This document shows, piece after piece, positions 1 through 64,000 of a stretch of 64,000 nucleotides of DNA; within the stretch, counting starts at the first letter, position 1, and the number at the start of each line of letters is the position of its first letter. The notes below the pieces were generated by a model, which made no database searches, had not been told where the DNA came from, and saw nothing but the letters and a program-made list of their open reading frames with translations. The position numbers were made by a program, and so were the translations under genes. The stretch lies in NCBI GenBank assembly GCA_041560205.1, contig JBFFBV010000015.1:1571-65570 (forward strand), read 5' to 3'. This DNA is from Candidatus Sulfomarinibacter sp. Its GTDB lineage: Bacteria > Acidobacteriota > Thermoanaerobaculia > Thermoanaerobaculales > Sulfomarinibacteraceae.

Positions 1-614
1 TCGATGCCAAGGGGGTCTGTCTCGGTGCAGTGCCGCTCAAGCTTCCCGTACCCGGGCTAACCTCGTCGCTGGTCGAGGATCTCAACGGATCGCGGTTCGA
101 GCCGGCGACTGCGGGCACCGCGCCCCAACCCTCGTGGGTGGTGCTCGATATCGGCATCGAGGGTCGGATCAAGGAGGCGGCGGTCGTCGACCAGAACCTC
201 TTCATGCCCGATCCCGAGCGCCCGCCCGTGCCCTCGGAACCCGTCGCCATGAATCCGCCCGGCAGTCTTCGGAATCTCAAGGCGACGCCGCATGCCCAGC
301 TGAGCAAGCTTCCTGTTCCACGGCGGATCAAGGTCAACGCTCCGGGACGAGACGACGAGATCCCGATCCGCGCTCTGGTCCACATCACCGAGAGCGGACG
401 TTGCGATCGATACGTTCCCCTCGAGCTGTACGAGGGCATCGACAGGTGGTTTTCGGCTTTTCTCGCGACCTGGCGGGTGGAACCCGCAACACGGAACGGC
501 GAACCGGTCGCCTCCTGGGTGGTGTACTCGGCTCGGGTGAGACTGAGGCTCTCCGGCTTTTCGTCCACTACCGCAAAGGTGGTGCGTGAGCGCGAATACA
601 CGCCGGTCCAGTAG
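1..614 (+). CDS. TonB_C-like domain protein, 5' end outside window
   Basis: The frame of ORF 30..614 stays open back to the window edge, so the N-terminus is probably missing. The C-terminal WRVEPATRNGEPVASWVVYSARVRLRL resembles the last strands of TonB C-terminal domains (compare TonB at 53515..54237). Family call by eye only. Confidence 0.45.
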   Translation, partial: DAKGVCLGAVPLKLPVPGLTSSLVEDLNGSRFEPATAGTAPQPSWVVLDIGIEGRIKEAAVVDQNLFMPDPERPPVPSEPVAMNPPGSLRNLKATPHAQLSKLPVPRRIKVNAPGRDDEIPIRALVHITESGRCDRYVPLELYEGIDRWFSAFLATWRVEPATRNGEPVASWVVYSARVRLRLSGFSSTTAKVVREREYTPVQ

Positions 615-647
615 CTCACACGAGCGTCGTTGTCTCTCCTTCGACCA

Positions 648-2558
648 TCAAGCCTTGCGACGGATGATCTTGCGTCGATTCCCGGCCCGGACGGTCACGC
701 GCTCCGAGTCGAGCCATTCGAGCGCTGGGATGGCGAGCTTTCGGGTAAGACCGAACTTCTGCTTGAAGTCGCCGACCGCGAACTCGTCGACCTCCCAGTC
801 GCGGACCTTTCGCGCCACGTCATCCATCAGGGCGCGGTGAACGAGGTACTTGCCCTCGAGCCGCACCAATCGACGGCGCTGGATCAGGTATCGGCAGATG
901 CCCTCCACCGTCGCCGGCTTGGCTCCGAGTCGCTCGGCGGCCTCCCCGGGCGATGGCGCCCCGAAACCCTCCTCCCGGTAGAGCGCCTCGACCTTCCTCG
1001 TCAGCGCCTCGCCGGCCTCGGTCATGTGACTCTCTTTGCCCGCCGGCACGACCCGCCCTTCCGACAGCTCGAGAACGCCTCGGCCCCGCAGCTCCTCGAG
1101 GTACAGGTCGGCAAGATTCATGGCCGACCGGGGCAGGATCTGGCCGACGAAATCGCGCGCTGGAATTCCGGCTGAAACCTCTTCTCCCGCCAAGCGTCGA
1201 TTCAGCTCTCCGGCCGCGTCCTTGGCGAGCTGTTCGATCCGTGGCATCGCCACAAAGACCGTGGGTCGCGTCGGCAGGGCGAAGATCGTCGCGTTTTCCA
1301 ACAGACGTCCGAGGGGGGCCTCGACGGTCTCGGTGGAAACACCCAGACGACCGGCCATTTGGGAAACGCTGAGGCCCGCCAGACCGGCCCGATCGATCCA
1401 CGCCGAGAGCAGTTCGGGCCGTTCGCCGACCTGAACGCCCGGCAGGCGGTCGAGGGCGGCACTGTCGCGGCGACGCCATCGACGCAGCCGAGCATCGAGG
1501 ACCATCCCCCCGGCAAAGGTGTTGACGGGCGCCGGTCGGCGGAGGACGAGACGGTCGCCCGGAAACAGGAGCATCGGCTCCCGCAACGAAATCTGGGCGG
1601 TTGCGTGGTGACCGGGGGCAAGCGGCCGGTCGGACAGCCGATCGACCCGTGCCGCGACTCGCGACGCCAGGGCGTGGACCTCGACCTCGTCGCCCTCGTC
1701 CAAGGGGCCGGGCGCCGCCGCCAGGAGCTCGAGTTTCACGGTGGCGAGCTGTGTCGTCTCCCACGGGCCAGGGGTGATGACCTGATCCCCCCGACTGATG
1801 TCCCCTCGAGAGATGCCCGCGAAATTGATGGCCACCCGTTCACCCGCTTCGACGCGTTGCCTTGCCTCGCCGTGAACATGAAGGCGCCGTACCCGCGCGG
1901 TCGCGCCTCGCGGAAAGATGGCCAGGTCCTCACCCACCGCGGCCTCCCCCCACAGCGAGGTCCCGGTGATGACGGTGCCGGCGCCGGTGAGACTGAAGAC
2001 CCGGTCGACCGGTTCGCGAAAAGGCCGTCCGGCAATTTGTCGCGGGCGGGCGTCTCGTGCCTGATCGAGCAGGACCCTGCGAAGCTCTTGGAGGCCGACC
2101 CCGGTCTGTGCCGACACCGGCATCACGGGCACGCCCGCGAATGCGGTCGGCGCCAGCAGCTCTCGGATCTCCTCGGCGACCAGCTCGACGAGGTCGTCAT
2201 CCATGAGATCGACCTTGGTCAGCGCCACCGCCCCGCCCGGCACGCCCATCAATCGGATGACATCGAGATGCTCCCGCGTCTGCGGCATCACGCCTTCGTC
2301 CGCGGCGACCACCAGGAGGGCGAGGTCGATCCCGGATGCACCCGCGATCATCGTGTGGACGAGTCGTTCGTGGCCGGGGACATCGACAAAGTGGAGCTGC
2401 ATCTCCGCATCTGTGAGCTCGGCGAAACCGAGATCGATGGTGATGCCGCGCTCCTGTTCCTCGGGCAGGCGATCGCAGTCGGTTCCCGTGAGCGCCTTGA
2501 CGAGGGTGGTCTTCCCGTGGTCGATGTGACCGGCCGTGCCCCAGACAACGTGCCGCAT
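648..2558 (-). CDS. selB: Selenocysteine-specific translation elongation factor SelB
   Basis: 636 aa from ATG at 2558. GTPase motifs GHIDHGKTT (G1), DVPGHERL (G3) and TKVD (G4), then a roughly 400-aa C-terminal extension as in SelB rather than EF-Tu. The ORF-track extension to 3086 is Ser/Arg-rich and overlaps the CYTH gene on the other strand. Confidence 0.9.
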   Translation of the reverse strand: MRHVVWGTAGHIDHGKTTLVKALTGTDCDRLPEEQERGITIDLGFAELTDAEMQLHFVDVPGHERLVHTMIAGASGIDLALLVVAADEGVMPQTREHLDVIRLMGVPGGAVALTKVDLMDDDLVELVAEEIRELLAPTAFAGVPVMPVSAQTGVGLQELRRVLLDQARDARPRQIAGRPFREPVDRVFSLTGAGTVITGTSLWGEAAVGEDLAIFPRGATARVRRLHVHGEARQRVEAGERVAINFAGISRGDISRGDQVITPGPWETTQLATVKLELLAAAPGPLDEGDEVEVHALASRVAARVDRLSDRPLAPGHHATAQISLREPMLLFPGDRLVLRRPAPVNTFAGGMVLDARLRRWRRRDSAALDRLPGVQVGERPELLSAWIDRAGLAGLSVSQMAGRLGVSTETVEAPLGRLLENATIFALPTRPTVFVAMPRIEQLAKDAAGELNRRLAGEEVSAGIPARDFVGQILPRSAMNLADLYLEELRGRGVLELSEGRVVPAGKESHMTEAGEALTRKVEALYREEGFGAPSPGEAAERLGAKPATVEGICRYLIQRRRLVRLEGKYLVHRALMDDVARKVRDWEVDEFAVGDFKQKFGLTRKLAIPALEWLDSERVTVRAGNRRKIIRRKA

Positions 2559-2625
2559 CCGCTCATGGTACACGGTCCTCTCGGTGTATCTGGCACGAGT
2601 CGTTGGACCCATATAAGCTCTGGAG

Positions 2626-3192
2626 GTGGCCACGAGACCTCTCGAGACCGAGCTCAAGATCCCGGTACGCGATCTGGAAGCGATCCGCGCGGCGTTGCAC
2701 GAGGCGCAGGCGATCGCCGTGCAGTCTATGGCTCGTGAGGTCAATCTTCTCCTGGACTCCGAGGACCGCCGTGTGACGGCTGGCGGATTCGTGCTCCGCC
2801 TGCGCGAGCACGGCGACAGGAAGCTCCTCACCTTCAAAGGACCGGCGACCTTCGATGGCGCCATCAAGCAACGGCCCGAGTACGAGACCGAGATCGGCGA
2901 TCTGCCACGCATGCTGACGATCCTCGAGCACCTCGGTTTCAAGGTCTTCCTGAGGTATGAAAAGGACCGCGAGGAGTGGCTCCTCGGGCGGGTCTCGATC
3001 CTTCTCGACCACACGCCGATGGGGGATTTCGTCGAGGTGGAAGGGCCCACAGAGGACCTCGAGCGGACCGTCCGCGTGCTCGGCATCGAGGTGGGGGAGC
3101 CGGTGCGCGGCTCGTATATCAGCCTTTGGCAGGAGCATCGGGAGGCTCATCCCGAGCTCGAACTCCCTGCCGACATGGTCTTTCCCGAATGA
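2626..3192 (+). CDS. CYTH-domain protein (class IV adenylyl cyclase / triphosphatase family)
   Basis: 188 aa with GTG start. N-terminal ETELK matches the EXEXK signature of CYTH domains. Size fits CyaB/ThTPase-like proteins. Confidence 0.75.
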   Translation: MATRPLETELKIPVRDLEAIRAALHEAQAIAVQSMAREVNLLLDSEDRRVTAGGFVLRLREHGDRKLLTFKGPATFDGAIKQRPEYETEIGDLPRMLTILEHLGFKVFLRYEKDREEWLLGRVSILLDHTPMGDFVEVEGPTEDLERTVRVLGIEVGEPVRGSYISLWQEHREAHPELELPADMVFPE

Positions 3193-4151
3193 GGGACTGC
3201 GGATTCCACACGGCCATGGTCCTCGCGGCGGGCCGCGGCGTACGGATGCTTCCGCTCACCTCGGTCCTGCCCAAGCCCGCTCTGCCGCTGCCCGACGATC
3301 CACTGGTCGCATCGGCTCTGCAGCTTGCCGCTTCCGCCGGGGCGTGCCGCATCGTCGTCAATGTCCACCACCTCGCCGAGCGCATGGTCGAAGTGGTGGC
3401 CGCAGTCACCATCGACGGGGTGGAGATCGTGGTGTCGCGTGAGGACGAGTTGATGGGCACTGCGGGCGGCCTCGCCGTTGCCCGGGATCGAGGTTTGCTC
3501 GGTGAGGCGGGGCCGGTGCTCGTGATCAACGGCGACGGCTGCTTCGGTCTCGATCTCCGGAAGCTCGGCGACCGCCACAACGCAGGCGACGACCTCGTGA
3601 CACTCGCCCTGCAACCTCACCCCGACCCCACACGATGGTCACGGGTGACGCTCGACGCTTCCGGCGGTGTCGAGGCGATCCGGCGCGCCGGTCGCCCCGA
3701 TCCCGACGAAGCTCCTTTGCTCTACCCGGGGGTGATGGCGGTGGCGCGCGAGGCCCTCGAAGTGCTTTCGCCGACGCTCTCCGAGACTCCCGCTGCGCTC
3801 TGGCAGCCCGCTCTGGCGGCCCGCCGACTGGGTGGGGCGGTCGTCACCGGCGACTGGCGTGAGGTCGGGACTCCGACAGACTATCTCGAGGTTGTGCTGG
3901 ACCAGTTGGCCGGAGCGTCCGTGGTCGATCCTGCGGCCGAAGTCGGCAGGAACGCGGAAGTGTCCGCCTCCATGGTCGGACGGGGGGCGGTCGTCGGCGA
4001 CGGGACGGTGATCGAGTCGTCCGTCGTCTCCGACGGTGCGGTGATCGGCGAGGGCGCACGGGTCACCCGCTCGGTCCTCCTTGGAAATGTCAGGGTGGGC
4101 CCCGGCGAGATCGTCACCGACTCAGTGCAGGCCAAAGCCTCGTCGCGTTGA
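3189..4151 (+). CDS. Sugar-phosphate nucleotidyltransferase with C-terminal left-handed beta-helix
   Basis: ATG 3189 overlaps the upstream stop (ATGA). LAAGRGVRMLPLT is the nucleotide-binding loop of sugar-1-P nucleotidyltransferases. The C-terminus has hexapeptide-like repeats (VGRNAEVSASMVGRGAVVGDGTVIESSVVSDGAVIGEGARV). Confidence 0.8.
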   Translation: MRDCGFHTAMVLAAGRGVRMLPLTSVLPKPALPLPDDPLVASALQLAASAGACRIVVNVHHLAERMVEVVAAVTIDGVEIVVSREDELMGTAGGLAVARDRGLLGEAGPVLVINGDGCFGLDLRKLGDRHNAGDDLVTLALQPHPDPTRWSRVTLDASGGVEAIRRAGRPDPDEAPLLYPGVMAVAREALEVLSPTLSETPAALWQPALAARRLGGAVVTGDWREVGTPTDYLEVVLDQLAGASVVDPAAEVGRNAEVSASMVGRGAVVGDGTVIESSVVSDGAVIGEGARVTRSVLLGNVRVGPGEIVTDSVQAKASSR

Positions 4152-4164
4152 CCGTACACCACTC

Positions 4165-4242
4165 AGTGCACGCCCGTCTCCATCTCGGTCTTCGAATGAT
4201 CTCCACCATCGGGCACTGATACGGAGACGGGCGCGGGCACTG
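4165..4242. terminator. Long imperfect hairpin between convergent genes (candidate bidirectional terminator)
   Basis: cgcccgtctcc (4171-4181) pairs with ggagacgggcg (4223-4233), flanked by cagtgc/gcactg. It lies in the 92-nt gap between convergent stops at 4151 and 4244. There is no U-tract, so the call is weak. Confidence 0.3.
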
Positions 4243-4243
4243 G

Positions 4244-4864
4244 TCACAGCCCTTCCGGACGCCACTCCGACCACCCCGATCTCCACACCCGCGAGATCAC
4301 CCGGCCGGTGCCACCGTAGATTCTCAAAACGCGCATCCGCGCGCGGTGGTCCGTGAGGTAGATCGAGGCGGGCGTTGCTGTGCTTCGCGGCGTGAAGGTG
4401 ATGATGTCCCCGCGACCGGCGCGAACGGGATCGTCAAGGTTGCCTCGCAGTCGTCCCCTCCCGGATGGGTCGGGCACGAACTCCTTTTTGAGGATCCCGA
4501 GTCCCGCACCACCGGCCTCGAAGTGCAGTACCTCACCGATCACTGGATCGACCAGGCGCCGGATGTCTCGCCGCCGGATTCCATCGCCGTCACCGTCGGC
4601 GGCGATGAAGCACCGCCACGATCCGTCATTGCCTCGCTCGAAAACGACCGCTGTCGCTCGCGCATTCATCACCGCATAGGCCCGGCATCTGAAGAGCAGG
4701 CCCTTGAGCTGACTCGTTGCCGCACCGAGAGCCGCCGCGCGCCGAATCTCTCCGAGGTCCGGAAGAGCGGCGGTGACGATGATCGCGACCACGGCCACCA
4801 CGAGCACGATCTCGAGCACCGACATACCGCATGTGCCGGTTGAACACACCAGGGTTGATCTCAT
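4244..4864 (-). CDS. Type IV pilin-like minor pseudopilin (GspH/FimT-like)
   Basis: Prepilin-peptidase motif G|MSVLE (Glu at +5) followed by the hydrophobic helix IVLVVAVVAIIVTAALP. ATG 4864 is preceded by GGGAGG. Confidence 0.7.
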   Translation of the reverse strand: MRSTLVCSTGTCGMSVLEIVLVVAVVAIIVTAALPDLGEIRRAAALGAATSQLKGLLFRCRAYAVMNARATAVVFERGNDGSWRCFIAADGDGDGIRRRDIRRLVDPVIGEVLHFEAGGAGLGILKKEFVPDPSGRGRLRGNLDDPVRAGRGDIITFTPRSTATPASIYLTDHRARMRVLRIYGGTGRVISRVWRSGWSEWRPEGL

Positions 4865-4874
4865 ACGACCTCCC

Positions 4875-4901
4875 AATAAAAACGCGGCCCCGAAGGGCCG
4901 C
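4875..4901 (-). terminator. Rho-independent terminator after comEA
   Basis: The minus strand reads GCGGCCC-TTCG-GGGCCGC followed by GTTTTTATT. It sits about 75 nt after the comEA stop and immediately before the pseudopilin RBS. Confidence 0.6.
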
Positions 4902-4976
4902 ATCCCGTCCACGCTGTGGTTGCTCGCCCGAGTCGTGACGCGACCTGCGACACCAAACCCGGACGAAGGTTGAACA

Positions 4977-5327
4977 TCAGTCGACGGCGTTCCCGCCGCC
5001 GGTCGAACGCGGAAGCTTGACCTTTTCGCTCAGGGTCGTCGCGCCACTGGTCACGATGAAGGGCTCGAGCTTTTCGAACGAGCTCTCTCCGATGCCCTTG
5101 ACCGCCACGATCTCGTCGACCGACCTGAAAGGCCCATTCGCCTCGCGAAACTCGATGATCCGCCCAGCGAGGGCCGGGCCAACCCGGGGCAGCAGCTGAA
5201 GCTGCTCCGGCGAGGCGGTGTTGATGTTGACCACCCCCGCAGCCGGCTGCGAGCCTTCGACGGCCCCGATAGCTGCGAATATGGTCATCACCACGATGGC
5301 GACTGGTAGCAATGTCTGGTGCTGCAT
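4977..5327 (-). CDS. comEA: ComEA-type helix-hairpin-helix DNA-binding protein
   Basis: 116 aa. An N-terminal anchor helix is followed by NINTASPEQLQLLPRVGPALAGRIIEFREANGPFRSVDEIVAVKGIG, a tandem HhH typical of ComEA. Confidence 0.8.
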   Translation of the reverse strand: MQHQTLLPVAIVVMTIFAAIGAVEGSQPAAGVVNINTASPEQLQLLPRVGPALAGRIIEFREANGPFRSVDEIVAVKGIGESSFEKLEPFIVTSGATTLSEKVKLPRSTGGGNAVD

Positions 5328-5640
5328 GTGTCCTTCCTTTCGTGTTCGGTGATCGATGGGGCTCCGGGCCGTGTTTTAAACATCCATGGCATCCTCCTCT
5401 CGCTCGCGGCCCGGAAAAGCAGCACCCGTGCCAACCGATGGCAGATCCCGAAATATATTATTTTTCATTTATTTAAGTCACAGATCGACAACTGGACATG
5501 CTGCCACCTGACAGATTTCTCTTACACCACTCCTCAGAACTCAAGCAGAGCTGCCGTCATAATTTTCTGTCGCTGTCGGGCTGCTATACTCCCGCGATGC
5601 TCCGATCGACGACCAAGCATCGAGAATTGGAAAGCTGAGC

Positions 5641-6255
5641 GTGGCGCACGAGCTGGCGCTGCTGGTTTCGGGTGGCTCGGGCTGCGAGCTGGCCGTGCGT
5701 TTCGCCGTCGAGGCGCTGGAAACGGCCCGGGTCGACACCCTCCATCTGGTGGTGACCGGCGCCGCCGGCAAGGTCCTATCTCACGAGCTCGGACCGGAGT
5801 GGGCCAGTGCGAGGGGATTTCGCGACCAGCTGCCGTTGAGCGACGATCAACGGGAGAGGATCCGCCCCTACACCGACTCGGATCTGGCCGCGCCCATTGC
5901 ATCCGGTTCGCACCGCGTCAGCGGTGTGATCCTGCTCCCGTGCTCGGCTGGGATGGTCGGCTCGCTGGCAAATGGCATCTCGAGGGGGCTCGCGCAACGA
6001 GTCGCCGACGTCGCGCTCAAACAGCGATGGCCGCTGCTGGTTGGGATCCGGGAAACCCCGATGTCCGAGATTCTGCTCGAAAACCTCCTCAAGCTGGCGC
6101 GGGCTGGTGCCCATATCGTGCCGCCGCTGCCAGCCTTCTATCTCAAACCCGATGCGTCGACCGCCCAGCGGACCTTCATCGATCACTACTGCATGCGCCT
6201 CTTGGACCTTTTGGGTCTCCGTTCGAGGGACGCCGGCTTGCGATGGCAGGGTTGA
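5641..6255 (+). CDS. ubiX: UbiX-family flavin prenyltransferase
   Basis: 204 aa with GTG start. LVVTGAAG, ILLPCSAGMVGSLANG and PLLVGIRETP motifs match the UbiX/Pad1 flavoprotein family. Confidence 0.9.
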   Translation: MAHELALLVSGGSGCELAVRFAVEALETARVDTLHLVVTGAAGKVLSHELGPEWASARGFRDQLPLSDDQRERIRPYTDSDLAAPIASGSHRVSGVILLPCSAGMVGSLANGISRGLAQRVADVALKQRWPLLVGIRETPMSEILLENLLKLARAGAHIVPPLPAFYLKPDASTAQRTFIDHYCMRLLDLLGLRSRDAGLRWQG

Positions 6256-7133
6256 GGGGCGCCGCATCCCGTCTGATCGATGGTCTCCGGGAGACGGGGG
6301 AGATGATCGCGTTCAAGCACAGCGTGTTCGCGCTCCCCTTCGCCGTGATTGCCCTCGTCACCGCTGCCGCGCCAAGCTGGCCGTCGCTGCAGACGTGGGT
6401 GTGGGTGATCGTCGCGATGGTGTGCGCTCGCACCGCCGCGATGGCCTTCAACCGCCTTGCCGACCACCAAATCGACACGGACAACCCGAGAACCGCCGGC
6501 CGGGCCCTGCCCGCAGGGCGTCTCAGCAGGCGTTTTGCGTGGGCGGTGACCGGGGTCGCGGCAGCCGTCTTTCTGGTCGCCGCCGCGGCACTCGACCCGC
6601 TGTGTCTCGCCCTGGCACCGCCCGCGCTGATGATCCTTCTCGGCTACTCCTACGCAAAACGTTTCACCGCGGCGTCCCACCTCTGGCTCGGGCTGGCCCT
6701 CGGCATCGCCCCGGTCGGTGCGTGGATCGCCGTCACAGGCCGTATCGAGTGGCCGGCCGCGGTGCTCGCCGGTTCGGTCGCGTTATGGGTTGCCGGCTTC
6801 GACATCATCTACTCCCTCCAGGACGAGGCCTTCGACCGCTTCAACGCGCTGCATTCTCTCCCCGCGAAGGTCGGCGGAAGGCAAGCTCTCGCTGTCGCCA
6901 GGCTCGTTCACGTTCTCGCCTTCGGCGGCTTTGTGGTCTTCGCCCAGGCTGCCGGGGGCGGTGTGATCCGACTCCTGGCGGTTGTGGCTGCAGGTCTGTT
7001 GCTCGCCTGGCAGCACCGCTTGATCCACGCCGACGATCTGGCATCGGTCGATGCCGCATTCTTCACCGCCAACGGAACCCTGGCCCTGGCGATGTGCGTC
7101 CTCTTCGTGGTGGCCAGAATGACCACGGTGTGA
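6243..7133 (+). CDS. ubiA: UbiA-family aromatic polyprenyltransferase (4-hydroxybenzoate polyprenyltransferase-like; could be menaquinone MqnP-type)
   Basis: ATG 6243 overlaps ubiX by 13 nt. Multi-TM protein. NRLADHQIDTDNPRT is the NxxxDxxxD prenyl-diphosphate motif, and YSLQDEAFD is a second Asp-rich motif. The ORF-track extension back to 5319 is rejected. Confidence 0.85.
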   Translation: MAGLRGAASRLIDGLRETGEMIAFKHSVFALPFAVIALVTAAAPSWPSLQTWVWVIVAMVCARTAAMAFNRLADHQIDTDNPRTAGRALPAGRLSRRFAWAVTGVAAAVFLVAAAALDPLCLALAPPALMILLGYSYAKRFTAASHLWLGLALGIAPVGAWIAVTGRIEWPAAVLAGSVALWVAGFDIIYSLQDEAFDRFNALHSLPAKVGGRQALAVARLVHVLAFGGFVVFAQAAGGGVIRLLAVVAAGLLLAWQHRLIHADDLASVDAAFFTANGTLALAMCVLFVVARMTTV

Positions 7134-7202
7134 AACCGGCCCTGTCTCTTCGACCAGCCGTCCCTGCTAAGATCACCGCAGCCCGATGAGTGGACGCACC
7201 GG

Positions 7203-7859
7203 ATGACGCGCGACAAGATCCCCTTCCGACACATCGCTGTGGAAGGTCCCATCGGTGTCGGCAAGACCTCTCTCGTCGAGTTGTTGGCGAATCGATTCGA
7301 AGGCGTGATGGTGCTCGAGGACATCACCAACCCCTTTCTGCCGGCATTCTACGAGGGGCGCGCAGGAGCGGCCTTCCAGGTCCAGATCTACTTCCTCCTC
7401 TCGCGCTTCCAGCAGCAGCGAGAGATCGCGCAGATGAACCTCTTCCAGCGCCTGGTGCTGGCGGACTACAGCTTTCCGAAGGACCGCATCTTCGCCTACC
7501 TCAATCTCGACGATACGGATCTCCGGGTCTACGAAAAGCTCTACCCCGTGCTCGAGCAGGAGGTCGCGAAACCGGATCTGGTGATCTACATGCAGGCCTC
7601 GGTCGAGGTCCTGCTCAAAAGGATCGAAAAACGCGCCCGTGATTTCGAGCGCACGATCGACCCCGCCTATCTCGAACGGCTGAGCGAGGCCTACTCCTAC
7701 TACTTCTTCCACTATCGCGAAACGCCGCTGCTCGTGGTCAACACCGACGATATCGACTTTGTCGACAACCCCTCCGATTTCGACGCCTTCGTCGAACAGA
7801 TCATGCGCAGCCGACGCGGCACACAAGTCTACGTTCCGGTGGGGTCGAAGCGGACCTAA
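7203..7859 (+). CDS. Deoxynucleoside kinase
   Basis: 218 aa with P-loop EGPIGVGKTS. Overall layout matches the dNK family (dA/dG kinase-like). Confidence 0.85.
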   Translation: MTRDKIPFRHIAVEGPIGVGKTSLVELLANRFEGVMVLEDITNPFLPAFYEGRAGAAFQVQIYFLLSRFQQQREIAQMNLFQRLVLADYSFPKDRIFAYLNLDDTDLRVYEKLYPVLEQEVAKPDLVIYMQASVEVLLKRIEKRARDFERTIDPAYLERLSEAYSYYFFHYRETPLLVVNTDDIDFVDNPSDFDAFVEQIMRSRRGTQVYVPVGSKRT

Positions 7860-7886
7860 GCTCGGCCAACCCACGTTCCCTTTCGA

Positions 7887-7916
7887 TCCCGCTTCCGTTC
7901 CCGATCCCGTTCCCGA
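7887..7916. repeat. Five phased TCCCGN hexamers
   Basis: tcccgc ttccgt tcccga tcccgt tcccga, plus gttccc at 7875-7880. Intergenic. The unit is the same as in the repeat at 10165-10194. Confidence 0.6.
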
Positions 7917-8176
7917 TGTGGACCTCGAATTGCCGGGACCGAGCGGCGGCTGGGTCCAGTTATTGCCTCGGTCATCACGATTCAGACCGCTGATTGACGG
8001 TATCTTTTCGAACCACAGATCGGCCTCGATTCTGGTAGCCGAGCGATGACCGGGCTCGTGGAGCGCTGTGGCTGCGAATCGGATGCGCCGTCGGGAGCGA
8101 GATCGGGAACGATCCGTTCGCGCTTCCGCACACGGAAGCCCTTCGGGTTGCTATAGTCTCCGCCGAAGGAGACCGC

Positions 8177-9460
8177 ATGCTCGCCCGTGAACTGTTCCGC
8201 AACGATCCCGAGCGCATCCGCACGATGCTCGGCGACCGCCACACTGAGGCACCGCTCGATCGCTTGCTCGAGGTCGACGCGGCGTGGCGCGAGGTGCTCG
8301 TGCGGGTCGAGGAGCTCAAGGCTCGGCGCAATACGGGCTCGAAGGAGATCGGCGGACTGTATCGCGAGGGGCGGCAGGACGATGCGGAACAGCTCAAGGC
8401 CGAGATGACCGCGCTCGGCGACGAGATCAAGGAGCTCGAAGCCGGCGCCAAGGAATACGAGGTTGAGCTCAACGAGCTTGAGCTCCAGATTCCGAACCTG
8501 TTTGACGACAGCGTCCCGATCGGAGCCGACGAGAAATCCAACCGGACCGAGCGGAGCTGGGGCGAACACCCGGATTTTGATTTCGAGCCCAAGGCCCACT
8601 GGGACCTCGGCCCGGAGCTCGGCGTGGTCGATTTCGAGCGCGCAGCGAAGGTGGCCTCGAGCCGCTTTGCGGTTCTCCGGGGTAAGGGGGCGGCGCTCGA
8701 ACGGGCGCTCATCGCCTACATGCTCGACCTGCAAACCGACGAGCACGGCTATACCGAGATCATTCCGCCCTACCTCGCGAACGAGGCGTCGTTTTACGGC
8801 ACCGGACAGCTGCCGAAGTTTGCCGACGACGTGTTTCGAGTCGAGAACTTCGACCTGTCGCTGATTCCGACCGCCGAGGTTCCGCTGACCAACCTCCACC
8901 GCGACGAGACCCTCGACGAGGAAGACCTGCCCATTCGATACTGCGCATCCACGCCCTGTTTTCGTGCCGAGGCCGGCTCGCACGGCCGCGATGTCCGGGG
9001 TCTGATCCGCCAGCATCAGTTTCACAAAGTCGAGCTGGTCTGCCTGGCACATCCCGAACACTCCTGGCAGCTTCTCGAAGAGCTCACCTCGCACGCCGAG
9101 ACGGCGCTCCAGGGGCTCGAGCTGCCGTACCGCGTGGTGACACTGGCCAGCGGCGACCTCGGGTTTTCGGCCGCCAAAACCTATGACCTCGAGGTCTGGC
9201 TGCCCGCCCTCGGCTGCTACCGCGAGATCTCCTCCTGCACCAATTTCACCGACTTCCAGGCCCGCCGGGCTCGCCTTCGATTCCGGCCTTCCGAGGGCGG
9301 CAAGGCGCGCCTCGTCCACACCCTCAACGGCTCGGCCCTCGCCGCCGGCCGTACCATGGTGGCGGTTTTGGAAAACTACCAGCAGGCCGACGGATCGGTG
9401 GTCGTGCCCGAAGTCCTCCGTCCTTACATGAGCGGGCTCGAGGTCATCGAACCGCAGTAG
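8177..9460 (+). CDS. serS: Seryl-tRNA synthetase
   Basis: 427 aa. N-terminal coiled-coil arm and class II core motifs ([36 protein letters not shown]). Confidence 0.95.
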
Positions 9461-9468
9461 CTGTCTGT

Positions 9469-9537
9469 GGGGATGAGGGAGTGAGGGGATGGGAGAATGA
9501 TCGAGCGGAAGTAAGTCCGAGGGGTGGGGCGGGCAGG
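9469..9537 (+). other. Cluster of G-tracts (G-quadruplex-type motif)
   Basis: GGGG-atga-GGG-agtga-GGGG-at-GGG (9469-9493) and GGGG-t-GGGG-c-GGG (9521-9533) on the + strand, in the gap between convergent serS and the HD gene. Confidence 0.5.
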
Positions 9538-9548
9538 TCCTCAGCCCC

Positions 9549-10133
9549 TCATACGCTCATCCCCCGGGGCGGAAGCTCGAGTTGGTCGGCGATAGTCGCC
9601 ATGGCGTCGCGGACGAACTCGATGTGCTCGCCGAGATCGACCCCGAGCTCTTCGGCGCCGTTGCGGACATCGTCGCGGTTGACGCCGCGGGCGAAGGCCT
9701 TGTCCTTGAGCTTCTTCTTGACCGACTTCACCTTGACCTCGGCAACTGCCTTGTCGGGGCGGACCAGCGCGCAGGCAGTCAGGAAACCCGACAGCTCATC
9801 AACGGCAAAAAGCGTCTTGGCGGCACGACTTTCGCGCGGAATGCCCATGTACTCGGCGTGGGACGCGACAATCCGGATCCAATCCTGCGGCCAGCCACGT
9901 TCCTCGAGAATCTTCATGCCGACGTGGACATGGGTCTCTTCGGTCGGGTTCTGCTGATAGTCGAAGTCGTGGATCAGACCGATCACGCCCCACATCTCTT
10001 CGTCCTCGCCGAATGATCTGGCGTATGCCCGCATCGCCGCTTCAACGCCGAGAGCGTGTTTGATCAGGCTCGGGTTGTCGGTGTACTCGGTGAGCAGCGC
10101 CCAGGCTTCATCACGCGTCGGTGTCTCGCCCAT
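9549..10133 (-). CDS. HD-domain metal-dependent phosphohydrolase
   Basis: ATG 10133 with GGAGG 5 nt upstream. HALGVEAAMR...GLIHDFDY gives the H...HD motif. The extension to 10235 would translate the hexamer repeat as GNGNGNGNG and is rejected. Confidence 0.8.
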   Translation of the reverse strand: MGETPTRDEAWALLTEYTDNPSLIKHALGVEAAMRAYARSFGEDEEMWGVIGLIHDFDYQQNPTEETHVHVGMKILEERGWPQDWIRIVASHAEYMGIPRESRAAKTLFAVDELSGFLTACALVRPDKAVAEVKVKSVKKKLKDKAFARGVNRDDVRNGAEELGVDLGEHIEFVRDAMATIADQLELPPRGMSV

Positions 10134-10164
10134 CTTTGCCTCCGGCGCAGAAGTATAGCTGCCG

Positions 10165-10194
10165 TCCCCGTTCCCGTTCCCGTTCCCGTTCCCG
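10165..10194. repeat. Tandem hexanucleotide repeat tccccg + (ttcccg)x4
   Basis: Perfect tandem array read directly. It lies just upstream of a -10-like TATACT (10152-10157, minus strand) of the HD gene. Confidence 0.85.
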
Positions 10195-10310
10195 AAGTGT
10201 ACGCTCGACACGGGATTGGCTGTTCGTGAACGCAACAGCCTTCAATCGAGACGATTTCTCGAAAATCTACCTATTGCATCAATTTTTTTGCTCATTCTGC
10301 ACAAAATCTA

Positions 10311-10339
10311 TTGACATAATTCATTTCATGCCCCAATAT
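10311..10339 (+). promoter_or_regulatory. Sigma70-like promoter candidate for glnA
   Basis: TTGACA (10311-10316), 17 nt, CAATAT (10334-10339), inside the only AT-rich patch of this region. This places the ATG at 10328 inside the promoter. Confidence 0.5.
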
Positions 10340-10369
10340 CCATCAAACGACACGCCTGGAGGCAACACC

Positions 10370-11701
<1,332 letters not shown>

Positions 11702-11721
11702 TCGAAAGGCTGGAGATGCCT

Positions 11722-11753
11722 GGCCCCACCGGCGTCGGTGGGGCCTTTGTGTT
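11722..11753 (+). terminator. Rho-independent terminator after glnA
   Basis: ggccccaccg-gcgt-cggtggggcc (10-bp stem) followed by tttgtgtt, 20 nt after the glnA stop. Confidence 0.7.
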
Positions 11754-11770
11754 GCACGCCGATCCGGTGT

Positions 11771-12577
11771 TCACGGAAAGAGGGTGGGCCGGACGTTGAC
11801 GTTGACTTCGGACACGTCAGCGACTGAACAGGCGAGAGCCGTGATCTGGTCACGGACCTTCGCCTCCTGCGCGAGCGGGGCCTCGACGTCGATGAAGACA
11901 ACACCGTCAGCGGCCGACAGACGGGCGCCCGGCCACTCACAGATCACCGTGCTTCGCACCCTCGCTGCCAACAGCAGGTTCTGCAGGTTGAGTTGAGACG
12001 CCTCAGTGGTCTCGAAGCAGGGGCTCTTCGATGCCGTCATGCAGATGATCTCCACCGCGCACTCGACCTCCATGGCGGCGACATTGATGACCAGGTCGTA
12101 CAGCGAGGCGTCGAGCGTGTCGACGCCGTAGAGGGACAAGGCCCAGTGACGACGTTCCTCATCGTCCTTCCTGAGGATTTTGCGCGCTTCCTTCTCGCTG
12201 ATGTTTTCGCGTTGCATCTCGAGGCGGACCCGATCCTCCATGTCGGCAATGATCCGCACCTTGAGCACGTGGTCGACGCCGCGCAAAAAGAAATGGCCTG
12301 CGAGGCCATGGTAGACGACTTTGTCGCACTGAACCTGTTCGAGAAGGGCTTGCTGGATGAAGGCGACATACCGCTCCTTACCGTGCGAGAAGCGCTCGAG
12401 CACGGATGGTGCATCGTGCAGTGCGCGCACAAGCCGGATTTCCGGGATGTTGAACTCTTCCGAAGCCTGCAGGAGGATGTCTCGCGACAGCAGCGAGTAG
12501 CCGAGCTTGTCAGCGACCTTTTCTGCGATTTCTTTCCCCCGCGAATAGGAACCCCGCGAGATCGTGATGATTGCCAT
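11771..12577 (-). CDS. Cytidylate-kinase-like family protein with extra C-terminal domain
   Basis: ATG 12577. The N-terminus MAIITISRGSYSRGKEIAEKVA is the degenerate P-loop start typical of the cytidylate-kinase-like (PF13189-type) family. About 90 aa at the C-terminus are unassigned. Confidence 0.7.
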   Translation of the reverse strand: MAIITISRGSYSRGKEIAEKVADKLGYSLLSRDILLQASEEFNIPEIRLVRALHDAPSVLERFSHGKERYVAFIQQALLEQVQCDKVVYHGLAGHFFLRGVDHVLKVRIIADMEDRVRLEMQRENISEKEARKILRKDDEERRHWALSLYGVDTLDASLYDLVINVAAMEVECAVEIICMTASKSPCFETTEASQLNLQNLLLAARVRSTVICEWPGARLSAADGVVFIDVEAPLAQEAKVRDQITALACSVADVSEVNVNVRPTLFP

Positions 12578-12662
12578 GGCCGATGTACTCCGTTGGAACC
12601 CCTGGTCGGGGTTGCGAAGTGTACCACCACACGCTCCCGCCACGCTTGGCGTGCACGGCGAA

Positions 12663-12684
12663 AATGTTACCCACGAGTAACATT
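12663..12684. promoter_or_regulatory. Perfect palindrome AATGTTAC-N6-GTAACATT (operator candidate)
   Basis: 8-bp arms read directly. It lies in the 483-bp divergent intergenic region between the two cytidylate-kinase-like paralogues. Confidence 0.4.
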
Positions 12685-12758
12685 CAGCGGCCGCGAAGGG
12701 CTCCCCGCCACCCCCCTTGAATAGCTACTAAGCAGCCGCGAACGAGGATCTTCAGTGA

Positions 12759-12779
12759 ATTGAGACAGGAAATCTCAAT
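12759..12779. promoter_or_regulatory. Palindrome ATTGAGA-N7-TCTCAAT
   Basis: 7-bp arms in the same divergent intergenic region. Confidence 0.3.
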
Positions 12780-13060
12780 GGCATGTATTTTGCTCGAATC
12801 CTACCCGGCCCCGGTGCCGTGGATGACCTCGTCGCGGACGATGCGGCGGACATCCCTCCGACACGAGGCAGTGTTGTTTCGAAGCGGTGAACTCAGCGCC
12901 CGGTTGGCGAGTCGGAATCGCGTTGCCCACGCGATGTGGGATCCGATTGCCAAAAGAGCCGCTGCAGAACGACTTTCGCGTCGTCCGGTCACAACTCAGG
13001 CGTACACTGGTCCAACCGCCGGTCTTCAACCGGAGAGTTCGTTTCGGGGGTTCCATATCC

Positions 13061-14488
13061 ATGGCCATCATCACGATTTCTAGGGGAATCTGCAGCGGTG
13101 GCGCCCATTTGGCGGACGAGTTGCATGCAATCCTCGGTTGGAAATCCCTCAGTCAAGAGGATGTATCGACCGCCGCGGCACAGGCCTACCGGATGACCGA
13201 ACAGGAGCTCTTTCGAGGGCTGTACCTGCCAGCCAACTTCTTCGAACGCTTCACCCACCGCAAGACACGCTACCTCCTCGCCACCCAGGCAACGGTCACC
13301 GAGTTGCTCGCCGACGGCAACGGTATCTATCACGGACTCGCCGGGCAATTCCTTTTCGCCGATCTCTGCAACGCCTTCAAGGTACGGATCGTCGCACCGA
13401 TGGACTATCGGATCGAAAATGCGATGCAGCGTTTCGGTCTGAAGAAGGACGAGGCCCGGCGTCACATTCACGACGCCGATGAATACCGTTCTCGGTGGGG
13501 GCGACAGATCTTCCACGCTGATATCACCGACACCGCCCTTTATGACCTGGTCGTCAACCTCGAACACCTGAGCATCGACAGGGCCGCGAAGATGATCGCC
13601 GAAACCATGGAGGGAGAGGACTACCAGCCCACACCGCAGTGCGTTCAGGAGTATCGGGACTTCGCTCTCGAAAGGCGGGTCAAGGCAGAGCTCTTTTTCA
13701 ACTCGCCCTTCACTCCAGAAATAGCCCGGGTCGAGGTTCGGAACTCCGAGGTTTTCTTGTCCGGAGACAAGTCCTTTGCGGCGTCGGAGAGCGGCCTCAT
13801 CGAATTCGTCGGCAAGATTCGGGGGGTCGAAAAAATCACCACGGATCACGGCACAGTCGGTACCGCGGATATCCGGCTCGATTCGGACTTTGCCCTGTCG
13901 TCACGCGACGCCAAGGCTCGTGACGTGATGTTGCCGCCGGAGAGGTATCCGCACTGCAGGTTGAGCTGTACGATCCGCGAGGCGGTCGTCGCTCTCAGCG
14001 CGTCTGCCATCAAGCTCCAGGACGGCTACATCATGTTGCCGCGCTATGTGTTGGTTCTGGACAACGACGACCGCTTGGTGGGTGTGGTCAGCCGGCGCGA
14101 GCTTCTCAAGGGCCTGATCCCTCACCTGCACGAGGATCGAGAGGCCGCGGCCCACATCAAAGAGTTGGTGCCCTTCGGAGGCGCGATGCCGAGCGAGGTG
14201 GCCATTCGATGGACATCTCTGTTCTCGCGTTCGGCCATCGAAGCTTCGATGACGCCGATCCAAACCGTCATGGTGCCGATCAAGGGCACCGTCCAGTGCG
14301 AGGATACGCTGTCGACGGTGATCTCGACGATGCTCTTCCACGGGGTCGATCTGGTTGCGGTCCTCGATGGCGAAAAGGTGGCGGGCGTCGTCCTGATGAC
14401 CAACATCTTCGACATCGTCGCGCAGTTCATCATGGAGTACGGACAGCCCGTCGTGCCCGAAGGCGGCAAGGACGGCGACGATGCCTGA
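13061..14488 (+). CDS. Cytidylate-kinase-like / BON-like / CBS-pair fusion protein
   Basis: ATG 13061. Paralogous N-terminus MAIITISRGICSGGAHLADEL. Middle segment VEVRNSEVFLSGDKSF...IRGVEKI looks BON-like. The C-terminus has two CBS-like repeats (VLDNDDRLVGVVSRRELL and VLDGEKVAGVVLMTNIF). Confidence 0.7.
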   Translation: MAIITISRGICSGGAHLADELHAILGWKSLSQEDVSTAAAQAYRMTEQELFRGLYLPANFFERFTHRKTRYLLATQATVTELLADGNGIYHGLAGQFLFADLCNAFKVRIVAPMDYRIENAMQRFGLKKDEARRHIHDADEYRSRWGRQIFHADITDTALYDLVVNLEHLSIDRAAKMIAETMEGEDYQPTPQCVQEYRDFALERRVKAELFFNSPFTPEIARVEVRNSEVFLSGDKSFAASESGLIEFVGKIRGVEKITTDHGTVGTADIRLDSDFALSSRDAKARDVMLPPERYPHCRLSCTIREAVVALSASAIKLQDGYIMLPRYVLVLDNDDRLVGVVSRRELLKGLIPHLHEDREAAAHIKELVPFGGAMPSEVAIRWTSLFSRSAIEASMTPIQTVMVPIKGTVQCEDTLSTVISTMLFHGVDLVAVLDGEKVAGVVLMTNIFDIVAQFIMEYGQPVVPEGGKDGDDA

Positions 14489-16055
14489 AGCCCTGCCAAA
14501 CGCCGCTTTCGAACCCGGGGCGAAACCCCGCCGGCGTTGGACGATCCGATTCCGGAAAAAACCCGAAAAAGCGATCGACTGGAAACGGCTCATCTTCCTT
14601 TTTCTCGGCGTCTCGCTTTTCTTCGCGGTCTTCCTGTCACCACCGTGGCCCGATGCAATCGACCCAATGGGGGAGGCGTTCGCGCTCAGCTCCCAAGGTA
14701 AGGCGGCGCTCGGTCTGTTTCTCTTGGCCGCCGTGTGGTGGGTCTTCGAGGTCGTGCCGATCGGCGTCACCAGCATCACGATCGCCGTTGTTCAGGTCCT
14801 CTTCCTGATTCGTCCGGACGTCATGCTGGTCGGCGGCACCGATCCGGTTCGTGGCGGCGAGCTTGCATTCAAGGAGTTCATGCACCCTTCAGTATGGTTC
14901 ATCTTCGGCTCGATCGTCATCGGCATGGTTTTCACGAAAACAGGTCTGACCAAGCGGCTGGCGTACAAGATGCTGGTCCTGGTCGGCGAGAAGACGAGCC
15001 GTATCTACCTCGGCTGCTTCATCATGACCGCCGTTCTCACCCACGTCATGGCGCACACCGCGGTCGCCGCCACCATCTTCCCGCTGCTGGTCGCCATCTA
15101 CCGCCTCTACGAGGAAGGCGACGAGCCGACCCGATTCGGCAAGGGGCTGTTCATGGGAATGGCCTATGTCGCCGGCGCCGGCAGCATCGTCACCCTGCTC
15201 GGTGCGGCGCGCGGCGCGGTCGCCCTCGGTTTCTACAAGGAGATCACCGGCGGGGACGTCAGCTTCTTCGGCCTCACCTGGTACATGTTCCCCATCGGGT
15301 GGGCGATGGTCTTTGCCCTGTGGGCCTTCTTCATGGTTTACTACAAACCGGAACGGGCATCGATCCCCGGGCTCAGAGAACGCGCCAGGGACCTCTACAC
15401 CAACCTCGGACCGATCACCACCAAGGAGATCCAGGCTGCGGTCATCGTGCTCTCGGCGGTTTCGGTCATGAGCCTCCGCTCCTTTATCCCGGCCCTCAAG
15501 AACGTCGACAAGAGCGGAGTCATCCTGACAGCCACGGTGCTCTTTTTCGTGCTCAAGATTCTCGACATCGGCGACCTCGAAGACGTGCCGTGGAACATCA
15601 TCCTGCTCTTCGGCGGCGCCATGAGTCTTGGCTACTGTCTGGTCCTCACCGGCGCGGCGGACTGGTTAGCCATCAACACCGTATCGCTGCTCCAATCGGC
15701 GCCCGCTTTGGTCTTCATCATCGGCATGGCGACATTTGTCATGATCATGACCAACCTCATCATGAACGTCGCCGCAATCGCCATCTGCCTCCCGGTCGCT
15801 CTCAAGGTGGCGCCGTACCTCGGCGTCGGCGGCGAGGTGATCCTGTTCAGCGCGCTGGTGGTGGCCGGAATGCCGTTCCTGTTGCTTGTCGGCGCAGCTC
15901 CCAACGCCATTGCCTACGAGAGCAAACAGTTCACATCGGGCGAGTTCTTCAAGGCCGGAGTTCCGGCGAGCATCACGCTCATTATCGTCACCGCGGTCTT
16001 CGTGATTTTCATCTGGCCAGTGATGGGCATGGAGGTGATCATTCCCACTCCATGA
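14481..16055 (+). CDS. SLC13/DASS-type anion:cation symporter (ArsB/NhaD permease superfamily)
   Basis: Overlaps the upstream gene by 8 nt. About 12 TM segments. Duplicated hairpin-type motifs HTAVAATIFPLL and MNVAAIAICLPV. Confidence 0.75.
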   Translation: MPEALPNAAFEPGAKPRRRWTIRFRKKPEKAIDWKRLIFLFLGVSLFFAVFLSPPWPDAIDPMGEAFALSSQGKAALGLFLLAAVWWVFEVVPIGVTSITIAVVQVLFLIRPDVMLVGGTDPVRGGELAFKEFMHPSVWFIFGSIVIGMVFTKTGLTKRLAYKMLVLVGEKTSRIYLGCFIMTAVLTHVMAHTAVAATIFPLLVAIYRLYEEGDEPTRFGKGLFMGMAYVAGAGSIVTLLGAARGAVALGFYKEITGGDVSFFGLTWYMFPIGWAMVFALWAFFMVYYKPERASIPGLRERARDLYTNLGPITTKEIQAAVIVLSAVSVMSLRSFIPALKNVDKSGVILTATVLFFVLKILDIGDLEDVPWNIILLFGGAMSLGYCLVLTGAADWLAINTVSLLQSAPALVFIIGMATFVMIMTNLIMNVAAIAICLPVALKVAPYLGVGGEVILFSALVVAGMPFLLLVGAAPNAIAYESKQFTSGEFFKAGVPASITLIIVTAVFVIFIWPVMGMEVIIPTP

Positions 16056-16100
16056 TCTGTCGTGGGCTGGCCGTGAACCGAATACTTCGGAGGGCAATGC

Positions 16101-16727
16101 ATGCCGACCTCGAAACTGATTTCCGGGCATCGACGATTCAGGGAGAAGTTCGAATCCGACCACGAGGTCTTCGCGAAGCTCGCCGAGGAAGGCCAGAATC
16201 CCAAGGTGATGTGGATCGGGTGTGCGGATTCGCGCGTCGTGCCCGAGCTCATCACCGGCGCCGATCCCGGAGAGCTCTTCGACGTCCGCAACATCGCCAA
16301 CGTCGTCCCTCCGGCGGCGTCCGGGGCCTGCGCCACCGGTGCCGCGGTCGAGTACGCGGTCATTCACCTCAAGGTACGGCACATCGTGGTCTGCGGCCAC
16401 ACCGAGTGCGGCGGGGTGAGGGCCCTCGAGGGCTTCCCTGATACCGACAACGAACCCCACATCACCTCGTGGTTGGAGTACGTGCGGCCCGCTCGCAATC
16501 GTGTTCTCGACGCCGGGGTTCCCGACAACGACCAGTATCTCGAAACCATCAAGGCCAATGCCCTGATGCAGTGTGAGAACCTCCGCACCTATCCCTGCGT
16601 CGCGCACGCGGAGAAGACGGGCGAGCTTTCGATCCACGCCTGGTTGTACGATCTCCACACCGGCACGATCTCCGCCTACGACGAAGTTTCCGCGACATGG
16701 GCCGCGGTGGCCGAGCAGCTGCCATGA
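16101..16727 (+). CDS. Beta-class carbonic anhydrase
   Basis: 208 aa. CADSRV and HTECGG carry the Cys / His-x-x-Cys zinc ligands and the Asp-Arg dyad of beta-CA. Confidence 0.9.
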   Translation: MPTSKLISGHRRFREKFESDHEVFAKLAEEGQNPKVMWIGCADSRVVPELITGADPGELFDVRNIANVVPPAASGACATGAAVEYAVIHLKVRHIVVCGHTECGGVRALEGFPDTDNEPHITSWLEYVRPARNRVLDAGVPDNDQYLETIKANALMQCENLRTYPCVAHAEKTGELSIHAWLYDLHTGTISAYDEVSATWAAVAEQLP

Positions 16728-16779
16728 GGCAACACCGGAAGATCATCCATAGGCCGACCAGCGTTCACTGCGCTACCAT

Positions 16780-18546
16780 GTGCACCACCTGGGACCCGGC
16801 TCGGGGGAATCGATGACACCGTCCAACGGCGCTGAACATGCACCCGTCCGACGCTTCAGCGTGCCGACAGCAACTGCCGTGCTGGCACTGATCATCATTG
16901 CGCCCCTGGTGATCACCGGCGCCGTCAATCTCTACCAATTCCGCCAGGCCTACCACGCCAAGGTCACGAACGAGCTGTCGGTCATGATCGAGCGGCACAG
17001 CTTGACCGTTGACTCCTTCATCAACGATCGGCTGAGCGACGTTCGGGTCATTGCCCGCGAGCACCCCATCGAGCGACTTCAGGATTCCGAGTTCCTGCGT
17101 CGCGTGCTCAATCTCATGCGCGAGGAGTACCACGGTGCCTTTGTCGATCTCGGGCTCGTCGATTCCAGCGGCGTTCAAGTGGCATATGCGGGGCCCTTCA
17201 ACCTCCAGATGGCCGACTACTCGACCGCTGCCTGGTTTCAGAACGCGGCGGCCAGTGAAAGCGTGATCAGCGACGTCTTTGCCGGCTTACGCGGGTCCCC
17301 ACACTTTATCGTCGCAACCCAGAAGACGGCGGGCAGCGAGCACTACGTGATCAAGGCAACCATCGATTTCGAGGCCTTCAACGCCTTGGTTGAAAACCTG
17401 CGCATCGGCAACACCGGCTTTGCCTTCATCATCAACCGCGGCGGCGCGTTCCAGACCAACCCCCATTTCGAGGTTGCCCTCAATCGTCCGCCGTGGGTCG
17501 ATCTGCTCGATGGTCGCATCCGCGCCGACCGCATCTCGGTGCTGGAGGGCGACGATGTGCTCGGCCGCGCGGCGATCTTCACCATTGCTCCGCTCAAACA
17601 CGGGCAGTGGTTTCTGTGTTACCAGCAGGAAAGATCAGACGCATTCGCCGAGCTCCGTCGGGTTCAGGATTTCGCAGCTGCGGTGCTGATCATTGTTTCG
17701 TTGGCAGCGGTTTTCGCGGGTTACCTCATCTCCCGTAACCTGGCCCAGCGTCTGGCCGACGCGTACCGGGAACGGACCGTCATGGCCCACCAGGTGATTG
17801 AAACCGGACGCCTCGCATCAATCGGCGAGCTCGCCGCCGGCATCGCCCATGAGATCAACAACCCGGTGGCGATCATGGTCCAGGAGGCCGGCTGGATCGA
17901 CGATCTGCTCGGCGAGGGCGAGCCGTGCAGTGAAGAGAATCTCGACGAGATCACCCGTGCGGTCGGCCAGATCCGCACCCAGGGCGATCGCTGTAAGGAG
18001 ATCACCTACAAGCTGCTCAGCTTCGCGCGCAAGACCGACCCGACAATCCGCGAGGTAGAACTCAATGAGGTGGTTGACGAGGTCATCGGCCTGACCAGCC
18101 AGAAGACCCGCTACGCGAACGTCCGTGTCGAAACCGACCTGAGCCCGGATCTGCCGACGATCCAGGCCTCTCCGTCCGAGCTCCAGCAGGTGCTCCTCAA
18201 CCTGGTCAACAACGCCATCGATGCGATCGAACGGCCCGGCGGCACCGTCACCGTGGCCACGAGATCCGACGGCGACGGCGTCATCCTCGAGGTTCGGGAC
18301 ACCGGCAAGGGCATTCCGGAGGCCAACCTCGGCCGGATCTTCGACCCCTTTTTCACCACCAAACCGGTCGGCCAGGGCACCGGTCTCGGTCTGCCGATCT
18401 GCTACGGCATCGTCGAGAAGATGGGCGGACGGATCGGCGTCGAAAGTGAAATCGAAAAGGGCACCACATTCACCGTGTTCATTCCTCGGACGGCCCCCGA
18501 GAGCTCGACACACGGTGAATCCACCGCCGCGGGAGAACGGTCATGA
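16780..18546 (+). CDS. Sensor histidine kinase with periplasmic Cache-like domain
   Basis: TM, about 250 aa periplasmic Cache-like region, then a second TM. H-box [12 protein letters not shown]-box [12 protein letters not shown]1 DTGKGI, G2 GTGLGL. Start is GTG 16780 or ATG 16813. Confidence 0.85.
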
Positions 18547-18983
18547 TGGAACCCACAGTCCTCGTCGTCGACGACGAGGTCGCCTTCGTTGAAACGCTCG
18601 TCAAACGTCTCGTTAAACGGGACCTTCGTGTGCTTGCGGCCTACAGTGGTCCCGAAGCGCTCGCGAAGCTCGAAGCCAGCGGACCGACCAAGGTCGACGT
18701 GGTCATCCTCGACGTCAAGATGCCGGGCATGGATGGGCTTGAAACGCTCGCTCGCATCAAGGAACAGCAGCCTCTGATCGAGGTCGTCATGCTCACCGGT
18801 CACGCGACCGTCGAGTCCGCGATCGACGGCATGAAGAAGGGCGCCTTCGATTACCTGATGAAACCCTGCGAAGTCGACCTCCTGCTGGAGAAGATCAACC
18901 AAGCGACGACCAAGAAACGTGAGCACGAAGCAAAGATCCTGGAGGCGAAAGCATCCCTCATCTCGCTGCGGAGGGGAGACTGA
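18543..18983 (+). CDS. Stand-alone response-regulator receiver with coiled-coil tail
   Basis: ATGA overlap with the kinase stop. VVDDE, ILDVKMPGMDG, LTGHA and YLMKP retain all phospho-acceptor residues. No output domain. Confidence 0.85.
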   Translation: MMEPTVLVVDDEVAFVETLVKRLVKRDLRVLAAYSGPEALAKLEASGPTKVDVVILDVKMPGMDGLETLARIKEQQPLIEVVMLTGHATVESAIDGMKKGAFDYLMKPCEVDLLLEKINQATTKKREHEAKILEAKASLISLRRGD

Positions 18984-18997
18984 GAGAGAGAGAGAGA
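18982..18997. repeat. (GA)8 dinucleotide repeat
   Basis: gagagagagagagaga lies between the stop at 18981-18983 and ATG 19001 and doubles as the purine-rich RBS region of the second receiver gene. Confidence 0.9.
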
Positions 18998-19000
18998 AAG

Positions 19001-19387
19001 ATGGCCGAGGACTCCCAGGCCCAGAGGCTGCTGCTGGTGGATGACGAGGTTGGATATCTCGAGGTGCTTTCCAAAAGGCTCACCCATCGCGGTTTCGACG
19101 TCACGACAGCATCGAGCGGCGAGGAGGCGATCCGCGCCCTGCGGAATTGGGAGTTCGACCTCGCTGTCGTGGACCTGAAGATGGAGGACATGGACGGCAT
19201 CGAGGTGCTCAAAGTCCTGAAGAGAATGGACCCCGCGTTGCAGGTCATCATTTTGACCGGTCACGGCTCGGAACGCGCCGCTCGGGACGGTCTCGCTCAC
19301 GGAGCCTTCGACTATCTGATCAAACCGATCGGTCTCGATCCGCTGATTGAGAGAATCCGCGCCGCCCTGAGCTCGGATTCCTCGTGA
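19001..19387 (+). CDS. Stand-alone response-regulator receiver
   Basis: 128 aa. LVDDE, VVDLKMEDMDG, LTGHG and YLIKP are present. No output domain. Confidence 0.85.
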   Translation: MAEDSQAQRLLLVDDEVGYLEVLSKRLTHRGFDVTTASSGEEAIRALRNWEFDLAVVDLKMEDMDGIEVLKVLKRMDPALQVIILTGHGSERAARDGLAHGAFDYLIKPIGLDPLIERIRAALSSDSS

Positions 19388-19466
19388 CGATTCTCGAGCT
19401 GCGGTTGATGGCCGCATTTCGAGCGCCTGGAGTCGTCGCCTCACTATTGCTAGAAGGGGGACAGCT

Positions 19467-20777
19467 ATGAGCTTTTTCAAGGCGTGGGGAGAGTTCATGA
19501 CGGTCGCGACCCGCGCCCACGCGAGGTGGGAGCTCGAAACATCGAACAGGATTCTCCACGATCCCAAACGACTGCTGGTACTGGTCCTTCTGGTCGTGCC
19601 GATCTTCGTCTTCGGACCCGCAGTGGCGGCCCAGATGATGGACTCCGCGGCCGCCGCGGGCGAGACGCTACCGGACGTGCTGGGCGGCAAGAAGGCCTAC
19701 AGTCCCGCCTTTTACTCGACCGGGATCTTCATCGCGTCGATCCTCATTGGGCTCTGCGCGGGTCTGATCACCGGCTGTATCGGCGCCGGCGGAGGTTTCA
19801 TCATTGCACCGGCGTTGATGTCGGCCGGCATCAAGGGCATCCTCGCCGTCGGCACCGATCTGTTCCACATCTTCGCCAAAGCGATCATGGGCAGTGTCAT
19901 CCACCGCAAGCTCGGCAACGTGTCGGTGCCGCTCGCGGTTACCTTTCTGATCGGCGCGATCGGCGGCGCCACCATCGGCGGGATCATCAACCGGGTGCTG
20001 TACGAGATCAACCCGGTGCTGTCGGACGCCTTCATCACTACCATCTACTCGCTCATGCTGGGCGGGCTTGGTGCCTACGCCATGATGGATTACCTCAAGG
20101 CCCGCAAGAGAGCGGCCCCCGACGAAGGTGCCCACGGCGGGCGTGCTGAGGGCGCGGAGCTCGGCAAGCTGCCCAAAAAGCTGCAGGCGATCAACGCACC
20201 GCCGATGATCACCTTCGACCAGAACCTGGTTCCCGGCGGCCGCCGGATCTCGGCCTGGTTCCTGATCGCGAGCGGCTTCCTGGTCGGCTTCGCGGCCGCC
20301 ATCATGGGGGTCGGCGGCGGCTTCCTGACCTTCCCGATCTTCGTCTACACCCTCGGTGTGTCGTCGATGACCACGGTCGGCACCGACATCTTCCAGATCG
20401 TCTTCACCGCCGGCTACGCAGCCATCAGCCAGTACGCGATCTACGGCTTCATTTTCTACACCCTGGCCATGGGTATGTTGATCGGCTCGCTCTTCGGCGT
20501 CCAGGTCGGCGCCATGGTGACCAAGGTGGTCAAGGGCATCACGATTCGCGGCTTCTACGCGATGGCGGTGCTGGGCGGCTTCGTCAACCGCATCTTCGCC
20601 CTTCCCGGCAAGCTCTCGGATCTCGAGGTCATCTCGCTTTCGCCCGGCACCGTCGCCGTGCTCGACGGCATCGGCATCTGGGCCTTCTTCATCGTCATCG
20701 GCGGCTTCGCCGTGTGGGTCCTGTGGACCTTCGTCAGCAACCTCGGCAGACTGCGCGGGGCAGAGGTGGCGCCATGA
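19467..20777 (+). CDS. TSUP (TauE/SafE, DUF81) family permease, long form
   Basis: 436 aa. Two 4-TM halves, each with the glycine motif (GCIGAGGGFIIAP, IMGVGGGFLTFP), separated by a charged loop. Confidence 0.8.
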   Translation: MSFFKAWGEFMTVATRAHARWELETSNRILHDPKRLLVLVLLVVPIFVFGPAVAAQMMDSAAAAGETLPDVLGGKKAYSPAFYSTGIFIASILIGLCAGLITGCIGAGGGFIIAPALMSAGIKGILAVGTDLFHIFAKAIMGSVIHRKLGNVSVPLAVTFLIGAIGGATIGGIINRVLYEINPVLSDAFITTIYSLMLGGLGAYAMMDYLKARKRAAPDEGAHGGRAEGAELGKLPKKLQAINAPPMITFDQNLVPGGRRISAWFLIASGFLVGFAAAIMGVGGGFLTFPIFVYTLGVSSMTTVGTDIFQIVFTAGYAAISQYAIYGFIFYTLAMGMLIGSLFGVQVGAMVTKVVKGITIRGFYAMAVLGGFVNRIFALPGKLSDLEVISLSPGTVAVLDGIGIWAFFIVIGGFAVWVLWTFVSNLGRLRGAEVAP

Positions 20778-21466
20778 GCAGGATCAAGAAGAAGAAGCTC
20801 GGCATCGGTCTTTTCTTGATGGTCACCTTCACTGCGGTGATGGCCGTCATCTTCATGCCGCTGTTCGACGACGGCAACGCACTGGACTCCCTCGACAATC
20901 TCTACAACTCGATTTCCAAGGGCTCGGCGAACTACATCGAGAAGGTCGGGCACCTCGTCGAGAAGCACGGCAGCGAGGTGGTTACGCTCAATCTGAAGAT
21001 GGATGACTCGCAGGCGGCCGAAAAGGCAGAGGTGCTCTTCGCGACGGCCGGTCTCACGACGGCTGTCGAGACCAACAATCTGATGGTCCACGGTGACCTC
21101 GAGACCATTTTCGGCGCCTGCCTCAGTGACGCCGAGTCTGCCTACCACAACAGGAGGGAAGACTTCGTCGACAAATACGGGGTTGGCGCCCGTTACGCCT
21201 TGCACTCCTGGTGGCAGGCTCTGAAAGCCATGGAAAAAGATCTCAATCGGCAGAAGCTCTTTCCCGCCGCCCAGCTCACCCACACGGTGCAGGCCAAGAC
21301 CGTGGAGTGCGCCTACAACTACTACGGCATCGAGGCGCAGGCGATCAAGGATCGTTGGAGAACCGTCCTGTTCTCGCTCGTCTTCTACGTGCTCTACACG
21401 ATCTGGTACGGCTACGCGATCATGTACATCTTCGAGGGCCTCGGATTCGAGCTGGCAGCGCATTAG
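20774..21466 (+). CDS. Hypothetical two-TM membrane protein
   Basis: ATG 20774 overlaps the TSUP stop (ATGA). N-terminal TM LGIGLFLMVTFTAVMAVIFM, about 170 aa soluble region, C-terminal TM VLFSLVFYVLYTIWYGYAIMYIF. No family recognised. Confidence 0.6.
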   Translation: MSRIKKKKLGIGLFLMVTFTAVMAVIFMPLFDDGNALDSLDNLYNSISKGSANYIEKVGHLVEKHGSEVVTLNLKMDDSQAAEKAEVLFATAGLTTAVETNNLMVHGDLETIFGACLSDAESAYHNRREDFVDKYGVGARYALHSWWQALKAMEKDLNRQKLFPAAQLTHTVQAKTVECAYNYYGIEAQAIKDRWRTVLFSLVFYVLYTIWYGYAIMYIFEGLGFELAAH

Positions 21467-21536
21467 GTTTTCGTAACGCGGTAGGATGGGCCTGAGATCG
21501 GGGCGGACCGCCCGCCCCGGTTGGGGAGGATGCGGC

Positions 21537-21974
21537 ATGGCTATCTCGGTGCTCCTGGTCGACGACGAAGAGGCCTTCGTGCAGACGCTCGCCAAGCGGC
21601 TGACGCTTCGTCGATTCAACGTCTATACCGCCAGTCGAGCCGAGAAGGTCTTTTCCACTCTCCAGCAATACCCGATCGACGTCGTTGTCCTCGACGTCAA
21701 GATGCCGGATCTCGACGGGATCGAGACCACCCAGGTCATCAAGACAGATCACCCGCTGATCGAGATCATTCTCCTCACCGGTCACGCCAGCCTCGAAGCT
21801 TCGCTCGAGGGGATGAGGCGAGGGGCCTTCGACTACCTGCTCAAACCGGTCAACATCGACGAGCTGGTTTACAAGATCGAGGACGCTCACGAGAAAAAGA
21901 AACTGCAGGAGGAGAAGATCAAGCGCCTGGAAGACCGCACTGAAGCGGCCGACGACGCCGAATCCGACACATGA
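21537..21974 (+). CDS. Stand-alone response-regulator receiver with coiled-coil tail
   Basis: ATG 21537 after GGGGAGGA. LVDDE, VLDVKMPDLDG, LTGHA and YLLKP are present. Lys/Glu-rich C-terminal tail. Confidence 0.85.
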   Translation: MAISVLLVDDEEAFVQTLAKRLTLRRFNVYTASRAEKVFSTLQQYPIDVVVLDVKMPDLDGIETTQVIKTDHPLIEIILLTGHASLEASLEGMRRGAFDYLLKPVNIDELVYKIEDAHEKKKLQEEKIKRLEDRTEAADDAESDT

Positions 21975-21975
21975 G

Positions 21976-24555
21976 ATGAATGCACCCTCATGGTTGCGCC
22001 AATTGATCGACCGCCTTCGCGGCGCTCCGTCGAAGCGGCCTGACCCCGAGGAGGCGCGAAACCTCTTTCAGCGGCGTTACCACGCCTTGCGGTTGTTGCT
22101 CGCCGCCAACACGAGGGCTCTCAAGGCCATGGCGGCGATGGAAGGAGCCGCAATCGAGGGTGGCGCCGTCGGCATGACCTTCGTCCACTCCCACTGCACC
22201 GCGATCGGCGTCAATGTCTTCAAAATGGTGCGAAACCTCGACATGCTCGCGCCGGACAAATACACCCTCTTGTTCGACCGCATCGAAGAGATTCAGGGCC
22301 GAATCGACCGCGAGCTCGCGGCCGTTCCCCCGGCCGATGATGTGCCGCCCATCCTGCCGATGGACGCGGTTCATCACATCCACATTGACGTCACTGGCTC
22401 GAAGATGGCCAGCCTCGGCGAGGTCGCCAACAACGTCGGGCTTCCAGTGCCGGACGGCTTTGTCATCACCACCTCGGCCTATCAGCGTCTGATCGCCGCC
22501 AACGACCTCCAGCCCGAAATCAGTCGCTTGCTCCAGGCCTACCAGTCGGAGGAGCTCGATGAGCTCTTCGTCCTTGCATCCAAACTCCAGCAGCTCATCC
22601 TGACGGCCGAGGTGCCGGAGGAGATTGCGATCGCCATCGACGGCGCAGCCGAGGCGACCGGTCCAGCCCCCGACAGCACATTCGCCATGCGGTCGAGTGC
22701 ACTCGGAGAGGACGCGGCCGGGGTCTCGTTTGCCGGTCAGTACGAATCGCTCCTCAACGTGCGCCGCACCCATCTGGTCGACAGCTATCTCGAGGTTGTC
22801 GCCAGCAAGTACACACCGCAGGCGATGCAGTACCGCAAACAGCGTGGAATCCGAGACGACCAGGTGGCGATGAGCGTCGGATGTCTGGAGATGGTCGACG
22901 CCCGGTCAGGAGGCGTGGTGTACTCCGGCAATCCGGGCAACGACCGGGATTCCGATGTCTATATCAGCTCCGCCTGGGGACTGCCGAAGTCGATCGTCGA
23001 CGGTCGATTCGCCTCGGATCTCTTCGTTGTTCACAGAGACGGAAAGCTCGCGGAGCGTTCCCGTGAGATCGGTGTCAAGCAAAGCCAGTTTGTCCGCCAC
23101 CCTCGCGAGGGCGTGCGTCGATCAGAGGTTTCCGCCGACAAACAACGGCAACCGAGCCTCAGCGATGAGGAGGTCATCGAGATCGCGGAGGCCGCCCTCA
23201 AGCTGGAGTCCCACTTTGGCAAGCCGGTCGACGTCGAGTGGGCAATCGATCGCGACGGCACGCTCGTGATTCTCCAATGCCGTCCCTTGACGCAGTCAAT
23301 CGGCACCTCCGATCACGAGCTTCCCGTGGACACCCCTTTGCCGCTGATCAGAGGAGGCGTCGCCGCCAGCCCGGGAGTCGCCGCCGGTCCGATCCACTGG
23401 GTCAATCGAGACGCCGATGCGCTGTCCTTTCCCCGCAATGCCGTCCTCGCCCTCGTCCAGCCACTGCCCCGGTGGGCCGCACTGCTCGATCGCACCGCCG
23501 CAGTGATCGCCGAGGAGGGTGGGGTCGCCGGACATCTGGCGACCGTGGCCCGCGAGCTCGGTGTGCCGGCAATCCTTGGCGCCGGACCACTCACCACGCT
23601 CGAAAACGGTCTCGAGGTCACGGTCGACGCCAGTGGCCGCGCCGTCTACCCGGGCGTGATCGAGACGCTGATCGAACGTCGCGCCGAGCCTCCGAAGGTG
23701 GATGGCGACAACCCGATCCGGCGTACCCTCCGCTCGGCGCTGGCCCACATCGCGCCCCTGAATCTGGTCGACCCCACGAGCCTCGACTTCACGCCCGGCA
23801 GCTGTGAAACCATGCACGACATCACGCGTTTCTGTCACGAAAAGGCCGTGCAGGAGATCTTCGCCTTCGGTTCGGAAAGCTCCTTTCCCGAATACGCGAG
23901 CAAACAGCTCCACCACAACGTTCCCATGCAATGGTGGGTGTTGGACCTCGGGAACGGCCTGAAAGGGCCTGTCTTCGGGAAATACGTGCATCTCGACGAC
24001 ATCGCCTGCAGGCCGATGTTGGCGCTGTGGGACGGCATGGTCGCGGTGCCGTGGGACGGCCCGCCCGCTATCAGTGGCCGTGGCTTGGCATCAGTGCTTT
24101 TTCAGGCGACCGCGAACCCGGCGCTCTCCAGCCCCTTCAAGAAGCCGTATGCCAACCGGAACTACTTCATCATCTCCAAGCACTTCATGAACCTCCAGTC
24201 ACGATTCGGCTTCCACTTCACAAATGTCGAGGCGCTCGCGGGAGAGCGTCCGGAGGAAAACTACCTGAGTTTTTCGTTCAAAGGCGGCGCCGCCAACCAG
24301 GAGCGCAGGGTCGGTCGCGCACGTTTGATCGGCGATCTCCTCCGAGGACTCGGTTTCGAGATCAACCTCACCGAGGATATGGTGACCGCACGCAGGACCG
24401 GCCTTCAACAGCAAGATGTCGCAAAAGGCCTGCGAGTCGTCGGCTACCTCCTGATGCACACCCGCCAACTCGACATGGTCATGGACAAGCCAGCTGCGGT
24501 GGAACACTATCGAGCCAAAATGCAGAAGGACATCGAAAACCTGGCGGTGAACTGA
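21976..24555 (+). CDS. PEP-synthase/PPDK-like enzyme (ATP-grasp PEP/pyruvate-binding domain + swivel His domain) with unassigned N- and C-terminal regions
   Basis: Starts 1 nt after the receiver stop. VGLPVPDGFVITTSAY, FAMRSSALGEDAAGVSFAGQYES and VEWAIDRDGTLVILQCRP indicate a PPDK_N-type ATP-grasp. GGVAGHLATVARELGVPAI is the phospho-His swivel. The last 300 aa or so are not recognised. Confidence 0.8.
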   Translation: MNAPSWLRQLIDRLRGAPSKRPDPEEARNLFQRRYHALRLLLAANTRALKAMAAMEGAAIEGGAVGMTFVHSHCTAIGVNVFKMVRNLDMLAPDKYTLLFDRIEEIQGRIDRELAAVPPADDVPPILPMDAVHHIHIDVTGSKMASLGEVANNVGLPVPDGFVITTSAYQRLIAANDLQPEISRLLQAYQSEELDELFVLASKLQQLILTAEVPEEIAIAIDGAAEATGPAPDSTFAMRSSALGEDAAGVSFAGQYESLLNVRRTHLVDSYLEVVASKYTPQAMQYRKQRGIRDDQVAMSVGCLEMVDARSGGVVYSGNPGNDRDSDVYISSAWGLPKSIVDGRFASDLFVVHRDGKLAERSREIGVKQSQFVRHPREGVRRSEVSADKQRQPSLSDEEVIEIAEAALKLESHFGKPVDVEWAIDRDGTLVILQCRPLTQSIGTSDHELPVDTPLPLIRGGVAASPGVAAGPIHWVNRDADALSFPRNAVLALVQPLPRWAALLDRTAAVIAEEGGVAGHLATVARELGVPAILGAGPLTTLENGLEVTVDASGRAVYPGVIETLIERRAEPPKVDGDNPIRRTLRSALAHIAPLNLVDPTSLDFTPGSCETMHDITRFCHEKAVQEIFAFGSESSFPEYASKQLHHNVPMQWWVLDLGNGLKGPVFGKYVHLDDIACRPMLALWDGMVAVPWDGPPAISGRGLASVLFQATANPALSSPFKKPYANRNYFIISKHFMNLQSRFGFHFTNVEALAGERPEENYLSFSFKGGAANQERRVGRARLIGDLLRGLGFEINLTEDMVTARRTGLQQQDVAKGLRVVGYLLMHTRQLDMVMDKPAAVEHYRAKMQKDIENLAVN

Positions 24556-24601
24556 AGCCGATCGGAAGAAACGCCCATCGGCGAGCATTGTACGGTCGGG
24601 A

Positions 24602-25660
24602 ATGAGCAAGCAACGGATCACCAACGGGGCCCTCGCCGAGGCGCTGTTCGCGCTCGCCGAGTCGGAACCGCCCGGAGACCGGCGGCTGGCGTTGTTGCGC
24701 GCCGGATACCTCGCCTTCGACAGCCCTGGCAGACCGCATCGCGACCTGCAACGAAATGCGCCGAGCTGGCTGCAGCCGCTGCTTCAGCAGCTGGTGGCAT
24801 GCCGCGGCAACGACGCTCTTCATGCCGCGGTCCAACGCCTCAAGGGCGACGAAAACCCTCGCCGCAGGAACACCCGTCAGGGATATCTGAGCCGCTCGGA
24901 AGTGACCGAGATCCTCGAATCGGGCCCTGCCGATCTCCACCCCCGGCGGCAGCGCGGCGCGTGCCACTGGCACACCCGCAACTCGGACGGCAAGGCGTCA
25001 CTCGAGACCATGGCGCGGGCCTGCGTGAGGCGCGGCTACGCGTGGTCGATGGTCGCCGATCACTCGCGCGGTCTCGAGGTTGCCTCCGGTCTCGACGCAG
25101 AAGGCGTGTGGCTTCAGCGGCAACGGATCGACCGATGGAACGACCAGCACGGCGATGACCACCGCATCTTCCAGGGGCTCGAAATCGAGGTTCTGGAAGA
25201 TGGCACACTCGACGTGCCGAAAGGCGAACGTCTCGAGGTGGAGTGTGTGGTGGCCGCAGTCCACAGCCACTTCGACGCCGACCGCGATCAGACCGAGCGC
25301 CTGCTTCGCGCTGTCAATTCGCCCGAAGTCCATGTCCTCGCGCATCCGCGCGGCCGGCATTTCCATCACCGGCCCGGCATCAAGGCGCGCTGGGAAAAGG
25401 TTTTTTCGGCCTGCGCCGAAACGGGAGTCGCTGTCGAGATCAACGGCTTCCCCCGCCGTCAGGACCTCGACCCCGACCTCGCGCGGCTCGCCGTCGAATC
25501 GGGCTGCGAGATCATGCTTGCCTCCGACGCGCACGCCGCGCCTCATCTCGAGTTCGACACCTTTGCATCAGCCATCGCGATGCGCGCCGAGGTGCCCCGC
25601 GAGGGCATCCTGAACATTCAACACGCCGACGAGTTCGAGGCGTGGCTTGAGGAGCGCTGA
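24602..25660 (+). CDS. PHP-domain phosphoesterase
   Basis: HWHTRNSDG (HxH) plus later His/Asp ligands (AAVHSH, ASDAH), as in PolX C-terminal PHP domains. No polymerase-beta domain seen. Confidence 0.7.
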   Translation: MSKQRITNGALAEALFALAESEPPGDRRLALLRAGYLAFDSPGRPHRDLQRNAPSWLQPLLQQLVACRGNDALHAAVQRLKGDENPRRRNTRQGYLSRSEVTEILESGPADLHPRRQRGACHWHTRNSDGKASLETMARACVRRGYAWSMVADHSRGLEVASGLDAEGVWLQRQRIDRWNDQHGDDHRIFQGLEIEVLEDGTLDVPKGERLEVECVVAAVHSHFDADRDQTERLLRAVNSPEVHVLAHPRGRHFHHRPGIKARWEKVFSACAETGVAVEINGFPRRQDLDPDLARLAVESGCEIMLASDAHAAPHLEFDTFASAIAMRAEVPREGILNIQHADEFEAWLEER

Positions 25661-25693
25661 GAACTGAGAAGCGCTTCGCGCTTCAGCGAGCCG

Positions 25694-25773
25694 GGTGCCA
25701 CCCTTCGCATTGTTTGAGGGACCACTCCCAAGCGTCCTTCGTTCTGAGGGCAAACAATGTGAAGAGTGGCACC
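25694..25773. repeat. Long imperfect inverted repeat (23-bp arms, 34-nt loop)
   Basis: ggtgccacccttcgcattgtttg (25694-25716) against caaacaatgtgaagagtggcacc (25751-25773), with 21 of 23 positions complementary. It lies between convergent genes. Confidence 0.6.
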
Positions 25774-25819
25774 GGTGTCGTCGATGCGGCACGCGCGTCT
25801 CACTGGGGCCGGGTCCGGC

Positions 25820-26287
25820 CTATCGATTAGCCGGTGGGGTGCCCGCGATGCTGATCGAAGCGGACGGCTGGTTCGAGTTGATCACCGCCTCGACCTCGAC
25901 CAGGGTGGTGGTCTGAAGTCGCTCCCGGAGCATGTTGTTGGCTTCAACCAGAATCTGTCCGAGGATGCACGACTCGCCGTCACAGATGGCCGAGCTCAGA
26001 AGGCACTGGCTCGGTTCGAACCGGCCCTCGATGGCTTCGAAGATCTCGAGCAGAGTCACCGACTCGGGCTCGCGGGTCAGGATGAATCCGCCCCGCGGGC
26101 CGCGAACCGAGCGCACCAGCTCGACCTTGACCAGGCGTTGCAGCACCTTCGAAAGGTGGGCTTCGGAAATCTCGAACCAATTGGCGATCTCCCGGGAGGT
26201 GATCGGTCCGTCCTCACGTTTGGCGAGGTATCCAAGGGCGTGCATCGCCAGCGACGCCGCCTCGGAGATCTTGAGAGCACGCGGCAT
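25820..26287 (-). CDS. Rrf2-family transcriptional regulator with three-Cys cluster
   Basis: wHTH ITSREIANWFEISEAHLSKVLQRLVK. QCLLSSAICDGESC (C-x6-C-x4-C) sits where IscR/NsrR-type members carry Fe-S ligands. Start is ATG 26287, with TTG 26308 as an alternative. Confidence 0.85.
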   Translation of the reverse strand: MPRALKISEAASLAMHALGYLAKREDGPITSREIANWFEISEAHLSKVLQRLVKVELVRSVRGPRGGFILTREPESVTLLEIFEAIEGRFEPSQCLLSSAICDGESCILGQILVEANNMLRERLQTTTLVEVEAVINSNQPSASISIAGTPPANR

Positions 26288-26340
26288 TTCGTTCTCCGGC
26301 TCGTTCAATGTGTCGCAGAAGTCGGCGCCGGATGGCGCCG

Positions 26341-26393
26341 TCCTTGACCTCGGTCAAGGATAGCTTGACCACATTCAAGCTAATCAGTATTGT
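26341..26393 (+). promoter_or_regulatory. Two palindromes overlapping a sigma70-like promoter for the nos electron-transfer operon
   Basis: TCCTTGACC-tc-GGTCAAGGA (26341-26360) and AGCTTGA-N6-TCAAGCT (26362-26381). TTGACC (26365-26370), 17 nt, TATTGT (26388-26393). Confidence 0.45.
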
Positions 26394-26492
26394 AATGCCG
26401 AAACTCGGATTGAGAATTCCAACACCGGCGAGACGGCAGGGGGGCATGACGAGGATCATGGTCGCCGACACTGTCACAGGAACGGGCCGGCA

Positions 26493-28451
26493 GTGGTGAG
26501 CGATTCCACCGCCACCGACCCTCGTTTTCCCGCTCGCTTCAACGAGCTGCCGTGGTACCGGACCAACGTGCCGTGCATGGAGGCTTGTCCGGTTCATACA
26601 GATTCCGGGCGTTATGTCCAGCTCATCGGCGAAGGGCGTTTCGAGGAAGCATTTTTGATCGCTCGCGCGCCAAACCCGCTCGCGTCGGTTTGCGGCCGGG
26701 TCTGCTCCGCGCCGTGCGAGGATGCCTGCCGCCGCGGCTGGGTCGACGAAGCAGTCACCATCCGGCCGCTCAAACGATTCGTCACCGAGCAATTCGGAGC
26801 CGAGTCGGCGCGCCCCGATTTCTTCAAGCTCCTGATGTCCGACCCACAGATCGACGCCGAGGCAGAGGACCCCGGGTGTCGCCGCCGGTGGCACGTGGAC
26901 CAGCTCAGCCGCGAAGAACTCGGCGGTGACCGAGCCCGGCGTGTCGCGATCATCGGCAGCGGTCCGGCCGGACTCGGCTGCGCCCACGATCTCGCGCTTA
27001 TGGGTTACGACGTCACGGTCTTCGAGGCCATGCCCGAGCTCGGCGGCATGCTCCGCTACGGGATTCCCGAGTATCGGCTTCCGCGAGGGGTCATCGACCG
27101 CGAGATCGCGGCGATCGAAAAGCTCGGTGTCACCTTTCTGACCAACATGCCGATCTCCCGCGAGTACGGACTCAGCCACCTCCGCGAGGAAGGCTTCGAA
27201 TCTTTCTTCCTGTCGGTCGGCGCAACGCGCGGCCGGGATCTCAATATCGAAGGCGCCGACAAGGACGGGGTCATCAAGGCGGTGGACTATCTCCTCAACC
27301 TCAACCGCGGCTACCGGGTCGATCTCGGAGACCGGGTCGTGGTCATCGGCGGTGGATCGGTGGCGCTCGACGCCGCGCGGACCGCAGTCCGCGAGTTCTA
27401 CCAACCGATGGAGGAGATCGAACTGACCGCCCACGCGGTCGCCAGCCAGCCAGCGATGGACGCCGCTCGCGGAGCGCTGCGAGGCGGCGCCTCCGAGGTC
27501 CACGTCATCTCTCTCGAATCCCTCGAAGAAATGCCGGCGGCGCAGACGGTACAGGGCAAGGACGAGCTCGACGAGGCGCTCGAGGAAGGCATTCTCCTCC
27601 ATCCGGGGTGGGGCCCAACGAAGATCGCCGGCGACGGGGAGGTCGAGTCCATCGAGTTCGTCGGCGTCGAGCGCGTCTTCGACGACAACGGCCGTTTCAA
27701 TCCCTCTTTCGACAAATCCCGGACGATGGTCCTCAACGCCGACTCGGTCATCCTCGCCATCGGTCAACAACCCGATTTCGACTTTCTCACCGCGGCGGAC
27801 GCCATCGAGCTGAGCCCGACCGGAACGGTCAAAATCGACCCCGACACCCTGGCGACGACCGCCCCCGGCGTCTTTGCCGGCGGCGACGCCGCCTTCGGTC
27901 CCCGCATCGCCATCGAGGCGGTGGCCAACGGCAAACACGCTGCGCGCTCGATCCACGAGTTCCTGTCGGGCACGGCCGCCGAGACGAAGATGCGGGTCGC
28001 AATCGATCTGATCCCAGCCGCCGAGTACGCGATGCCCGAAGTCTATGAAAAGAAGAGCCGCCGGGCGGCGCCGACGGTTGCCTCGGGCCGACGTACAGGG
28101 ATCACCGAGGTCGAAGAGGTGATGTCTCCGGAGCAGGCCAGGAACCAGGCCGAGCGCTGCCTGTCGTGCCATGTCGACACCATTTACGACCCGCACCGTT
28201 GCGTGCTGTGCAACCGTTGCGCGGACGTCTGTCCCGAGAAGTGTCTGACCTTTCTACCCCTTGATCGGGTCGAGATGCCGGTCGAACAGCTCGAGAAGGC
28301 GATCGAGGCCTATGGCCATGACCCGGATGAGCCCATGACCGTCCTTCTCAAGGACGACACGATCTGCATACGCTGTGGGCTCTGCGCGGCGCGTTGCCCG
28401 ACCGAGGCGATCACCATGGAACGCTTCAACTTCATCGAATCAACGGGGTGA
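26493..28451 (+). CDS. GltD/NfnB-like NAD(P)H-dependent Fe-S flavoprotein with C-terminal 2x[4Fe-4S] ferredoxin domain
   Basis: GTG start. N-terminal Cys clusters (CMEACP, CGRVCSAPCEDAC), Rossmann loops IIGSGPAG and VIGGGSVA, GVFAGGD. C-terminal CVLCNRCADVCP and CIRCGLCAARCP. No signal peptide. Confidence 0.8.
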   Translation: MVSDSTATDPRFPARFNELPWYRTNVPCMEACPVHTDSGRYVQLIGEGRFEEAFLIARAPNPLASVCGRVCSAPCEDACRRGWVDEAVTIRPLKRFVTEQFGAESARPDFFKLLMSDPQIDAEAEDPGCRRRWHVDQLSREELGGDRARRVAIIGSGPAGLGCAHDLALMGYDVTVFEAMPELGGMLRYGIPEYRLPRGVIDREIAAIEKLGVTFLTNMPISREYGLSHLREEGFESFFLSVGATRGRDLNIEGADKDGVIKAVDYLLNLNRGYRVDLGDRVVVIGGGSVALDAARTAVREFYQPMEEIELTAHAVASQPAMDAARGALRGGASEVHVISLESLEEMPAAQTVQGKDELDEALEEGILLHPGWGPTKIAGDGEVESIEFVGVERVFDDNGRFNPSFDKSRTMVLNADSVILAIGQQPDFDFLTAADAIELSPTGTVKIDPDTLATTAPGVFAGGDAAFGPRIAIEAVANGKHAARSIHEFLSGTAAETKMRVAIDLIPAAEYAMPEVYEKKSRRAAPTVASGRRTGITEVEEVMSPEQARNQAERCLSCHVDTIYDPHRCVLCNRCADVCPEKCLTFLPLDRVEMPVEQLEKAIEAYGHDPDEPMTVLLKDDTICIRCGLCAARCPTEAITMERFNFIESTG

Positions 28452-28456
28452 GAGCT

Positions 28457-29005
28457 GTGGCATCAACAGAAACGATTCCGAGCGATGTTCGAGTCTCCGG
28501 TGACCAGGCGAAGCCGACGCGGCGGGGTTTCCTCGGGCGGTTGACCGCCGCAGTCGCGGCGGCCGGCGCCCTGGTCGCGAGCTGGCCGCTGCTGCGGTCG
28601 CTGGTCCCGAATGTGCTCTACGAGCCACCGAAGAAGTTCCGCATCGGCGCACCCGAGAGCTTCCAGGAAGGGGTGACCTTTCTCGAGGAACACCGGCTCT
28701 TCCTGTTTCGCGAGCGCTCGAATTTCCACGCCATCTCCGGCATTTGCACCCACCTCGGTTGCACGGTGAAGTTTTCGCCCTTCACGCTGCCGCAGGAAGA
28801 GACCGTTCGTGATTTCGCCTACCGCGCCCTCGGCGAGTTCCACTGCCCGTGCCACGGCTCGAAGTTCAGGGGTGAAGGCACCAACTACGCGGGCCCCGCT
28901 CCGCGGCCGCTCAAGTGTTTTCACCTCGAGGTGTCACCCGCGACCGGCGAGCTGGTGGTCGATGTGTCGAACGAGGTCTCGCGCGACTTCAGATTGGTGG
29001 TCTAG
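28457..29005 (+). CDS. Rieske [2Fe-2S] subunit with Tat signal
   Basis: RRGFLGRL twin-arginine motif plus hydrophobic helix. CTHLGC and CPCHGS cluster boxes. Start is GTG 28457 (or GTG 28448, overlapping the upstream stop). Confidence 0.85.
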   Translation: MASTETIPSDVRVSGDQAKPTRRGFLGRLTAAVAAAGALVASWPLLRSLVPNVLYEPPKKFRIGAPESFQEGVTFLEEHRLFLFRERSNFHAISGICTHLGCTVKFSPFTLPQEETVRDFAYRALGEFHCPCHGSKFRGEGTNYAGPAPRPLKCFHLEVSPATGELVVDVSNEVSRDFRLVV

Positions 29006-30502
29006 ATGATCCTTCAGAGACTCACCGGCCTCTGGGACAAGCTGATCTGGCCGTGGCGGCCCGAGTCGAACCGCGAGGCGGGCTCGGGCATCGTCGCCAA
29101 CTTCCTCCTCCACTGGTTTCCCAATCGGATCTCGCTCCGCAGCCTCAAGTTCTCGGCCTCGATGTATCTCGGCACCATCACCTTCGTCGTCTTTATGGTT
29201 CTCACCGTGACCGGCGTCGTGCTGATGTTTCTCTACGTGCCGTCGGTGGAGCGCGCGTACTGGAGCATCAAGGACCTCGACCACGCGGTGAGCTTCGGCT
29301 GGCTGCTCAGACGGCTGCACCGGATCTCGGCCCACCTGATGGTGGCGCTGGTCTTTCTCCACATGTTCCGGGTCTTTCTCACCGGCTCGTACAAAGCCGG
29401 TGAGATCGTCACGTCGGCTCGCCCCTTCAACTGGGTGCTCGGTGTGACGCTGCTGGTGTTGACGTTGTTGCTGAGCTTCACGGGTTATCTCCTGCCGTGG
29501 GATCAGCTCGCCTTCTGGGCGATCACGGTCGGCACCAACATCGCGGCGGCCGTTCCATGGGTGGGGGAGACGATCCGCCAGTTCCTGCTCGGTGGCACCA
29601 TCATCGGCCAGCCGACGCTGATCCGCTTCTACGTCCTCCACTGCGCCCTGCTGCCGATTGCGCTCTTCGCCATCGCCGCCTGGCACATGTGGCGGATCCG
29701 CAAGGACGGCGGCCTCGCGATCGTCGAGCAAGACCGGCAGGAGGCGCTGAACCGAGAGCCGGCGGTGCCGAAGAAAAGCAAGACCTACAGCGTCCTCGGC
29801 ATCGCCAGCGGCACCACGGTCCAGGTCAACGACCCAACGACCCTCAACGAATCAAACTCGGTGCCATCGACGCCGTTCCTCACGGTTCGCATCCTGGTCG
29901 TGACATTGCTCACGATCGCAGTTTCGATCGGTCTGTCCCTGGTCGTGCAGGCGCCGCTCGAGGAGGCCGCCAACCCCGAGGTCACCCCCAACCCGGCCAA
30001 GGCGCCATGGTACTTCCTGGGTCTGCAGGAGATGGTCGGCTACTCGGCGCTGATGGGCGGGGTGATCGTGCCGACCCTGGTCATCTTCGGCCTCATGCTG
30101 ATCCCCTTCCTCGACCGCGAGCAGGGCGGCATCGGTCTCTGGTTCACGGACGGCGCCGGGCGCAAATGGGCGGTCTTCGGCTTTCTCTACGGAGCGATCA
30201 CGACCTGCGGATGCCTGGTGCTGGCGATCCTCGCTCCGACGCGCGACATCTTTCCGACCATCGAGAGCCAGTTCTTCTTCGATCTCGTCAACCCGGCGAC
30301 CTTTCTGCTGGCGCTCTTCGCGGGCATGTACTTCGTGGTCCTCAAAAAGACGGCGTCGACGCGCTACGCAGCGATGGCGACATTCTGCGCTTTCATCATC
30401 TCCTTCATCATCCTGACCTATACCGGCACCTCTCTGCGCGGGCCGAACTGGGACTTCTTCTGGCCGTGGCAGGCGTGGCCGGCCCACCCGATGGCGCTGT
30501 GA
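29006..30502 (+). CDS. Cytochrome b (fused b6 + subunit IV type) of a Rieske/cyt b complex
   Basis: Starts directly after the Rieske stop. Haem His pairs are [15 protein letters not shown] (14 apart) and [16 protein letters not shown] (15 apart, the b6-type spacing). The C-terminal half carries PWYFLGLQE, a PEWY-type Qo motif variant. Confidence 0.85.
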
Positions 30503-30510
30503 GGTAGACG

Positions 30511-31734
30511 ATGATCAAAAAGATTAGCCAGCGCGAAATCCAGCTGCTGCTCGTCGCCGCCGTCGCCATCCTCGTGGTCGGCGTGGCGGTCATTTTCGTC
30601 GACACCTCACCGGAGTGGAAGTACTACCAGTCAGAGTTCGAGGCCATCGTCGCCGAGAACATCGCCGACGTTGACCCATCATCCCTGCCGTGGGGGATCC
30701 AGCAGATCTGGGTGGAGAAGCTCGATCGTGTCGACCGCTGCACCACCTGTCATCTCGGCATGACCTGGCGCGGCCTCGAGAACATCGAGCAGCCGTGGAC
30801 CACCCACCCGATGTCCGGCATCTTCGACGACCACCCGATCGAAGAGTTCGGCTGCACGGTCTGCCACGGAGGGCAGGGCTACGCCCTCACCGAGTACGAC
30901 GCGCACGGTTTCGTCGAGCATTGGGAGGAGCCGCTGCTGTCGGACATTGCGGCCTCTGAATACGATCCGCGCAACCCGCCTCCGCTTCACGAGATCCAGT
31001 GCAACTTCTGTCACCGCTACGAACGCTCGACCGAGGGCATGCCCTATATCAACAAGGCCAAAGAGCTGGTGCGGACCAAGGGCTGCAAGATCTGCCATGT
31101 CATCAACGGCACCGGCGGCAAGCTCGGGCCCGATCTGACCCGGGTCGGCGACAAGCACGCGGAGGGCTTCGATTTCTCCAACCTCGTGTCGGATCAGATG
31201 ACGGTCTTCAACTGGCACATCAAGCACTTCCAGTCACCGCCAACGATCGTACCCGGCTCGATCATGCCGGAGATGAACTTCCAGTCATCCGACGCCCACG
31301 CGCTGGCGATGCTGGTCATGAGCTGGCGCGACGACGAGGATCTCCCTCGCGCCTTCCTGCCGGGCGTCGAGCTCAAGGACGAGATGACGCCTGAGGAGGT
31401 CGAGCGCGATCGCCGGATGCGCGAAGGCGACGGCGCCTTCTTCGTCGAGCACAGCTGCTTCGTCTGTCACAGCATCAAGGCCTACGACATCAAATCGCCG
31501 ACTGAAAAAGGACCGGACCTTTCGCTCGCTCCGGATGACGTTCGGGTCAGATTCAACAAGACGGTCGAGGAGTTCCTCTTCGACCCGACCGGCACGATGA
31601 AGATCATTCTCGAGAGCCAGATCGTGCTCACCGACGAGGAGAAATGGCAGGCCGTCGAAAAGATCATGAAGGCCTACGACATCGTCAAAAACAGGGAAGC
31701 GGCGGCCGAGGCCGCCGCCGCAAGCGGTTCGTAG
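30511..31734 (+). CDS. Membrane-anchored pentahaem c-type cytochrome
   Basis: N-terminal TM. Five CxxCH motifs: CTTCH, CTVCH, CNFCH, CKICH, CFVCH. The last two sit in class-I-like units (GPDL...MPEM). Confidence 0.85.
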   Translation: MIKKISQREIQLLLVAAVAILVVGVAVIFVDTSPEWKYYQSEFEAIVAENIADVDPSSLPWGIQQIWVEKLDRVDRCTTCHLGMTWRGLENIEQPWTTHPMSGIFDDHPIEEFGCTVCHGGQGYALTEYDAHGFVEHWEEPLLSDIAASEYDPRNPPPLHEIQCNFCHRYERSTEGMPYINKAKELVRTKGCKICHVINGTGGKLGPDLTRVGDKHAEGFDFSNLVSDQMTVFNWHIKHFQSPPTIVPGSIMPEMNFQSSDAHALAMLVMSWRDDEDLPRAFLPGVELKDEMTPEEVERDRRMREGDGAFFVEHSCFVCHSIKAYDIKSPTEKGPDLSLAPDDVRVRFNKTVEEFLFDPTGTMKIILESQIVLTDEEKWQAVEKIMKAYDIVKNREAAAEAAAASGS

Positions 31735-31761
31735 CACCGCATAACAAGGAGGAGGCAGCAG

Positions 31762-33669
31762 ATGAACAATAGAAAGACAATCTTTCGACTGATGATCGCG
31801 CTGGTCGTTATCGGGCTCTTCGTCGGGCTTGCGGCGTGCGGCAAGAAACCGCCGCAGCGGCGCGGCGCACGCGCCGGCGGCGGCGGCACATCCGACCTCA
31901 CGAGCGCGGCTCTGGCGACCTACGTGGCGCCTGGTGACCTCGACGAGTACTACCTTTTCTACTCGGGTGGTCACAGTGGCCAGATCTTTGTCTCCGGCAT
32001 CCCGTCGATGCGCCACATCGCGACGATCCCCGTCTTCACCCCGTATCCCGGCACCGGCTACGGTTTCGACGACGAGACAAAGGAGATGCTCGGTGGCTAC
32101 TCGTGGGGAGATTCCCACCACCCAGGCTTCTCCGAAACTGGCGGCGAGTACGATGGCCGCTGGCTCTTCATCAACGACAACGCCAACGGCCGCATGGCTC
32201 GGATCGACTTGAAAGACTTCAAAACCAAGCAGATTCTGAGCATTCCGAACATTTCGGCCAACCACGGCAGTTCGTTCGTCACCCAGAACTCGGAGTACGT
32301 CACCATGGCGACCAGGATGTCTGTGCCGTTCCCCGAAGGCACGTACGCCGATGTCACCGAGTACGCCACCAAGTACAAGGGAATCGTGGCAGGGATCAAG
32401 ATCGATCCCGACGACGGCAATCTGACCCTTGGTTGGGAAATCCTGGTGCCGCCGTTCAACTACGATCTCGGTGATTCCGGAAAGGGTCCGTCCGACGGAT
32501 TCCTCTTCTGGACCTGCTACAACTCGGAACGCGAGTTCATCGAGGGCGGCAAGCTCGAGGTGACGGCTTCCCAGAAGGACAAGGACTTCATCCTGATGGT
32601 GGACTGGCGCGAGGCCGAGAAGCAGATCGCGGCCGGCAACTTCACGACCGTCAAAGGCGCCCCGGTCATCGATCCCGTCAATGCACCCGGAGTTGCCTAT
32701 TTCATGCCGCTTGCGAAGTCACCGCACGGGGTCGACGTCTCTCCGACCGGTCAATGGATCATCGGCTCGGGCAAGCTGTCGCCGACCACGACCGTCTACG
32801 ACATCGAAAAGATCAAAACGGCCATCGCCAACAAGGACTTCGAGGAGACCATCGACGGCATCCCGGTGCTGACCTACAACTCGGTCCGTGAAGCCGAGAT
32901 CCCGGTCGGGCTCGGTCCGCTCCACACCCAGTTCGACGACAAGGGCTACGCTTATACCTCACTCTTTGTCGAGAGCGCGGTCGCCAAGTGGAAGCTGCCG
33001 CCGTACGAGGCCGGCAACGACATGAACCAGTACATCGTCGACAAAATCCCGGTCGCCTACAACATCGGTCACCTGGTATCGGCGGAAGGCGACTCGATGA
33101 ACCCCGACGGCAACTACCTGGTCGCCCTCAACAAGCTTTCCAAGGGTCGCCATCTCTCCGTGGGACCATCGATTCCGGAGTCGGCGCAGCTGATTGACAT
33201 CTCGGGCGACAAGATGAAGCTTCTCTATGACGCCTTCACCGAGCCCGAGCCCCACTACGCTGTGATTATCAAAGCCGACAAATTGGATCCGGTCGAGATC
33301 TACAAGAAAGACGATCCGTACTGGCACAAAAACCCGAACGCCACGTGGACGACCGAAGACGCGCGGATCGAACGCCGTGGCAATACGGTCGAGGTATGGA
33401 TGATGGCTGTTCGTTCCTTCTTCGCACCTGACGTGATTCGAGTCAACAGGGGCGACAAGGTCATTGTCCACGTGACCAACATCGAGCAGACTCGGGACGA
33501 GCTGCACGGCTTCGCCATCGACAACTACAACATCAATCTGGTGATCGATCCTGGTGAAACCAAGACGGTGACCTTCACCGCAGACAAGTCCGGCGTCTAC
33601 GCGTTCTACTGCACGAACTTCTGTAGCGCACTGCACCAGGAGATGCAGGGCTACTTCCTCGTGAAATAG
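31762..33669 (+). CDS. nosZ: Nitrous-oxide reductase NosZ, clade II (atypical), predicted lipoprotein
   Basis: CuA motif CTNFCSALHQEM at the C-terminus. CuZ region DSHHPG is of DxHH type, lacking the third His of clade I. Further His motifs: SPHGVD, GPLHTQFD, NIGHL. The signal peptide ends in lipobox LAAC with no twin-Arg. Strong RBS AAGGAGGAGG. Confidence 0.92.
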   Translation: MNNRKTIFRLMIALVVIGLFVGLAACGKKPPQRRGARAGGGGTSDLTSAALATYVAPGDLDEYYLFYSGGHSGQIFVSGIPSMRHIATIPVFTPYPGTGYGFDDETKEMLGGYSWGDSHHPGFSETGGEYDGRWLFINDNANGRMARIDLKDFKTKQILSIPNISANHGSSFVTQNSEYVTMATRMSVPFPEGTYADVTEYATKYKGIVAGIKIDPDDGNLTLGWEILVPPFNYDLGDSGKGPSDGFLFWTCYNSEREFIEGGKLEVTASQKDKDFILMVDWREAEKQIAAGNFTTVKGAPVIDPVNAPGVAYFMPLAKSPHGVDVSPTGQWIIGSGKLSPTTTVYDIEKIKTAIANKDFEETIDGIPVLTYNSVREAEIPVGLGPLHTQFDDKGYAYTSLFVESAVAKWKLPPYEAGNDMNQYIVDKIPVAYNIGHLVSAEGDSMNPDGNYLVALNKLSKGRHLSVGPSIPESAQLIDISGDKMKLLYDAFTEPEPHYAVIIKADKLDPVEIYKKDDPYWHKNPNATWTTEDARIERRGNTVEVWMMAVRSFFAPDVIRVNRGDKVIVHVTNIEQTRDELHGFAIDNYNINLVIDPGETKTVTFTADKSGVYAFYCTNFCSALHQEMQGYFLVK

Positions 33670-33732
33670 AAATGGCTCGTGGGCCCCGGCGCACCGCTGG
33701 TCGGTCGCCGGGGCGCGATTTTCGAGGTGCAC

Positions 33733-34368
33733 ATGTCTATGTTCAACCGGCTCACCGCATCTCTCGACCAGCCCCTCACGGGTCGCAGCCGGGTGGCGGT
33801 TCTGGTGGCCGCTCTGGTGTTGATCCCGACGTTTTTCGTGCCGCTGTGGCACATGACCTTCGTCGCACAACAATATCCCGAGGGCCTCGACCTCTACGTC
33901 TACTCCCACAATCTTGTGGGGGGCGATGACGGCAATGACCTGACCGAGATCAACGTGCTCAACCATTACATCGGCATGGCCGAGCTGCGGCCGGCAGACT
34001 TCACCGAGCTCAAATGGATTCCGCTGGTCATCGGTTTGATCGGAATCTTGACCCTTCGGGCGGCCTCGATCGGTACGCTGCGTTCGGTGGTTGATGTGAT
34101 CGTGGCGTCGTTCTATTTCGGTGGGTTTTCGATGTGGAGCTTCTGGTACAAGCTCCACTCCTACGGCGCCAACCTCGACCCCAAGGCTTCGGTCCAGGTC
34201 GAGCCGTTTATGCCGCCGATGTTCGGATACAAGCTCGTCGGCCAGTTTGACGTGTGGTCCTATCCGGCGATGGGGACCTATCTCTTTTTCCTCTTCGGGT
34301 TGTTGCTGGTCGTCGGATTCTGGCTGACGTGGCGTGAGGCGGATGTCGACCCGCCATCCGCCGTATAG
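33733..34368 (+). CDS. nosB: NosB-like integral membrane protein
   Basis: Sits immediately downstream of clade II nosZ, the position characteristic of nosB. Four predicted TM helices. The call rests on position and topology only. Confidence 0.55.
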   Translation: MSMFNRLTASLDQPLTGRSRVAVLVAALVLIPTFFVPLWHMTFVAQQYPEGLDLYVYSHNLVGGDDGNDLTEINVLNHYIGMAELRPADFTELKWIPLVIGLIGILTLRAASIGTLRSVVDVIVASFYFGGFSMWSFWYKLHSYGANLDPKASVQVEPFMPPMFGYKLVGQFDVWSYPAMGTYLFFLFGLLLVVGFWLTWREADVDPPSAV

Positions 34369-34381
34369 AAGGGAAGGAATC

Positions 34382-34885
34382 ATGAAGAAACTTGCTCTGA
34401 TAATTCTCGCAACTGCATTTGGAATTGGATGCGGTGGTGCAGCGGAAGAAGCGACCTACGAGAGTGATACACCACCGCCAGCGCCGTTGCTTGAAGTCGA
34501 AGCGCCGGCCGCGCTCGAGGTGCCCGATCCGGTCGAGGTGACGGCCGACGATGATTGGCAGGCGAGGTCCCACAACAAGAACATCGAGGTGATCGGGGTG
34601 ATCAACGTCATCAATCCTGTCGCGGCCTACATCACCGAGGGCTTCAACCAGTACGGCGATAGCTTCAGCCCCACCTTGCACGAGGAGTGGGAGGACACGC
34701 AGGCGCAGCTGACCATGGCGACGACCCTGTACGAAGACTGCCAGGCGCGAATGGCGGCCGGCAACCACGACAAACAGCTCTTCCTCGATCTCGAGCAGGT
34801 GTGGCAGCTGCTGGTCAAGACCGGTGTCGCCGGCGTTCGCACCAAGAGCATGGTCGACAGCGAGCTGGCGAAGCTCAAGGGCTGA
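34382..34885 (+). CDS. Hypothetical lipoprotein inside the nos operon
   Basis: ATG 34382 after GAAGGAA. Signal MKKLALIILATAFGIGC (lipobox-like), acidic Pro-rich linker, then a helical region of about 110 aa. No family recognised. Confidence 0.6.
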   Translation: MKKLALIILATAFGIGCGGAAEEATYESDTPPPAPLLEVEAPAALEVPDPVEVTADDDWQARSHNKNIEVIGVINVINPVAAYITEGFNQYGDSFSPTLHEEWEDTQAQLTMATTLYEDCQARMAAGNHDKQLFLDLEQVWQLLVKTGVAGVRTKSMVDSELAKLKG

Positions 34886-34987
34886 CCGACGGATCTTTCG
34901 AATCGAACGACGGCGCGCCGCGGAAGTAAACTGCCGGGGCGCAGCGTGTGCTATATCTGACATCTTGATCAACGGGGAGAAAAAGTC

Positions 34988-36376
34988 GTGAAGCGAGCCC
35001 TCTGCCTGCTGGCCGCGATGTGGTCGGTGACCACCGTCGCCGCGGTCCACGAGGTGCCGGTTGGCGGGTCGATCTCTGCCGTCCTCGACCAGGCTTCGCC
35101 GGGCGACACGGTGCGCCTCGCGGGTGCGGTCTACCGCGAGAACATCGTCATCGGTGTGCCGGTCGTGCTCACCGGCAGGGAGGGAACGGAGATTCGTGGC
35201 GGATACGAGGGCAACGTGGTGCACATCACGGCGCCCGGAACCGTGCTGGACGGTCTCCACATTGCCGAGGCCGGTCCCCATTTGACCAAGGACATGGCGT
35301 GCGTACTGGTCGAAGCCGACGAGGTGACGATTCGCAACTGCAGGATCTCGGAATCGCTGCACGGAATCTACGTCAAAGCCGGGAACGGCACCGAGATCGT
35401 CGGCAACAGCGTCGAAGGCCGGCTCGACCTGATCGAGGCCGACCGGGGCAACGGCATCCATCTCTGGAACTCGTCCCAAAACCTCGTCGCGGCAAACGAG
35501 ATCTTTAACGTCAGGGACGGCATCTACTTCTCGTTTGCCCATTTCACCGAGGTCGAGCGGAACCACATCCACCACGTGCGCTACGGCCTCCATTACATGT
35601 ATTCAAACAACAATTCCTTCTACGACAACCTCTTCGAGAGGAACGTGGCGGGTGCTGCGCTGATGTACTCCGAGGACATCGTTTTCGCGCGCAACACTTT
35701 TGCCCGATGCCGGGGATTTCGCGCCTACGGCATCCTGCTGCAATCGATGAGCCGGGTCACGGCCACCTCGAACCTGATCATCGACAACAGCCGCGGCATT
35801 TTCATGAACAACGCGGACTCGAATCGCATCGAAAGCAACGACGTCGTTGACAACGACCTCGCTGTCCAGCTCAACGGCGGCTGCGATGCCAATCTGCTGG
35901 TTCGCAACAACTTCATCAACAACCTGTCGGAGCTGCTGCTCGACGTCAGCGACCTCGAGACGCGGTGGGCCGACGACGCCGGGGGCAACCACTGGAGCGG
36001 CTACCGCGGGTATGACCTCAATGGTGACGGCGCCGGCGACCTCCCGTTTTCGATCCAAAACGTCTTCCAGGTTCTCGAATCCAAGGTGCCGGAAGCCCGG
36101 TTCTATCTGCTCAGCCCGGCGGCCGAGGTGCTCAAGGCCGCCGAGCGCGCCCTCCCCATACTCCGGCTCGGCGACGCCGAGGACCCGCTGCCATCGCTCC
36201 TGCCGATCGCCAACGATGCGGTTCCCTGGCAGGCTGTCGACAGCGCTCGGCTCGATGGCAGCCCCCTGGCGGCGTCGATTTTTCTCGCCGGCAGCGCATT
36301 TCCGGTCGCGTCGTTGTGGTACCTCGGTCGGCCGCGAAGGTGGAGAAGAAACCGCGGCGCGAAGGGTAGTGAATGA
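34988..36376 (+). CDS. nosD: NosD periplasmic beta-helix copper-centre maturation protein
   Basis: Sec signal. Repeated parallel beta-helix units (NGIHLWNSSQNLV, RDGIYFSFAHFTEV, RYGLHYMYSNNNSF, RGIFMNNADSNRI). C-terminal membrane-proximal segment. Confidence 0.88.
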   Translation: MKRALCLLAAMWSVTTVAAVHEVPVGGSISAVLDQASPGDTVRLAGAVYRENIVIGVPVVLTGREGTEIRGGYEGNVVHITAPGTVLDGLHIAEAGPHLTKDMACVLVEADEVTIRNCRISESLHGIYVKAGNGTEIVGNSVEGRLDLIEADRGNGIHLWNSSQNLVAANEIFNVRDGIYFSFAHFTEVERNHIHHVRYGLHYMYSNNNSFYDNLFERNVAGAALMYSEDIVFARNTFARCRGFRAYGILLQSMSRVTATSNLIIDNSRGIFMNNADSNRIESNDVVDNDLAVQLNGGCDANLLVRNNFINNLSELLLDVSDLETRWADDAGGNHWSGYRGYDLNGDGAGDLPFSIQNVFQVLESKVPEARFYLLSPAAEVLKAAERALPILRLGDAEDPLPSLLPIANDAVPWQAVDSARLDGSPLAASIFLAGSAFPVASLWYLGRPRRWRRNRGAKGSE

Positions 36377-37308
36377 GTCCGGTGAGCGACCCGATGGTCC
36401 GATTCGAGGGCTTCGCTAAGTGCTACGGCTCCCTCGAAGCGGTCAAACCGCTCGATCTGGAGATCGCGGAGGGGGAGTCCTTCGCGCTGCTCGGGCCCAA
36501 TGGTGGCGGCAAGACGACGGTGCTGCGCGCCCTCGTCGGACTGCAGTCCCCAACCGACGGCAAGATCTTCGTCGCCGACGTCGACATCACCGCACAACCC
36601 GACGAGGTGCGGAGGCTCTTCGCCTACGTCCCGCAACGGGTGACAATGCCCGACGTGCTCACCGCGCACGAGATCCTGACGACCTTCGCCGGGTTGCGGG
36701 GCATGAGCGAAGATCGGGTGGCCGAGGTGTTGAATCTGCTGGCGCTGACGGATGACGCCGATCGACAGGTCGGTGAGTTCTCCGGCGGTATGGTGCAGCG
36801 CCTCGGGCTCGCCGCAGCACTGCTCGAAGAGGTTCCCCTCCTGGTGTTGGACGAGCCGACCCTCAATCTCGACCCGCAGGGCATCGACAGCCTGCACCGG
36901 GTGCTCACCGAGCTCAACAACCGGGGCACGACCATTATCTTCTCGTCCCACAGCATTCACTCCGCCGTCCAGCTCGCCGACAGGGTCGGCGTCATGGTCG
37001 AGGGCGCTCTCGTGGTGTCGGAGCCGGTCGCGAAATTTCAGGCCGAGGTCACCCGCCAGACGACGGTCCGGGTGGTCCTCGACCGGCTCGATGACGCGAT
37101 TCTCCACGCGGCCCAAAAAGCCGGCGCCGATGTGCGCGAGTGCAACGCGACCCACGTGTCGTTCCGGGCCTTGCCGGAGGCGAGGCTCGAGGTGATTCGG
37201 GCGATCGAGAAGGCCGGAGGCACGATCGAAGAGTTCCACACCGAGGCGCCGGGTTGGGAATCGCTCGTGCAGACCCATTTCAACGGCGGGGGAGAGAGGC
37301 ATGAATGA
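36373..37308 (+). CDS. nosF: NosF ABC-type ATPase
   Basis: ATGA overlap with nosD. Walker A GPNGGGKTT, signature SGGMVQR, Walker B LLVLDEP. Confidence 0.88.
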   Translation: MSPVSDPMVRFEGFAKCYGSLEAVKPLDLEIAEGESFALLGPNGGGKTTVLRALVGLQSPTDGKIFVADVDITAQPDEVRRLFAYVPQRVTMPDVLTAHEILTTFAGLRGMSEDRVAEVLNLLALTDDADRQVGEFSGGMVQRLGLAAALLEEVPLLVLDEPTLNLDPQGIDSLHRVLTELNNRGTTIIFSSHSIHSAVQLADRVGVMVEGALVVSEPVAKFQAEVTRQTTVRVVLDRLDDAILHAAQKAGADVRECNATHVSFRALPEARLEVIRAIEKAGGTIEEFHTEAPGWESLVQTHFNGGGERHE

Positions 37309-38074
37309 GCATGGCCGCGCACCGACCCGGACCGCACATGCGATCGCCATCGTGCTGCTGCCGGTGATCGCCGTTGGGTGCGTCGGCGAGCCGACACCAC
37401 AGATCACGAGCGGCATCGACGGTTGCGCGAGCTGCGGTATGGTGATCGACCGTGGCAACGAGGCCGCCGGGTGGGTCGACGGACGGGAGTTCATGCCATT
37501 TTGCTCCCCCGGCTGCCTGCTGACCGAGTACGATGCCCTGCGCCACTCGGACCGTCCGAAGCCGCAGACCCTGTTCTTCGCCGACTACAACTCCGGCGCC
37601 TTCTCGACCTCGGCCGAGACCGCATTTCTGCTCACCGACCACGTGCCGACGGTGATGAGTGGACGCGTGGTCTGCTTCGGCTCACTGGCCGCCGCCGACG
37701 CCATGCGCCAGCACGACGACGAGACCGTCACCGACTGGACCGGCTTCCGCATCCGACGTGGAACTCCGGACACGGTCATCGAGGCGGTCTTCGGACCCGA
37801 CGGCATGGTTCCCGATAGCGTCGTCGCGAACAAGGGCGATATCGTCCTGTGGCGTTACTCAGGAGAGGACCTGACCCAAGACATGGCCTGGACCATTACG
37901 GGATATCCGGAGGTCGAGCCTCCGCTCGTGACCGCATCCGGTGAAACAGCCGAGGTCAGGTTCATGGCGACGCGGCCCGGCGCGGGTTTCCCGATCGAGC
38001 GTGCCACCGGCGGCAAGCCGCTCGGCATGCTCAAGGTGAGCGGCGCCCACACCCTGGACGAGGCGGCCCAATGA
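37301..38074 (+). CDS. nosL: NosL copper-chaperone lipoprotein with about 100-aa C-terminal extension
   Basis: Lipobox AVGC. The NosL core is DGCASCGMVIDRGNEAAGWVDGREFMPFCSPGCLL. Residues from about 150 to 257 are additional and look cupredoxin-like in beta-strand pattern but contain no Cys or His. Confidence 0.75.
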   Translation: MNEHGRAPTRTAHAIAIVLLPVIAVGCVGEPTPQITSGIDGCASCGMVIDRGNEAAGWVDGREFMPFCSPGCLLTEYDALRHSDRPKPQTLFFADYNSGAFSTSAETAFLLTDHVPTVMSGRVVCFGSLAAADAMRQHDDETVTDWTGFRIRRGTPDTVIEAVFGPDGMVPDSVVANKGDIVLWRYSGEDLTQDMAWTITGYPEVEPPLVTASGETAEVRFMATRPGAGFPIERATGGKPLGMLKVSGAHTLDEAAQ

Positions 38075-38898
38075 GGTCGGCGGTACTGCAGATCGCGCAC
38101 CAGGAGTTTGCACTCCACCGACGCAACCGCTGGGTCGTTTCTTTTGCGATCCTGTTCGCCTCACTCAGCCTCGCGGTCGCGTACTTCGGAATGATCACCT
38201 CCGGCTACACGGGCTTTCAGGATTTCGTCCGTACCTCGGCCAGCCTGATCAACCTGGGCGGGTTTCTGCTGCCGCTTTTCGCGCTGCTGCTCGGGGTCTT
38301 CAGCTTCCTCACCGATCGCGAGTATCTCGAAATCCTCGCCACCCAGCCCGTTTCCCGCCGCGGCATCCTGCTCGGAAAATACCTCGGTCTGTTGATCTCG
38401 GTCCTCGCGGCCGCCGCCCTCGGTTTCGGTCTCCCCGGCGTGGTGATCGCGACCGCAATCGGCGTCGAGGGCGCCGGGACCTACCTCGTGGTCGTGTTCT
38501 TTTCCTGTCTGCTGGCGGCCGTCTTCACGGGGTTGTCGGTCCTCATCGCGCTGCTCGCCGGACGACGACCGGTCGCACTCGGCGTCGCGGTCGGTGTGTG
38601 GATCGTCTTCGAGCTCGTCTATGGGCTGCTGATGTTGGCGACAACCCTGTACCTGCCACCAGCAATCGCGAAAAACGTGCTGCTCGTCGGTCTCGGCGGC
38701 AATCCGATCGACGTCGTACGGGTGCTCTGTCTGCTCGAGGTCGGAGGCCCACACCTCTTCGGCCCGGCCGGGGCGACCCTGGTCAAACTCACCGGGTCAA
38801 GCGCTGTCACCATGGTCATCGGGCTCGCTCTCATCGGCATATGGATCGTGACCCCGGTGCTTCTGTCCATCCGGGTATTTCAGAGGCAAGACCTCTGA
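38071..38898 (+). CDS. nosY: NosY ABC-2 type permease
   Basis: ATGA overlap with nosL. Six-TM ABC-2 permease pattern. Operon context with nosD and nosF. Confidence 0.85.
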   Translation: MRSAVLQIAHQEFALHRRNRWVVSFAILFASLSLAVAYFGMITSGYTGFQDFVRTSASLINLGGFLLPLFALLLGVFSFLTDREYLEILATQPVSRRGILLGKYLGLLISVLAAAALGFGLPGVVIATAIGVEGAGTYLVVVFFSCLLAAVFTGLSVLIALLAGRRPVALGVAVGVWIVFELVYGLLMLATTLYLPPAIAKNVLLVGLGGNPIDVVRVLCLLEVGGPHLFGPAGATLVKLTGSSAVTMVIGLALIGIWIVTPVLLSIRVFQRQDL

Positions 38899-39377
38899 TG
38901 GTCGCTGCGAGAACGGCCCGCGTTCGGACCTTGACGTCGGCTGTTCTCGCGTTCCTCATCGCGCTGCCGGTTCTTCAGTTCCCCCCTCTCGGCTCGGCTG
39001 TAGTGACATCGAAGCCGCGGACGACGGTCACGATGTCGTGCGTCGGCTGCTGTGGTTCGAACTGTCAATGCGCCGGCGACTGCTGCGGCGACACCCATGT
39101 CGAGAAGTCGAACCCGGCGCCACCCGCTTGGTCTGTAGCCGAACGAGTTTCACGGGATCGCGATTGCCAGCGGGGCGGCTGGTTGCTGCCCACCGCCACC
39201 ACGAGCTTCCAGCCATGGACCCGGTCCCCCAGAGCACTCCGGCTCGGGATGACGCGGATTCACCTCGTGGAATCGCTCGAGGTCATGTGCCGGTGGCGGC
39301 GCCCGGCGATCTCGCAGAGCAATCCACGTGCCCCGCCGAGCAGCGGCCCCTCGCCCATCGATCGTCTCATCGGTTGA
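38898..39377 (+). CDS. Hypothetical Cys-rich exported or membrane-anchored small protein
   Basis: ATG shares one base with the nosY stop (TGATG). N-terminal RxR plus hydrophobic helix LTSAVLAFLIALPVL, then CVGCCGSNCQCAGDCCGD (8 Cys in 18 residues). Third-codon positions are mostly G/C along the whole ORF. The distal half is Arg/Pro-rich and less convincing. Confidence 0.45.
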   Translation: MVAARTARVRTLTSAVLAFLIALPVLQFPPLGSAVVTSKPRTTVTMSCVGCCGSNCQCAGDCCGDTHVEKSNPAPPAWSVAERVSRDRDCQRGGWLLPTATTSFQPWTRSPRALRLGMTRIHLVESLEVMCRWRRPAISQSNPRAPPSSGPSPIDRLIG

Positions 39378-39457
39378 TCGTTCCACAACGCTGCCCGGTG
39401 CCGGCTCCAGCAGGCCACCGATGGCAAACCGTGTCTGGAACAGCGAAGGGAGAGCTC

Positions 39458-41617
39458 ATGCAAGGGAAGGAGCCTCTATCGTGTCGATTGCGCGTGGCGT
39501 CGATCGTCGTCTGCCTCGCGGCGGTGCCACCGTTTGCTGTCGCGGACGATGAACAGCCGCCTCGCAACCCGGAGGCGCTCACTCAGAGTGAAGAAAAAGC
39601 GGCGCCGATTCCGATCGTCCGCGCCGAAATCGAAGTATTTGGAAAAATCGCCAAAACCCCGGCTGTCACGACCCTGGAGGCAGCCGATCTTCGCAGCGGC
39701 CAGTCGCGAGATGCCGGTGACCTGTTGCGTATCGCACCGGCCGTCAGCTCCGGGCGGATGGGAGGCCACGGACTCGACCCACGAATCCGTGGCCTCGGAG
39801 AATCAAGCATCCGCGTCCTGATCGACGGCGCCGAGATCCATGGTGGATGTCCGAACCGGATGGACCCGCCATCGTCCTTTGCGGCCGCCGAAAGTTACGA
39901 CCAAGTCGTCGTGGTGCGCGGTGTGCAGACGCTTCGCTACGGGACCGCGCCCGGCACCGTGCTGTTCGAGCGGCTTCCCGTTCGATTCTTCGACGACAGC
40001 TGGTGGCGCGCCTCCGCCAACGCGGTTGCCGGCACCTCCAACGACGGTCCGGCGTTCGGAATCAGCGCCGCTGTCGGCACCTCGAAGTTCTCGTTCGATA
40101 TTTCGGGCGATCGTCTCAAAATGGACAGCTACATCGATGGCAACGGCGACGAGGTGGCGTCTGCATTTGACAGCGTCAACGGCGCTCTCGCCCTTGGCTG
40201 GACGCCGGACGCTCTCACCTCGGTTCGTCTTTCGTACGAGCTCAATCGAACGGTTGACGCCCTCTACGGCGGCGCGGCGATGGACAGCCCGGATTCGGAG
40301 ACCGATGCTGTCCGCTTGAGGTTTCGTCGCGATGCCGGCGACGGTGTCGTCGGCCAAATTCGGGGAGACCTCTACTGGACCGACGTGTCGCACGTGATGG
40401 ACAACTTCTCGCTGCGAGAATGGACGGCGCCGATGGCCATGAGCGCACCATCCACGTCGAAATCCACTGGCGGTCGCCTGTGGGTCGATATCGATCCGAC
40501 CGAGCGATTGGAGCTCTCCGCGGGTCTCGACCTCGCCCACAACGATCGGCAGGCGCTTCGCTTTGCCGGTCCAAACCCGGACAGCGTTTTGATGCTGCAG
40601 TCGGTGCTCTGGCCCGAGGTCGACCTCGAACAAAACGGTCTGTTCGTCGAGGGTCGGATGGGCGTCGGAGCCGCCAGCGCACTACGATTCGGCCTCAGGG
40701 GCGACCGCTTCAACGCCAAAGCCGCCGCAAAGGATGTCAAGCCGGCGGGTATGAGCCCCACTCCACGGCAGCTCTGGGAGAGCTATTACGGTCCTGTCGA
40801 AGACAGCTGGGAGCAGCATATCGTCGGTGGTTTCGCCCGCTACGAACACCGTCTGTTGGCACCCAGAATCGGCTTCTTCGCGGGCGTCAGCCGGACTGCC
40901 CGGGCGGCCGATACGACCCAGCGGTTCATGGCCGGCAACAGTTCGATCGCGCCCAAACGGTGGGTTGGCAACCCGCTCCTCGAGGTCGAGATCCACAACC
41001 AAATCGACCTCGGGATCGAGTATGCGGGCTCGACCGGCGATTTCGAGGTGGCGGTCTTCGCCGATGACGTGGACGGCGCGATCCTCCGTGACCGCGCCCA
41101 CGGCCAGCCGGGCATCTTCAAAAACGACAACGCCACGATCTACCGCAACATCGAGGCTCGGAGACTGGGAGCAGAAATCGTGGGCTCCTGGCGAATCGGA
41201 CAGGCCTTCCACGTCGGCGGTGATGCGGCCTTCGTCTGGGCCCAGAATACGACCGATGACCGGCCGATCGCTCAGACACCGCCACTCGAAGGGAGCCTTT
41301 TCGCATCGTGGGTGAGCGGCCGCTTCAGAGCTTCAAGCGCCGTGCGCTGGGCGGCGGAGCAGACGCGAGTCGACGACAATCCCGTGACCGGCAGCGGTCT
41401 CGATGTCGGTCAGACTCCGGGCTGGGTGATCCTCAACCTGTCCGGTCAGGCACGTCTCGGTCTCGGGTTCGGGTTGCTCGCCGGTGTCGACAACGCGTTC
41501 GATCGGGCCTACGCCTATCACCTCAACCGCGACAACTTCTTCGACCCCGCACCGGTGCAGATCAACGAACCCGGCCGCACCTTCTGGCTCCGCCTCCGCT
41601 GGTCGGGCAATGGATGA
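39458..41617 (+). CDS. TonB-dependent outer-membrane copper receptor (OprC/NosA-like)
   Basis: ATG 39458 after GAAGGGAGAG, with a signal peptide. Plug motif IDGAEIHGGCPNRMDPP contains CxxxM, and SHVMD (HxM) lies about 181 residues later. This is the spacing I recall for the OprC copper site. The ORF-track extension to 39038 is rejected. Confidence 0.85.
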   Translation: MQGKEPLSCRLRVASIVVCLAAVPPFAVADDEQPPRNPEALTQSEEKAAPIPIVRAEIEVFGKIAKTPAVTTLEAADLRSGQSRDAGDLLRIAPAVSSGRMGGHGLDPRIRGLGESSIRVLIDGAEIHGGCPNRMDPPSSFAAAESYDQVVVVRGVQTLRYGTAPGTVLFERLPVRFFDDSWWRASANAVAGTSNDGPAFGISAAVGTSKFSFDISGDRLKMDSYIDGNGDEVASAFDSVNGALALGWTPDALTSVRLSYELNRTVDALYGGAAMDSPDSETDAVRLRFRRDAGDGVVGQIRGDLYWTDVSHVMDNFSLREWTAPMAMSAPSTSKSTGGRLWVDIDPTERLELSAGLDLAHNDRQALRFAGPNPDSVLMLQSVLWPEVDLEQNGLFVEGRMGVGAASALRFGLRGDRFNAKAAAKDVKPAGMSPTPRQLWESYYGPVEDSWEQHIVGGFARYEHRLLAPRIGFFAGVSRTARAADTTQRFMAGNSSIAPKRWVGNPLLEVEIHNQIDLGIEYAGSTGDFEVAVFADDVDGAILRDRAHGQPGIFKNDNATIYRNIEARRLGAEIVGSWRIGQAFHVGGDAAFVWAQNTTDDRPIAQTPPLEGSLFASWVSGRFRASSAVRWAAEQTRVDDNPVTGSGLDVGQTPGWVILNLSGQARLGLGFGLLAGVDNAFDRAYAYHLNRDNFFDPAPVQINEPGRTFWLRLRWSGNG

Positions 41618-41968
41618 GGAGGATCATCGAGGGATATCTTCGACAGGTACTGCACGAGGCGCAGGAAACTCCGGCGCACACTCTATTCACCCCCTTCTCT
41701 CAGAAAGGCCCGGCGGGCCGTGCCCGAGGAACCTCTTGTGTGACCCATGGATCCGGTTTACCTGTCGCCCATCTTCTCGGTCGAACGCGCAAAGGGCCGA
41801 CGAGGTCTCCGAGGGCGCAGGCCCACTGGGGCGCTGAAGGCGCGCTGCGACCGGGGACTGACGGGTCGACAAGATACCGCTCTTGGAGAACCGGCGGACC
41901 GAGCGCGCGAGGCCGAGATCTCTGATCGCGGTCGTGGGCCGTCAGTCGGGCACGGCAACGGGCTGGAG

Positions 41969-43270
41969 CTAGTACAGAGGAAACTTGGCGGTCAGGGCGT
42001 GGACTTCGGCTTTGACGGCTTCCATCTCTGCGGAGAAGGCCGCCATCTTGGCCTCGTCCTCCTTGTCCTCGTCGGCCCGCAGGACGCGATCGATCAACTC
42101 GCCGATCTTTTCCATCTCCGCAGGGCCCATGCCGCGGGTCGTAATGGCTGGAGTGCCGATACGAAGACCGGAGGCGATGTAGGGTTTTCGGGTGTCGAAG
42201 GGCACGGTGTTCTTGTTGACGGTGATGTCGGCCAGCCCCAGCCAACGCTCGGCCTTCTTGCCGGAGATGAAGTCGGCACCGAGGTCGATCAGGAAGAGAT
42301 GGTTGTCGGTGCCGCCGGAAACGATCCGCCAGCCGCGCTTCTTGACCGCTTCACACAGTGCCGCCGCGTTCTCGATCACACACCGCTGGTACGCCTTCCA
42401 CTCGGGCTGCATGGCCTCGGCGAAGGCAACCGCCTTGGCGGCGATGACGTGCATCAGCGGTCCACCCTGGATCCCTGGGAAGAGGGCCTTGTCGATCGCC
42501 TCGGCCCAGTCGGCGCCGCAGAGGATGATGCCGCCGCGCGGGCCTCGCAAAGTCTTGTGGGTGGTCGAGGTCGTGAAGTGGCAGTGGGGCACCGGCGATG
42601 GGTGGAGGTCGGCCGCGACGAGCCCGGCGATGTGAGCGATGTCGGCCATCAGCAAGGCGTCGGCTTCGTCGGCAATGGCCCGCAGACGCTCGAAATCTAT
42701 CGTCCGCGGGTAGGCGGACGCGCCGCACACGATGAGCTTGGGTTTGTTCTCGAGCGCGAGCTCCCGCAGGCGCTCGTAGTCGATGGTCTCGCTCTCCTTG
42801 TCGACGCCGTAGGCCACGACCTCGAACTCTTTGCCCGAGTAGTTGAGTGGATGGCCGTGGGTCAGATGGCCGCCGTGGGTGAGGTCCATACCGAGCATCG
42901 TGTCGCCCGGCTGCATGACAGCCAGGTAAACCCCCATGTTGGCCTGCGCGCCGGAGTGGGGCTGGACGTTGGCGTGCTCGGCGCCGAAGAGTTCTTTAAC
43001 GCGCTCGCGGGCGAGATCTTCACCGACGTCCACGTACTGACACCCGCCGTAATAGCGGCGGCCGGGATAGCCCTCGGCGTACTTGTTGGTCATCACGGAA
43101 CCCATGGCGGCCAGCACCGCCGGCGACACGAAGTTCTCCGACGCAATCAGCTCGAGGCCCTCGTTCTGGCGGCGCCGTTCATCCTCGAGCGCCTGCGCGA
43201 CGGGCGGATCGGCCGCCGCCACGAGCTGGTCATGAACCGAAAAGAACTGCTCCTTGAGGCTGTCGGCCAT
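41969..43270 (-). CDS. glyA: Serine hydroxymethyltransferase
   Basis: ATG 43270 shares a base with the rpiB stop. [30 protein letters not shown] and [12 protein letters not shown] (PLP Lys) motifs. Confidence 0.95.
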
Positions 43271-43701
43271 CAATCCTCCCGCTCGATTTTTTCGACCCGC
43301 CGTTGGTGACGACCACCCTCGAACGGGGTTTCGAGAAAGATGTGCACAACCTGTTCCGCCACGCCCGACCCGGTCGACCGCGCACCGACGCAGAGCACGT
43401 TGGCGTCGTTGTGGCGGCGCGCCATCTCGGCGGTAAACGCGTCGTGACACAACGCCGCCCGCACCTGCGGATAGCGGTTGGCGGCCAGGCTCATGCCGAT
43501 TCCGGTGCCGCAGATGAGGATGCCTCGCTCGGCGTCGCCGGCCACCACCGCCCGCGCCACGGCGTGCGCGAAGTCCGGATAGTCGACCGAAGAGGTATCG
43601 GATGGACCGAGATCGCGCACCTCGTGTCCCGCTTCGCGGACGAGCTCGACGACCCGTGCTTTCAGATCGACTCCGGCATGGTCCGACGCGATGACGATCA
43701 T
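43270..43701 (-). CDS. rpiB: Ribose-5-phosphate isomerase B
   Basis: 143 aa with [23 protein letters not shown] and NVLCVGAR motifs. Confidence 0.92.
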
Positions 43702-43714
43702 GAATCCCTCCCCC

Positions 43715-45058
43715 TCAGACGGCCGAAAGATCCTGGTCCGGCGACGGCAGCTGCAGATTGCGGTACTCCTCGAGGGCGAAGCGATCGCTCATACCGGCGA
43801 GGTGGTCGACGATGAGCCGCGCGAAGCCGGGGGTCGCATGGTACCGCTCGGCGACAGTTCCCGCAACGCGTTTCAACGGAAGGTCACGGAGATAGGGGAG
43901 ATCGAGCTCCTCGGTCGCGCGCATCAGGAGATAGTCGGGCAGGGTGGCAGGGGCCGACCAATAGGCGGCGAACAGCGCCGTCATCACCTTTCGCGCCCGC
44001 CAGTCCTGGCGACTGACCGGCCCTTGGTTGATGATCCGGGCATAGATGAACTCCTTGAGCCCTGCGAAGAGCTCTGCCACCTCGTTCGAAAGCCAGACCG
44101 TCGTCTGCGAGACCTCGCGAGCATGGCGAACGAAGCCCTCGTGATCGGTGATTTCGTGGCCTTCGAGGAACCGTTTGATCCGCTCGGCCGAGGCGCCGAC
44201 AACGTCTGACACGAAGAGACGGATGAGGCCTCGAACCAGGGTGTTCTGCCGGATCCAGCGGTGCTCGGAAAAGTACCGCTCCGGGCCGATCTCCTCGATC
44301 ACTCTTCGCGCGACCGCCAGCTCTTCGACCGTTTCCAGCTGTACGGAGCGCGCCCGCAGCCCGTCCTCGAGATCGTGTGTCTGTTGCGCGATCTCGTCGG
44401 CCACCGCCACCGCCTGGCCCTCGAGGTGGCACGGCTGGTCGAGGAAGAGACCCGCGCGGTCCGGGACCGGAAACGGATAGTCCACCTTCCACGAGGTGTG
44501 CTTGAGGATCGCCTCGCGGACCTGGTCGCTCAGGTTGAGTCCCGGCAGCTCGTAGCGTCGCTCGAAGAGATCAACGACACGCAACGATTGGTAGTTGTGT
44601 TTGAAGCGGCCGACCTCACCGACGACGGACTCGGGGAGCGTCAGATGGGGGTTTTCACCGCTGAGGATCTCGTCGAGCACCGTCTCGCCGGTATGACCGA
44701 AGGCCGTATGTCCGAGATCATGCCCCATGGCGGCCGCCTCCGCGAGGTCTTCGTTGAGACCGAGGGCGCGGGCGATGGTGCGTGCGAGTTGGCCGACCTC
44801 GAGCGTGTGGGTCAGCCGCGTGCGCGGGTGGTCGCCCACGTGTGGCACGAAAACCTGCGTCTTGTGCTTGAGACGCCGGAATGCTCGCGCATGAAGGATC
44901 CGGTCGCGGTCCCGTTGGAACGCGAGCCGAATGTCCGACCCATCTTCCTCCACCTCCCGGCGACGGGTTGCCTCGGATGAACGAATGGCGAACAGGGAGA
45001 GGCGCCGCGCCTCGTCGGCCTCCAACGCAGCCCTCCGACGTAGGAAATCGCCACTCAC
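43715..45058 (-). CDS. dgt: dGTP triphosphohydrolase-like HD protein
   Basis: GTG 45058 with GGAGG 6 nt upstream, overlapping the folC stop (GTGA). RTRLTHTLEVGQLAR and GHDLGHTAFGH HD motifs. Confidence 0.85.
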   Translation of the reverse strand: MSGDFLRRRAALEADEARRLSLFAIRSSEATRRREVEEDGSDIRLAFQRDRDRILHARAFRRLKHKTQVFVPHVGDHPRTRLTHTLEVGQLARTIARALGLNEDLAEAAAMGHDLGHTAFGHTGETVLDEILSGENPHLTLPESVVGEVGRFKHNYQSLRVVDLFERRYELPGLNLSDQVREAILKHTSWKVDYPFPVPDRAGLFLDQPCHLEGQAVAVADEIAQQTHDLEDGLRARSVQLETVEELAVARRVIEEIGPERYFSEHRWIRQNTLVRGLIRLFVSDVVGASAERIKRFLEGHEITDHEGFVRHAREVSQTTVWLSNEVAELFAGLKEFIYARIINQGPVSRQDWRARKVMTALFAAYWSAPATLPDYLLMRATEELDLPYLRDLPLKRVAGTVAERYHATPGFARLIVDHLAGMSDRFALEEYRNLQLPSPDQDLSAV

Positions 45059-46263
45059 CTCGCGTCCTCCGAGAGCGCGAAGAGCGCGCCGACCAAGCGG
45101 ATACTCCCGGCCGCTACGACCGGGTCGCACAGGCGGTCGAGTGCCGAGCGTGGGTCCTCGGCGACCTCGGCGCCGGGAAAGGCGGCCGCGATGCGCTCCA
45201 CCGGCATCGCCCGGTCGTCATCGAGGGGACACACGGCGATGTCGCCGACATGGGGCGCCAGGACCTCCGCCATCGCCTCGACGGGCTTGTCGTCGAGACA
45301 GGAGAAGAGCAGATTGTGGCGACGCTCGAGACCGCCGAGGTGATCGGCCAACGCTCGAGCAGCCTCGAGGTTGTGGGCGCAATCCAGGACCACCTCTCGC
45401 CCTCCGACACGGTGCGAGCTGAGCCTCCCTGGCCAATTCACGCTTTCGACCGCAGCCCGAAAGGACCGTGGTTCGAGGACCGGAAACAACCCTGCCTCGG
45501 TGGCTGCCAATGCCAGTGCCAGGGCAAGCTCGAGGTTTTCGAGCTGGAAGGCGCCCGCCAAAGGGAGGTGAACGCGCGTCTCCCGGCCGTTCCATCTGGC
45601 GGCCACGCGCCCATCGCCGTGATCGAAACAGCTGACCACCGACCGTGCACGTTGTGCGCGAGGCGCTCCAAGCTCGGGCAGGAGGGCTTCGTCAACCCCA
45701 GAGCCGACGACCGCGCGGTCCGCAGCCGCCAGCGCGCGACCCTTCTCGCGGGCGACCGCCGCCGGCTCGTTTCCGAGCCATGCAGCGTGATCGCTGCCGA
45801 TATTCGTCAGACCCGCAATGGAGCTTGCAGCGAGCCGGGTGGCGTCCCACGATCCGCCCATCCCCGCTTCGAGAACCGCCACATCGATCTCCGCCTCCGA
45901 GAAGACAGTGAAGGCGGCTGCCGTCAGAGTTTCGAAGTACGTGAGGTCCGGATCGGCGTCGAAGACTCGAAGGTGCCTCTCGAGCACCTGCGAGTCGACG
46001 GGTAACCCGCCGATGCGGATGCGCTCCTCGACCCGCACGAGGTGGGGCGAGGTAAAGAGCCCGGTCGTCAGCTCGTGGGCACGAAGCATCGCCTCGAGCA
46101 GCGCCGCAGTCGAGCCCTTGCCATTGGTGCCGACGATCAGGATCGAGGGAAAATCCAACTGGGGGTTGCCGCGCTCGCTCAGCACCTGCCGCAAGTTCTC
46201 CAGCTGGGGACGGATCCGGCCAGCGGGCCGATCGATCAACGTCAACGGAGGAGGGACAGGCAT
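45055..46263 (-). CDS. folC: Folylpolyglutamate synthase / dihydrofolate synthase
   Basis: P-loop VGTNGKGST and TSPHLV. It follows accD directly, the same accD-folC gene order as in E. coli. Confidence 0.88.
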   Translation of the reverse strand: MPVPPPLTLIDRPAGRIRPQLENLRQVLSERGNPQLDFPSILIVGTNGKGSTAALLEAMLRAHELTTGLFTSPHLVRVEERIRIGGLPVDSQVLERHLRVFDADPDLTYFETLTAAAFTVFSEAEIDVAVLEAGMGGSWDATRLAASSIAGLTNIGSDHAAWLGNEPAAVAREKGRALAAADRAVVGSGVDEALLPELGAPRAQRARSVVSCFDHGDGRVAARWNGRETRVHLPLAGAFQLENLELALALALAATEAGLFPVLEPRSFRAAVESVNWPGRLSSHRVGGREVVLDCAHNLEAARALADHLGGLERRHNLLFSCLDDKPVEAMAEVLAPHVGDIAVCPLDDDRAMPVERIAAAFPGAEVAEDPRSALDRLCDPVVAAGSIRLVGALFALSEDAR

Positions 46264-47042
46264 CGAGCGACGGTGTCCTTGAGCTCGGGCCGCGGAACGA
46301 CCATGTCCAACATGCCGTGCTCGAGGAGAAACTCCGACCTTTGAAATCCTTCGGGCAGGGTTTGGCGGATCGTCTGTTCGATCACTCGCGGGCCAGCGAA
46401 GCCGATCAGCGCCCCGGGCTCGGCAATGTTGAGGTCGCCGAGCATGGCGTAGCTCGCGGTCACGCCGCCCGTGGTCGGGTCGGTGAGCACGGAGACGAAC
46501 GGGAGCCGTTTCTCACGCATTCGTGCCAGCGCCGCCGACACCTTTCCGAGCTGCATCAGCGACAGGATGCCCTCCTGCATTCGCGCCCCGCCCGAGCAGG
46601 ACACGATCACCAGCGGCAGCTTGCGATCGATACACCGCTCGATGGCACGCACCAGCTTCTCGCCGACCGCCGAACCCATGGACCCGCCCATGAATCCGTA
46701 CTCCATGGCGGCGATGATTGTCGGGATCTTGTGGATCTCACCCTGGGCCACGACCACTGCGTCCGAGCCGCCGAACTTCTTGTTGTAGACCTTGAGCCGG
46801 TCGGGATAGGGTTTGGAATCGACGAAGCCCAGCGGGTCTCCCGACCGAATCTTGCCGAAGAACCGCTTGAACCGCCCGTTGTCGAAAAGCAACTTGAGCC
46901 GGAGATCGGCCGAGATCCTGAAATGGTACCCGCACCGGGGGCAGACGTGGTGGTTGCCTGAAACCTCCCGGTGGTAGAGGATCTCCCCGCAGTCGGAACA
47001 TTTGATCCAGAGACCCTGGGATCTGCTCTTTTTATCGGCCAT
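46242..47042 (-). CDS. accD: Acetyl-CoA carboxylase carboxyltransferase beta subunit
   Basis: N-terminal Zn ribbon CSDCGEILYHREVSGNHHVCPRCGYH and carboxyltransferase core GGSMGSAVGEK...SGGARMQEG. Confidence 0.93.
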   Translation of the reverse strand: MADKKSRSQGLWIKCSDCGEILYHREVSGNHHVCPRCGYHFRISADLRLKLLFDNGRFKRFFGKIRSGDPLGFVDSKPYPDRLKVYNKKFGGSDAVVVAQGEIHKIPTIIAAMEYGFMGGSMGSAVGEKLVRAIERCIDRKLPLVIVSCSGGARMQEGILSLMQLGKVSAALARMREKRLPFVSVLTDPTTGGVTASYAMLGDLNIAEPGALIGFAGPRVIEQTIRQTLPEGFQRSEFLLEHGMLDMVVPRPELKDTVARCLSLLR

Positions 47043-47171
47043 CGATCGCTCCGTCTCGTGCGCACCGCAACTCGAAGCTATTGATTGTAGCAGCGATTGG
47101 CGGACGGGCCTCAGAGTCAGCCGCGGAGGTCGGTCCGAGGCGCCAGGCTCGGTCTCACGGCGCCACTGCCA

Positions 47172-47399
47172 TCAACCACCGGATTCTTCACTTTCGAGAT
47201 CGTTCGGGATCCCGAGGCGTTGACAGGCCGCATCGTACATTTGCCTGGCCGCCTTCTGGGCGTTCTGCAACTCGGAGATCTTTTCTTTCACCTTGCCGAG
47301 CTCGACCTGAATCTGTCCCTCGAGGTCCTGAATTTCTTTCTTGGTCTGCTCGAGCGCGTCCTCGTAGAATTTTCTCTGGGCATCTGTCAAGCCAGACAT
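47172..47399 (-). CDS. Small coiled-coil protein
   Basis: 75 aa with a heptad-rich sequence. GGGAGG RBS 6 nt upstream. Starts 13 nt after the kinase-fusion stop. Confidence 0.6.
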   Translation of the reverse strand: MSGLTDAQRKFYEDALEQTKKEIQDLEGQIQVELGKVKEKISELQNAQKAARQMYDAACQRLGIPNDLESEESGG

Positions 47400-47412
47400 C
47401 TCGCCTCCCTGT

Positions 47413-50286
47413 TTACTGGAATTGGAACGGCACCCGGATCGTCACCCACATCCGGACCCTGACACCATCCTTGGTCGCGGGCTTGTAGCGCCAGGTTGTG
47501 ATGGCGTCCTCCGTGGCTTTCTCGAAGCCGACGTTCCGGCCCTCCACTCTGATGATTCGGATCTCTTCCACCGAGCCGTCCACACCGATCAACGCTTCGG
47601 CCTCCACCACGCCCTGCTCGCGATTCCGGCGCGCCATCGGCGGGTAGACCGGCTGCTCTTGATAGATCACGACCGGGGGAACCACGCCCGCACCCCGAAC
47701 CACGATATCGCCCTCACGCACGGATGGGGTCGGCGTCGGCGGGATGGGAGTGGCCGTCGGCGGCAGCGGGGTCGGGGTGTCCGTCGGCACCGGGGTCGGC
47801 GTGTCCGTCGGCACCGGGGTCGGCGTGTCCGTCGGCACCGGGGTCGGAGGGATCGGCGTCGCTGTCGGGAACTCTTCTTCGAGCCGCTTTCGCAGCTCCT
47901 CCTCCTGCTTGGTGATCTCGGCCGCCGCCACCTCGCGCGCCCGCTCGATCAGCTCCTCATCGGACATCAGTCCGACCGTCGGCTCAGGTGTCGGGGTTTC
48001 AGTTGCCGTGACCACGACCGGGACGGCCCTCGCGGTCGGCCGCGGCTGCCCACTCTCACGACCGAAGAAGAACCATCCCCCGGCACCCGCCAACACCACC
48101 ACCAACACCCCGAGGAGCATCCAGAGCCTCTGTCTTCCGGCCCCGGTCGCGGCGCTTTTGAGCTTGAGCCCGGACTCCTCGAGCTCCAGTGAAGGCCTTT
48201 CCGCGGACGGCGGGCGCGCCGACAGCGCCACCTTGAGCTCGTCATCCAGGACCGGGAACTCCTCCGCCTCGACCGGCGGCACGTTGGGAGAGGTTTCGAG
48301 CGGCGATTCGACCACCGGCGTCGTCGGTGGCGGCTCGCGTGGCGCAGGGGGCTTGGCTGGAGGCGGCGCCGATGCGGGCTTCTTGGACTCGGATACCCGT
48401 GGCGCGACGGCCTTCTCGCCCGATTGGGGGCCCTCGAGGAAGGCGACCAGGGCGGAGCTGTCAGCCGACCAGCCCTTCTTTCGCATCACCCGTTCGAGGT
48501 CTCGCCTCATGTCTTCCGCCGATTGATAGCGCTCCTCACGCTCGGCGTTCAGGGCGAGAAACACGATCCGGTCGACGTCGGAGTCGACATCGGGGTTCTT
48601 CATCGACGGCGCAGTGATGATCGGGTCCCGCACCTGCTCGAGGACCGACAGCTCGGAGGTGCCGGTGAAGACCTTTTCGTTGGTCAGCATCTCGAAGAGC
48701 ACCAGGCCGAGGGAAAAAATGTCCGAGCGGTGGTCGATGTCCTTGCCCCATGCCTGCTCGGGCGACATGTACTGCAGCTTGCCCTTGAGGGCACCGGCCC
48801 GGGTCTGGGTCGCCTTGGACGCCGCTTTGGCGATGCCGAAATCGCAGAGTTTGACGTCCCCCTCAAAGGAGATCAGGACGTTTTGCGGCGACACGTCGCG
48901 GTGCACAAGGCCGAGGGCCTGATTGTCGAAATCCCGCTTCTTGTGGGCGTAGTCGAGGGCCGATGCCAGGAGGTCGGTGATGTACAGGGCGAGCTCGATC
49001 GGCATCTTCTGGTCGCGCTCGTGACACTCGGCGAGGATCGAGCGCAGGTCGCGACCCTCGATGTACTCCATGGCGATGTAGTGAGAACGGTCGACCTTGC
49101 CGAGGTCGTAGATATGAATGATGTTGTTGTGGCTGAGCTGGGCGGCGAGTTTCGCTTCATCGATGAACATGCGGACGAACTCGTCGCTGTCGGTCAGCGT
49201 GGAGAGGATTCGCTTGATCGCGACGGTCTTCTGAAAGCCTTCCATTCCAACCATGCGTGCCTTGTAGACATCGGCCATGCCGCCGGTCGCGATGTGCTCC
49301 TCGAGGACGTATTGGCCGAACTGACCGCCCTGCGGCACCGGGCTCTCTGGCGCAATCGGCCGGGAGGTCTCCAGGGGAGGCTTTTTCGCGGCGGGCTGCA
49401 CGGGCTTTTCGGCGGGTGGCGCCGGCTTGGCAGTCGCTGGCGGCGGAACCGGTGGAGCCTTTTCTCGAGCAGGCGGCGAGGAGGCCGATCGCTGCCGCAG
49501 GGCGGCGATATCGAGCCCCGACAAGGTATCCGAGAGCAGCTTGTCGACATCGTCGTCGGTCGACGTGGCCCGGCGCACCGGCGGCGCGGCTTCGGGGCTG
49601 AGGATATCGGAGAGCATCTCGTCGACCGAGGTGTCTGAGAGCTTCGGCGTCGGTTCCGAGGCCGCCGCTTTGACCGGAGGCTTCGATGGTGCCGTTTCGA
49701 CCGGTCGACTCGGCGGCCCCGGCTTGGCGGCCCCCTCCTGAGCGATGTCGGGAGGGGCCTGAACCGGTTGCTGTTCGCCGCCCTCCATGTCCGAGAGGAT
49801 GTCGCCGAAGAGCTCGCTGGATGTGACCTGAGCGTCTTCACCGGAGAGCCCTGCGCTGCGCCGCAGGGTTTCGAGCATCTCCTGCGGTATGGCCTGGGTC
49901 GCAGCGGGGCTCGGCGCACTGCGGATGAGCTCTTCGACCCGGGCGCGAAGCGCTTCGCCCCCGAACGGACGCTCGAGGATGTCCTGAGCGCCGTAACGGA
50001 CCGCATCGTCCTTCGGCTGCTCACCGCGGTAGCCGGACATGAGGATGAGAAAGGGCGTCGCGCGTAGTCCGGCGCGGGCTCGAAGCTGGGTGATCGCGTC
50101 TTCGATCCTCAGATTGGGGAGGACGGAGGTGATGACCACTGCGGCCGGCTCGAAGTTCGCACATCGATTGACCGCTTCATCCATGGTGCTCGTGATCTCG
50201 AGACGAAACTCCGGCCCGGCAAGCGCTTTTCGCACGTGCTCCACGTACCTCGGCTCATACTCGATGACCAGAACATTCGCACTCAT
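47413..50286 (-). CDS. Pseudo-receiver / Ser-Thr protein kinase / TM / Pro-Thr repeat / TonB C-terminal domain fusion protein
   Basis: ATG 50286 (MSANVLVIEYE). The receiver-like fold lacks the acidic pair, the phospho-Asp (VVITSVLPN) and the Lys (ILERPF). Kinase motifs GGMADVYKA, VAIKRI, HRDVSPQNVL, DFGIAK, YMSPE. TM LWMLLGVLVVVLAGAGGWFFF. PTPVPTDT repeats. C-terminus YPPMARRNREQGVVEAEALIGVDGSV...WRYKPATKDGVRVRMWVTIRVPFQFQ is TonB_C. Confidence 0.85.
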   Translation of the reverse strand: MSANVLVIEYEPRYVEHVRKALAGPEFRLEITSTMDEAVNRCANFEPAAVVITSVLPNLRIEDAITQLRARAGLRATPFLILMSGYRGEQPKDDAVRYGAQDILERPFGGEALRARVEELIRSAPSPAATQAIPQEMLETLRRSAGLSGEDAQVTSSELFGDILSDMEGGEQQPVQAPPDIAQEGAAKPGPPSRPVETAPSKPPVKAAASEPTPKLSDTSVDEMLSDILSPEAAPPVRRATSTDDDVDKLLSDTLSGLDIAALRQRSASSPPAREKAPPVPPPATAKPAPPAEKPVQPAAKKPPLETSRPIAPESPVPQGGQFGQYVLEEHIATGGMADVYKARMVGMEGFQKTVAIKRILSTLTDSDEFVRMFIDEAKLAAQLSHNNIIHIYDLGKVDRSHYIAMEYIEGRDLRSILAECHERDQKMPIELALYITDLLASALDYAHKKRDFDNQALGLVHRDVSPQNVLISFEGDVKLCDFGIAKAASKATQTRAGALKGKLQYMSPEQAWGKDIDHRSDIFSLGLVLFEMLTNEKVFTGTSELSVLEQVRDPIITAPSMKNPDVDSDVDRIVFLALNAEREERYQSAEDMRRDLERVMRKKGWSADSSALVAFLEGPQSGEKAVAPRVSESKKPASAPPPAKPPAPREPPPTTPVVESPLETSPNVPPVEAEEFPVLDDELKVALSARPPSAERPSLELEESGLKLKSAATGAGRQRLWMLLGVLVVVLAGAGGWFFFGRESGQPRPTARAVPVVVTATETPTPEPTVGLMSDEELIERAREVAAAEITKQEEELRKRLEEEFPTATPIPPTPVPTDTPTPVPTDTPTPVPTDTPTPLPPTATPIPPTPTPSVREGDIVVRGAGVVPPVVIYQEQPVYPPMARRNREQGVVEAEALIGVDGSVEEIRIIRVEGRNVGFEKATEDAITTWRYKPATKDGVRVRMWVTIRVPFQFQ
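47768..47839. repeat. 3 x 24-bp tandem repeat inside the kinase fusion gene
   Basis: ggggtcgg(g/c)gtgtccgtcggcacc three times, with degenerate copies on both flanks (about 47745-47863). Encodes PTPVPTDT units on the minus strand. Confidence 0.9.
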
Positions 50287-50451
50287 TGCTTCGCCCTCGA
50301 TCTCTCCGATGGTCGAAGAGTCCAAACCTCATTATCGGTGACAGGGGTGCAAAGTCAACCGAGGCAGAGAGGTCCGAGAAATCGCGGGCTATAATGCGGT
50401 CTTCCCCGCAAGGCCACCGCCCGTCACTTGTCGGAGGCACCAGGAGGCGTC

Positions 50452-51201
50452 ATGTCGGGTCACAACAAATGGAGCACGATCAAGCACAAGAAGGGCCGCG
50501 CCGACGCCAAGCGCGGCAAGCTCTTCACCAAGATCATTCGGGAGATCACTGTCGCGGCTCGCGAGGGCGGCGGGGACCCGGACGGCAACCCCCGATTGCG
50601 CGCCGCCGTTTCGGCCGCCAAGGCCGCCAATATGCCTGCCGACAACATCAAGCGCGCCATCGATCGTGGGACCGGCGATCTCGACGGCGTATCGTATGAA
50701 GAAATCAGCTTCGAGGGTTACGGGCCCGGTGGGGTCGCCGTGATGCTCGAGCTCCTCACCGACAACCGGAATCGAACGACCCCAGAGATCCGTCACCTCT
50801 TCTCCAGGTACGGCGGCAACCTCGGTGAAAACGGCTGCGTGTCCTGGCTCTTCAGCCGCAAGGGATTGATCCTGGTTCCCCGCACCGGCGAGATCGACGA
50901 AGACACGATCATGGAGCTGGCGCTCGAGGCCGGGGCCGAGGATCTCGACACCGAAGATCACGACTACTACCGCGTCTACACCTCACCGGACGAGCTGCAC
51001 GCCGTCAAGGAAAAGCTCGAAGCGGGTGATTTGGTGGTCGAGGCGGCGCAAACGGAGATGGAACCGTCGAGCACCACCCGCCTCGAGGGCAAGGCGGCGC
51101 AGCAGATGATCCGCCTCATGGAAGCCTTCGACGACCACGACGACGTGCAGAACGTGTGGGCCAACTTCGACATCGACGACGAGCTCCTCGACGGAAGCTG
51201 A
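50452..51201 (+). CDS. yebC: YebC/PmpR-family transcriptional regulator
   Basis: ATG 50452 after [21 protein letters not shown] start and overall YebC pattern. Confidence 0.92.
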
Positions 51202-51212
51202 ACCGGCCAGTC

Positions 51213-51698
51213 ATGGGCGTCCGCATCCTCGGTATCGATCCCGGTTCCAGGGCCACCGGGTGGGCGCTGGTCATCGCAGAGGGGAATCGGTATCGACTCG
51301 AAAGCGCCGGTGTCGTCCGCCCCCGCGGAAGCCATCGTCACGGCCGGCTCGCCGACCTCCAAGACCGCCTCGAAAAAGTGGTCACTACGCTGGCTCCGGA
51401 CTGCGCCGCTGTGGAGTCCTCGTTCTCGGGCCTCAATCCGAAGACCGGCCTCGCGCTCGCCGAGAGCCGCGGCGCCATCCTGGCGGTGCTCGGCAGACTC
51501 GATCTCGATGTTGTGTCGTACAGCCCGGCCCAGGTCAAATCCGCGATCGTCGGCCACGGCCGGGCCGAAAAACAGCAGATTAACTATATGGTCGTGCGCC
51601 TTTTGAGCCTTTCCGAAGCCCCGGCCACCGACGCCGCTGATGCCATCGCGGTGGCCCTCACCCACATCCACCACGGAGGCGCCAGAACATCTCGTTGA
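51213..51698 (+). CDS. ruvC: Holliday-junction resolvase RuvC
   Basis: ILGIDPGSRATGWA (catalytic Asp), VESSF and DAADAIAVALTH motifs. No ruvA or ruvB follows. Confidence 0.9.
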   Translation: MGVRILGIDPGSRATGWALVIAEGNRYRLESAGVVRPRGSHRHGRLADLQDRLEKVVTTLAPDCAAVESSFSGLNPKTGLALAESRGAILAVLGRLDLDVVSYSPAQVKSAIVGHGRAEKQQINYMVVRLLSLSEAPATDAADAIAVALTHIHHGGARTSR

Positions 51699-51875
51699 CG
51701 CCCCATGGGCCCCGTGCTACGATGCCCTGCCTTCATTCTCGAATGGGGCGTGGCAACCCGTGTCGGTGCGGCGATATCAGCCATTTCGAAGGGTCCCGTC
51801 GGCCGGCAAGGACAAAACCGAATGGGCTTGGAACTTATCACCGCCTGAGAACTCTAACCAGGAGGAGGCAAAGCC

Positions 51876-52532
51876 GTGACTGGACAGGTAGCAGAGTATT
51901 TTCGCCAGGGTGGGATCTTCATGTACCCGCTTCTTTTCTTCTCTGTGCTGGCAGCAACCGTGGCCATTGAGCGCTTCATCGTTTTTTCGAAGGCGAAACT
52001 CAATGTCAGCGAGTTCTTGACCAAGATCCGCAAGGCGCTGCTGGTCAACCGCAACGTCAAGGAGGCCATCAAGATCTGCGAGCAGAGCAAGGGCCCAGTC
52101 GCCTCCGTGATGAAGGCCGGCCTGCTGCGATACGGTCACTCTCGAGAGGACATCGAGAAGACCATCGAGAACGCCGCGCTGTATGAGCTCGATCGGCTCG
52201 AGAAGCGTCTCGGCGTGCTGGCGACGACCGCCAACGTGTCGCCGATGCTGGGCTTCCTCGGGACCGTTGCCGGTATGATCAAGAGCTTCGCGACACTCGC
52301 CGAGCAGGGTCTCACCAACCCCGCAGCCGTCGCGGTCGGTATTTCCGAGGCGCTCATCACGACAGCTACCGGTCTCATCATCGCCATCCCGGCGCAGCTG
52401 ATTTACAACTGGTACACCACCAAGATCACGCGCTTTGTGCGTGACATCGAGACGGCCTCGAACATGCTGGTCGAGACCTTCACCGAGATGGACAGCCAGC
52501 GTTATAGCCAGGGAGGCGAGGGCCAGGCCTAG
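51876..52532 (+). CDS. exbB: MotA/TolQ/ExbB proton-channel protein
   Basis: GTG after AGGAGGAGG. Three TM segments. GFLGTVAGM and ISEALITTATGL motifs. Confidence 0.88.
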   Translation: MTGQVAEYFRQGGIFMYPLLFFSVLAATVAIERFIVFSKAKLNVSEFLTKIRKALLVNRNVKEAIKICEQSKGPVASVMKAGLLRYGHSREDIEKTIENAALYELDRLEKRLGVLATTANVSPMLGFLGTVAGMIKSFATLAEQGLTNPAAVAVGISEALITTATGLIIAIPAQLIYNWYTTKITRFVRDIETASNMLVETFTEMDSQRYSQGGEGQA

Positions 52533-52546
52533 AAGGGAGTCCGCAG

Positions 52547-52996
52547 ATGGCACTCATCCGCGGTACACAACGCAAGGATGCAGCACAGATCTTTACCGCA
52601 TCGATGGCGGATATCGTCTTCCTGCTCATCGTGTTCTTCGTGCTCACCTACAAGGTCGAAGTCGACCGCACAAAGATGGACCTTCCCGACACCTGGATTC
52701 GGAACAAGATTCCGGAAAAGGCAGCCGTGATCTCGATCGCTCCGCCCGACGATATGACCGCACCACTGACGGTGCGAGTGTCGACCGGTGAGGAGATGTC
52801 CCTGCCGGTCAGCACCAACGAGGAGGTCGTGACCTTCGCCTCCACCGAGGTGGCGAGGAATCCGCACAAAGAGTTCATTATCAAGGCCGATGAGCAGGTG
52901 CCGTACGAACACGTCGACGCGGTGCTCGATGCGCTCAAACAGTCCAAAGTCAAAAACATCTACCTGCTGTCAGAGCAGAAGACCGTGGACCGGTAG
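52547..52996 (+). CDS. exbD: ExbD/TolR-family protein (copy 1)
   Basis: 149 aa. SMADIVFLLIVFF anchor with conserved Asp, and a periplasmic domain. Confidence 0.85.
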   Translation: MALIRGTQRKDAAQIFTASMADIVFLLIVFFVLTYKVEVDRTKMDLPDTWIRNKIPEKAAVISIAPPDDMTAPLTVRVSTGEEMSLPVSTNEEVVTFASTEVARNPHKEFIIKADEQVPYEHVDAVLDALKQSKVKNIYLLSEQKTVDR

Positions 52997-53008
52997 GCGG
53001 GGGCGACC

Positions 53009-53503
53009 ATGAGGATCAAGAAGAAAGAAATAGCGTCCGAGATCTTCACCGGGTCGATGGCCGACATCTCGTTTTTGCTGATCATCTACTTCATGATCAC
53101 ATCGGCGTTCTCGGCTGATCGCGGTCTCGACTTCGCCCTTCCCGAGGACACCGACACGCCAGAGATCAAGCAGGAGGACTCGATTGACGTCCACGTCCTA
53201 CGCGGCGGTGCGATCGAGGTCGACGCCAAGGGTATTCCTCTCGAGGGACTGCTCCCCTACTGCCTTGAAAAGCTCAAGCAGAATCCCGAGAAACCGGTGA
53301 TTCTGCGCACCGATCCCGACGCCACCTATGGCGACATGATCCGCGTCTTCGACGAGCTGCGTCAGGCCGAAGAAGAGTGGATGGACGGTGATCAACCGCT
53401 CCACATGGACGTCCACGGGAAACCGCTGACCCACATTCAGACCATCTCGATCCCGACTCGACGAGAGATCGAGAACCTGTGGTCGATGCTCGGGATCCAG
53501 TAA
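53009..53503 (+). CDS. exbD: ExbD/TolR-family protein (copy 2)
   Basis: 164 aa with SMADISFLLIIYF anchor. The C-terminal part diverges from copy 1. Confidence 0.85.
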   Translation: MRIKKKEIASEIFTGSMADISFLLIIYFMITSAFSADRGLDFALPEDTDTPEIKQEDSIDVHVLRGGAIEVDAKGIPLEGLLPYCLEKLKQNPEKPVILRTDPDATYGDMIRVFDELRQAEEEWMDGDQPLHMDVHGKPLTHIQTISIPTRREIENLWSMLGIQ

Positions 53504-53514
53504 AGGGGGAAGCC

Positions 53515-54237
53515 ATGAGCGATTCTCCAAAAGCTGCACCGACGAAGCAGGATGACAAGTTGCCGATGACCACGGCCGAGTTGCTCGCCCTCGAGGCGGG
53601 TCAGGACTCCAAGGTCGCCCGGTGGTCTTTCGGCATCGCGGTCATCTTCCATATCATCATCTTCGCCATGCACTGGCCGTCGTTTGCCGGCGGTCTGTCG
53701 GATGCCAAGGAGAAGCGGAGCAAGATCTACGTCGTCAAGCAGGTCAAGTTCAAACAGCCTCCGCGGCGGGAGATGCAGCAGATCCCGAAACCCAAGACCC
53801 AGAAGGTGCCGATCCCCGATCCGACGCCCGACGAGCCGGAGCCGATCCGCGACGAGGATCCCGACGAGGACATCGATTTCGTGCCCGATGACAATCTGGT
53901 TCTCGGCGTTCCGGATGCGCCGCCGCCGCCCGAGCCGGAAGGTCCGATCCGCTTTGTCGTCGGTGGCAATATCACCGAGCCGAAGAAGATCAGCGGACCC
54001 AACCCGGTGTATCCGGAGGCCGCGAGGCGGGCCCGCATTCAGGGCGTTGTGGTTCTGGAGTGCACCATCGGCAAGGATGGTCGGGTGCAGAACGTCAAGG
54101 TCCTTCGTGGCCTGCCTCTCGGTCTGACCGAAACCGCCGTGGACGCTGTCAACAAATGGAGATTCGAGCCTTCGACTCTGAACGGGAAACCGGTGGAGGT
54201 GCTCTACATCCTGACGGTGCGGTTCAACCTGCAGTAA
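53515..54237 (+). CDS. tonB: TonB energy transducer
   Basis: ATG 53515. One TM, a Pro/Glu/Lys-rich rod (PKPKTQKVPIPDPTPDEPEP), and a C-terminal YPEAARRARIQGVVVLECTIGKDGRV...WRFEPSTLNGKPVEV domain. Confidence 0.88.
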   Translation: MSDSPKAAPTKQDDKLPMTTAELLALEAGQDSKVARWSFGIAVIFHIIIFAMHWPSFAGGLSDAKEKRSKIYVVKQVKFKQPPRREMQQIPKPKTQKVPIPDPTPDEPEPIRDEDPDEDIDFVPDDNLVLGVPDAPPPPEPEGPIRFVVGGNITEPKKISGPNPVYPEAARRARIQGVVVLECTIGKDGRVQNVKVLRGLPLGLTETAVDAVNKWRFEPSTLNGKPVEVLYILTVRFNLQ

Positions 54238-54246
54238 TCCTCCACG

Positions 54247-55083
54247 ATGTCGCTGCAAGGTTCTTTGAGCGAGCTCCCGCTGCCGGACGTGATACAACTC
54301 GTCAGCGTTTCCGGTAAGACGGGTGCGTTCGAGGTCCAAAGCGACGACGCCGAGGGCAAGATCTTTCTCAAAGACGGACACATCGTCGATGCCCTCGTCG
54401 GTCAGCTCCGTGGTGACAGCGCGGTCTACGAGATGGCCATCTGGTCACAGGGGACCTTCTCCTTCAACCCGGGAGAGCAGACCGATCAGGTCACCATTCA
54501 CGTGTCGAATGCCAGTCTCATGATGGAGGCGGCCCGACGCCTTGACGAGTGGCGTGTCCTGTCACGCAAGATTCCTTCGCTGGATCTGGTGCCGTACTTC
54601 ACCACCCGCGAGCAGGGCTCCGATCAGGTCACCCTGAGCCCGCAGGAGTGGATCCTGGTGACGAGGATCAACGGAGAACACACCATCGAGGAGATCGCCC
54701 GCGAGCTCAAGTGGGCGCCATTCGACGTGTCCAAGCTCCTCTTCGGAATGATCACCACCGGACTGGTCGCGCTCGGCAACCCGGGAGAGCCCGCGCTCGG
54801 CGCCCAGAGATGGAAGGTTGGACCGAGCCCGGTGACGCTGCTCGGTCTGGCCGAAAGAATCCGCTCGGTCGCGCTCGACGTTGTCGGTTCGGGGGGTGAA
54901 CGGACGATCGAGAAACAGTACACTTCTGCGCGAACCATGATCGAGCGGGGGGAGGGGTTCAACGCCCTCCGCGAAATGGTCGAGCAGCACACGAAGGCTA
55001 TCTCGCTGCTCAAGGGATCGGACACCGCAGCGATGTTCGACGAGCAGGTCAGGCCCTTGCTCGGCGAGGTGCAACAAAGTTGA
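54247..55083 (+). CDS. DUF4388-domain protein
   Basis: N-terminal GSLSELPLPDVIQLVSVSGKTGAFEV...IFLKDGHIVDA matches the DUF4388 pattern as I recall it. A central HTH-like segment and C-terminal helical region follow. Confidence 0.7.
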   Translation: MSLQGSLSELPLPDVIQLVSVSGKTGAFEVQSDDAEGKIFLKDGHIVDALVGQLRGDSAVYEMAIWSQGTFSFNPGEQTDQVTIHVSNASLMMEAARRLDEWRVLSRKIPSLDLVPYFTTREQGSDQVTLSPQEWILVTRINGEHTIEEIARELKWAPFDVSKLLFGMITTGLVALGNPGEPALGAQRWKVGPSPVTLLGLAERIRSVALDVVGSGGERTIEKQYTSARTMIERGEGFNALREMVEQHTKAISLLKGSDTAAMFDEQVRPLLGEVQQS

Positions 55084-55117
55084 GTCGGAACTCGTTAGAA
55101 ATATTGGAGGCACGAAA

Positions 55118-56350
55118 ATGAAATCGAGGGTCAGCCGGGCAGCGATCGCTGGGGCAGTGGCGTCGATTATCCTCGCAGCGACGGTGACGGCGCACGCGGA
55201 GTGGAACAAAGGCCTCGAGGCCTACAAGCAAAAGGACTGGGCCAACGCGGTCAAGGAGTTCGAGGAGGTCACCAAGACGAACCCGGACTACGCCGGCGGC
55301 TACTACATGTTGGGGGCCTCTCAGCGCGCCTTCGGCCAGTTGAGCCCGGCGATCGCCAGCCTTCGCAAGGCGGTCGAGCTCGACGGCAGCCAGGCGTCCT
55401 ACAAAATCGCCCTCGGTCAGGCCCTTTTGCAGGCGAACCAATACCAGAATGCCTACGAGCTCTTGAAACCGCTGAACCTGAGCTCGATGGACGCGTCGCA
55501 CCGTTCGAGCTACGCGCTCCTCTTCGCACAGGCCGCGACCAAGACCAATCGCCCCGGCGAGGCTATCGGCGTGCTGACGACTCAGGTACGAGCTGACTCG
55601 ACGAACTACCGCTTGCAGCAGGCTCTCGGCTCCGCCTACACCGCCAACGGTGATGAGGCGAAGGCCTTCGAGGCCTTCAAGAGGGCCTACGAGCTCAATT
55701 CCAAAGACGCCACCAGCGCCCGCAACGCCGTGCGCGCAGCGGTATCGGTCGCGCGGAGGTCGAGCTCGGATTCGAGTAAGGCCAACTACTACTCGCAGGC
55801 AGGTCAGATCGCGGACCGACTGGCCAACGCCTCACCGACTTTCGAGCACCAGCTCCTCGCCGGCGAGGCCTGGCTCGGCGCCAAGCAGTATCAGAAGGCA
55901 CTGGGCTGGTTCGACAAGGCGAGGGCGCAGCAGTCCAACAACGCGCTCGTCTACTACTACGCTGCGCAATGCAAGACGCAGATGAACCAGCTCAACCCGG
56001 CGATCGCCGACCTCCAGCAAGCCCTCAAGATCGGCGCCTCCGGCAAGCTCCGCAATCAGGTCTACAACCAAGGCGGTTACATCTACGACAAGAAGAAGGA
56101 ATACAACAACGCCATCCAGTGGTACCAGGAGGCCGGCAACAGCAGAATGGTCCGCGAGATGCAGGGGAAAAGGGATGCCGCTGCGCAGAATCTCCAGGCA
56201 CAACAGGAGTGCGCCGAGTTCAAGCGGAAGATCGACGCTCTCAAGCTCCAGGTCGACGAGCTCGAGAAGCTCGGTGACATCGAAAACGCCAAGCTGCTCC
56301 AGGAACAGCTCCCCGGTCTCGAAAAGCAGTACAACGAGAATTGCGGCTGA
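55118..56350 (+). CDS. Secreted TPR-repeat protein with C-terminal coiled coil
   Basis: Signal peptide ending AHA|E. At least six 34-aa TPR-like units (WANAVKEFEEVTKTNPDY..., etc.). Gln/Lys/Glu-rich coiled-coil tail. Confidence 0.8.
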   Translation: MKSRVSRAAIAGAVASIILAATVTAHAEWNKGLEAYKQKDWANAVKEFEEVTKTNPDYAGGYYMLGASQRAFGQLSPAIASLRKAVELDGSQASYKIALGQALLQANQYQNAYELLKPLNLSSMDASHRSSYALLFAQAATKTNRPGEAIGVLTTQVRADSTNYRLQQALGSAYTANGDEAKAFEAFKRAYELNSKDATSARNAVRAAVSVARRSSSDSSKANYYSQAGQIADRLANASPTFEHQLLAGEAWLGAKQYQKALGWFDKARAQQSNNALVYYYAAQCKTQMNQLNPAIADLQQALKIGASGKLRNQVYNQGGYIYDKKKEYNNAIQWYQEAGNSRMVREMQGKRDAAAQNLQAQQECAEFKRKIDALKLQVDELEKLGDIENAKLLQEQLPGLEKQYNENCG

Positions 56351-56370
56351 GCGCGATCCGTATCGACAGC

Positions 56371-56403
56371 AGAGCGCGGCTTTTGGGCCGCGCTCTTTTT
56401 GTG
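56371..56403 (+). terminator. Rho-independent terminator
   Basis: agagcgcggc-ttttgg-gccgcgctct (10-bp perfect stem) followed by ttttgtg, between the TPR gene and convergent ftsX. Confidence 0.8.
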
Positions 56404-56413
56404 CCCTGCGGCA

Positions 56414-57277
56414 TCAATTTTCGATGGCGTCGGCCGAGTGGCGCGCGAGCGTGACGACCGCGACCGACACCGGCAGAAGGACGCCACCCATCAGCTGCAG
56501 CACGAGAACCGCCGTCGGGAGCGATATCGGTGACAGGCCGAGGGCGGTCGTCAAGCGGGAGAGCCCTTCCACCGTCACCACCGTCCCGACCACCGAAAGA
56601 ACCCCGGCGACCACTCCGGGAACGGCAACAGCAACCAGGAAAGGTCCGCGCAGGGTCCCTTCGGTCGCTCCGACGAGACGCATGATCGTGATTTCGTCGG
56701 CATGCCGATAGAGCTCGAGATGAACCCACACCGCGGCCAGCAGGCACGCTCCCGCCAGCAGGACGCCGCTGACAACGCCGACGATCAGCGCCAGCCGACG
56801 CGCAACCCGGCCGAGGGTTTGTTGAATCGACGACCGGGGGCCGATCGCCAACACCTCCTTCCGCTCCCCGAGGACTGTCACTGCATCGGGATCCTCAGTG
56901 ACGATCTCGACCAACGGCGGCAGGCTTGCATCACCGGAATTCACCAGATCCTCGAGATAGGGAAACCACCGCTGCAGGCGCTCGGCCAGATCTTTGCTCG
57001 AGACCTCCGAGATCTCCCACTCGGGGTGCTCCATTGTGCGATCGGCAATCCACCGGTGTCGTTCGCCCGCGTCGACGTGCGGATAGAGCAGGACTGCCAC
57101 CGTGCTCTTCTCGGCGGAAAGGCCAACCACCGGACGCAACCAGGTGTGAATGGCCAGGCCGACGCCCGCCAGGGCAACGGGAACAGCGAGAGCGAGAGCC
57201 AGAACCACACTGACCGCCGCGCGCTGCCGCAGAACGACCAAGCCCTCCGACACGGCGTGCCGCATCACGGCGGCCAC
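56414..57277 (-). CDS. ftsX: Cell-division ABC transporter permease FtsX
   Basis: 287 aa with four TM segments and a large first periplasmic loop. Overlaps ftsE by 13 nt. Confidence 0.85.
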   Translation of the reverse strand: MAAVMRHAVSEGLVVLRQRAAVSVVLALALAVPVALAGVGLAIHTWLRPVVGLSAEKSTVAVLLYPHVDAGERHRWIADRTMEHPEWEISEVSSKDLAERLQRWFPYLEDLVNSGDASLPPLVEIVTEDPDAVTVLGERKEVLAIGPRSSIQQTLGRVARRLALIVGVVSGVLLAGACLLAAVWVHLELYRHADEITIMRLVGATEGTLRGPFLVAVAVPGVVAGVLSVVGTVVTVEGLSRLTTALGLSPISLPTAVLVLQLMGGVLLPVSVAVVTLARHSADAIEN

Positions 57278-57933
57278 ATCCCGTCGTAGTGGATCTGCCC
57301 CTCGTGCAGCACCAGCGTCCGCGCCGGGATCGACTCGAGAATGGCGTGATCGTGGGTGGCCACCAACACCGTCGCACCCTGGTAGTTGATGTCACAGAGC
57401 AGGCTCAAGAGCTCCGACGCCAGATCGGCGTCGAGATTGCCGGTCGGCTCGTCGGCGAGGATCAGTCGCGGTTGGTAGGCCAGGGCTCGGGCAATCGCGA
57501 CGCGCTGCTGCTCGCCTCCCGAAAGGGCGTCCGGAAACGCCGCCTGACGGTGCTGCAGACCGAGGCGGCGAAGGACCTTTATCGCGCGGCGATGGGCCTC
57601 TCGCGGGGCCAGGCCGTGGATGCGGAGAACAAAGGTGACATTCTCGAGCACGGTTTTCCGCCGCAGGAGCTTGAAATCCTGGAAGATCACCCCGATCTTG
57701 CGCCGCAGCAGCGGGAGCCGCGACCGCGACAGCTCGTCGACCCGCCGACCCGCAACCCAAACCTCGCCCTCGGTCGGGTGCTCGGCGGCATACAACAGAC
57801 GAAGGAGGGTCGTCTTGCCCGCACCGGAGGGTCCAGTCAGGAAGACGAACTCGCCCGCTTCGACCTGGAGGTCGAGGGCGCTCAGAATGGCGCGCCGGTC
57901 GTACTCCTTGGTCACCGATCGGAGGCGAATCAC
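57265..57933 (-). CDS. ftsE: Cell-division ABC transporter ATPase FtsE
   Basis: GTG 57933 gives an N-terminus VIRLRSVTKEY that aligns with the canonical FtsE start. Walker A GPSGAGKTT, signature LSGGEQQR, Walker B LILADEP. The longer ORF to 58383 is rejected. Confidence 0.88.
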   Translation of the reverse strand: MIRLRSVTKEYDRRAILSALDLQVEAGEFVFLTGPSGAGKTTLLRLLYAAEHPTEGEVWVAGRRVDELSRSRLPLLRRKIGVIFQDFKLLRRKTVLENVTFVLRIHGLAPREAHRRAIKVLRRLGLQHRQAAFPDALSGGEQQRVAIARALAYQPRLILADEPTGNLDADLASELLSLLCDINYQGATVLVATHDHAILESIPARTLVLHEGQIHYDGMWPP

Positions 57934-58023
57934 CGACTGAAACGCGCCCGCGCAACCGGTATTCGGGTTGGACCGTGATGCCTCACAACACCCCCCAGGA
58001 GGGCTCGATTGTATCATTGGGCC

Positions 58024-58785
58024 ATGGTCCCACCGGACGGGCTTGAGAACATCGGCGACGAGGACGTGCTCCGCCTCGAGGAGGAAGGGACGCAAATGCT
58101 CTTCGCCTTCGGTCCGCCTGGGCGCAGCTCGGAACCCGGCGAACGGATGGGTCGCCTCCTCGAGGGCATCGACCATCTGCGGGCAGTGCGGTGGGGCGAG
58201 CAGATTCACGGTCGGGTGGTCGCGACCCTCGCCGCGGAGCCTGGTCGGCACCTGAGGGACGCGGCCTGCGTGGGCCGATGCGACGCATTGATGACGGCGG
58301 ATCGGGGAGTTGGTCTGGTCGTCTGGAGCGCGGACTGTGTCCCGATCCTCATGGTCGGAGACGGGGTGGTGGCGGCCGTGCATTCGGGCTGGCGCGGGGC
58401 GGTGGCCGACATCGTCGGCGCGGTCGTGCGTCGCTTCACCGTCGAATATGGGGTCTCACCCGAGAATCTCCACGCAGTACTCGGGCCCGCCATCTCCGGG
58501 CCCCGTTACCAGGTGAGCACCGAGATCATCGAAAGGCTCGGTGCCTTCGACCTCGACGAGGCGCGTTGGCGGACGGATGATCACGTCGATCTCCGCGGTT
58601 TCCTCTGCGCCCGCTTCGAACGCCTCGGACTCGACGGGGCGGCGATCGTAACCGTCGGGCCCTGCACCGCCTCGACCCCCGAGCTTGCCTCCTATCGTCG
58701 CGACGGCAGCGCGGCGGGCAGGCAATGGTCGATGATTTACCGTGTGGACGAGCACCCACCCGGCGGTAGCGAGCGGCACCAGTAA
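58024..58785 (+). CDS. pgeF: YfiH/PgeF (DUF152, laccase-domain) protein
   Basis: MTADRGVGLVVWSADCVPIL and AAVHSGWRG motifs. Start is ATG 58024 or TTG 58009. Confidence 0.82.
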   Translation: MVPPDGLENIGDEDVLRLEEEGTQMLFAFGPPGRSSEPGERMGRLLEGIDHLRAVRWGEQIHGRVVATLAAEPGRHLRDAACVGRCDALMTADRGVGLVVWSADCVPILMVGDGVVAAVHSGWRGAVADIVGAVVRRFTVEYGVSPENLHAVLGPAISGPRYQVSTEIIERLGAFDLDEARWRTDDHVDLRGFLCARFERLGLDGAAIVTVGPCTASTPELASYRRDGSAAGRQWSMIYRVDEHPPGGSERHQ

Positions 58786-58818
58786 TCAGCAAGCGGATCG
58801 CTCACGCGTGCCGAGATG

Positions 58819-59907
58819 TCAAGCTCGTTCTGGTGGACTCAGGTCGGTGTTTTCGGTCTCGGGCTGAGGGCTGACCGCTGATGGCAGACGGCTTTTGAGC
58901 TGACCGCACGCCGCCGCAACATCCTCACCTTTCGACCACCTTACAGTCACCGTCAAGCCAGCGTCCCGCAAACTCGCGGCAAATCGATCCACCACCTCCG
59001 CTGCAGGCCGTCGGAGGTCCGGAAAGTGGTCTCGATCTTCGTTGAGAGGGATGACGTTGACCTTGGACGGAATTCCGTCAATGAGCCGGGCGATCGCGCG
59101 TGCATCGTCGACGGCATCGTTGAACCCGTCGATGACCACGTACTCGAAGGTGATCCTCCGTCCACGCTCGAGAGGGAACTCGCGCAGGGAGGCCATGAGC
59201 TCGGTGAGGGGGTACTTCCCGGCGATCGGCATGATGCGCTCTCGCCGAGCCTGGTCGGGCGCATTCAGGGACACCGCGAGCTTGGGCCGTCTTTCGAGTC
59301 CGGCGAGCCATCGGATCCCCGGCAGGATGCCGGCCGTGGAAACGGTGATCCGCTTGAGACTCACGCGTTCGCAAAGAGCTTCGAGGGCTGGGCCGAGATT
59401 GCCGGTGTTGAGGAGGGGTTCCCCCATTCCCATAAACACGATGTTGACGCGATCGATCTCCGCGTCGAGGTCACGCAGCATGGCTCGGTACTGACCCACG
59501 ATCTCCGCCGGTCGAAGGTTGCGGCCCGCACCCATGGCACCGGTCACGCAGAAGGTACAGCCAACCGCGCAGCCGGCCTGTGAGGAGAGGCAGAACGTCG
59601 CTTTGGGGCCCTCCCGCATCGCAACGCCCTCGACACCCACACCATCCGAGAGTCCGAAGAGGTACTTTCTCGAGCCGTCAGCACTCGATAGGACCTCGAG
59701 AACCTCGGGCTCTTCAATCGAGAACCGCGCCGCGAGCTCATCGCGCAGGGCCTTTGGCAGGTTTGTCATTTCAGCGAAGGTGGAGGCGTTGCGATCGATG
59801 ATCCACTGGGCAATCTGGCGACCGCGGAATCGGCGATCGATGTGGGGCCCGAGGATCTCGGAGATCGCCTCCGACGACTTCCCGACGAGGTTCGTTCGGT
59901 CGCTCAT
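58819..59907 (-). CDS. rlmN: 23S rRNA/tRNA m2A methyltransferase RlmN (radical SAM)
   Basis: ATG 59907. CLSSQAGCAVGCTFCVTG radical-SAM cluster, MGMGEPL, and C-terminal CGQL. Confidence 0.9.
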   Translation of the reverse strand: MSDRTNLVGKSSEAISEILGPHIDRRFRGRQIAQWIIDRNASTFAEMTNLPKALRDELAARFSIEEPEVLEVLSSADGSRKYLFGLSDGVGVEGVAMREGPKATFCLSSQAGCAVGCTFCVTGAMGAGRNLRPAEIVGQYRAMLRDLDAEIDRVNIVFMGMGEPLLNTGNLGPALEALCERVSLKRITVSTAGILPGIRWLAGLERRPKLAVSLNAPDQARRERIMPIAGKYPLTELMASLREFPLERGRRITFEYVVIDGFNDAVDDARAIARLIDGIPSKVNVIPLNEDRDHFPDLRRPAAEVVDRFAASLRDAGLTVTVRWSKGEDVAAACGQLKSRLPSAVSPQPETENTDLSPPERA

Positions 59908-59921
59908 CCGCGGGGCTACTG

Positions 59922-60329
59922 TCAGGGCCGCGAATCCTCGTCCGACTCGGACGGTGGAGGTGGCAGGAACTTGGTCGGCGACCGGTGACGCCCGGCCGAG
60001 ATGCCGATCGATGAAAGGAATCGAGCGTCGTCGACGCCGATCCGATACTCGGGAGCAGCCGCATCTTCTTCGACGTGAAGCCGCATGGTGCCCCGCCCGA
60101 CCTCCAACGAACCGTCTTCGCCGCAGACCAGGGATGTCTCCAGCATCATCACCGCTCGCCAGCCGTCTTCGTGCAGCTCCTGGAGGCACTCGCGGACGTC
60201 GTCCGAGCGCACGACCGTTGCGTGCAGGGCCTTTCCCAGCCTTCGCAGCAGCTCGTGCAGCCTTTGGGTACGCGACTCTTCCATCATCCTCCGCCTGAAC
60301 AACCTCGGATTCAGGCCTTGTCTTCCCAT
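59922..60329 (-). CDS. Hypothetical protein
   Basis: 135-aa ORF ending 14 nt before the rlmN start. Alternative starts at 60287 and 60284 (GGAGG adjacent). No family recognised. Confidence 0.4.
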   Translation of the reverse strand: MGRQGLNPRLFRRRMMEESRTQRLHELLRRLGKALHATVVRSDDVRECLQELHEDGWRAVMMLETSLVCGEDGSLEVGRGTMRLHVEEDAAAPEYRIGVDDARFLSSIGISAGRHRSPTKFLPPPPSESDEDSRP

Positions 60330-60373
60330 CCTACCTCATTGTCCGTGTGAAAGACCTTTGCTAGCTTTGGCTC

Positions 60374-61357
60374 ATGGCAACTGAGATCGGGCTGCCCGTC
60401 CCGTGGACCCGCCACGAGGTCCTGGTAGGTGACGCGTCCCATCGTCGATACGCGCGCATCTGGGACCGCCACGACCAGACAGCGATCCTGGTTCGCTACC
60501 CCGAGACGGTCCGGAAGCAGATGGTACGGGACCTCGAGGTACGGGCCTGGTGTGAGGCGAAGGGGCTGCGCGTTCCACGTCTCTTCGACCATTCAATAGA
60601 CGACGGATGGGCGGTGCTCGAAGACTTCGGCGCCCATGATGCGGAGGCCTTTCTCGAAAGGTTCCCGACCAAAGATCGTCGAGACCGCGCGCTCCCTTTC
60701 CTCGACCCCCTGGCCCACCTCGCGCGATTCGAGTCCTCGGACCTCCCCAGCTGGAACCCTCCCCTCGACGGCGAACGGATGCGGTGGGAGCTCGCCGGAT
60801 TCGAGCTGTGGTTTCTCCGCCATCGCCTCGATCGCCTGCCGTCACCGGCCATCGGGCGCTGGCTCGACGAGCTTGCCGAATCCATCGAAGCCCATCCGAA
60901 GCGGGTGTGCCACCGCGACTACCATCTCAACAACCTCTTTGTCCTGCCCGACGGCGAGACGGGGGTGATCGATTACCAGGACATTTTGATCGGACCGGAC
61001 ACCTATGATGCGGTGTCGCTACTGGGCGAACGGGGCATGCCGCGGCTGGTCCCCGAGGCCGCGAGGGAGCGGCTCCGGGAGGCCTGGGCGGGCGCCACCG
61101 CGGCGTCGACAGGCTGGATCGAGCGGTGGCGGATGGTGAGCCTGCAGCGAGGCCTCAAGGTCCTGGGCACCTTCGCGCGTCTGACGGCCACCGGTCTCAA
61201 CGTCTACGAGCCGTGGATCGGTGCCCAGATTGATGAGCTGTCAGCGCAGACGGCGGATGCAAATGCGCCTTCTGAGTTGGTGGACCTTCTGCTAAACTTG
61301 TCGCGGCGTCGCCACCGCACGAAGGACGGGAGCGATCCCGAGGTGGCGCCCGACTAG
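60374..61357 (+). CDS. Aminoglycoside-phosphotransferase-fold kinase (AmgK-like anomeric sugar kinase family suspected)
   Basis: Catalytic loop CHRDYHLNNLFV and metal-binding VIDYQD. 327 aa. Confidence 0.7.
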   Translation: MATEIGLPVPWTRHEVLVGDASHRRYARIWDRHDQTAILVRYPETVRKQMVRDLEVRAWCEAKGLRVPRLFDHSIDDGWAVLEDFGAHDAEAFLERFPTKDRRDRALPFLDPLAHLARFESSDLPSWNPPLDGERMRWELAGFELWFLRHRLDRLPSPAIGRWLDELAESIEAHPKRVCHRDYHLNNLFVLPDGETGVIDYQDILIGPDTYDAVSLLGERGMPRLVPEAARERLREAWAGATAASTGWIERWRMVSLQRGLKVLGTFARLTATGLNVYEPWIGAQIDELSAQTADANAPSELVDLLLNLSRRRHRTKDGSDPEVAPD

Positions 61358-61366
61358 GAGGTCGAC

Positions 61367-61564
61367 ATGTTCGGAACTCTGGGTCTTCCGGAGCTCTTGA
61401 TCCTGCTCGCGATCGTTGTCCTGATCTTCGGCGTCAACAAGCTACCAAAGCTCGGCAAGGGGCTCGGTGAGGGCATCCGCAACTTCAAGAACTCGGTGCG
61501 CAGCGAAGACAAGACGACTTCGGACGAGGGCGGTTCCGCGGCCAAAGACGCCAACAACGGCTGA
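61367..61564 (+). CDS. tatA: Twin-arginine translocase subunit TatA/E
   Basis: 65 aa. MFGTLGLPELLILLAIVVLIFG TM followed by an amphipathic helix (KLPKLGKGLGEGIRNFK). RBS AGGAGG. Confidence 0.9.
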   Translation: MFGTLGLPELLILLAIVVLIFGVNKLPKLGKGLGEGIRNFKNSVRSEDKTTSDEGGSAAKDANNG

Positions 61565-61604
61565 GAGGAGGCTTGCCGGGCGCTTCCTGCTATTCTGAAA
61601 TAGC

Positions 61605-62789
61605 ATGGTTGAGACCTCCTCATCGACTCCACCCGGCGTCCATTGCGTCAGCAGCGCCAAGCTCGCGCATTTTTTGAAGCGCGAACAACGGGCATCGTCC
61701 GTGACCGAGCTCGACCTCGACCGCATCTTCCGTGAGTTGCTCCAAAGGGCCAACGATTTCCTCCCGTCGGAGGCTGGGACGATCTATCTCGACGATCCGT
61801 TGGACGTCGACGAGGACGGCGGCCGCCTCTCGCTCGTCGTCATCGCCGGATTCGGCCCGAAATCGGAAGATCTTATGGAGGAGCGCTTCAGCACCGCCAT
61901 GGGCATCATCGGTGAGGTCTATCGGACGGGGCAGCCGTACTCCTGTTCAGAACCTCTCGCGGATCCGATATTCAGGAGCGGGCCCGGCCTCCGGATCGGT
62001 TTCACCATCGAATCCGTCGTCGGCGCGCCGATCGAGGTCGAGGGACGGACTATCGGAGTCATCGAGCTCATCAACCATTCGAGCGGCCAGGGTTACTCGG
62101 AGGCCGACCTCGCCCTTCTCGGCATCTTCGCTCAGACCATCTCGCTGTCGGTCGTCAATGCGATCGATGCACAGCGTGCCAAGGAGATCGCGAAGAGGGA
62201 CGAGCTCACCGAGCTCTACAACGATCGCTATCTCCACGGAAGCCTGTCGAAGATCATCGACGAGGCCGTGGCCTCGGGTTCGGAGTGCGGAATCATCTTT
62301 CTCGACCTCGATCACTTCAAAGAGGTCAACGACACGCATGGTCATCTCGTCGGCAGTCAGCTCCTGTCCAAGGTCGGAGCCACGCTCAAGCAGATCATTC
62401 CCGGCGAAGGGCTGGCTGCGCGCTACGGAGGTGACGAGTTCGTCATCGCACTGCCGGGAGCCGGCCGCCAGGAGACGCTGTGGGTGGCCGAGACGATTCG
62501 TCAGAACATCGCTGATCAGGCGTTTATCGTCAAGGCCGATCCCGACACGGCGGGGGAGGGACCGGATCTCCGCATCGACGGCGTCATCACCTGCTCGATC
62601 GGGATCGCGACGCTGCAGTCGGACATCATGCCCGCGCTCAGCGCGGAGAATGGCGACGCCAAAAAGGCCAAGGACCAGCTCCTCAGAAAAGCCGACACGT
62701 GCATGTACGCGGCCAAGGAGCTCGGGCGGAATCGCACCATCCCCTACTGGGAGCTCGCGCGTCTCCTCGCGACTGGCATCGAGGGGTAG
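61605..62789 (+). CDS. GAF-GGDEF diguanylate cyclase
   Basis: N-terminal GAF-like region. DELTELYNDRY, DLDHFKEVNDTHGH and RYGGDEFVI active-site motifs. Confidence 0.85.
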   Translation: MVETSSSTPPGVHCVSSAKLAHFLKREQRASSVTELDLDRIFRELLQRANDFLPSEAGTIYLDDPLDVDEDGGRLSLVVIAGFGPKSEDLMEERFSTAMGIIGEVYRTGQPYSCSEPLADPIFRSGPGLRIGFTIESVVGAPIEVEGRTIGVIELINHSSGQGYSEADLALLGIFAQTISLSVVNAIDAQRAKEIAKRDELTELYNDRYLHGSLSKIIDEAVASGSECGIIFLDLDHFKEVNDTHGHLVGSQLLSKVGATLKQIIPGEGLAARYGGDEFVIALPGAGRQETLWVAETIRQNIADQAFIVKADPDTAGEGPDLRIDGVITCSIGIATLQSDIMPALSAENGDAKKAKDQLLRKADTCMYAAKELGRNRTIPYWELARLLATGIEG

Positions 62790-62885
62790 CCGCCCTTCGC
62801 CAGCCCCAACCCGCGCTCGAATGTCGGGAAGATCCTGTCTGGTTCCTCGGTTCCCCCCCACGAGAACCGGCGGAGGTATGAGGCG

Positions 62886-63173
62886 GTGGACCCTTCAGAC
62901 AGAGCACAGGCTATCGAGGAAGCATTGCGCGACAAGCTCGGCGCCCAACACGTCGAGGTCATCGATCAGAGCGCCCTGCACGCGGACCACCTCGGCGCAC
63001 AAGGAGGCGGCGGGCATTTTCAGCTCGTGGTCGTGTCTGAGCAGTTTCGGGGCCTGCCGCCGGTCGCGGCGCAGCGTCTGGTGTACGGCGCCCTCGGGCG
63101 GCTGATGGAGGAGGAGATCCACGCCATCTCGATGCGCACCATCACGCCCGAGGAGTGGGCGACGCGCCGCTGA
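62886..63173 (+). CDS. bolA: BolA-family protein
   Basis: 95 aa with GTG start. HFQLVVVSEQFRG and IHAISMRT follow the BolA pattern. Confidence 0.8.
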   Translation: MDPSDRAQAIEEALRDKLGAQHVEVIDQSALHADHLGAQGGGGHFQLVVVSEQFRGLPPVAAQRLVYGALGRLMEEEIHAISMRTITPEEWATRR

Positions 63174-63187
63174 GAGACCGCTTCCTC

Positions 63188-64000
63188 TCAGGAGGTCGAC
63201 GCTGCGACCGGCGAGGCCGACGATTGACTCCTCGCCCGGCCGTACTCGGCAGTGCTCGCGACCGCGTCGATCGCCTCTTCGATCTCCTCATCGGTGGTGA
63301 AGACACCGGGTGAAAACCGGACCGTGCCGTGGTCATCAATGGTGCCGATACCCTCGTGGACCCGGGGAGCGCAGTGGAGTCCGGTTCTCGTGATGACGTC
63401 GTGCTCGACATCGAGGAACGTCCCCGTCTGGTCGGCCGGGAGGCCGTCGATGTTGAAGACGAAGACCGGAAGATGGTCGTGATCGAGATCGGCGCAGTAG
63501 AGCGAGACGCCTTCGATGGCGGATAGCCCCTCGTGGAGTCGCCGAGCATGGCGCATCTCGTGCTCGTAGATCGCCTCCACGCCGCCGCGACCCGCAATCC
63601 ACTTCTGGGCCGCGAGCAGACCGGCCACGCCCATGGTGTTGACCGTGCCGAACTCCATTCGCCACGGATAGGCCTCCGGCTGGTGTTTGAGGGCGCTCAT
63701 GACGCCCGTGCCGCCGGCGCGACAGGGCTCGAGTTCCACGTGCTCACAGATGTACATGCCACCGGTGCCCGAAGGCCCGAAGAGTGACTTGTGACCGGTA
63801 AAGCAGACGACGTCGATGTTCATCGTCGCCACGTCGATCGGGATCAGACCTGCGGTCTGGGCGGCGTCGATCGCAAACAGGACCCCGCGCTCACGACAAA
63901 GGCGCCCGACCGCGGCCACCGGTTGGATCGTTCCGATGACGTTGGATCCGTGGTTCATGACGACGAGCCTGGTCTCCGGCCGGATGAGGTGGGCGATGTC
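63188..64000 (-). CDS. Class V aminotransferase / cysteine-desulfurase-family enzyme, 5' end outside window
   Basis: PLP-lysine motif FTGHKSLFGPSGTGGMY, with RTGLHCAP near the C-terminus. The frame is open to the window edge. Confidence 0.8.
   Translation of the reverse strand, partial: DIAHLIRPETRLVVMNHGSNVIGTIQPVAAVGRLCRERGVLFAIDAAQTAGLIPIDVATMNIDVVCFTGHKSLFGPSGTGGMYICEHVELEPCRAGGTGVMSALKHQPEAYPWRMEFGTVNTMGVAGLLAAQKWIAGRGGVEAIYEHEMRHARRLHEGLSAIEGVSLYCADLDHDHLPVFVFNIDGLPADQTGTFLDVEHDVITRTGLHCAPRVHEGIGTIDDHGTVRFSPGVFTTDEEIEEAIDAVASTAEYGRARSQSSASPVAASTS

Follow-up and report, generated by a model that had tools for sequence, protein, structure and literature searches.

Ribosome-stalling leader peptides are a known bacterial switch for outer-membrane copper importers, and the locus described here appears to place such a leader within a nitrous-oxide-reductase cluster. 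Each dimer of N2O reductase contains 12 copper atoms, and a shortage of copper is known to lead to N2O release. To our knowledge, little is understood of how cells match the import of copper to nos expression, and the repression of NosA and OprC by copper has long lacked an explanation. The copper-responsive uORF CruR (Bp2923) of Bordetella pertussis belongs to DUF2946/PF11162 (Roy et al., mBio 2022, PMC9426467); mutagenesis showed that its copper regulation needs the CXXC motif, the spacing and a RAPP motif but not the export signal, and a cytoplasmic site of sensing was proposed (PMC9426467). CutF of Rhodobacter capsulatus and the CutF-like proteins form a second described group (Ozturk et al., mBio 2023, PMC9973294; bioRxiv 10.1101/2025.02.05.636593). 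Among arrest cores, RAPP and RGPP give the most robust stalling, which EF-P does not relieve; they are depleted from proteomes, being strongly counter-selected in ordinary proteins, and are enriched near the C-termini of small secretory proteins encoded 5' of TonB-dependent receptors (PMC12992588). The stalling geometry of RAPP-type arrest has also been described (PMC10951233). Receptors of the OprC type take up ionic copper, with copper sites defined by CxxxM and HxM motifs, and both NosA and OprC are copper-repressed and expressed anaerobically (PMC8610252).

In the window, the whole stretch of 64,000 nucleotides of Candidatus Sulfomarinibacter sp. DNA analysed here, the genes run in the order Sec-type clade II NosZ, NosD, NosF, a weak NosL-like protein, NosY, a Cys-rich ORF and a TonB-dependent receptor (Table 1). 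This nos context and the copper receptor downstream are as the initial annotation described them; the receptor scores 472.8 bits against TIGR01778, just above the cutoff of 472.45. The frame of the Cys-rich ORF comprises 159 codons plus a stop, as annotated, and its ATG (38898–38900) does share a base with the nosY TGA (38896–38898), reading TGATG at 38896–38900. The same overlap is found in L001, L004, L018, L019 and L021 and on the contigs carrying P0002 and P0004; coupling to nosY occurs in about 10 loci, and the Cys-rich gene comes first only in L008/L009. At every locus with downstream sequence (the window, L001, L004, L008, L010, L011, L013, L014, L019, L021 and the P0002 and P0004 contigs, whose downstream ORFs are cut and lay outside the receptor family scan), a receptor with a TIGR01778 or Plug-domain match follows directly 3' after a gap of 57–114 nt. 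L008/L009 and L013 have the Cys-rich ORF and the receptor without nos genes; since the pairing holds even there, the partner of the Cys-rich ORF is the receptor and not nos. No PepSY_TM gene lies downstream of the ORF at the loci examined. A literature search found no paper describing a Cys-rich ORF at the nosY–receptor position of nos clusters, so that its supposed absence from described clusters is a fair statement for that position, although the kind of element is already known.

Table 1. Features of the nosY–receptor region (positions in the window).
Feature	Position	Strand	Remarks
nosY (ABC-2 permease of NosDFY)	38071..38898	+	PF12679, E 8.7e-20
Cys-rich ORF	38898..39377	+	159 aa; probable copper-sensing arrest-peptide uORF of the receptor gene
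Export signal (putative), residues 4–27	38907..38978	+	Positive n-region, then the only hydrophobic segment; AF2 helix 4–27
Cys cluster, residues 48–67	39039..39098	+	C-x2-CC-x3-C-x-C-x3-CC-x3-H; 7 Cys + His67; CVGCCGSNCQCAGDCCGDTH
C90 box, residues 86–99	39153..39194	+	Invariant lone Cys; Cys90 codon 39165–39167
Putative arrest peptide, residues 131–147	39288..39338	+	CRWRRPAISQSNPRAPP
RAPP core, residues 144–147	39327–39338	+	CGT GCC CCG CCG
Post-arrest tail and stop codon	39339..39377	+	Unconstrained as protein, conserved as nucleotides; candidate anti-SD CTCGCCC at 39350–39356
Spacer, 80 nt	39378..39457	+	Hairpin region about 39393–39416; receptor Shine–Dalgarno GAAGGGAGAG at 39445–39454
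OprC/NosA-type TonB-dependent copper receptor	39458..41617	+	TIGR01778, E 2e-141; Plug and barrel domains
Receptor CxxxM, residues 131–135 (C131, M135; plug)	39848–39862	+	Context common to annotated copper receptors
Receptor HxM, residues 312–314 (H312, M314; barrel)	40391–40399	+	Context common to annotated copper receptors

The Cys-rich ORF is a genuine gene, because its frame stays open (157–205 aa) in 16 full-length relatives at dS > 1 and its dN/dS is below 1 in all regions, at 0.3–0.5 overall, 0.04–0.08 in the Cys motif and 0.3–0.5 in the distal half. A search for homologues with synteny, suggested as a check on the annotation, thus returned both the relatives and a receptor directly downstream wherever the sequence extends. 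The same dN/dS values and open frames leave unsupported, as far as residue 147, the earlier caution that the distal half might be non-coding read-through; the invariant residues of the family run as far as that position, and the last 12 residues alone appear unconstrained as protein. Third positions are indeed dominated by G/C, with a GC3 of 0.76 compared with 0.75–0.85 in the adjoining genes. Coding-potential scoring, also suggested, gave a divided answer: the codon-usage score is weak (−0.09, compared with 0.31–0.49 for the neighbours) and the +2 frame across the ORF is also almost open, while dN/dS supports coding. A Pfam scan gave no family match for the protein. The NCBIfam model Csx18 matched at E 0.0037 with 17 bits, below its 50-bit cutoff and within the signal region only, and was dismissed. 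When 185,579 species genomes were scanned with the family alignment, the sole match, L006, proved spurious, lying in another frame of a gene from an actinobacterium.

Conservation was counted over a set of 17 members, the window ORF and its 16 full-length relatives, with L021 counted apart. It scores 0.78 in the Cys cluster, 0.67 in the C90 box and 0.75 in the arrest region, the three short islands to which it is limited. The AF2 model is of low confidence (pLDDT 47.8) with the N-terminal helix as its only confident part, and the chain beyond this helix is predicted to be disordered. The positive N-terminus and hydrophobic helix noted in the initial annotation correspond to R5, R8 and R10 followed by hydrophobic residues 14–26 (mean Kyte–Doolittle value 2.6). 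All 17 members have a single N-terminal hydrophobic segment with a 13-residue Kyte–Doolittle mean of 2.0–3.1, preceded in 15 of them by 12 residues with a net charge of +2 to +5, and Kyte–Doolittle hydropathy revealed no second hydrophobic segment in any of the 17. Hydropathy and the AF2 helix together point to a putative export signal.

The dense Cys motif with one His that had been reported over 20 residues is present, with seven cysteines rather than eight; the whole protein has nine. Its pattern is invariant in 17/17 sequences, and the comparison with L004 shows no second-position and 8–9 third-position differences. Embedded in it is a CXXC (C48-x-x-C51), likewise kept in all 17; L021 has CSCSC instead. 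We regard the cluster as a putative Cu(I)-thiolate sensing site. The distance from C90 to R144 is fixed at 53–54 residues in 17/17 members; that from H67 to C90 ranges over 23–30 and that from H67 to R144 over 76–84 residues.

An R-[A/G]-P-P motif at residues 144–147, overlooked in the initial annotation, is present in all 17 members and also in L021. R144, P146 and P147 do not vary, only Ala (eight sequences) or Gly (nine) fills position 145, and the codons differ synonymously between loci. The motif lies 3–19 residues before the stop, the PP being 3–12 residues from the C-terminus in 16/17 members and 19 in P0018. The likely genes of the window, 24,764 aa in all, contain no R[AG]PP, which occurs 28 times in the six-frame junk of this GC-rich sequence, so that it carries meaning solely through its conservation; the other open frames of the window that bear it were set aside as off-frame, Arg-rich junk. 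The window ORF has the layout of the RAPP/RGPP class: a small secretory protein with the core close to its C-terminus, encoded 5' of a candidate target. By analogy with the described geometry, the ribosome is predicted to stall with Pro146 (39333–39335) in the P site and Pro147 (39336–39338) in the A site.

Downstream of the motif, conservation shifts from protein to nucleotides. The tail of 3–19 aa has a conservation of only 0.24, and the nucleotides of tail and spacer are kept irrespective of frame: L004, L018 and L019 stop 8 nt earlier, in an alignment that is out of frame. From the RAPP codons to just beyond the receptor ATG, column identity across five loci is 80%, compared with 58–74% nucleotide identity for the ORF itself. 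A spacer hairpin is present in every locus, its sequence differing from locus to locus. RNAalifold pairs alignment columns 24–30 with the Shine–Dalgarno sequence (SD), mostly through invariant pairs, with a covariation term of +2 (a penalty). The SD is mostly paired (probability of being unpaired 0.00–0.40), yet shuffled sequences are about equally so, and the MFE z-score is −0.70. In 7/8 loci the main pairing partner of the SD is located at −25 to +32 nt relative to the Arg codon, and a modelled stalled-ribosome footprint clearly frees the SD in L004 only. Sequestration of the SD is thus suggestive but not significant. As regards a possible Rho-dependent terminator, there is a mild excess of C over G between RAPP and the start codon (49 versus 39 in the window), with none in some loci. 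Searches of the spacer gave neither an Rfam match nor an intrinsic terminator or a sigma-70 promoter.

The invariant R[A/G]PP, the fixed C90–R144 spacing, the predicted disorder, the restriction of conservation to three islands and the obligate position before the receptor lead us to propose, with a probability of roughly 70%, that the Cys-rich ORF acts in cis as a nascent-chain copper sensor of the CruR/CutF type, gating receptor expression inside the nos operon. The stalling, the copper binding, the sign of the response and the output step, whether unmasking of the SD or anti-termination, are the parts of this proposal that we infer. Translation of the ORF would be coupled to that of nosY and the N-terminal signal would direct the growing chain to the Sec translocon. 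Once the ribosome has reached R144-A-P146 and Pro147-tRNA occupies the A site, a RAPP-type stall would halt peptide-bond formation. At this point the 7-Cys/His cluster would be 79–98 residues from the peptidyl-transferase centre, beyond the translocon and in the periplasm, and Cys90 would be 56 residues from it, near the channel exit. When copper is scarce, a persistent stall would keep the leader RNA open or block Rho, and the receptor gene 80 nt downstream would be expressed. When periplasmic Cu(I) is sufficient, thiolate binding would compact the chain and pull on it, releasing the stall; the ribosome would terminate and receptor expression would drop. The known copper repression of NosA and OprC (PMC8610252) fits this sign of response. 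Placement at the end of nosDFLY would make copper import for N2O reductase depend on both nos transcription and copper need.

A relationship by descent to CruR was not apparent. The PF11162 profile matched 0/14 family members, even at E ≤ 10, and as controls it did match a uORF of Klebsiella (E 5.5e-9) and one of Thioclava (E 2.7e-4). In the opposite direction, no PF11162 protein was recovered when the family alignment served as the search profile, and a homologue search with the Thioclava DUF2946 uORF returned the query alone. An hhalign comparison of the family with five DUF2946 uORFs, hand-collected from plasmid records, gave a probability of 0.6%, with only 10 RAPP columns aligned. It is possible, though we would advance it only tentatively, that the family is a convergent arrest peptide and not a diverged DUF2946 protein, in which a periplasmic multi-copper cluster and Cys90, as a gatekeeper at the translocon exit, make a graded sensor of the Cu(I) pool that gates a NosA-type importer inside a clade II nos operon. 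Such a sensor, if real, would provide a built-in feedback matching copper import to N2O-reductase assembly, possibly with a redox input through thiol oxidation.

The initial annotation had suggested a copper buffer or relay. The export signal, the selected thiolate motif and the tie to the receptor do identify a genuine copper-related gene, but a stable buffer or relay as its main function is unlikely. On that reading, the exported protein would be a periplasmic or membrane-tethered, thiolate-rich Cu(I) carrier from the OprC/NosA-type receptor to NosL/NosD, with RAPP incidental or tuning its synthesis. Its site after nosDFLY and before the copper receptor, where coupling to nosY is kept in most loci, would suit such a role, as would a length greater than that of typical CutF-like leaders and the dN/dS of 0.3–0.5 outside the motifs, which is compatible with some function of the mature protein. 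Bacterial Cu(I) metallothioneins and periplasmic copper proteins, such as MymT and CopG (CxCC), have dense CC, CxC and CxxC motifs with His, typical of Cu(I)-thiolate sites. They are stable end products with neither an arrest motif nor a fixed spacer, and they have no obligate place upstream of a receptor. The invariant cluster and its His are of this metallothionein-like kind; the family differs in giving no sequence-family match and in carrying an arrest motif. An invariant R[A/G]PP, strongly counter-selected in ordinary proteins (PMC12992588), a fixed C90-to-RAPP distance among otherwise variable spacers, predicted disorder, a tail kept as RNA and not as protein, and pairing with the receptor alone in loci without nos all argue against a buffer. 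So does the fate of the analogues CruR and CutF, which are undetectable in cells or rapidly degraded (PMC9426467, PMC9973294). The released protein may nevertheless have a second role as a copper binder.

The structural evidence for a copper sensor would serve equally for an arrest-peptide uORF that senses the periplasmic thiol–disulfide state or oxygen, instead of or besides copper. Oxidation of the DsbA type would fold the Cys cluster and free the stall, confining receptor expression mainly to reducing, denitrifying conditions. Seven cysteines in an oxidizing compartment, the anoxia implied by the nos context, the anaerobic expression of NosA and OprC (PMC8610252) and the enrichment of RAPP/RGPP uORFs also 5' of DsbA and thioredoxin genes (PMC12992588) are in keeping with this. 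We nevertheless hold it to be decidedly improbable: the obligate partner is a copper-specific receptor even in loci without nos, His67 and the CC/CxC motifs are typical of Cu(I)-thiolate sites, and the precedent systems respond to copper.

An exported Cys-rich peptide encoded beside a TonB-dependent transporter recalls the logic of mbnA–mbnT, and MbnPH-like genes occur in some DUF2946 operons (PMC9426467), so that the ORF might encode a precursor from which a chalkophore-like RiPP, a secreted peptide that binds copper, is made and then re-imported through the adjacent receptor. There is very little chance of this, given the absence of MbnB/MbnC-type maturation genes, of any other modifying enzyme and of an exporter from all neighbourhoods examined, the length of 157–205 aa with conserved C-terminal features, and the presence here of the CxxxM and HxM sites through which OprC-type receptors import ionic copper. 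That the frame, at least distally, is open by chance in GC-rich intergenic DNA, as the weak codon-usage score, the nearly open +2 frame and the missing Pfam family might suggest, is scarcely credible beside a frame kept open in 16 relatives at dS > 1, dN/dS below 1 everywhere, a Cys motif free of second-position changes and invariant residues spread to position 147.

If the copper-sensor reading is right, one lineage among uncultivated clade II N2O reducers carries a nascent peptide that senses copper at the junction of nosDFLY with a NosA-type importer, whose synthesis would then require both an active nos operon and a shortage of periplasmic copper. RAPP-based metal-sensing leaders would then extend beyond the DUF2946 profile, with what is probably another sensing module, and surveys by profile would undercount them. 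Annotation pipelines would label such leaders as hypothetical proteins or mistake them for metallochaperones.

Among the known systems, CruR shares with the window family a small exported protein (the signal being predicted here), a Cys-based motif, a C-terminal RAPP shortly before the stop codon, a Cys-to-RAPP spacer of conserved length and a chain poorly structured by prediction. A long spacer followed by a TonB-dependent transporter gene is likewise common to both, OprC-type TIGR01778 receptors being among the usual CruR partners, and copper repression of the receptor is expected here too. Besides the lack of sequence homology detectable with PF11162 or hhalign, the two differ in their sensing residues, a single CXXC in CruR and a 7-Cys + His cluster together with the isolated Cys90 here, and in their spacing, the Cys-to-RAPP distance of CruR being 45 residues (within 1–2) and those of the window family 76–84 residues for the cluster and 53–54 for Cys90. 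CruR is about 120–145 aa in length and the window family 157–205 aa. DUF2946 uORFs stand first in their operons, ahead of a TonB-dependent transporter and/or PepSY_TM gene, whereas the genes described here are mostly start/stop-coupled to nosY and have no PepSY_TM neighbour. In CruR the signal peptide is dispensable and cytoplasmic sensing has been proposed; the geometry here instead suggests that sensing may be periplasmic.

CutF resembles the present case in its spacer of less than 100 nt (57–114 nt across the loci here) with a stem-loop near the SD of the downstream gene, in acting in cis, as is probable here, and in the TonB-like neighbours common for CutF-like genes. Other CutF-like features, namely the signal, a same-strand neighbour, a Cys motif and a near-terminal PP, are also present, while the CutF-like length rule of <150 aa is exceeded. 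Some CutF-like genes are linked to, and overlap, nosZ or nosR; the position here is the nosY–receptor junction. CutF turns on a detoxifying oxidase at high copper, whereas the importer here would be expected to be off, and the CxxxC of CutF lies 45 residues from a proline-rich (PPP-containing), EF-P-dependent motif, in place of which the window family has RAPP/RGPP, reported to be EF-P-refractory. With ApdA/ApdP and SecM (PMC7897499, PMC10951233, PMC12992588) the window family has in common a C-terminal RAPP/RGPP core in a small secretory protein encoded just 5' of a candidate target, and an expected release through force on the exported chain. Those proteins monitor the export machinery (Sec, YidC) and have no metal-binding motif, whereas the input here would be copper on the Cys cluster.

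The 159-codon Cys-rich ORF, part of a clade II nos cluster, lies as first described between nosY and a TonB-dependent copper receptor gene (TIGR01778), and the sequence confirms its start-stop overlap with nosY and, at the N-terminus, three Arg residues followed by the sole hydrophobic segment of the protein. Residues 48-67 (CVGCCGSNCQCAGDCCGDTH) are indeed dense in Cys with one His, but hold seven Cys rather than the eight initially counted. The third codon positions are G/C-rich (GC3 = 0.76), as had been noted; the codon-usage score is the highest of the three forward frames, but weak at -0.09 against 0.31-0.49 for neighbouring genes. Codon usage by itself is equivocal, and comparative evidence settles that this is a gene. 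A search of 5.8 billion proteins returned six full-length relatives (49-63% identity). Two profile searches, the first over 1.84 billion representatives, brought the membership to 17 sequences, each 157-205 residues long, and recovered nothing further. Relative to two related loci (L001 and L004), dN/dS is 0.3-0.5 for the entire ORF; the values for nosY and the receptor are 0.06-0.12 and 0.12-0.14. Within the Cys motif of the ORF, dN/dS falls to 0.04-0.08, with no second-position and 8-9 third-position differences from L004. The distal half, suspected of being read-through of noncoding DNA, also gives 0.3-0.5, and since no stop interrupts the frame even at dS > 1 this suspicion is unfounded up to residue 147.

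Coordinates of the features discussed
Feature	Sequence	Coordinates	Length (aa)
ORF directly upstream of nosZ	window	30511-31734	407
First nosZ-nosD ORF (membrane-like)	window	33679-34368	229
Second nosZ-nosD ORF	window	34334-34885	183
Protein between nosF and nosY	window	37301-38074	257
nosY (PF12679)	window	38071-38898	
nosY stop codon, TGA	window	38896-38898	
Cys-rich ORF (+)	window	38898-39377	159
ORF start codon, ATG	window	38898-38900	
Pro146 codon	window	39333-39335	
Conserved tail and spacer	window	39339-39457	
CTCGCCC	window	39350-39356	
Receptor Shine-Dalgarno (SD), GGGAGAG	window	39448-39454	
ORF stop codon	window	39375-39377	
Receptor gene (+)	window	39458-41617	
Rejected pattern match	L006	8001-8237	
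Plug ORF	L013	8676-9974	432
Barrel ORF	L013	10036-10857	273
Open frame before receptor	L015	3723-3881	52
uORF, Cupriavidus metallidurans CH34 megaplasmid	L023	978-1346	
uORF, Burkholderia stagnalis	L024	860-1225	
uORF, Ralstonia sp.	L025	804-1220	

Conservation is concentrated in three islands, with majority-residue fractions of 0.78 in the Cys cluster, 0.67 in a box surrounding the lone Cys90 and 0.75 in residues 131-147 (CRWRRPAISQSNPRAPP); the rest of the alignment scores 0.24-0.50. C48, C51, C52, C56, C58, C62, C63, H67, C90, R144, P146 and P147 are invariant, and residue 145 is always Ala (eight sequences) or Gly (nine). The resulting R[A/G]PP motif, whose codons vary synonymously from locus to locus, sits 3-19 residues ahead of the stop. 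C90 and R144 are 53-54 residues apart in 17/17 sequences, while the H67-to-C90 spacing varies (23-30). An AF2 model from the shallow family alignment is confident for an N-terminal helix (residues 4-27), with pLDDT < 50 for the remainder. R[AG]PP occurs 28 times in six-frame stop-to-stop segments of the window (63% GC) and in none of its likely genes (24,764 residues), an absence that is not significant alone, as only ∼0.9 would be expected; the motif is informative only where conserved.

The gene order is Sec-type nosZ (TIGR04246), two ORFs, nosD (TIGR04247), nosF, a gene for a 257-residue protein, nosY, the Cys-rich ORF and the receptor. The receptor scores barely above the TIGR01778 cutoff (472.8 versus 472.45 bits) and carries the OprC copper site (motif definition: Bhamidimarri et al. 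2021, PMC8610252), its plug containing C131-x3-M135 and its barrel H312-x-M314. The synteny expected between nosY and the receptor held in part: nosY lies upstream in about ten loci, mostly with the TGATG overlap and including the distant L007, L011 and L021, but nos genes are absent from L008/L009, where the family gene and receptor stand alone, flanked by bacA/ftsK and unrelated genes, and from L013, where the pair follows a 721-residue protein of unknown function. In all loci with downstream sequence the next gene starts 57-114 nt past the stop, and in every scannable case (on the contigs of relatives P0002 and P0004 this ORF is cut short) it encodes a TIGR01778 or Plug-domain TonB-dependent receptor. 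The constant partner is thus the receptor. In L013, a 1.2 Mb contig, the receptor is split into two ORFs, which a frameshift, pseudogene formation or misassembly could explain, and the uORF has a long N-terminal extension (205 residues).

The two nosZ-nosD ORFs match nothing in Pfam or NCBIfam, have counterparts at the syntenic position in L001 and on the P0002 contig (229/167 and 208/167 residues) and probably encode lineage-specific clade II nos accessory proteins. The 257-residue protein, in the expected nosL slot, matches NosL only below threshold (PF05573, E = 0.018, residues 40-135) and has a CxxCGM-like motif; its additional C-terminal half, ∼120 residues long, matches nothing. The protein is kept in all related loci (dN/dS 0.16-0.2). 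The ORF before nosZ, whose L001 counterpart has faint cytochrome c and weak FixO matches, may encode the electron donor of this NosZ.

There are precedents for such an arrangement. CruR (Bp2923, DUF2946), a Bordetella pertussis uORF, responds to copper as a nascent chain through a CXXC motif and a C-terminal RAPP that must lie ∼45 residues apart; stalling without copper allows expression of the downstream TonB-dependent transporter, and relief of the stall by copper leads to Rho-dependent transcription termination (PMC9426467). Rhodobacter CutF combines co-translational Sec export, a periplasm-exposed CxxxC and a C-terminal proline motif to melt a stem-loop hiding the SD of the next gene (PMC9973294; bioRxiv 10.1101/2025.02.05.636593). 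Among arrest cores, the most robust two, both refractory to EF-P, are RAPP and RGPP; proteomes are depleted of them, with enrichment close to the C-terminal end of small secretory proteins encoded ahead of TonB-dependent receptor and copper genes (PMC12992588). Klebsiella plasmids carry an annotated 'DUF2946 domain-containing protein' (C-terminus ...RARAPPAAFLSAN) directly 5' of a TonB-dependent copper receptor, and like uORFs, with RGPP or RAPP 2-4 residues before the stop, occur in Thioclava, C. metallidurans CH34, Burkholderia and Ralstonia. The classical DUF2946-type uORFs of L023, L024 and L025, absent from the incomplete gene tables of the plasmid collection, precede the matched copper receptor genes and have a signal, a C-G-[YA]-C motif and RAPP or RGPP 2-3 residues before the stop. 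For Pandoraea oxalativorans plasmid pPO70-1 (L015) the annotation shows no DUF2946 gene ahead of the annotated receptor; the only open frame there, with no obvious signal peptide, ends ...ERCACACRSRAPPERGCDAHFLFF, placing CxCxC next to RAPP, and could be a leader in minimal or degenerate form or have arisen by chance.

Judged by its sequence, the window ORF has the general architecture of CruR/CutF/RAPP-type leaders. In the predicted stall, with Pro146 in the P site, the Cys cluster would lie 79-98 residues from the peptidyl-transferase centre and, given ∼30 residues for the tunnel and ∼17 for membrane crossing, the figures used for CutF (PMC9973294), should already be periplasmic; Cys90, 56 residues away, would be near the channel exit. 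Cu(I) binding might then draw Cys90 to the cluster, shortening the tether and pulling the chain to release the stall, which would account for the fixed C90-to-RAPP distance. We favour the CruR sign (stall ON, copper OFF) because the regulated gene encodes an importer of a copper-repressed type; for NosA and OprC, anaerobic expression and copper repression are on record (PMC8610252).

The output step may be SD unmasking or anti-termination. Conservation at the nucleotide level extends through the tail past RAPP and the spacer: the window, L001, L004, L018 and L019 share 80% column identity between the RAPP codons and a point just beyond the receptor ATG, compared with a lower 58-74% for the ORF itself. 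A [GC]TGATCG block supplies the stop codon in the window and L001 and is intergenic in the other three, whose ORFs end 8 nt earlier. The high identity and the frame-independent block point to RNA-level constraint. RNAalifold pairs CTCGCCC with the SD through mostly invariant pairs, and the main predicted SD partner lies -25 to +32 nt from the Arg codon in 7/8 loci. Compared with shuffled sequence, however, the fold shows no added stability (z = -0.70), SD pairing is about as frequent in shuffled controls, and searches for intrinsic terminators, promoters and Rfam elements were negative.

The stable Cu(I) buffer or relay proposed in the initial annotation may be a second role of the protein, but it does not account for why the RAPP/RGPP motif, normally avoided, is invariant, why the C90-to-RAPP distance is fixed, why the chain is predicted to be disordered, why the tail is conserved at the RNA level or why some loci lack nos genes. 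A thiol-redox input alongside copper is possible. A RiPP precursor is unlikely because maturation genes are absent, and the selection analysis leaves no room for a spurious ORF.

We infer that the ORF works like CruR or CutF, yet it cannot be filed as DUF2946. PF11162 matched 0/14 members at E <= 10 but does match the control uORFs of Klebsiella and Thioclava, and when the 17-sequence family was compared with five DUF2946 uORFs by hhalign, just ten RAPP columns aligned, at a probability of 0.6%. The sensing module is seven Cys and a His plus a lone Cys instead of CXXC, the cluster-to-RAPP distance is 76-84 residues rather than 45, the proteins exceed the CutF-like length rule and the gene in nos loci is not first in its operon, as DUF2946/CruR is. 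The family is either a very diverged relative of DUF2946 or a convergent solution. Its ∼17 clusters are all of metagenome or MAG origin, and 185,579 species genomes contained no genuine member; the sole match (L006, Actinobacteria bacterium AM_0849) is a false positive of Cys-rich pattern searching in GC-rich DNA, an Arg-rich reading of another gene in the wrong frame. We found no paper describing the family. Such leader elements have been known since 2022, and Ozturk et al. noted CutF-like genes overlapping nosZ or nosR (PMC9973294); what is new is the family as such, its sensing module and spacing, and its position at the nosY-receptor junction.

Follow-up and report, generated by a model that had tools for sequence, protein, structure and literature searches.

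The kinase/TonB_C gene and small75

The window, by which we mean the whole stretch of 64,000 nucleotides of Candidatus Sulfomarinibacter sp. that was analysed, carries a gene for a 957-aa protein in which an aspartate-less receiver, a disordered linker, a PknB-like Hanks kinase, a transmembrane (TM) helix, a helix plus Pro/Thr rod and a TonB_C domain are arranged in this order. A small gene, called small75 below, follows it. The features are listed with their evidence in parentheses.

50331..50358 (-): promoter-like site, TTGACT and GATAAT 16 nt apart, 45 nt before the start codon (consensus scan)
47413..50286 (-): kinase/TonB_C gene, 957 aa, stop codon 47413-47415 (ORF list, homologue-supported start, Pfam domains)
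49912..50286 (-): aspartate-less (pseudo) receiver, aa 1-125 (Pfam, PDB alignment, AlphaFold)
49327..49911 (-): Pro/Ala-rich cytoplasmic linker, mostly disordered, aa 126-320 (conservation profiles, AlphaFold)
49783-49827 (-): linker motif 1, V154-E168 (conserved short helical motif)
49597-49626 (-): linker motif 2, V221-S230 (conserved short helical motif)
49513-49548 (-): linker motif 3, V247-L258 (conserved short helical motif)
48478..49323 (-): Hanks-type Ser/Thr kinase domain, PknB-like, aa 322-603 (Pfam, PknB match, Foldseek)
48064..48129 (-): single TM helix, aa 720-741 (hydrophobicity, AlphaFold)
47719..47961 (-): periplasmic spacer, charged helix aa 776-805 plus Pro/Thr-rich rod aa 806-856 (AlphaFold, TRF)
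47761-47847 (-): tandem repeat in the Pro/Thr rod, 24-nt unit x 3.6, 96% matches (TRF)
47416..47685 (-): TonB_C domain, aa 868-957, with the signature P[AT]TK-DGV[RK]V[KR]MW on its last strands (Pfam, NCBIfam, 1u07, AlphaFold)
47172..47399 (-): small75, 75-aa cytoplasmic single-helix (coiled-coil type) protein (ORF, ribosome-binding site, AlphaFold)

The kinase gene is part of a single unbroken ORF, 47413-50325 (-), and the ATG at 50286 was chosen as its start, giving 957 aa; this choice is backed by the sequence MSANIL, which forms the N-terminus in all 114 aligned homologues. The promoter-like site is a pattern match only, one having been found against 0.4 expected in the consensus scan. The protein fits a predicted bitopic topology with a cytoplasmic N-terminus (~720 aa), one TM helix and a periplasmic C-terminus; no signal peptide was found in it, and the 720-aa cytoplasmic part requires ATP.

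The small75 ORF follows the kinase gene after 13 nt and has the ribosome-binding site AGGGAGG, and AlphaFold predicts one long helix for its product (residues 6-62, pLDDT 91), in agreement with the sequence-only reading, which had noticed a 75-aa coiled-coil ORF with a strong ribosome-binding site at this distance. A search gave 599 homologues of 73-79 aa, and a Pfam domain was found in none of the 599. This gene lies directly downstream of the kinase gene in all four deep subgroups, and the pair persists when the flanking genes change (37 of 38 loci in one subgroup). Identity of small75 across the subgroups is 49-60%, with S/T at position 5, Y12, Y55 and C59 invariant.

Domains of the 957-aa protein

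Residues 5-117 match Response_reg of Pfam at 26.5 bits, which is under the gathering score of 30.2, and the PDB receivers 3lte and KdpE match the domain with E = 1.5e-8 to 1e-6 in residue-level alignment. In this alignment the acidic pair is replaced by E9-Y10, the phospho-Asp by T53 and the Lys by R106, which bears out the earlier description of the replaced phospho-chemistry residues (EYE for DD, T/S for the phospho-Asp, R for the Lys), and S84 is retained at the conserved Thr/Ser position. AlphaFold models the domain with the beta-alpha x5 pattern at pLDDT 92-97. The motif EYEPRY shows no variation in either Thermoanaerobaculia branch, and at position 53 the window clade has T, whereas 41 of 42 divergent sequences have S. 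The sequence-only reading had placed a Pro/Ala-rich stretch of ~170 aa after the kinase; such a linker exists, but between receiver and kinase (~195 aa), and the linker from kinase to TM helix is ~115 aa long. Conservation profiles and motif blocks revealed three short conserved helical motifs in the receiver-kinase linker, the first of which (LTSxx[IL]F) persists even in the most degenerate subgroup, and AlphaFold places helices at 156-169, 222-229 and 243-254 with low pLDDT.

The kinase domain gave 132 bits with Pkinase of Pfam (residues 326-587), and M. tuberculosis PknB matches it with E = 1e-45, the activation-loop TQT being aligned with T171/T173 of PknB; the best Foldseek matches are also PknB structures. 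The complete Hanks kinase recognized earlier (VAIK, HRDVSPQN, DFG, SPE) could be read, together with the alphaC Glu, in the translation and the PknB alignment. In the catalytic-loop HRDVSPQN, Ser stands where Lys is usual, and full catalytic competence despite this replacement is assumed here. The C-lobe is modelled confidently by AlphaFold and the N-lobe poorly, and NCBIfam PknB_PASTA_kin scores 292 against a cut-off of 450.

The single TM helix is the only strongly hydrophobic 19-mer in the protein (Kyte-Doolittle 2.28), and AlphaFold models it confidently as 718-741. No His was found in this helix in any of 70 family sequences, and its sequence is not conserved between branches. Hydrophobicity, AlphaFold and TRF agree with the single TM and the Pro-Thr repeat rod proposed from the sequence. 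The spacer helix 776-805 has a pLDDT of ~88-92, the periplasmic part spans 188-290 aa across the family (~215 residues in the window protein), and the charged helix plus rod is long enough to bring the TonB_C domain to the outer membrane.

For residues 878-955, TonB_C of Pfam scores 63 bits (gathering score 24.6), and NCBIfam tonB_Cterm gives 41 bits against a cut-off of 27.1; the earlier proviso that the C-terminal domain might fail to match TonB_C profiles is answered by these scores above both cut-offs. The C-terminal domain of E. coli TonB (1u07) matches with E = 1e-6, the QPxYP motif being kept, and the AlphaFold model has a pLDDT of 92-98. Identity to the neighbouring TonB (53479-54237) is 38% over 95 aa, in line with the resemblance noticed before, and the NCBIfam model "AgmX/PglI C-terminal domain" matches weakly (19.9 bits, cut-off 40). 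In an NJ tree of TonB_C domains, 94 kinase domains fell inside one 96-leaf clade and 35 neighbouring TonBs lay outside it, except two TonB-labelled leaves that are probably kinase fragments. Identity is 46% among the kinase TonB_C domains and 32% between them and the TonB at their own locus. This separate clade, the identity gap and the conserved edge-strand signature argue for a dedicated, conserved partner of the kinase TonB_C domains.

Distribution and gene neighbourhood

Pfam and PDB matches and the intact ORF confirm the overall reading as a Ser/Thr kinase with a degenerate N-terminal receiver and a C-terminal TonB_C domain, and a search for this kinase-TonB_C fusion, which had been proposed as a check, showed that it recurs in hundreds of protein clusters of Acidobacteriota. 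At least 120 clusters have the same architecture at 50-82% identity, and all three domains are present in 76 of the 150 top representatives (50% clustering); the homologue list is headed by a protein of identical architecture (P0001, 100% identity). Thermoanaerobaculia contributed 80 GTDB loci with this architecture and a further subgroup 80 loci from metagenomes, and a low-GC subgroup has it as well. The kinase gene is therefore a genuine, widely conserved Acidobacteria gene, forming a two-gene module with small75 across four deep subgroups. An assembly or frameshift artefact fusing separate receiver, kinase and TonB genes, which had been named as a possible refutation, has nothing beyond the unusual domain combination in its favour and can practically be dismissed, since the ORF is continuous and hundreds of independent assemblies (NCBI, JGI, ENA, Logan), complete chromosomes included, show the full-length architecture. 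Database annotation of the members is "TonB family protein" only, and in the literature we found no paper describing the receiver/kinase/TM/TonB_C architecture.

In the window, ExbB-ExbD-ExbD lies 1.6 kb from the kinase gene, and ExbB-ExbD-ExbD-TonB is located upstream of the pair in 14 of 16 close (window-clade) loci. This adjacency is clade-specific, being present in 0/35 divergent loci and missing from 13/26 of another subgroup. In divergent Thermoanaerobaculia, a BtuF/BtuC/BtuD-like importer (Peripla_BP_2-FecCD-ATPase) comes directly after the kinase-small75 pair at 35 of 38 loci, in two different upstream contexts, and a CarboxypepD_reg-type TonB-dependent receptor is encoded upstream at 24 of 35; this linkage has outlasted a rearrangement that lost ruvC/yebC and accD/folC. 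Throughout the phylum the pair has a single locus, beside ruvC, yebC, accD and folC. Given this old housekeeping block, the adjacency to transport genes may partly reflect inherited order and not function, and the synteny would be just as expected for a core regulator of the envelope or the cell cycle.

The neighbouring "ExbB/ExbD" proteins score higher on TolQ/TolR models, with all TolQ, TolR, ExbB and ExbD scores under the curated cut-offs, and this cluster could be Tol-like. Separately from the kinase, a canonical TonB whose anchor contains a His is encoded next to ExbBD, and the neighbouring TonB_C protein is matched far better by TonB models than by TolA. A TolB-like gene was not seen, the surroundings of the kinase gene encode neither a PP2C phosphatase nor an FHA protein or a transcription factor, and a search for a riboswitch or other substrate clue found none. 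The receptor at 39458, suggested earlier as a candidate partner, belongs to the nosZDFY/copper cluster (receptor 39038-41617). The link to TonB-dependent uptake proposed at the same time holds in part: ExbBD-TonB, importer and receptor neighbours recur in several forms, but the window clade has no adjoining importer or receptor. These gene neighbours (ExbBD-TonB, BtuFCD-like importer, receptors) point to TonB/Tol-type trans-envelope transport as the process that is monitored or controlled.

Possible role and relation to known systems

Our best explanation, which we put forward tentatively, is a Hanks-type Ser/Thr sensor kinase that is bitopic, spans the envelope and acts as a passive reader of the outer membrane. 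The TonB_C domain would dock in the manner of TonB, by beta-strand addition, onto a segment resembling a TonB box in a partner that lies in the outer membrane or faces the periplasm, and, unlike TonB, the protein would do so without energisation by ExbB/ExbD. Engagement of the partner could alter how the cytoplasmic halves oligomerise or how far apart they lie, and trans-autophosphorylation of the kinase would be controlled in this way. The pseudo-receiver would take no phosphate from a histidine kinase and may act in dimerisation or regulation, the Thr/Ser at its old phospho-site being a possible target of the kinase of the same protein. The co-transcribed small75 would be the immediate partner, as adaptor or substrate, with S/T at position 5 as candidate acceptor. 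The kinase-small75 module may thus be a new route that carries outer-membrane signals into the cell.

Three other functions have been considered. A core regulator of the envelope or cell division with a PknB-like job, in which TonB_C serves only as anchor or ruler, tying the kinase to the outer membrane, to peptidoglycan or to a Tol-Pal-like apparatus, and the kinase signals the integrity or constriction of the envelope instead of uptake, is possible but doubtful. PknB is nearest to the kinase domain, the pair keeps one locus phylum-wide next to ruvC-yebC and accD-folC, and the neighbouring ExbB/ExbD have the higher TolQ/TolR scores. The order yebC-ruvC-TolQR-like-TonB_C protein-TPR (plus an OmpA/Pal-like gene in other lineages) resembles proteobacterial tol-pal loci. 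TonB-like proteins with septal-wall roles outside transport also exist, e.g., SjdR (PMC8262864). The sub-cut-off scores, the lack of a TolB-like gene and the closeness of the neighbouring TonB_C protein to TonB over TolA count against this function, which moreover leaves the BtuFCD-like linkage of the other branch unexplained. That linkage, surviving rearrangement and accompanied by the upstream receptor, speaks for cell-surface signalling by a Ser/Thr kinase, in which TonB_C binds the TonB box of a substrate-loaded transporter and switches the kinase on, with uptake genes or transporter activity as output for a corrinoid, haem or siderophore-type substrate; the kept QPxYP motif and the ExbBD-TonB upstream in the window's clade agree with it. 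This kinase version of cell-surface signalling, already suggested by the sequence-only reading, is plausible, though unlikely overall: the window's own clade has neither importer nor receptor adjoining the pair, the nearest receptor is the copper receptor of the nos cluster, and neither a substrate clue nor a nearby transcription factor gene was found. Besides, the module has one locus throughout the phylum and is passed on vertically, unlike typical substrate-specific signalling units, and TonB-dependent receptors are so abundant in Acidobacteria that chance proximity is not rare.

A genuine TonB paralogue, that is, an ExbB/ExbD-driven transducer whose kinase and pseudo-receiver regulate or report the energised state, appears very improbable. 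It would account for the TonB_C domain, Pro-rich spacer and single N-in TM anchor, as in TonB, for the database name, for the ExbB-ExbD-ExbD nearby in the window and for the position ahead of ABC importer genes in divergent loci, the place of a dedicated tonB in haem or siderophore uptake operons. Because the TM helix lacks His in 70/70 sequences (TonB couples to ExbBD through the His of an SxxxH-type motif) and is not conserved, and because ExbBD adjacency is clade-specific, coupling to ExbB/ExbD and hence an energised TonB role seem unlikely. ExbBD is missing from the locus in most lineages, and the canonical TonB with its His-containing anchor sits by ExbBD. TonB proteins generally have no cytoplasmic domain (PMC8262864).

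The passive reader that we prefer resembles PknB/PASTA-type kinases (M. tuberculosis PknB, S. pneumoniae StkP, S. aureus Stk1), which are likewise bitopic with an N-in RD kinase and an extracytoplasmic sensor; among solved structures the kinase domain of PknB is nearest to the one here, as judged from the E-value and TQT alignment given above. It differs from them in having TonB_C on a Pro/Thr rod as sensor in place of PASTA repeats, an extra N-terminal pseudo-receiver, the Lys to Ser change in the catalytic loop and a diderm host. In FecA-FecR-FecI cell-surface signalling, an inner-membrane protein spanning the periplasm passes the occupancy of a TonB-dependent outer-membrane transporter to the cytoplasm. 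The likeness is one of concept and an analogy only: the output here would be Ser/Thr phosphorylation, and no anti-sigma factor, ECF sigma factor or receptor with a shown N-terminal signalling domain was found in the window or the related loci examined. PpkA-TagQRST, the threonine phosphorylation pathway of the P. aeruginosa H1-T6SS, is also a diderm Hanks kinase system whose periplasmic domain takes its signal from outer-membrane/periplasmic proteins; that domain is vWA-like, and the target Fha1 and the phosphatase PppA are encoded alongside, none of which has a counterpart here.

With TonB the protein shares a TonB_C domain above Pfam/NCBIfam cut-offs, QPxYP, a spacer rich in Pro that crosses the periplasm and a single N-in anchor, and it differs in its 720-aa cytoplasmic signalling part, of which TonB has almost none (PMC8262864), in a TM helix without conserved His or any conserved motif, and in its separate TonB_C lineage. 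GltJ/AgmX and GltG of Myxococcus xanthus gliding have cytosolic effector domains, one TM, a flexible periplasmic region and TonB-C, and the GltJ layout, which joins cytoplasmic signalling to an outer-membrane complex, is a precedent for trans-envelope coupling (PMC11135422); the cytosolic part of GltJ consists of ZnR and GYF, binds MglA/AglZ and lacks a kinase, its partner motor is AglRQS, and no glt genes are present here. Like RitR and other aspartate-less receivers (ALR; PMC4395418), the pseudo-receiver has the receiver fold without the phospho-Asp and keeps the Thr/Ser of the Y/T-coupling pair (S84). In the ALR survey, Ser ranks third among the substitutes for the phospho-Asp, and a proposal of control by Ser/Thr kinases has been made (PMC4395418); here a Hanks kinase and TonB_C are joined in cis to the ALR, an architecture missing from the survey tables, which have no TonB entry. 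SjdR of Anabaena, likewise TonB-like, has an unusual N-terminal extension in the cytosol and a role beyond classical transport, but its TonB-box-binding motif is truncated and it has no kinase (PMC8262864), whereas the TonB_C domain of the present kinase is complete.

Architecture of the kinase gene product

A single open reading frame is present at 47413-50325 on the minus strand in the ORF listing of the window, and the alignment places its start at the ATG at 50286 (MSANIL...) in 114 of 114 near-full-length homologues, giving a product of 957 aa. Three domains were assigned by Pfam, namely Response_reg (residues 5-117), Pkinase (326-587) and TonB_C (878-955), and NCBIfam gave a consistent picture, in which tonB_Cterm passes its cut-off and the PhoB and KdpE receivers are weak matches. 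The ORF, the domains, the residue replacements and the 75-aa ORF described by a sequence-only reading of this DNA were all confirmed. That reading had itself raised the possibility of a fusion artefact; since the ORF is continuous and the same architecture recurs in hundreds of independent assemblies, a fusion, frameshift or assembly artefact is excluded. The full-length AlphaFold model has a mean pLDDT of 68 and a pTM of 0.39, with inter-domain geometry that is unusable, and a Foldseek search with the AlphaFold model retrieves PknB only.

The N-terminal domain scores 26.5 bits with Response_reg (PF00072), below the Pfam cut-off of 30.2. Its receiver (CheY-like) fold is seen from a phmmer search with the first 142 residues, which matched 37 PDB receivers at E <= 0.01 (best 3lte, E = 1.5e-8), and from the AlphaFold prediction of a (beta-alpha)5 domain with pLDDT 92-97. 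The residues of phospho-chemistry had been read as replaced, and alignments with the PDB receivers now fix them: E9-Y10 stands for the acidic pair and T53 for the phospho-acceptor Asp, S84 keeps the beta4 Thr/Ser, and R106, with the usual Pro after it, takes the place of the beta5 Lys. The domain is incapable of Asp phosphorylation. Equivalent substitutions are found across the family. The two Thermoanaerobaculia branches share an invariant EYEPRY string; they differ at position 53, with Thr in the window's clade and Ser in 41 of 42 sequences of the divergent branch, and at position 106, with Arg in the former and Lys in the latter. In the deeper subgroups Ser predominates at position 53, Ala or Asn occurs at times, and three representatives have Asp. 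Since the receiver fold is present and the phosphorylatable Asp is absent, the domain is an aspartate-less receiver (ALR) as defined in PMC4395418. In that survey Ser is the third commonest replacement of the phospho-site and Ser/Thr kinases are speculated upon, and its listing contains no TonB-containing architecture (PMC4395418).

A Pro/Ala-rich linker had been noticed in the sequence-only reading and does exist, but it had been placed after the kinase; the long linker is the one between receiver and kinase, and conserved motifs were found in it. The three motifs are as follows.

V154-E168, 49783-49827, minus strand: linker motif 1, LTSxx[IL]F[GS]D[IV]L
V221-S230, 49597-49626, minus strand: linker motif 2, a conserved short helical motif
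V247-L258, 49513-49548, minus strand: linker motif 3, VDK[LM]LSDTLSGL

They can also be written LTSxx[IL]FGDILSD, VDxMLSDIL and VDKLLSDTLSGL, and the rest of the linker is disordered. Comparison of subgroups showed that motif 1 is kept even where the receiver is most degenerate. No known motif matching the three was found; they may be docking or phosphorylation sites.

The kinase domain is recognized above the Pfam cut-off (PF00069, 132.3 bits, cut-off 31.7), and its nearest match is Mycobacterium tuberculosis PknB (E = 1e-45), with whose autophosphorylation threonines the activation-loop TQT is aligned. VAIK, FIDEAK with the alphaC Glu, HRD, N469, DFG and SPE are all present, and they are invariant or nearly so in 69 homologues. 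The catalytic loop HRDVSPQN (aa 462-469, window 48880-48903) has Ser where Ser/Thr kinases have Lys (HRDxKxxN). This Ser-for-Lys loop was found in 122 of about 150 representatives, some of which have 2-6 tandem kinase domains, and a literature search with the string "HRDVSP" gave no match. By its motifs the product is assigned to the Hanks kinases of RD type, departing from the consensus at the catalytic-loop Lys. It is not counted among the PASTA kinases, with PknB_PASTA_kin (NF033483) at 292 bits below the NCBIfam cut-off of 450 and no PASTA repeat matched by Pfam. In the AlphaFold2 model from a 69-sequence alignment the C-lobe is confidently predicted, and the N-lobe (aa 325-410, window 49060-49320) has pLDDT of about 40-55 with helices where beta strands are expected, which is probably a modelling failure.

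The sole hydrophobic helix lies at residues 720-741. Because the kinase-bearing N-terminus of 720 aa has no signal peptide, a single-pass layout with the N-terminus inside and the C-terminus outside is predicted. The periplasmic part measures 216 aa in the window protein and 188-290 residues family-wide, which by simple geometry would be long enough to span the periplasm. Its spacer consists of a charged helix (776-805) and a Pro/Thr rod (aa 806-856), the latter encoded in part by 3.6 tandem copies of a 24-nt unit (47761-47847). The last 90 residues form the TonB_C domain, with AlphaFold pLDDT of 92-98. The sequence-only reading would have failed if this domain had matched no TonB_C profile; the scores are 63.3 bits against a cut-off of 24.6 (PF03544) and 41.1 against 27.1 (TIGR01352). 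The E. coli TonB C-terminal domain (1u07) matches it at E = 1e-6, QPxYP included, and the resemblance to the neighbouring TonB that had been pointed out amounts to 38% identity.

A neighbour-joining tree was built from the TonB_C domains of 94 kinases together with the C-termini of 35 neighbouring TonBs. In it the domains from kinases group in a single clade, inside which two leaves labelled "TonB" are probably kinase fragments. Kinase TonB_C domains are 46% identical to one another but only 32% identical to the TonB encoded at their own locus, and the clade has a signature, P[AT]TK-DGV[RK]V[KR]MW, on the last strands. The strand of TonB that pairs with the TonB box in the TonB-BtuB and TonB-FhuA structures falls in the signature region. 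On the basis of the separate clade, the identities and the signature, the fusion is ancient and single, and the TonB_C domain appears to be under selection for a partner of its own.

The small partner gene, the family and its neighbourhood

The kinase gene is followed by small75, the gene of a 75-aa protein at 47172-47399 on the minus strand, which starts 13 nt past the kinase stop behind an AGGGAGG site; the strong ribosome-binding site previously ascribed to it is thus confirmed. AlphaFold predicts one long helix (residues 6-62, pLDDT 91), and neither signal peptide nor transmembrane segment was found. The gene lies directly downstream of the kinase in every subgroup examined, is present on four metagenome contigs, and was detected by BLAST in 63 of 70 complete loci. 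Some of the seven misses reflect detection limits, because at least one of the seven loci (L002) has the ORF called and aligned. The gene is also found in 37 of 38 loci of the degenerate-receiver subgroup and in the two loci of the low-GC subgroup, one of them without any other neighbour in common with the window. Identity across subgroups is 49-60%, above that of the receiver domain, and S/T at position 5, Y12, T19, Y55, C59 and an RLG-x-N motif are invariant. The kinase and small75 constitute a two-gene module. We collected 599 homologues, all unnamed and of 73-79 aa; searches of Pfam and NCBIfam gave no family, only sub-threshold coiled-coil noise. The N-terminal Ser/Thr recalls the small PASTA-kinase substrates ReoM/IreB, to which small75 has no detectable homology. 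From these sequence features, small75 is a candidate adaptor, regulator or substrate.

A word-indexed search gave at least 120 clusters of the kinase at 50-82% identity. Nearly all of them have four precomputed Pfam matches, two from overlapping kinase models and one each from TonB_C and Response_reg; Response_reg or TonB_C is absent from a few entries that are fragmentary or shorter, and clusters with a name bear the label "TonB family protein". An exhaustive HMMER search of 50%-identity representatives listed the best 150 matches, and with family-built profiles pseudo-receiver, kinase and TonB_C were located together in 76 of these, the remainder being mostly fragments. A GTDB scan with the N-terminal region gave 116 relatives, of which 80 were kept; their labels are Thermoanaerobaculia, Thermoanaerobaculales, Ca. 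Sulfomarinibacteraceae and Acidobacteriota, with a few MAGs labelled otherwise, e.g. Holophagae, and the closest is Ca. Sulfomarinibacter kjeldsenii (81%). There are two deeper subgroups, one with the receiver motifs DYEPK...MLPKxHGFE...YKGxKY and the other with a very degenerate receiver (LILVVEQEARYVERI); cluster labels in them are "Acidobacteriota bacterium", "bacterium" and, for one contig of the former, Acidobacteriota_UBA4820. A literature search found no paper describing a kinase-TonB_C protein.

In the window and its clade, one run of genes (TPR < PATAN/DUF4388 < TonB < ExbD < ExbD < ExbB < RuvC < YebC) faces away from another (kinase > small75 > AccD > FolC > dGTPase). AccD follows the pair directly in 22 of 23 loci of this clade, and ExbB is found upstream, on the opposite strand past yebC-ruvC, in 14 of 16. 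Near the kinase, ExbB occurs in none of 35 divergent loci and in 13 of 26 degenerate-receiver loci. The latter subgroup keeps PATAN-RuvC-YebC upstream (26/26) and AccD-FolC downstream of the pair (26/30). Comparison across subgroups thus shows an old vertical block which TonB/Tol-type genes enter and leave, and within such a frozen set of housekeeping genes adjacency counts as weak evidence. The PATAN/DUF4388 (PatA_N) gene, at 54247-55083 between the TonB and TPR genes of the window, stays beside ruvC-yebC and the kinase where ExbB-ExbD-TonB is absent (26/26 loci in one subgroup and 7/35 in another), which suggests that it is linked to the kinase locus independently of TonB. As for the names of the genes at 51876-53503, the window "ExbB" scores 111.5 bits with TolQ as against 85.5 with ExbB, and both "ExbD" score higher with TolR than with ExbD, all below cut-offs; the TonB_C protein of the cluster fits TonB far better than TolA. 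The cluster at 51876-56350, with yebC-ruvC in front, the TPR gene behind and an OmpA/Pal-like gene in other lineages, resembles proteobacterial tol-pal loci.

In 35 of 38 loci of divergent Thermoanaerobaculia, the genes that come after the pair in the same orientation encode a Peripla_BP_2 protein, a FecCD permease and an ABC ATPase, whose best named relatives are BtuF, BtuC and haem/corrinoid ATPases; this importer occurs in none of 30 degenerate-receiver loci. In one such locus (L083, 12783-15817) the pair heads a tightly packed BtuF-like/BtuC-like/ATPase run with 4-nt overlaps, and another (L041, 12873-14086 and 1080-7875) gives a further example of the importer run and of upstream TonB-dependent receptors. 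A TonB-dependent receptor is upstream in 24 of 35 divergent loci, and in one lineage there are one or two of CarboxypepD_reg type, past rho. The importer is thus present in two upstream settings, OmpA < PATAN < RuvC < YebC and TonB-dependent receptor < Rho. In the latter, accD/folC and ruvC/yebC are gone and the importer still accompanies the pair, and this retention is our best hint that the pair is functionally connected with TonB-dependent uptake. No cobalamin or other riboswitch that could name the importer substrate was found, with no Rfam match at gathering score in seven related loci and the window.

The receptor at 39458 had been proposed as a partner of the kinase. It is a TonB-dependent copper receptor at 39038-41617 (TIGR01778, 472 bits, cut-off 472.45), which ends a nosZ-nosD-nosF-nosY cluster and can therefore be assigned to the copper supply of NosZ; no link with the kinase was found. 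The cluster and other features of the window are listed here, the last three having no link to the kinase finding.

26493-41617: nitrous-oxide reductase cluster, with Fe-S flavoprotein, cytochrome b, cytochrome c, ABC ATPase and ABC-2 permease
31762-33669: NosZ-like protein, in this cluster
34988-36376: NosD, in this cluster
648-3086, minus strand: SelB selenocysteine elongation factor
16780-18546, plus strand: dCache-containing histidine kinase
60374-61357, plus strand: APH-family phosphotransferase

Three putative plus-strand ORFs, at 41747-43309 (520 aa), 24602-25660 (352 aa) and 61732-63105 (457 aa), matched no Pfam family (E <= 1e-5 or 1e-6).

Possible modes of action and their significance

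What the gene encodes is a bacterial Ser/Thr kinase of receptor type, distinguished by a new sensor domain that would reach the outer membrane, by a pseudo-receiver in cis and by a small partner dedicated to it. Such an architecture is striking and ancient, and it can be tested; its function we infer. Starting from the observed domain order, the confidently predicted TonB_C fold beyond the long spacer, the PknB-like activation-loop threonines and the constant helical partner gene, we tentatively favour a mechanism for which belief and doubt are almost balanced. Through beta-strand addition TonB_C would contact a partner in the outer membrane or the periplasm, and would do so passively, without energisation by ExbB/ExbD, because the membrane anchor is without what TonB needs to engage them. 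Engagement of the partner would control dimerisation-dependent autophosphorylation, as in PknB-type kinases, and the pseudo-receiver and small75 would shape or carry the output.

That the protein is a genuine TonB, energised and fitted with a regulatory head, is very improbable. It shares TonB_C and the Pro-rich spacer with canonical TonB, and departs from it in the anchor, where TonB has a conserved His (SxxxH-type motif) for coupling to ExbB/ExbD, and in having a cytoplasmic domain, of which TonB has next to nothing; His, which the neighbouring TonB anchor contains, is found in 0 of 70 family transmembrane helices, the sequence of which is not conserved and has no conserved motif. A PknB-like regulator of the envelope or of division, for which TonB_C serves as an anchor, agrees with the nearest relative of the kinase domain; we consider it rather unlikely. 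This plainer reading would still widen the known repertoire of Hanks-kinase sensor domains in bacteria. The sequence-only reading suggested that the kinase could report receptor occupancy, which we regard as unlikely: the importer and the upstream receptors of the divergent loci are compatible with it, and the receptor that it named in the window is the copper receptor. A more elaborate version seems distinctly improbable to us, in which a TonB-mimicking domain would read TonB-box exposure, and hence ligand loading, on an outer-membrane transporter without energy and turn it into cytoplasmic Ser/Thr phosphorylation, the ALR being switched at T53/S53 and small75 carrying the signal onward. If true, this device would add a third kind of cell-surface signalling to the anti-sigma/ECF and two-component systems, and would be a natural example of a receiver whose phosphorylation has moved from Asp to Ser/Thr.

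Acidobacteria belong to the most abundant bacteria of soil and sediment, and their signalling has been studied very little by experiment. The gene pair persists in deep lineages of Acidobacteriota, yet the database label of the kinase hides its nature and will mislead counts of TonB systems. If TonB_C docks on outer-membrane proteins, as in our preferred mechanism, the pair would exemplify how, in a diderm, events at the outer membrane are linked to Ser/Thr phosphorylation, and kinase, pseudo-receiver and 75-aa partner would make a defined system for asking what ALRs are for and whether the TonB-box interaction can be used for sensing instead of transport.

Relation to known systems

Next to the pair we found neither a phosphatase or FHA protein nor a sigma or anti-sigma factor, and no FecR-like anti-sigma factor, ECF sigma factor or transporter N-terminal signalling domain appears among the annotated neighbours in the window and four related loci (L041, L045, L057 and L083). 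By these neighbours the locus does not belong to anti-sigma/ECF-type cell-surface signalling, and FecR-type signalling is close to the kinase family in concept only. By working principle, the threonine-phosphorylation pathway of the P. aeruginosa T6SS with the kinase PpkA is among the closest. Another TonB-like protein with a cytosolic extension and a non-transport role is SjdR (PMC8262864). GltJ/AgmX of Myxococcus, in which cytosolic switch domains are followed by a transmembrane helix, a flexible region and TonB-C, is likewise close in working principle (PMC11135422).
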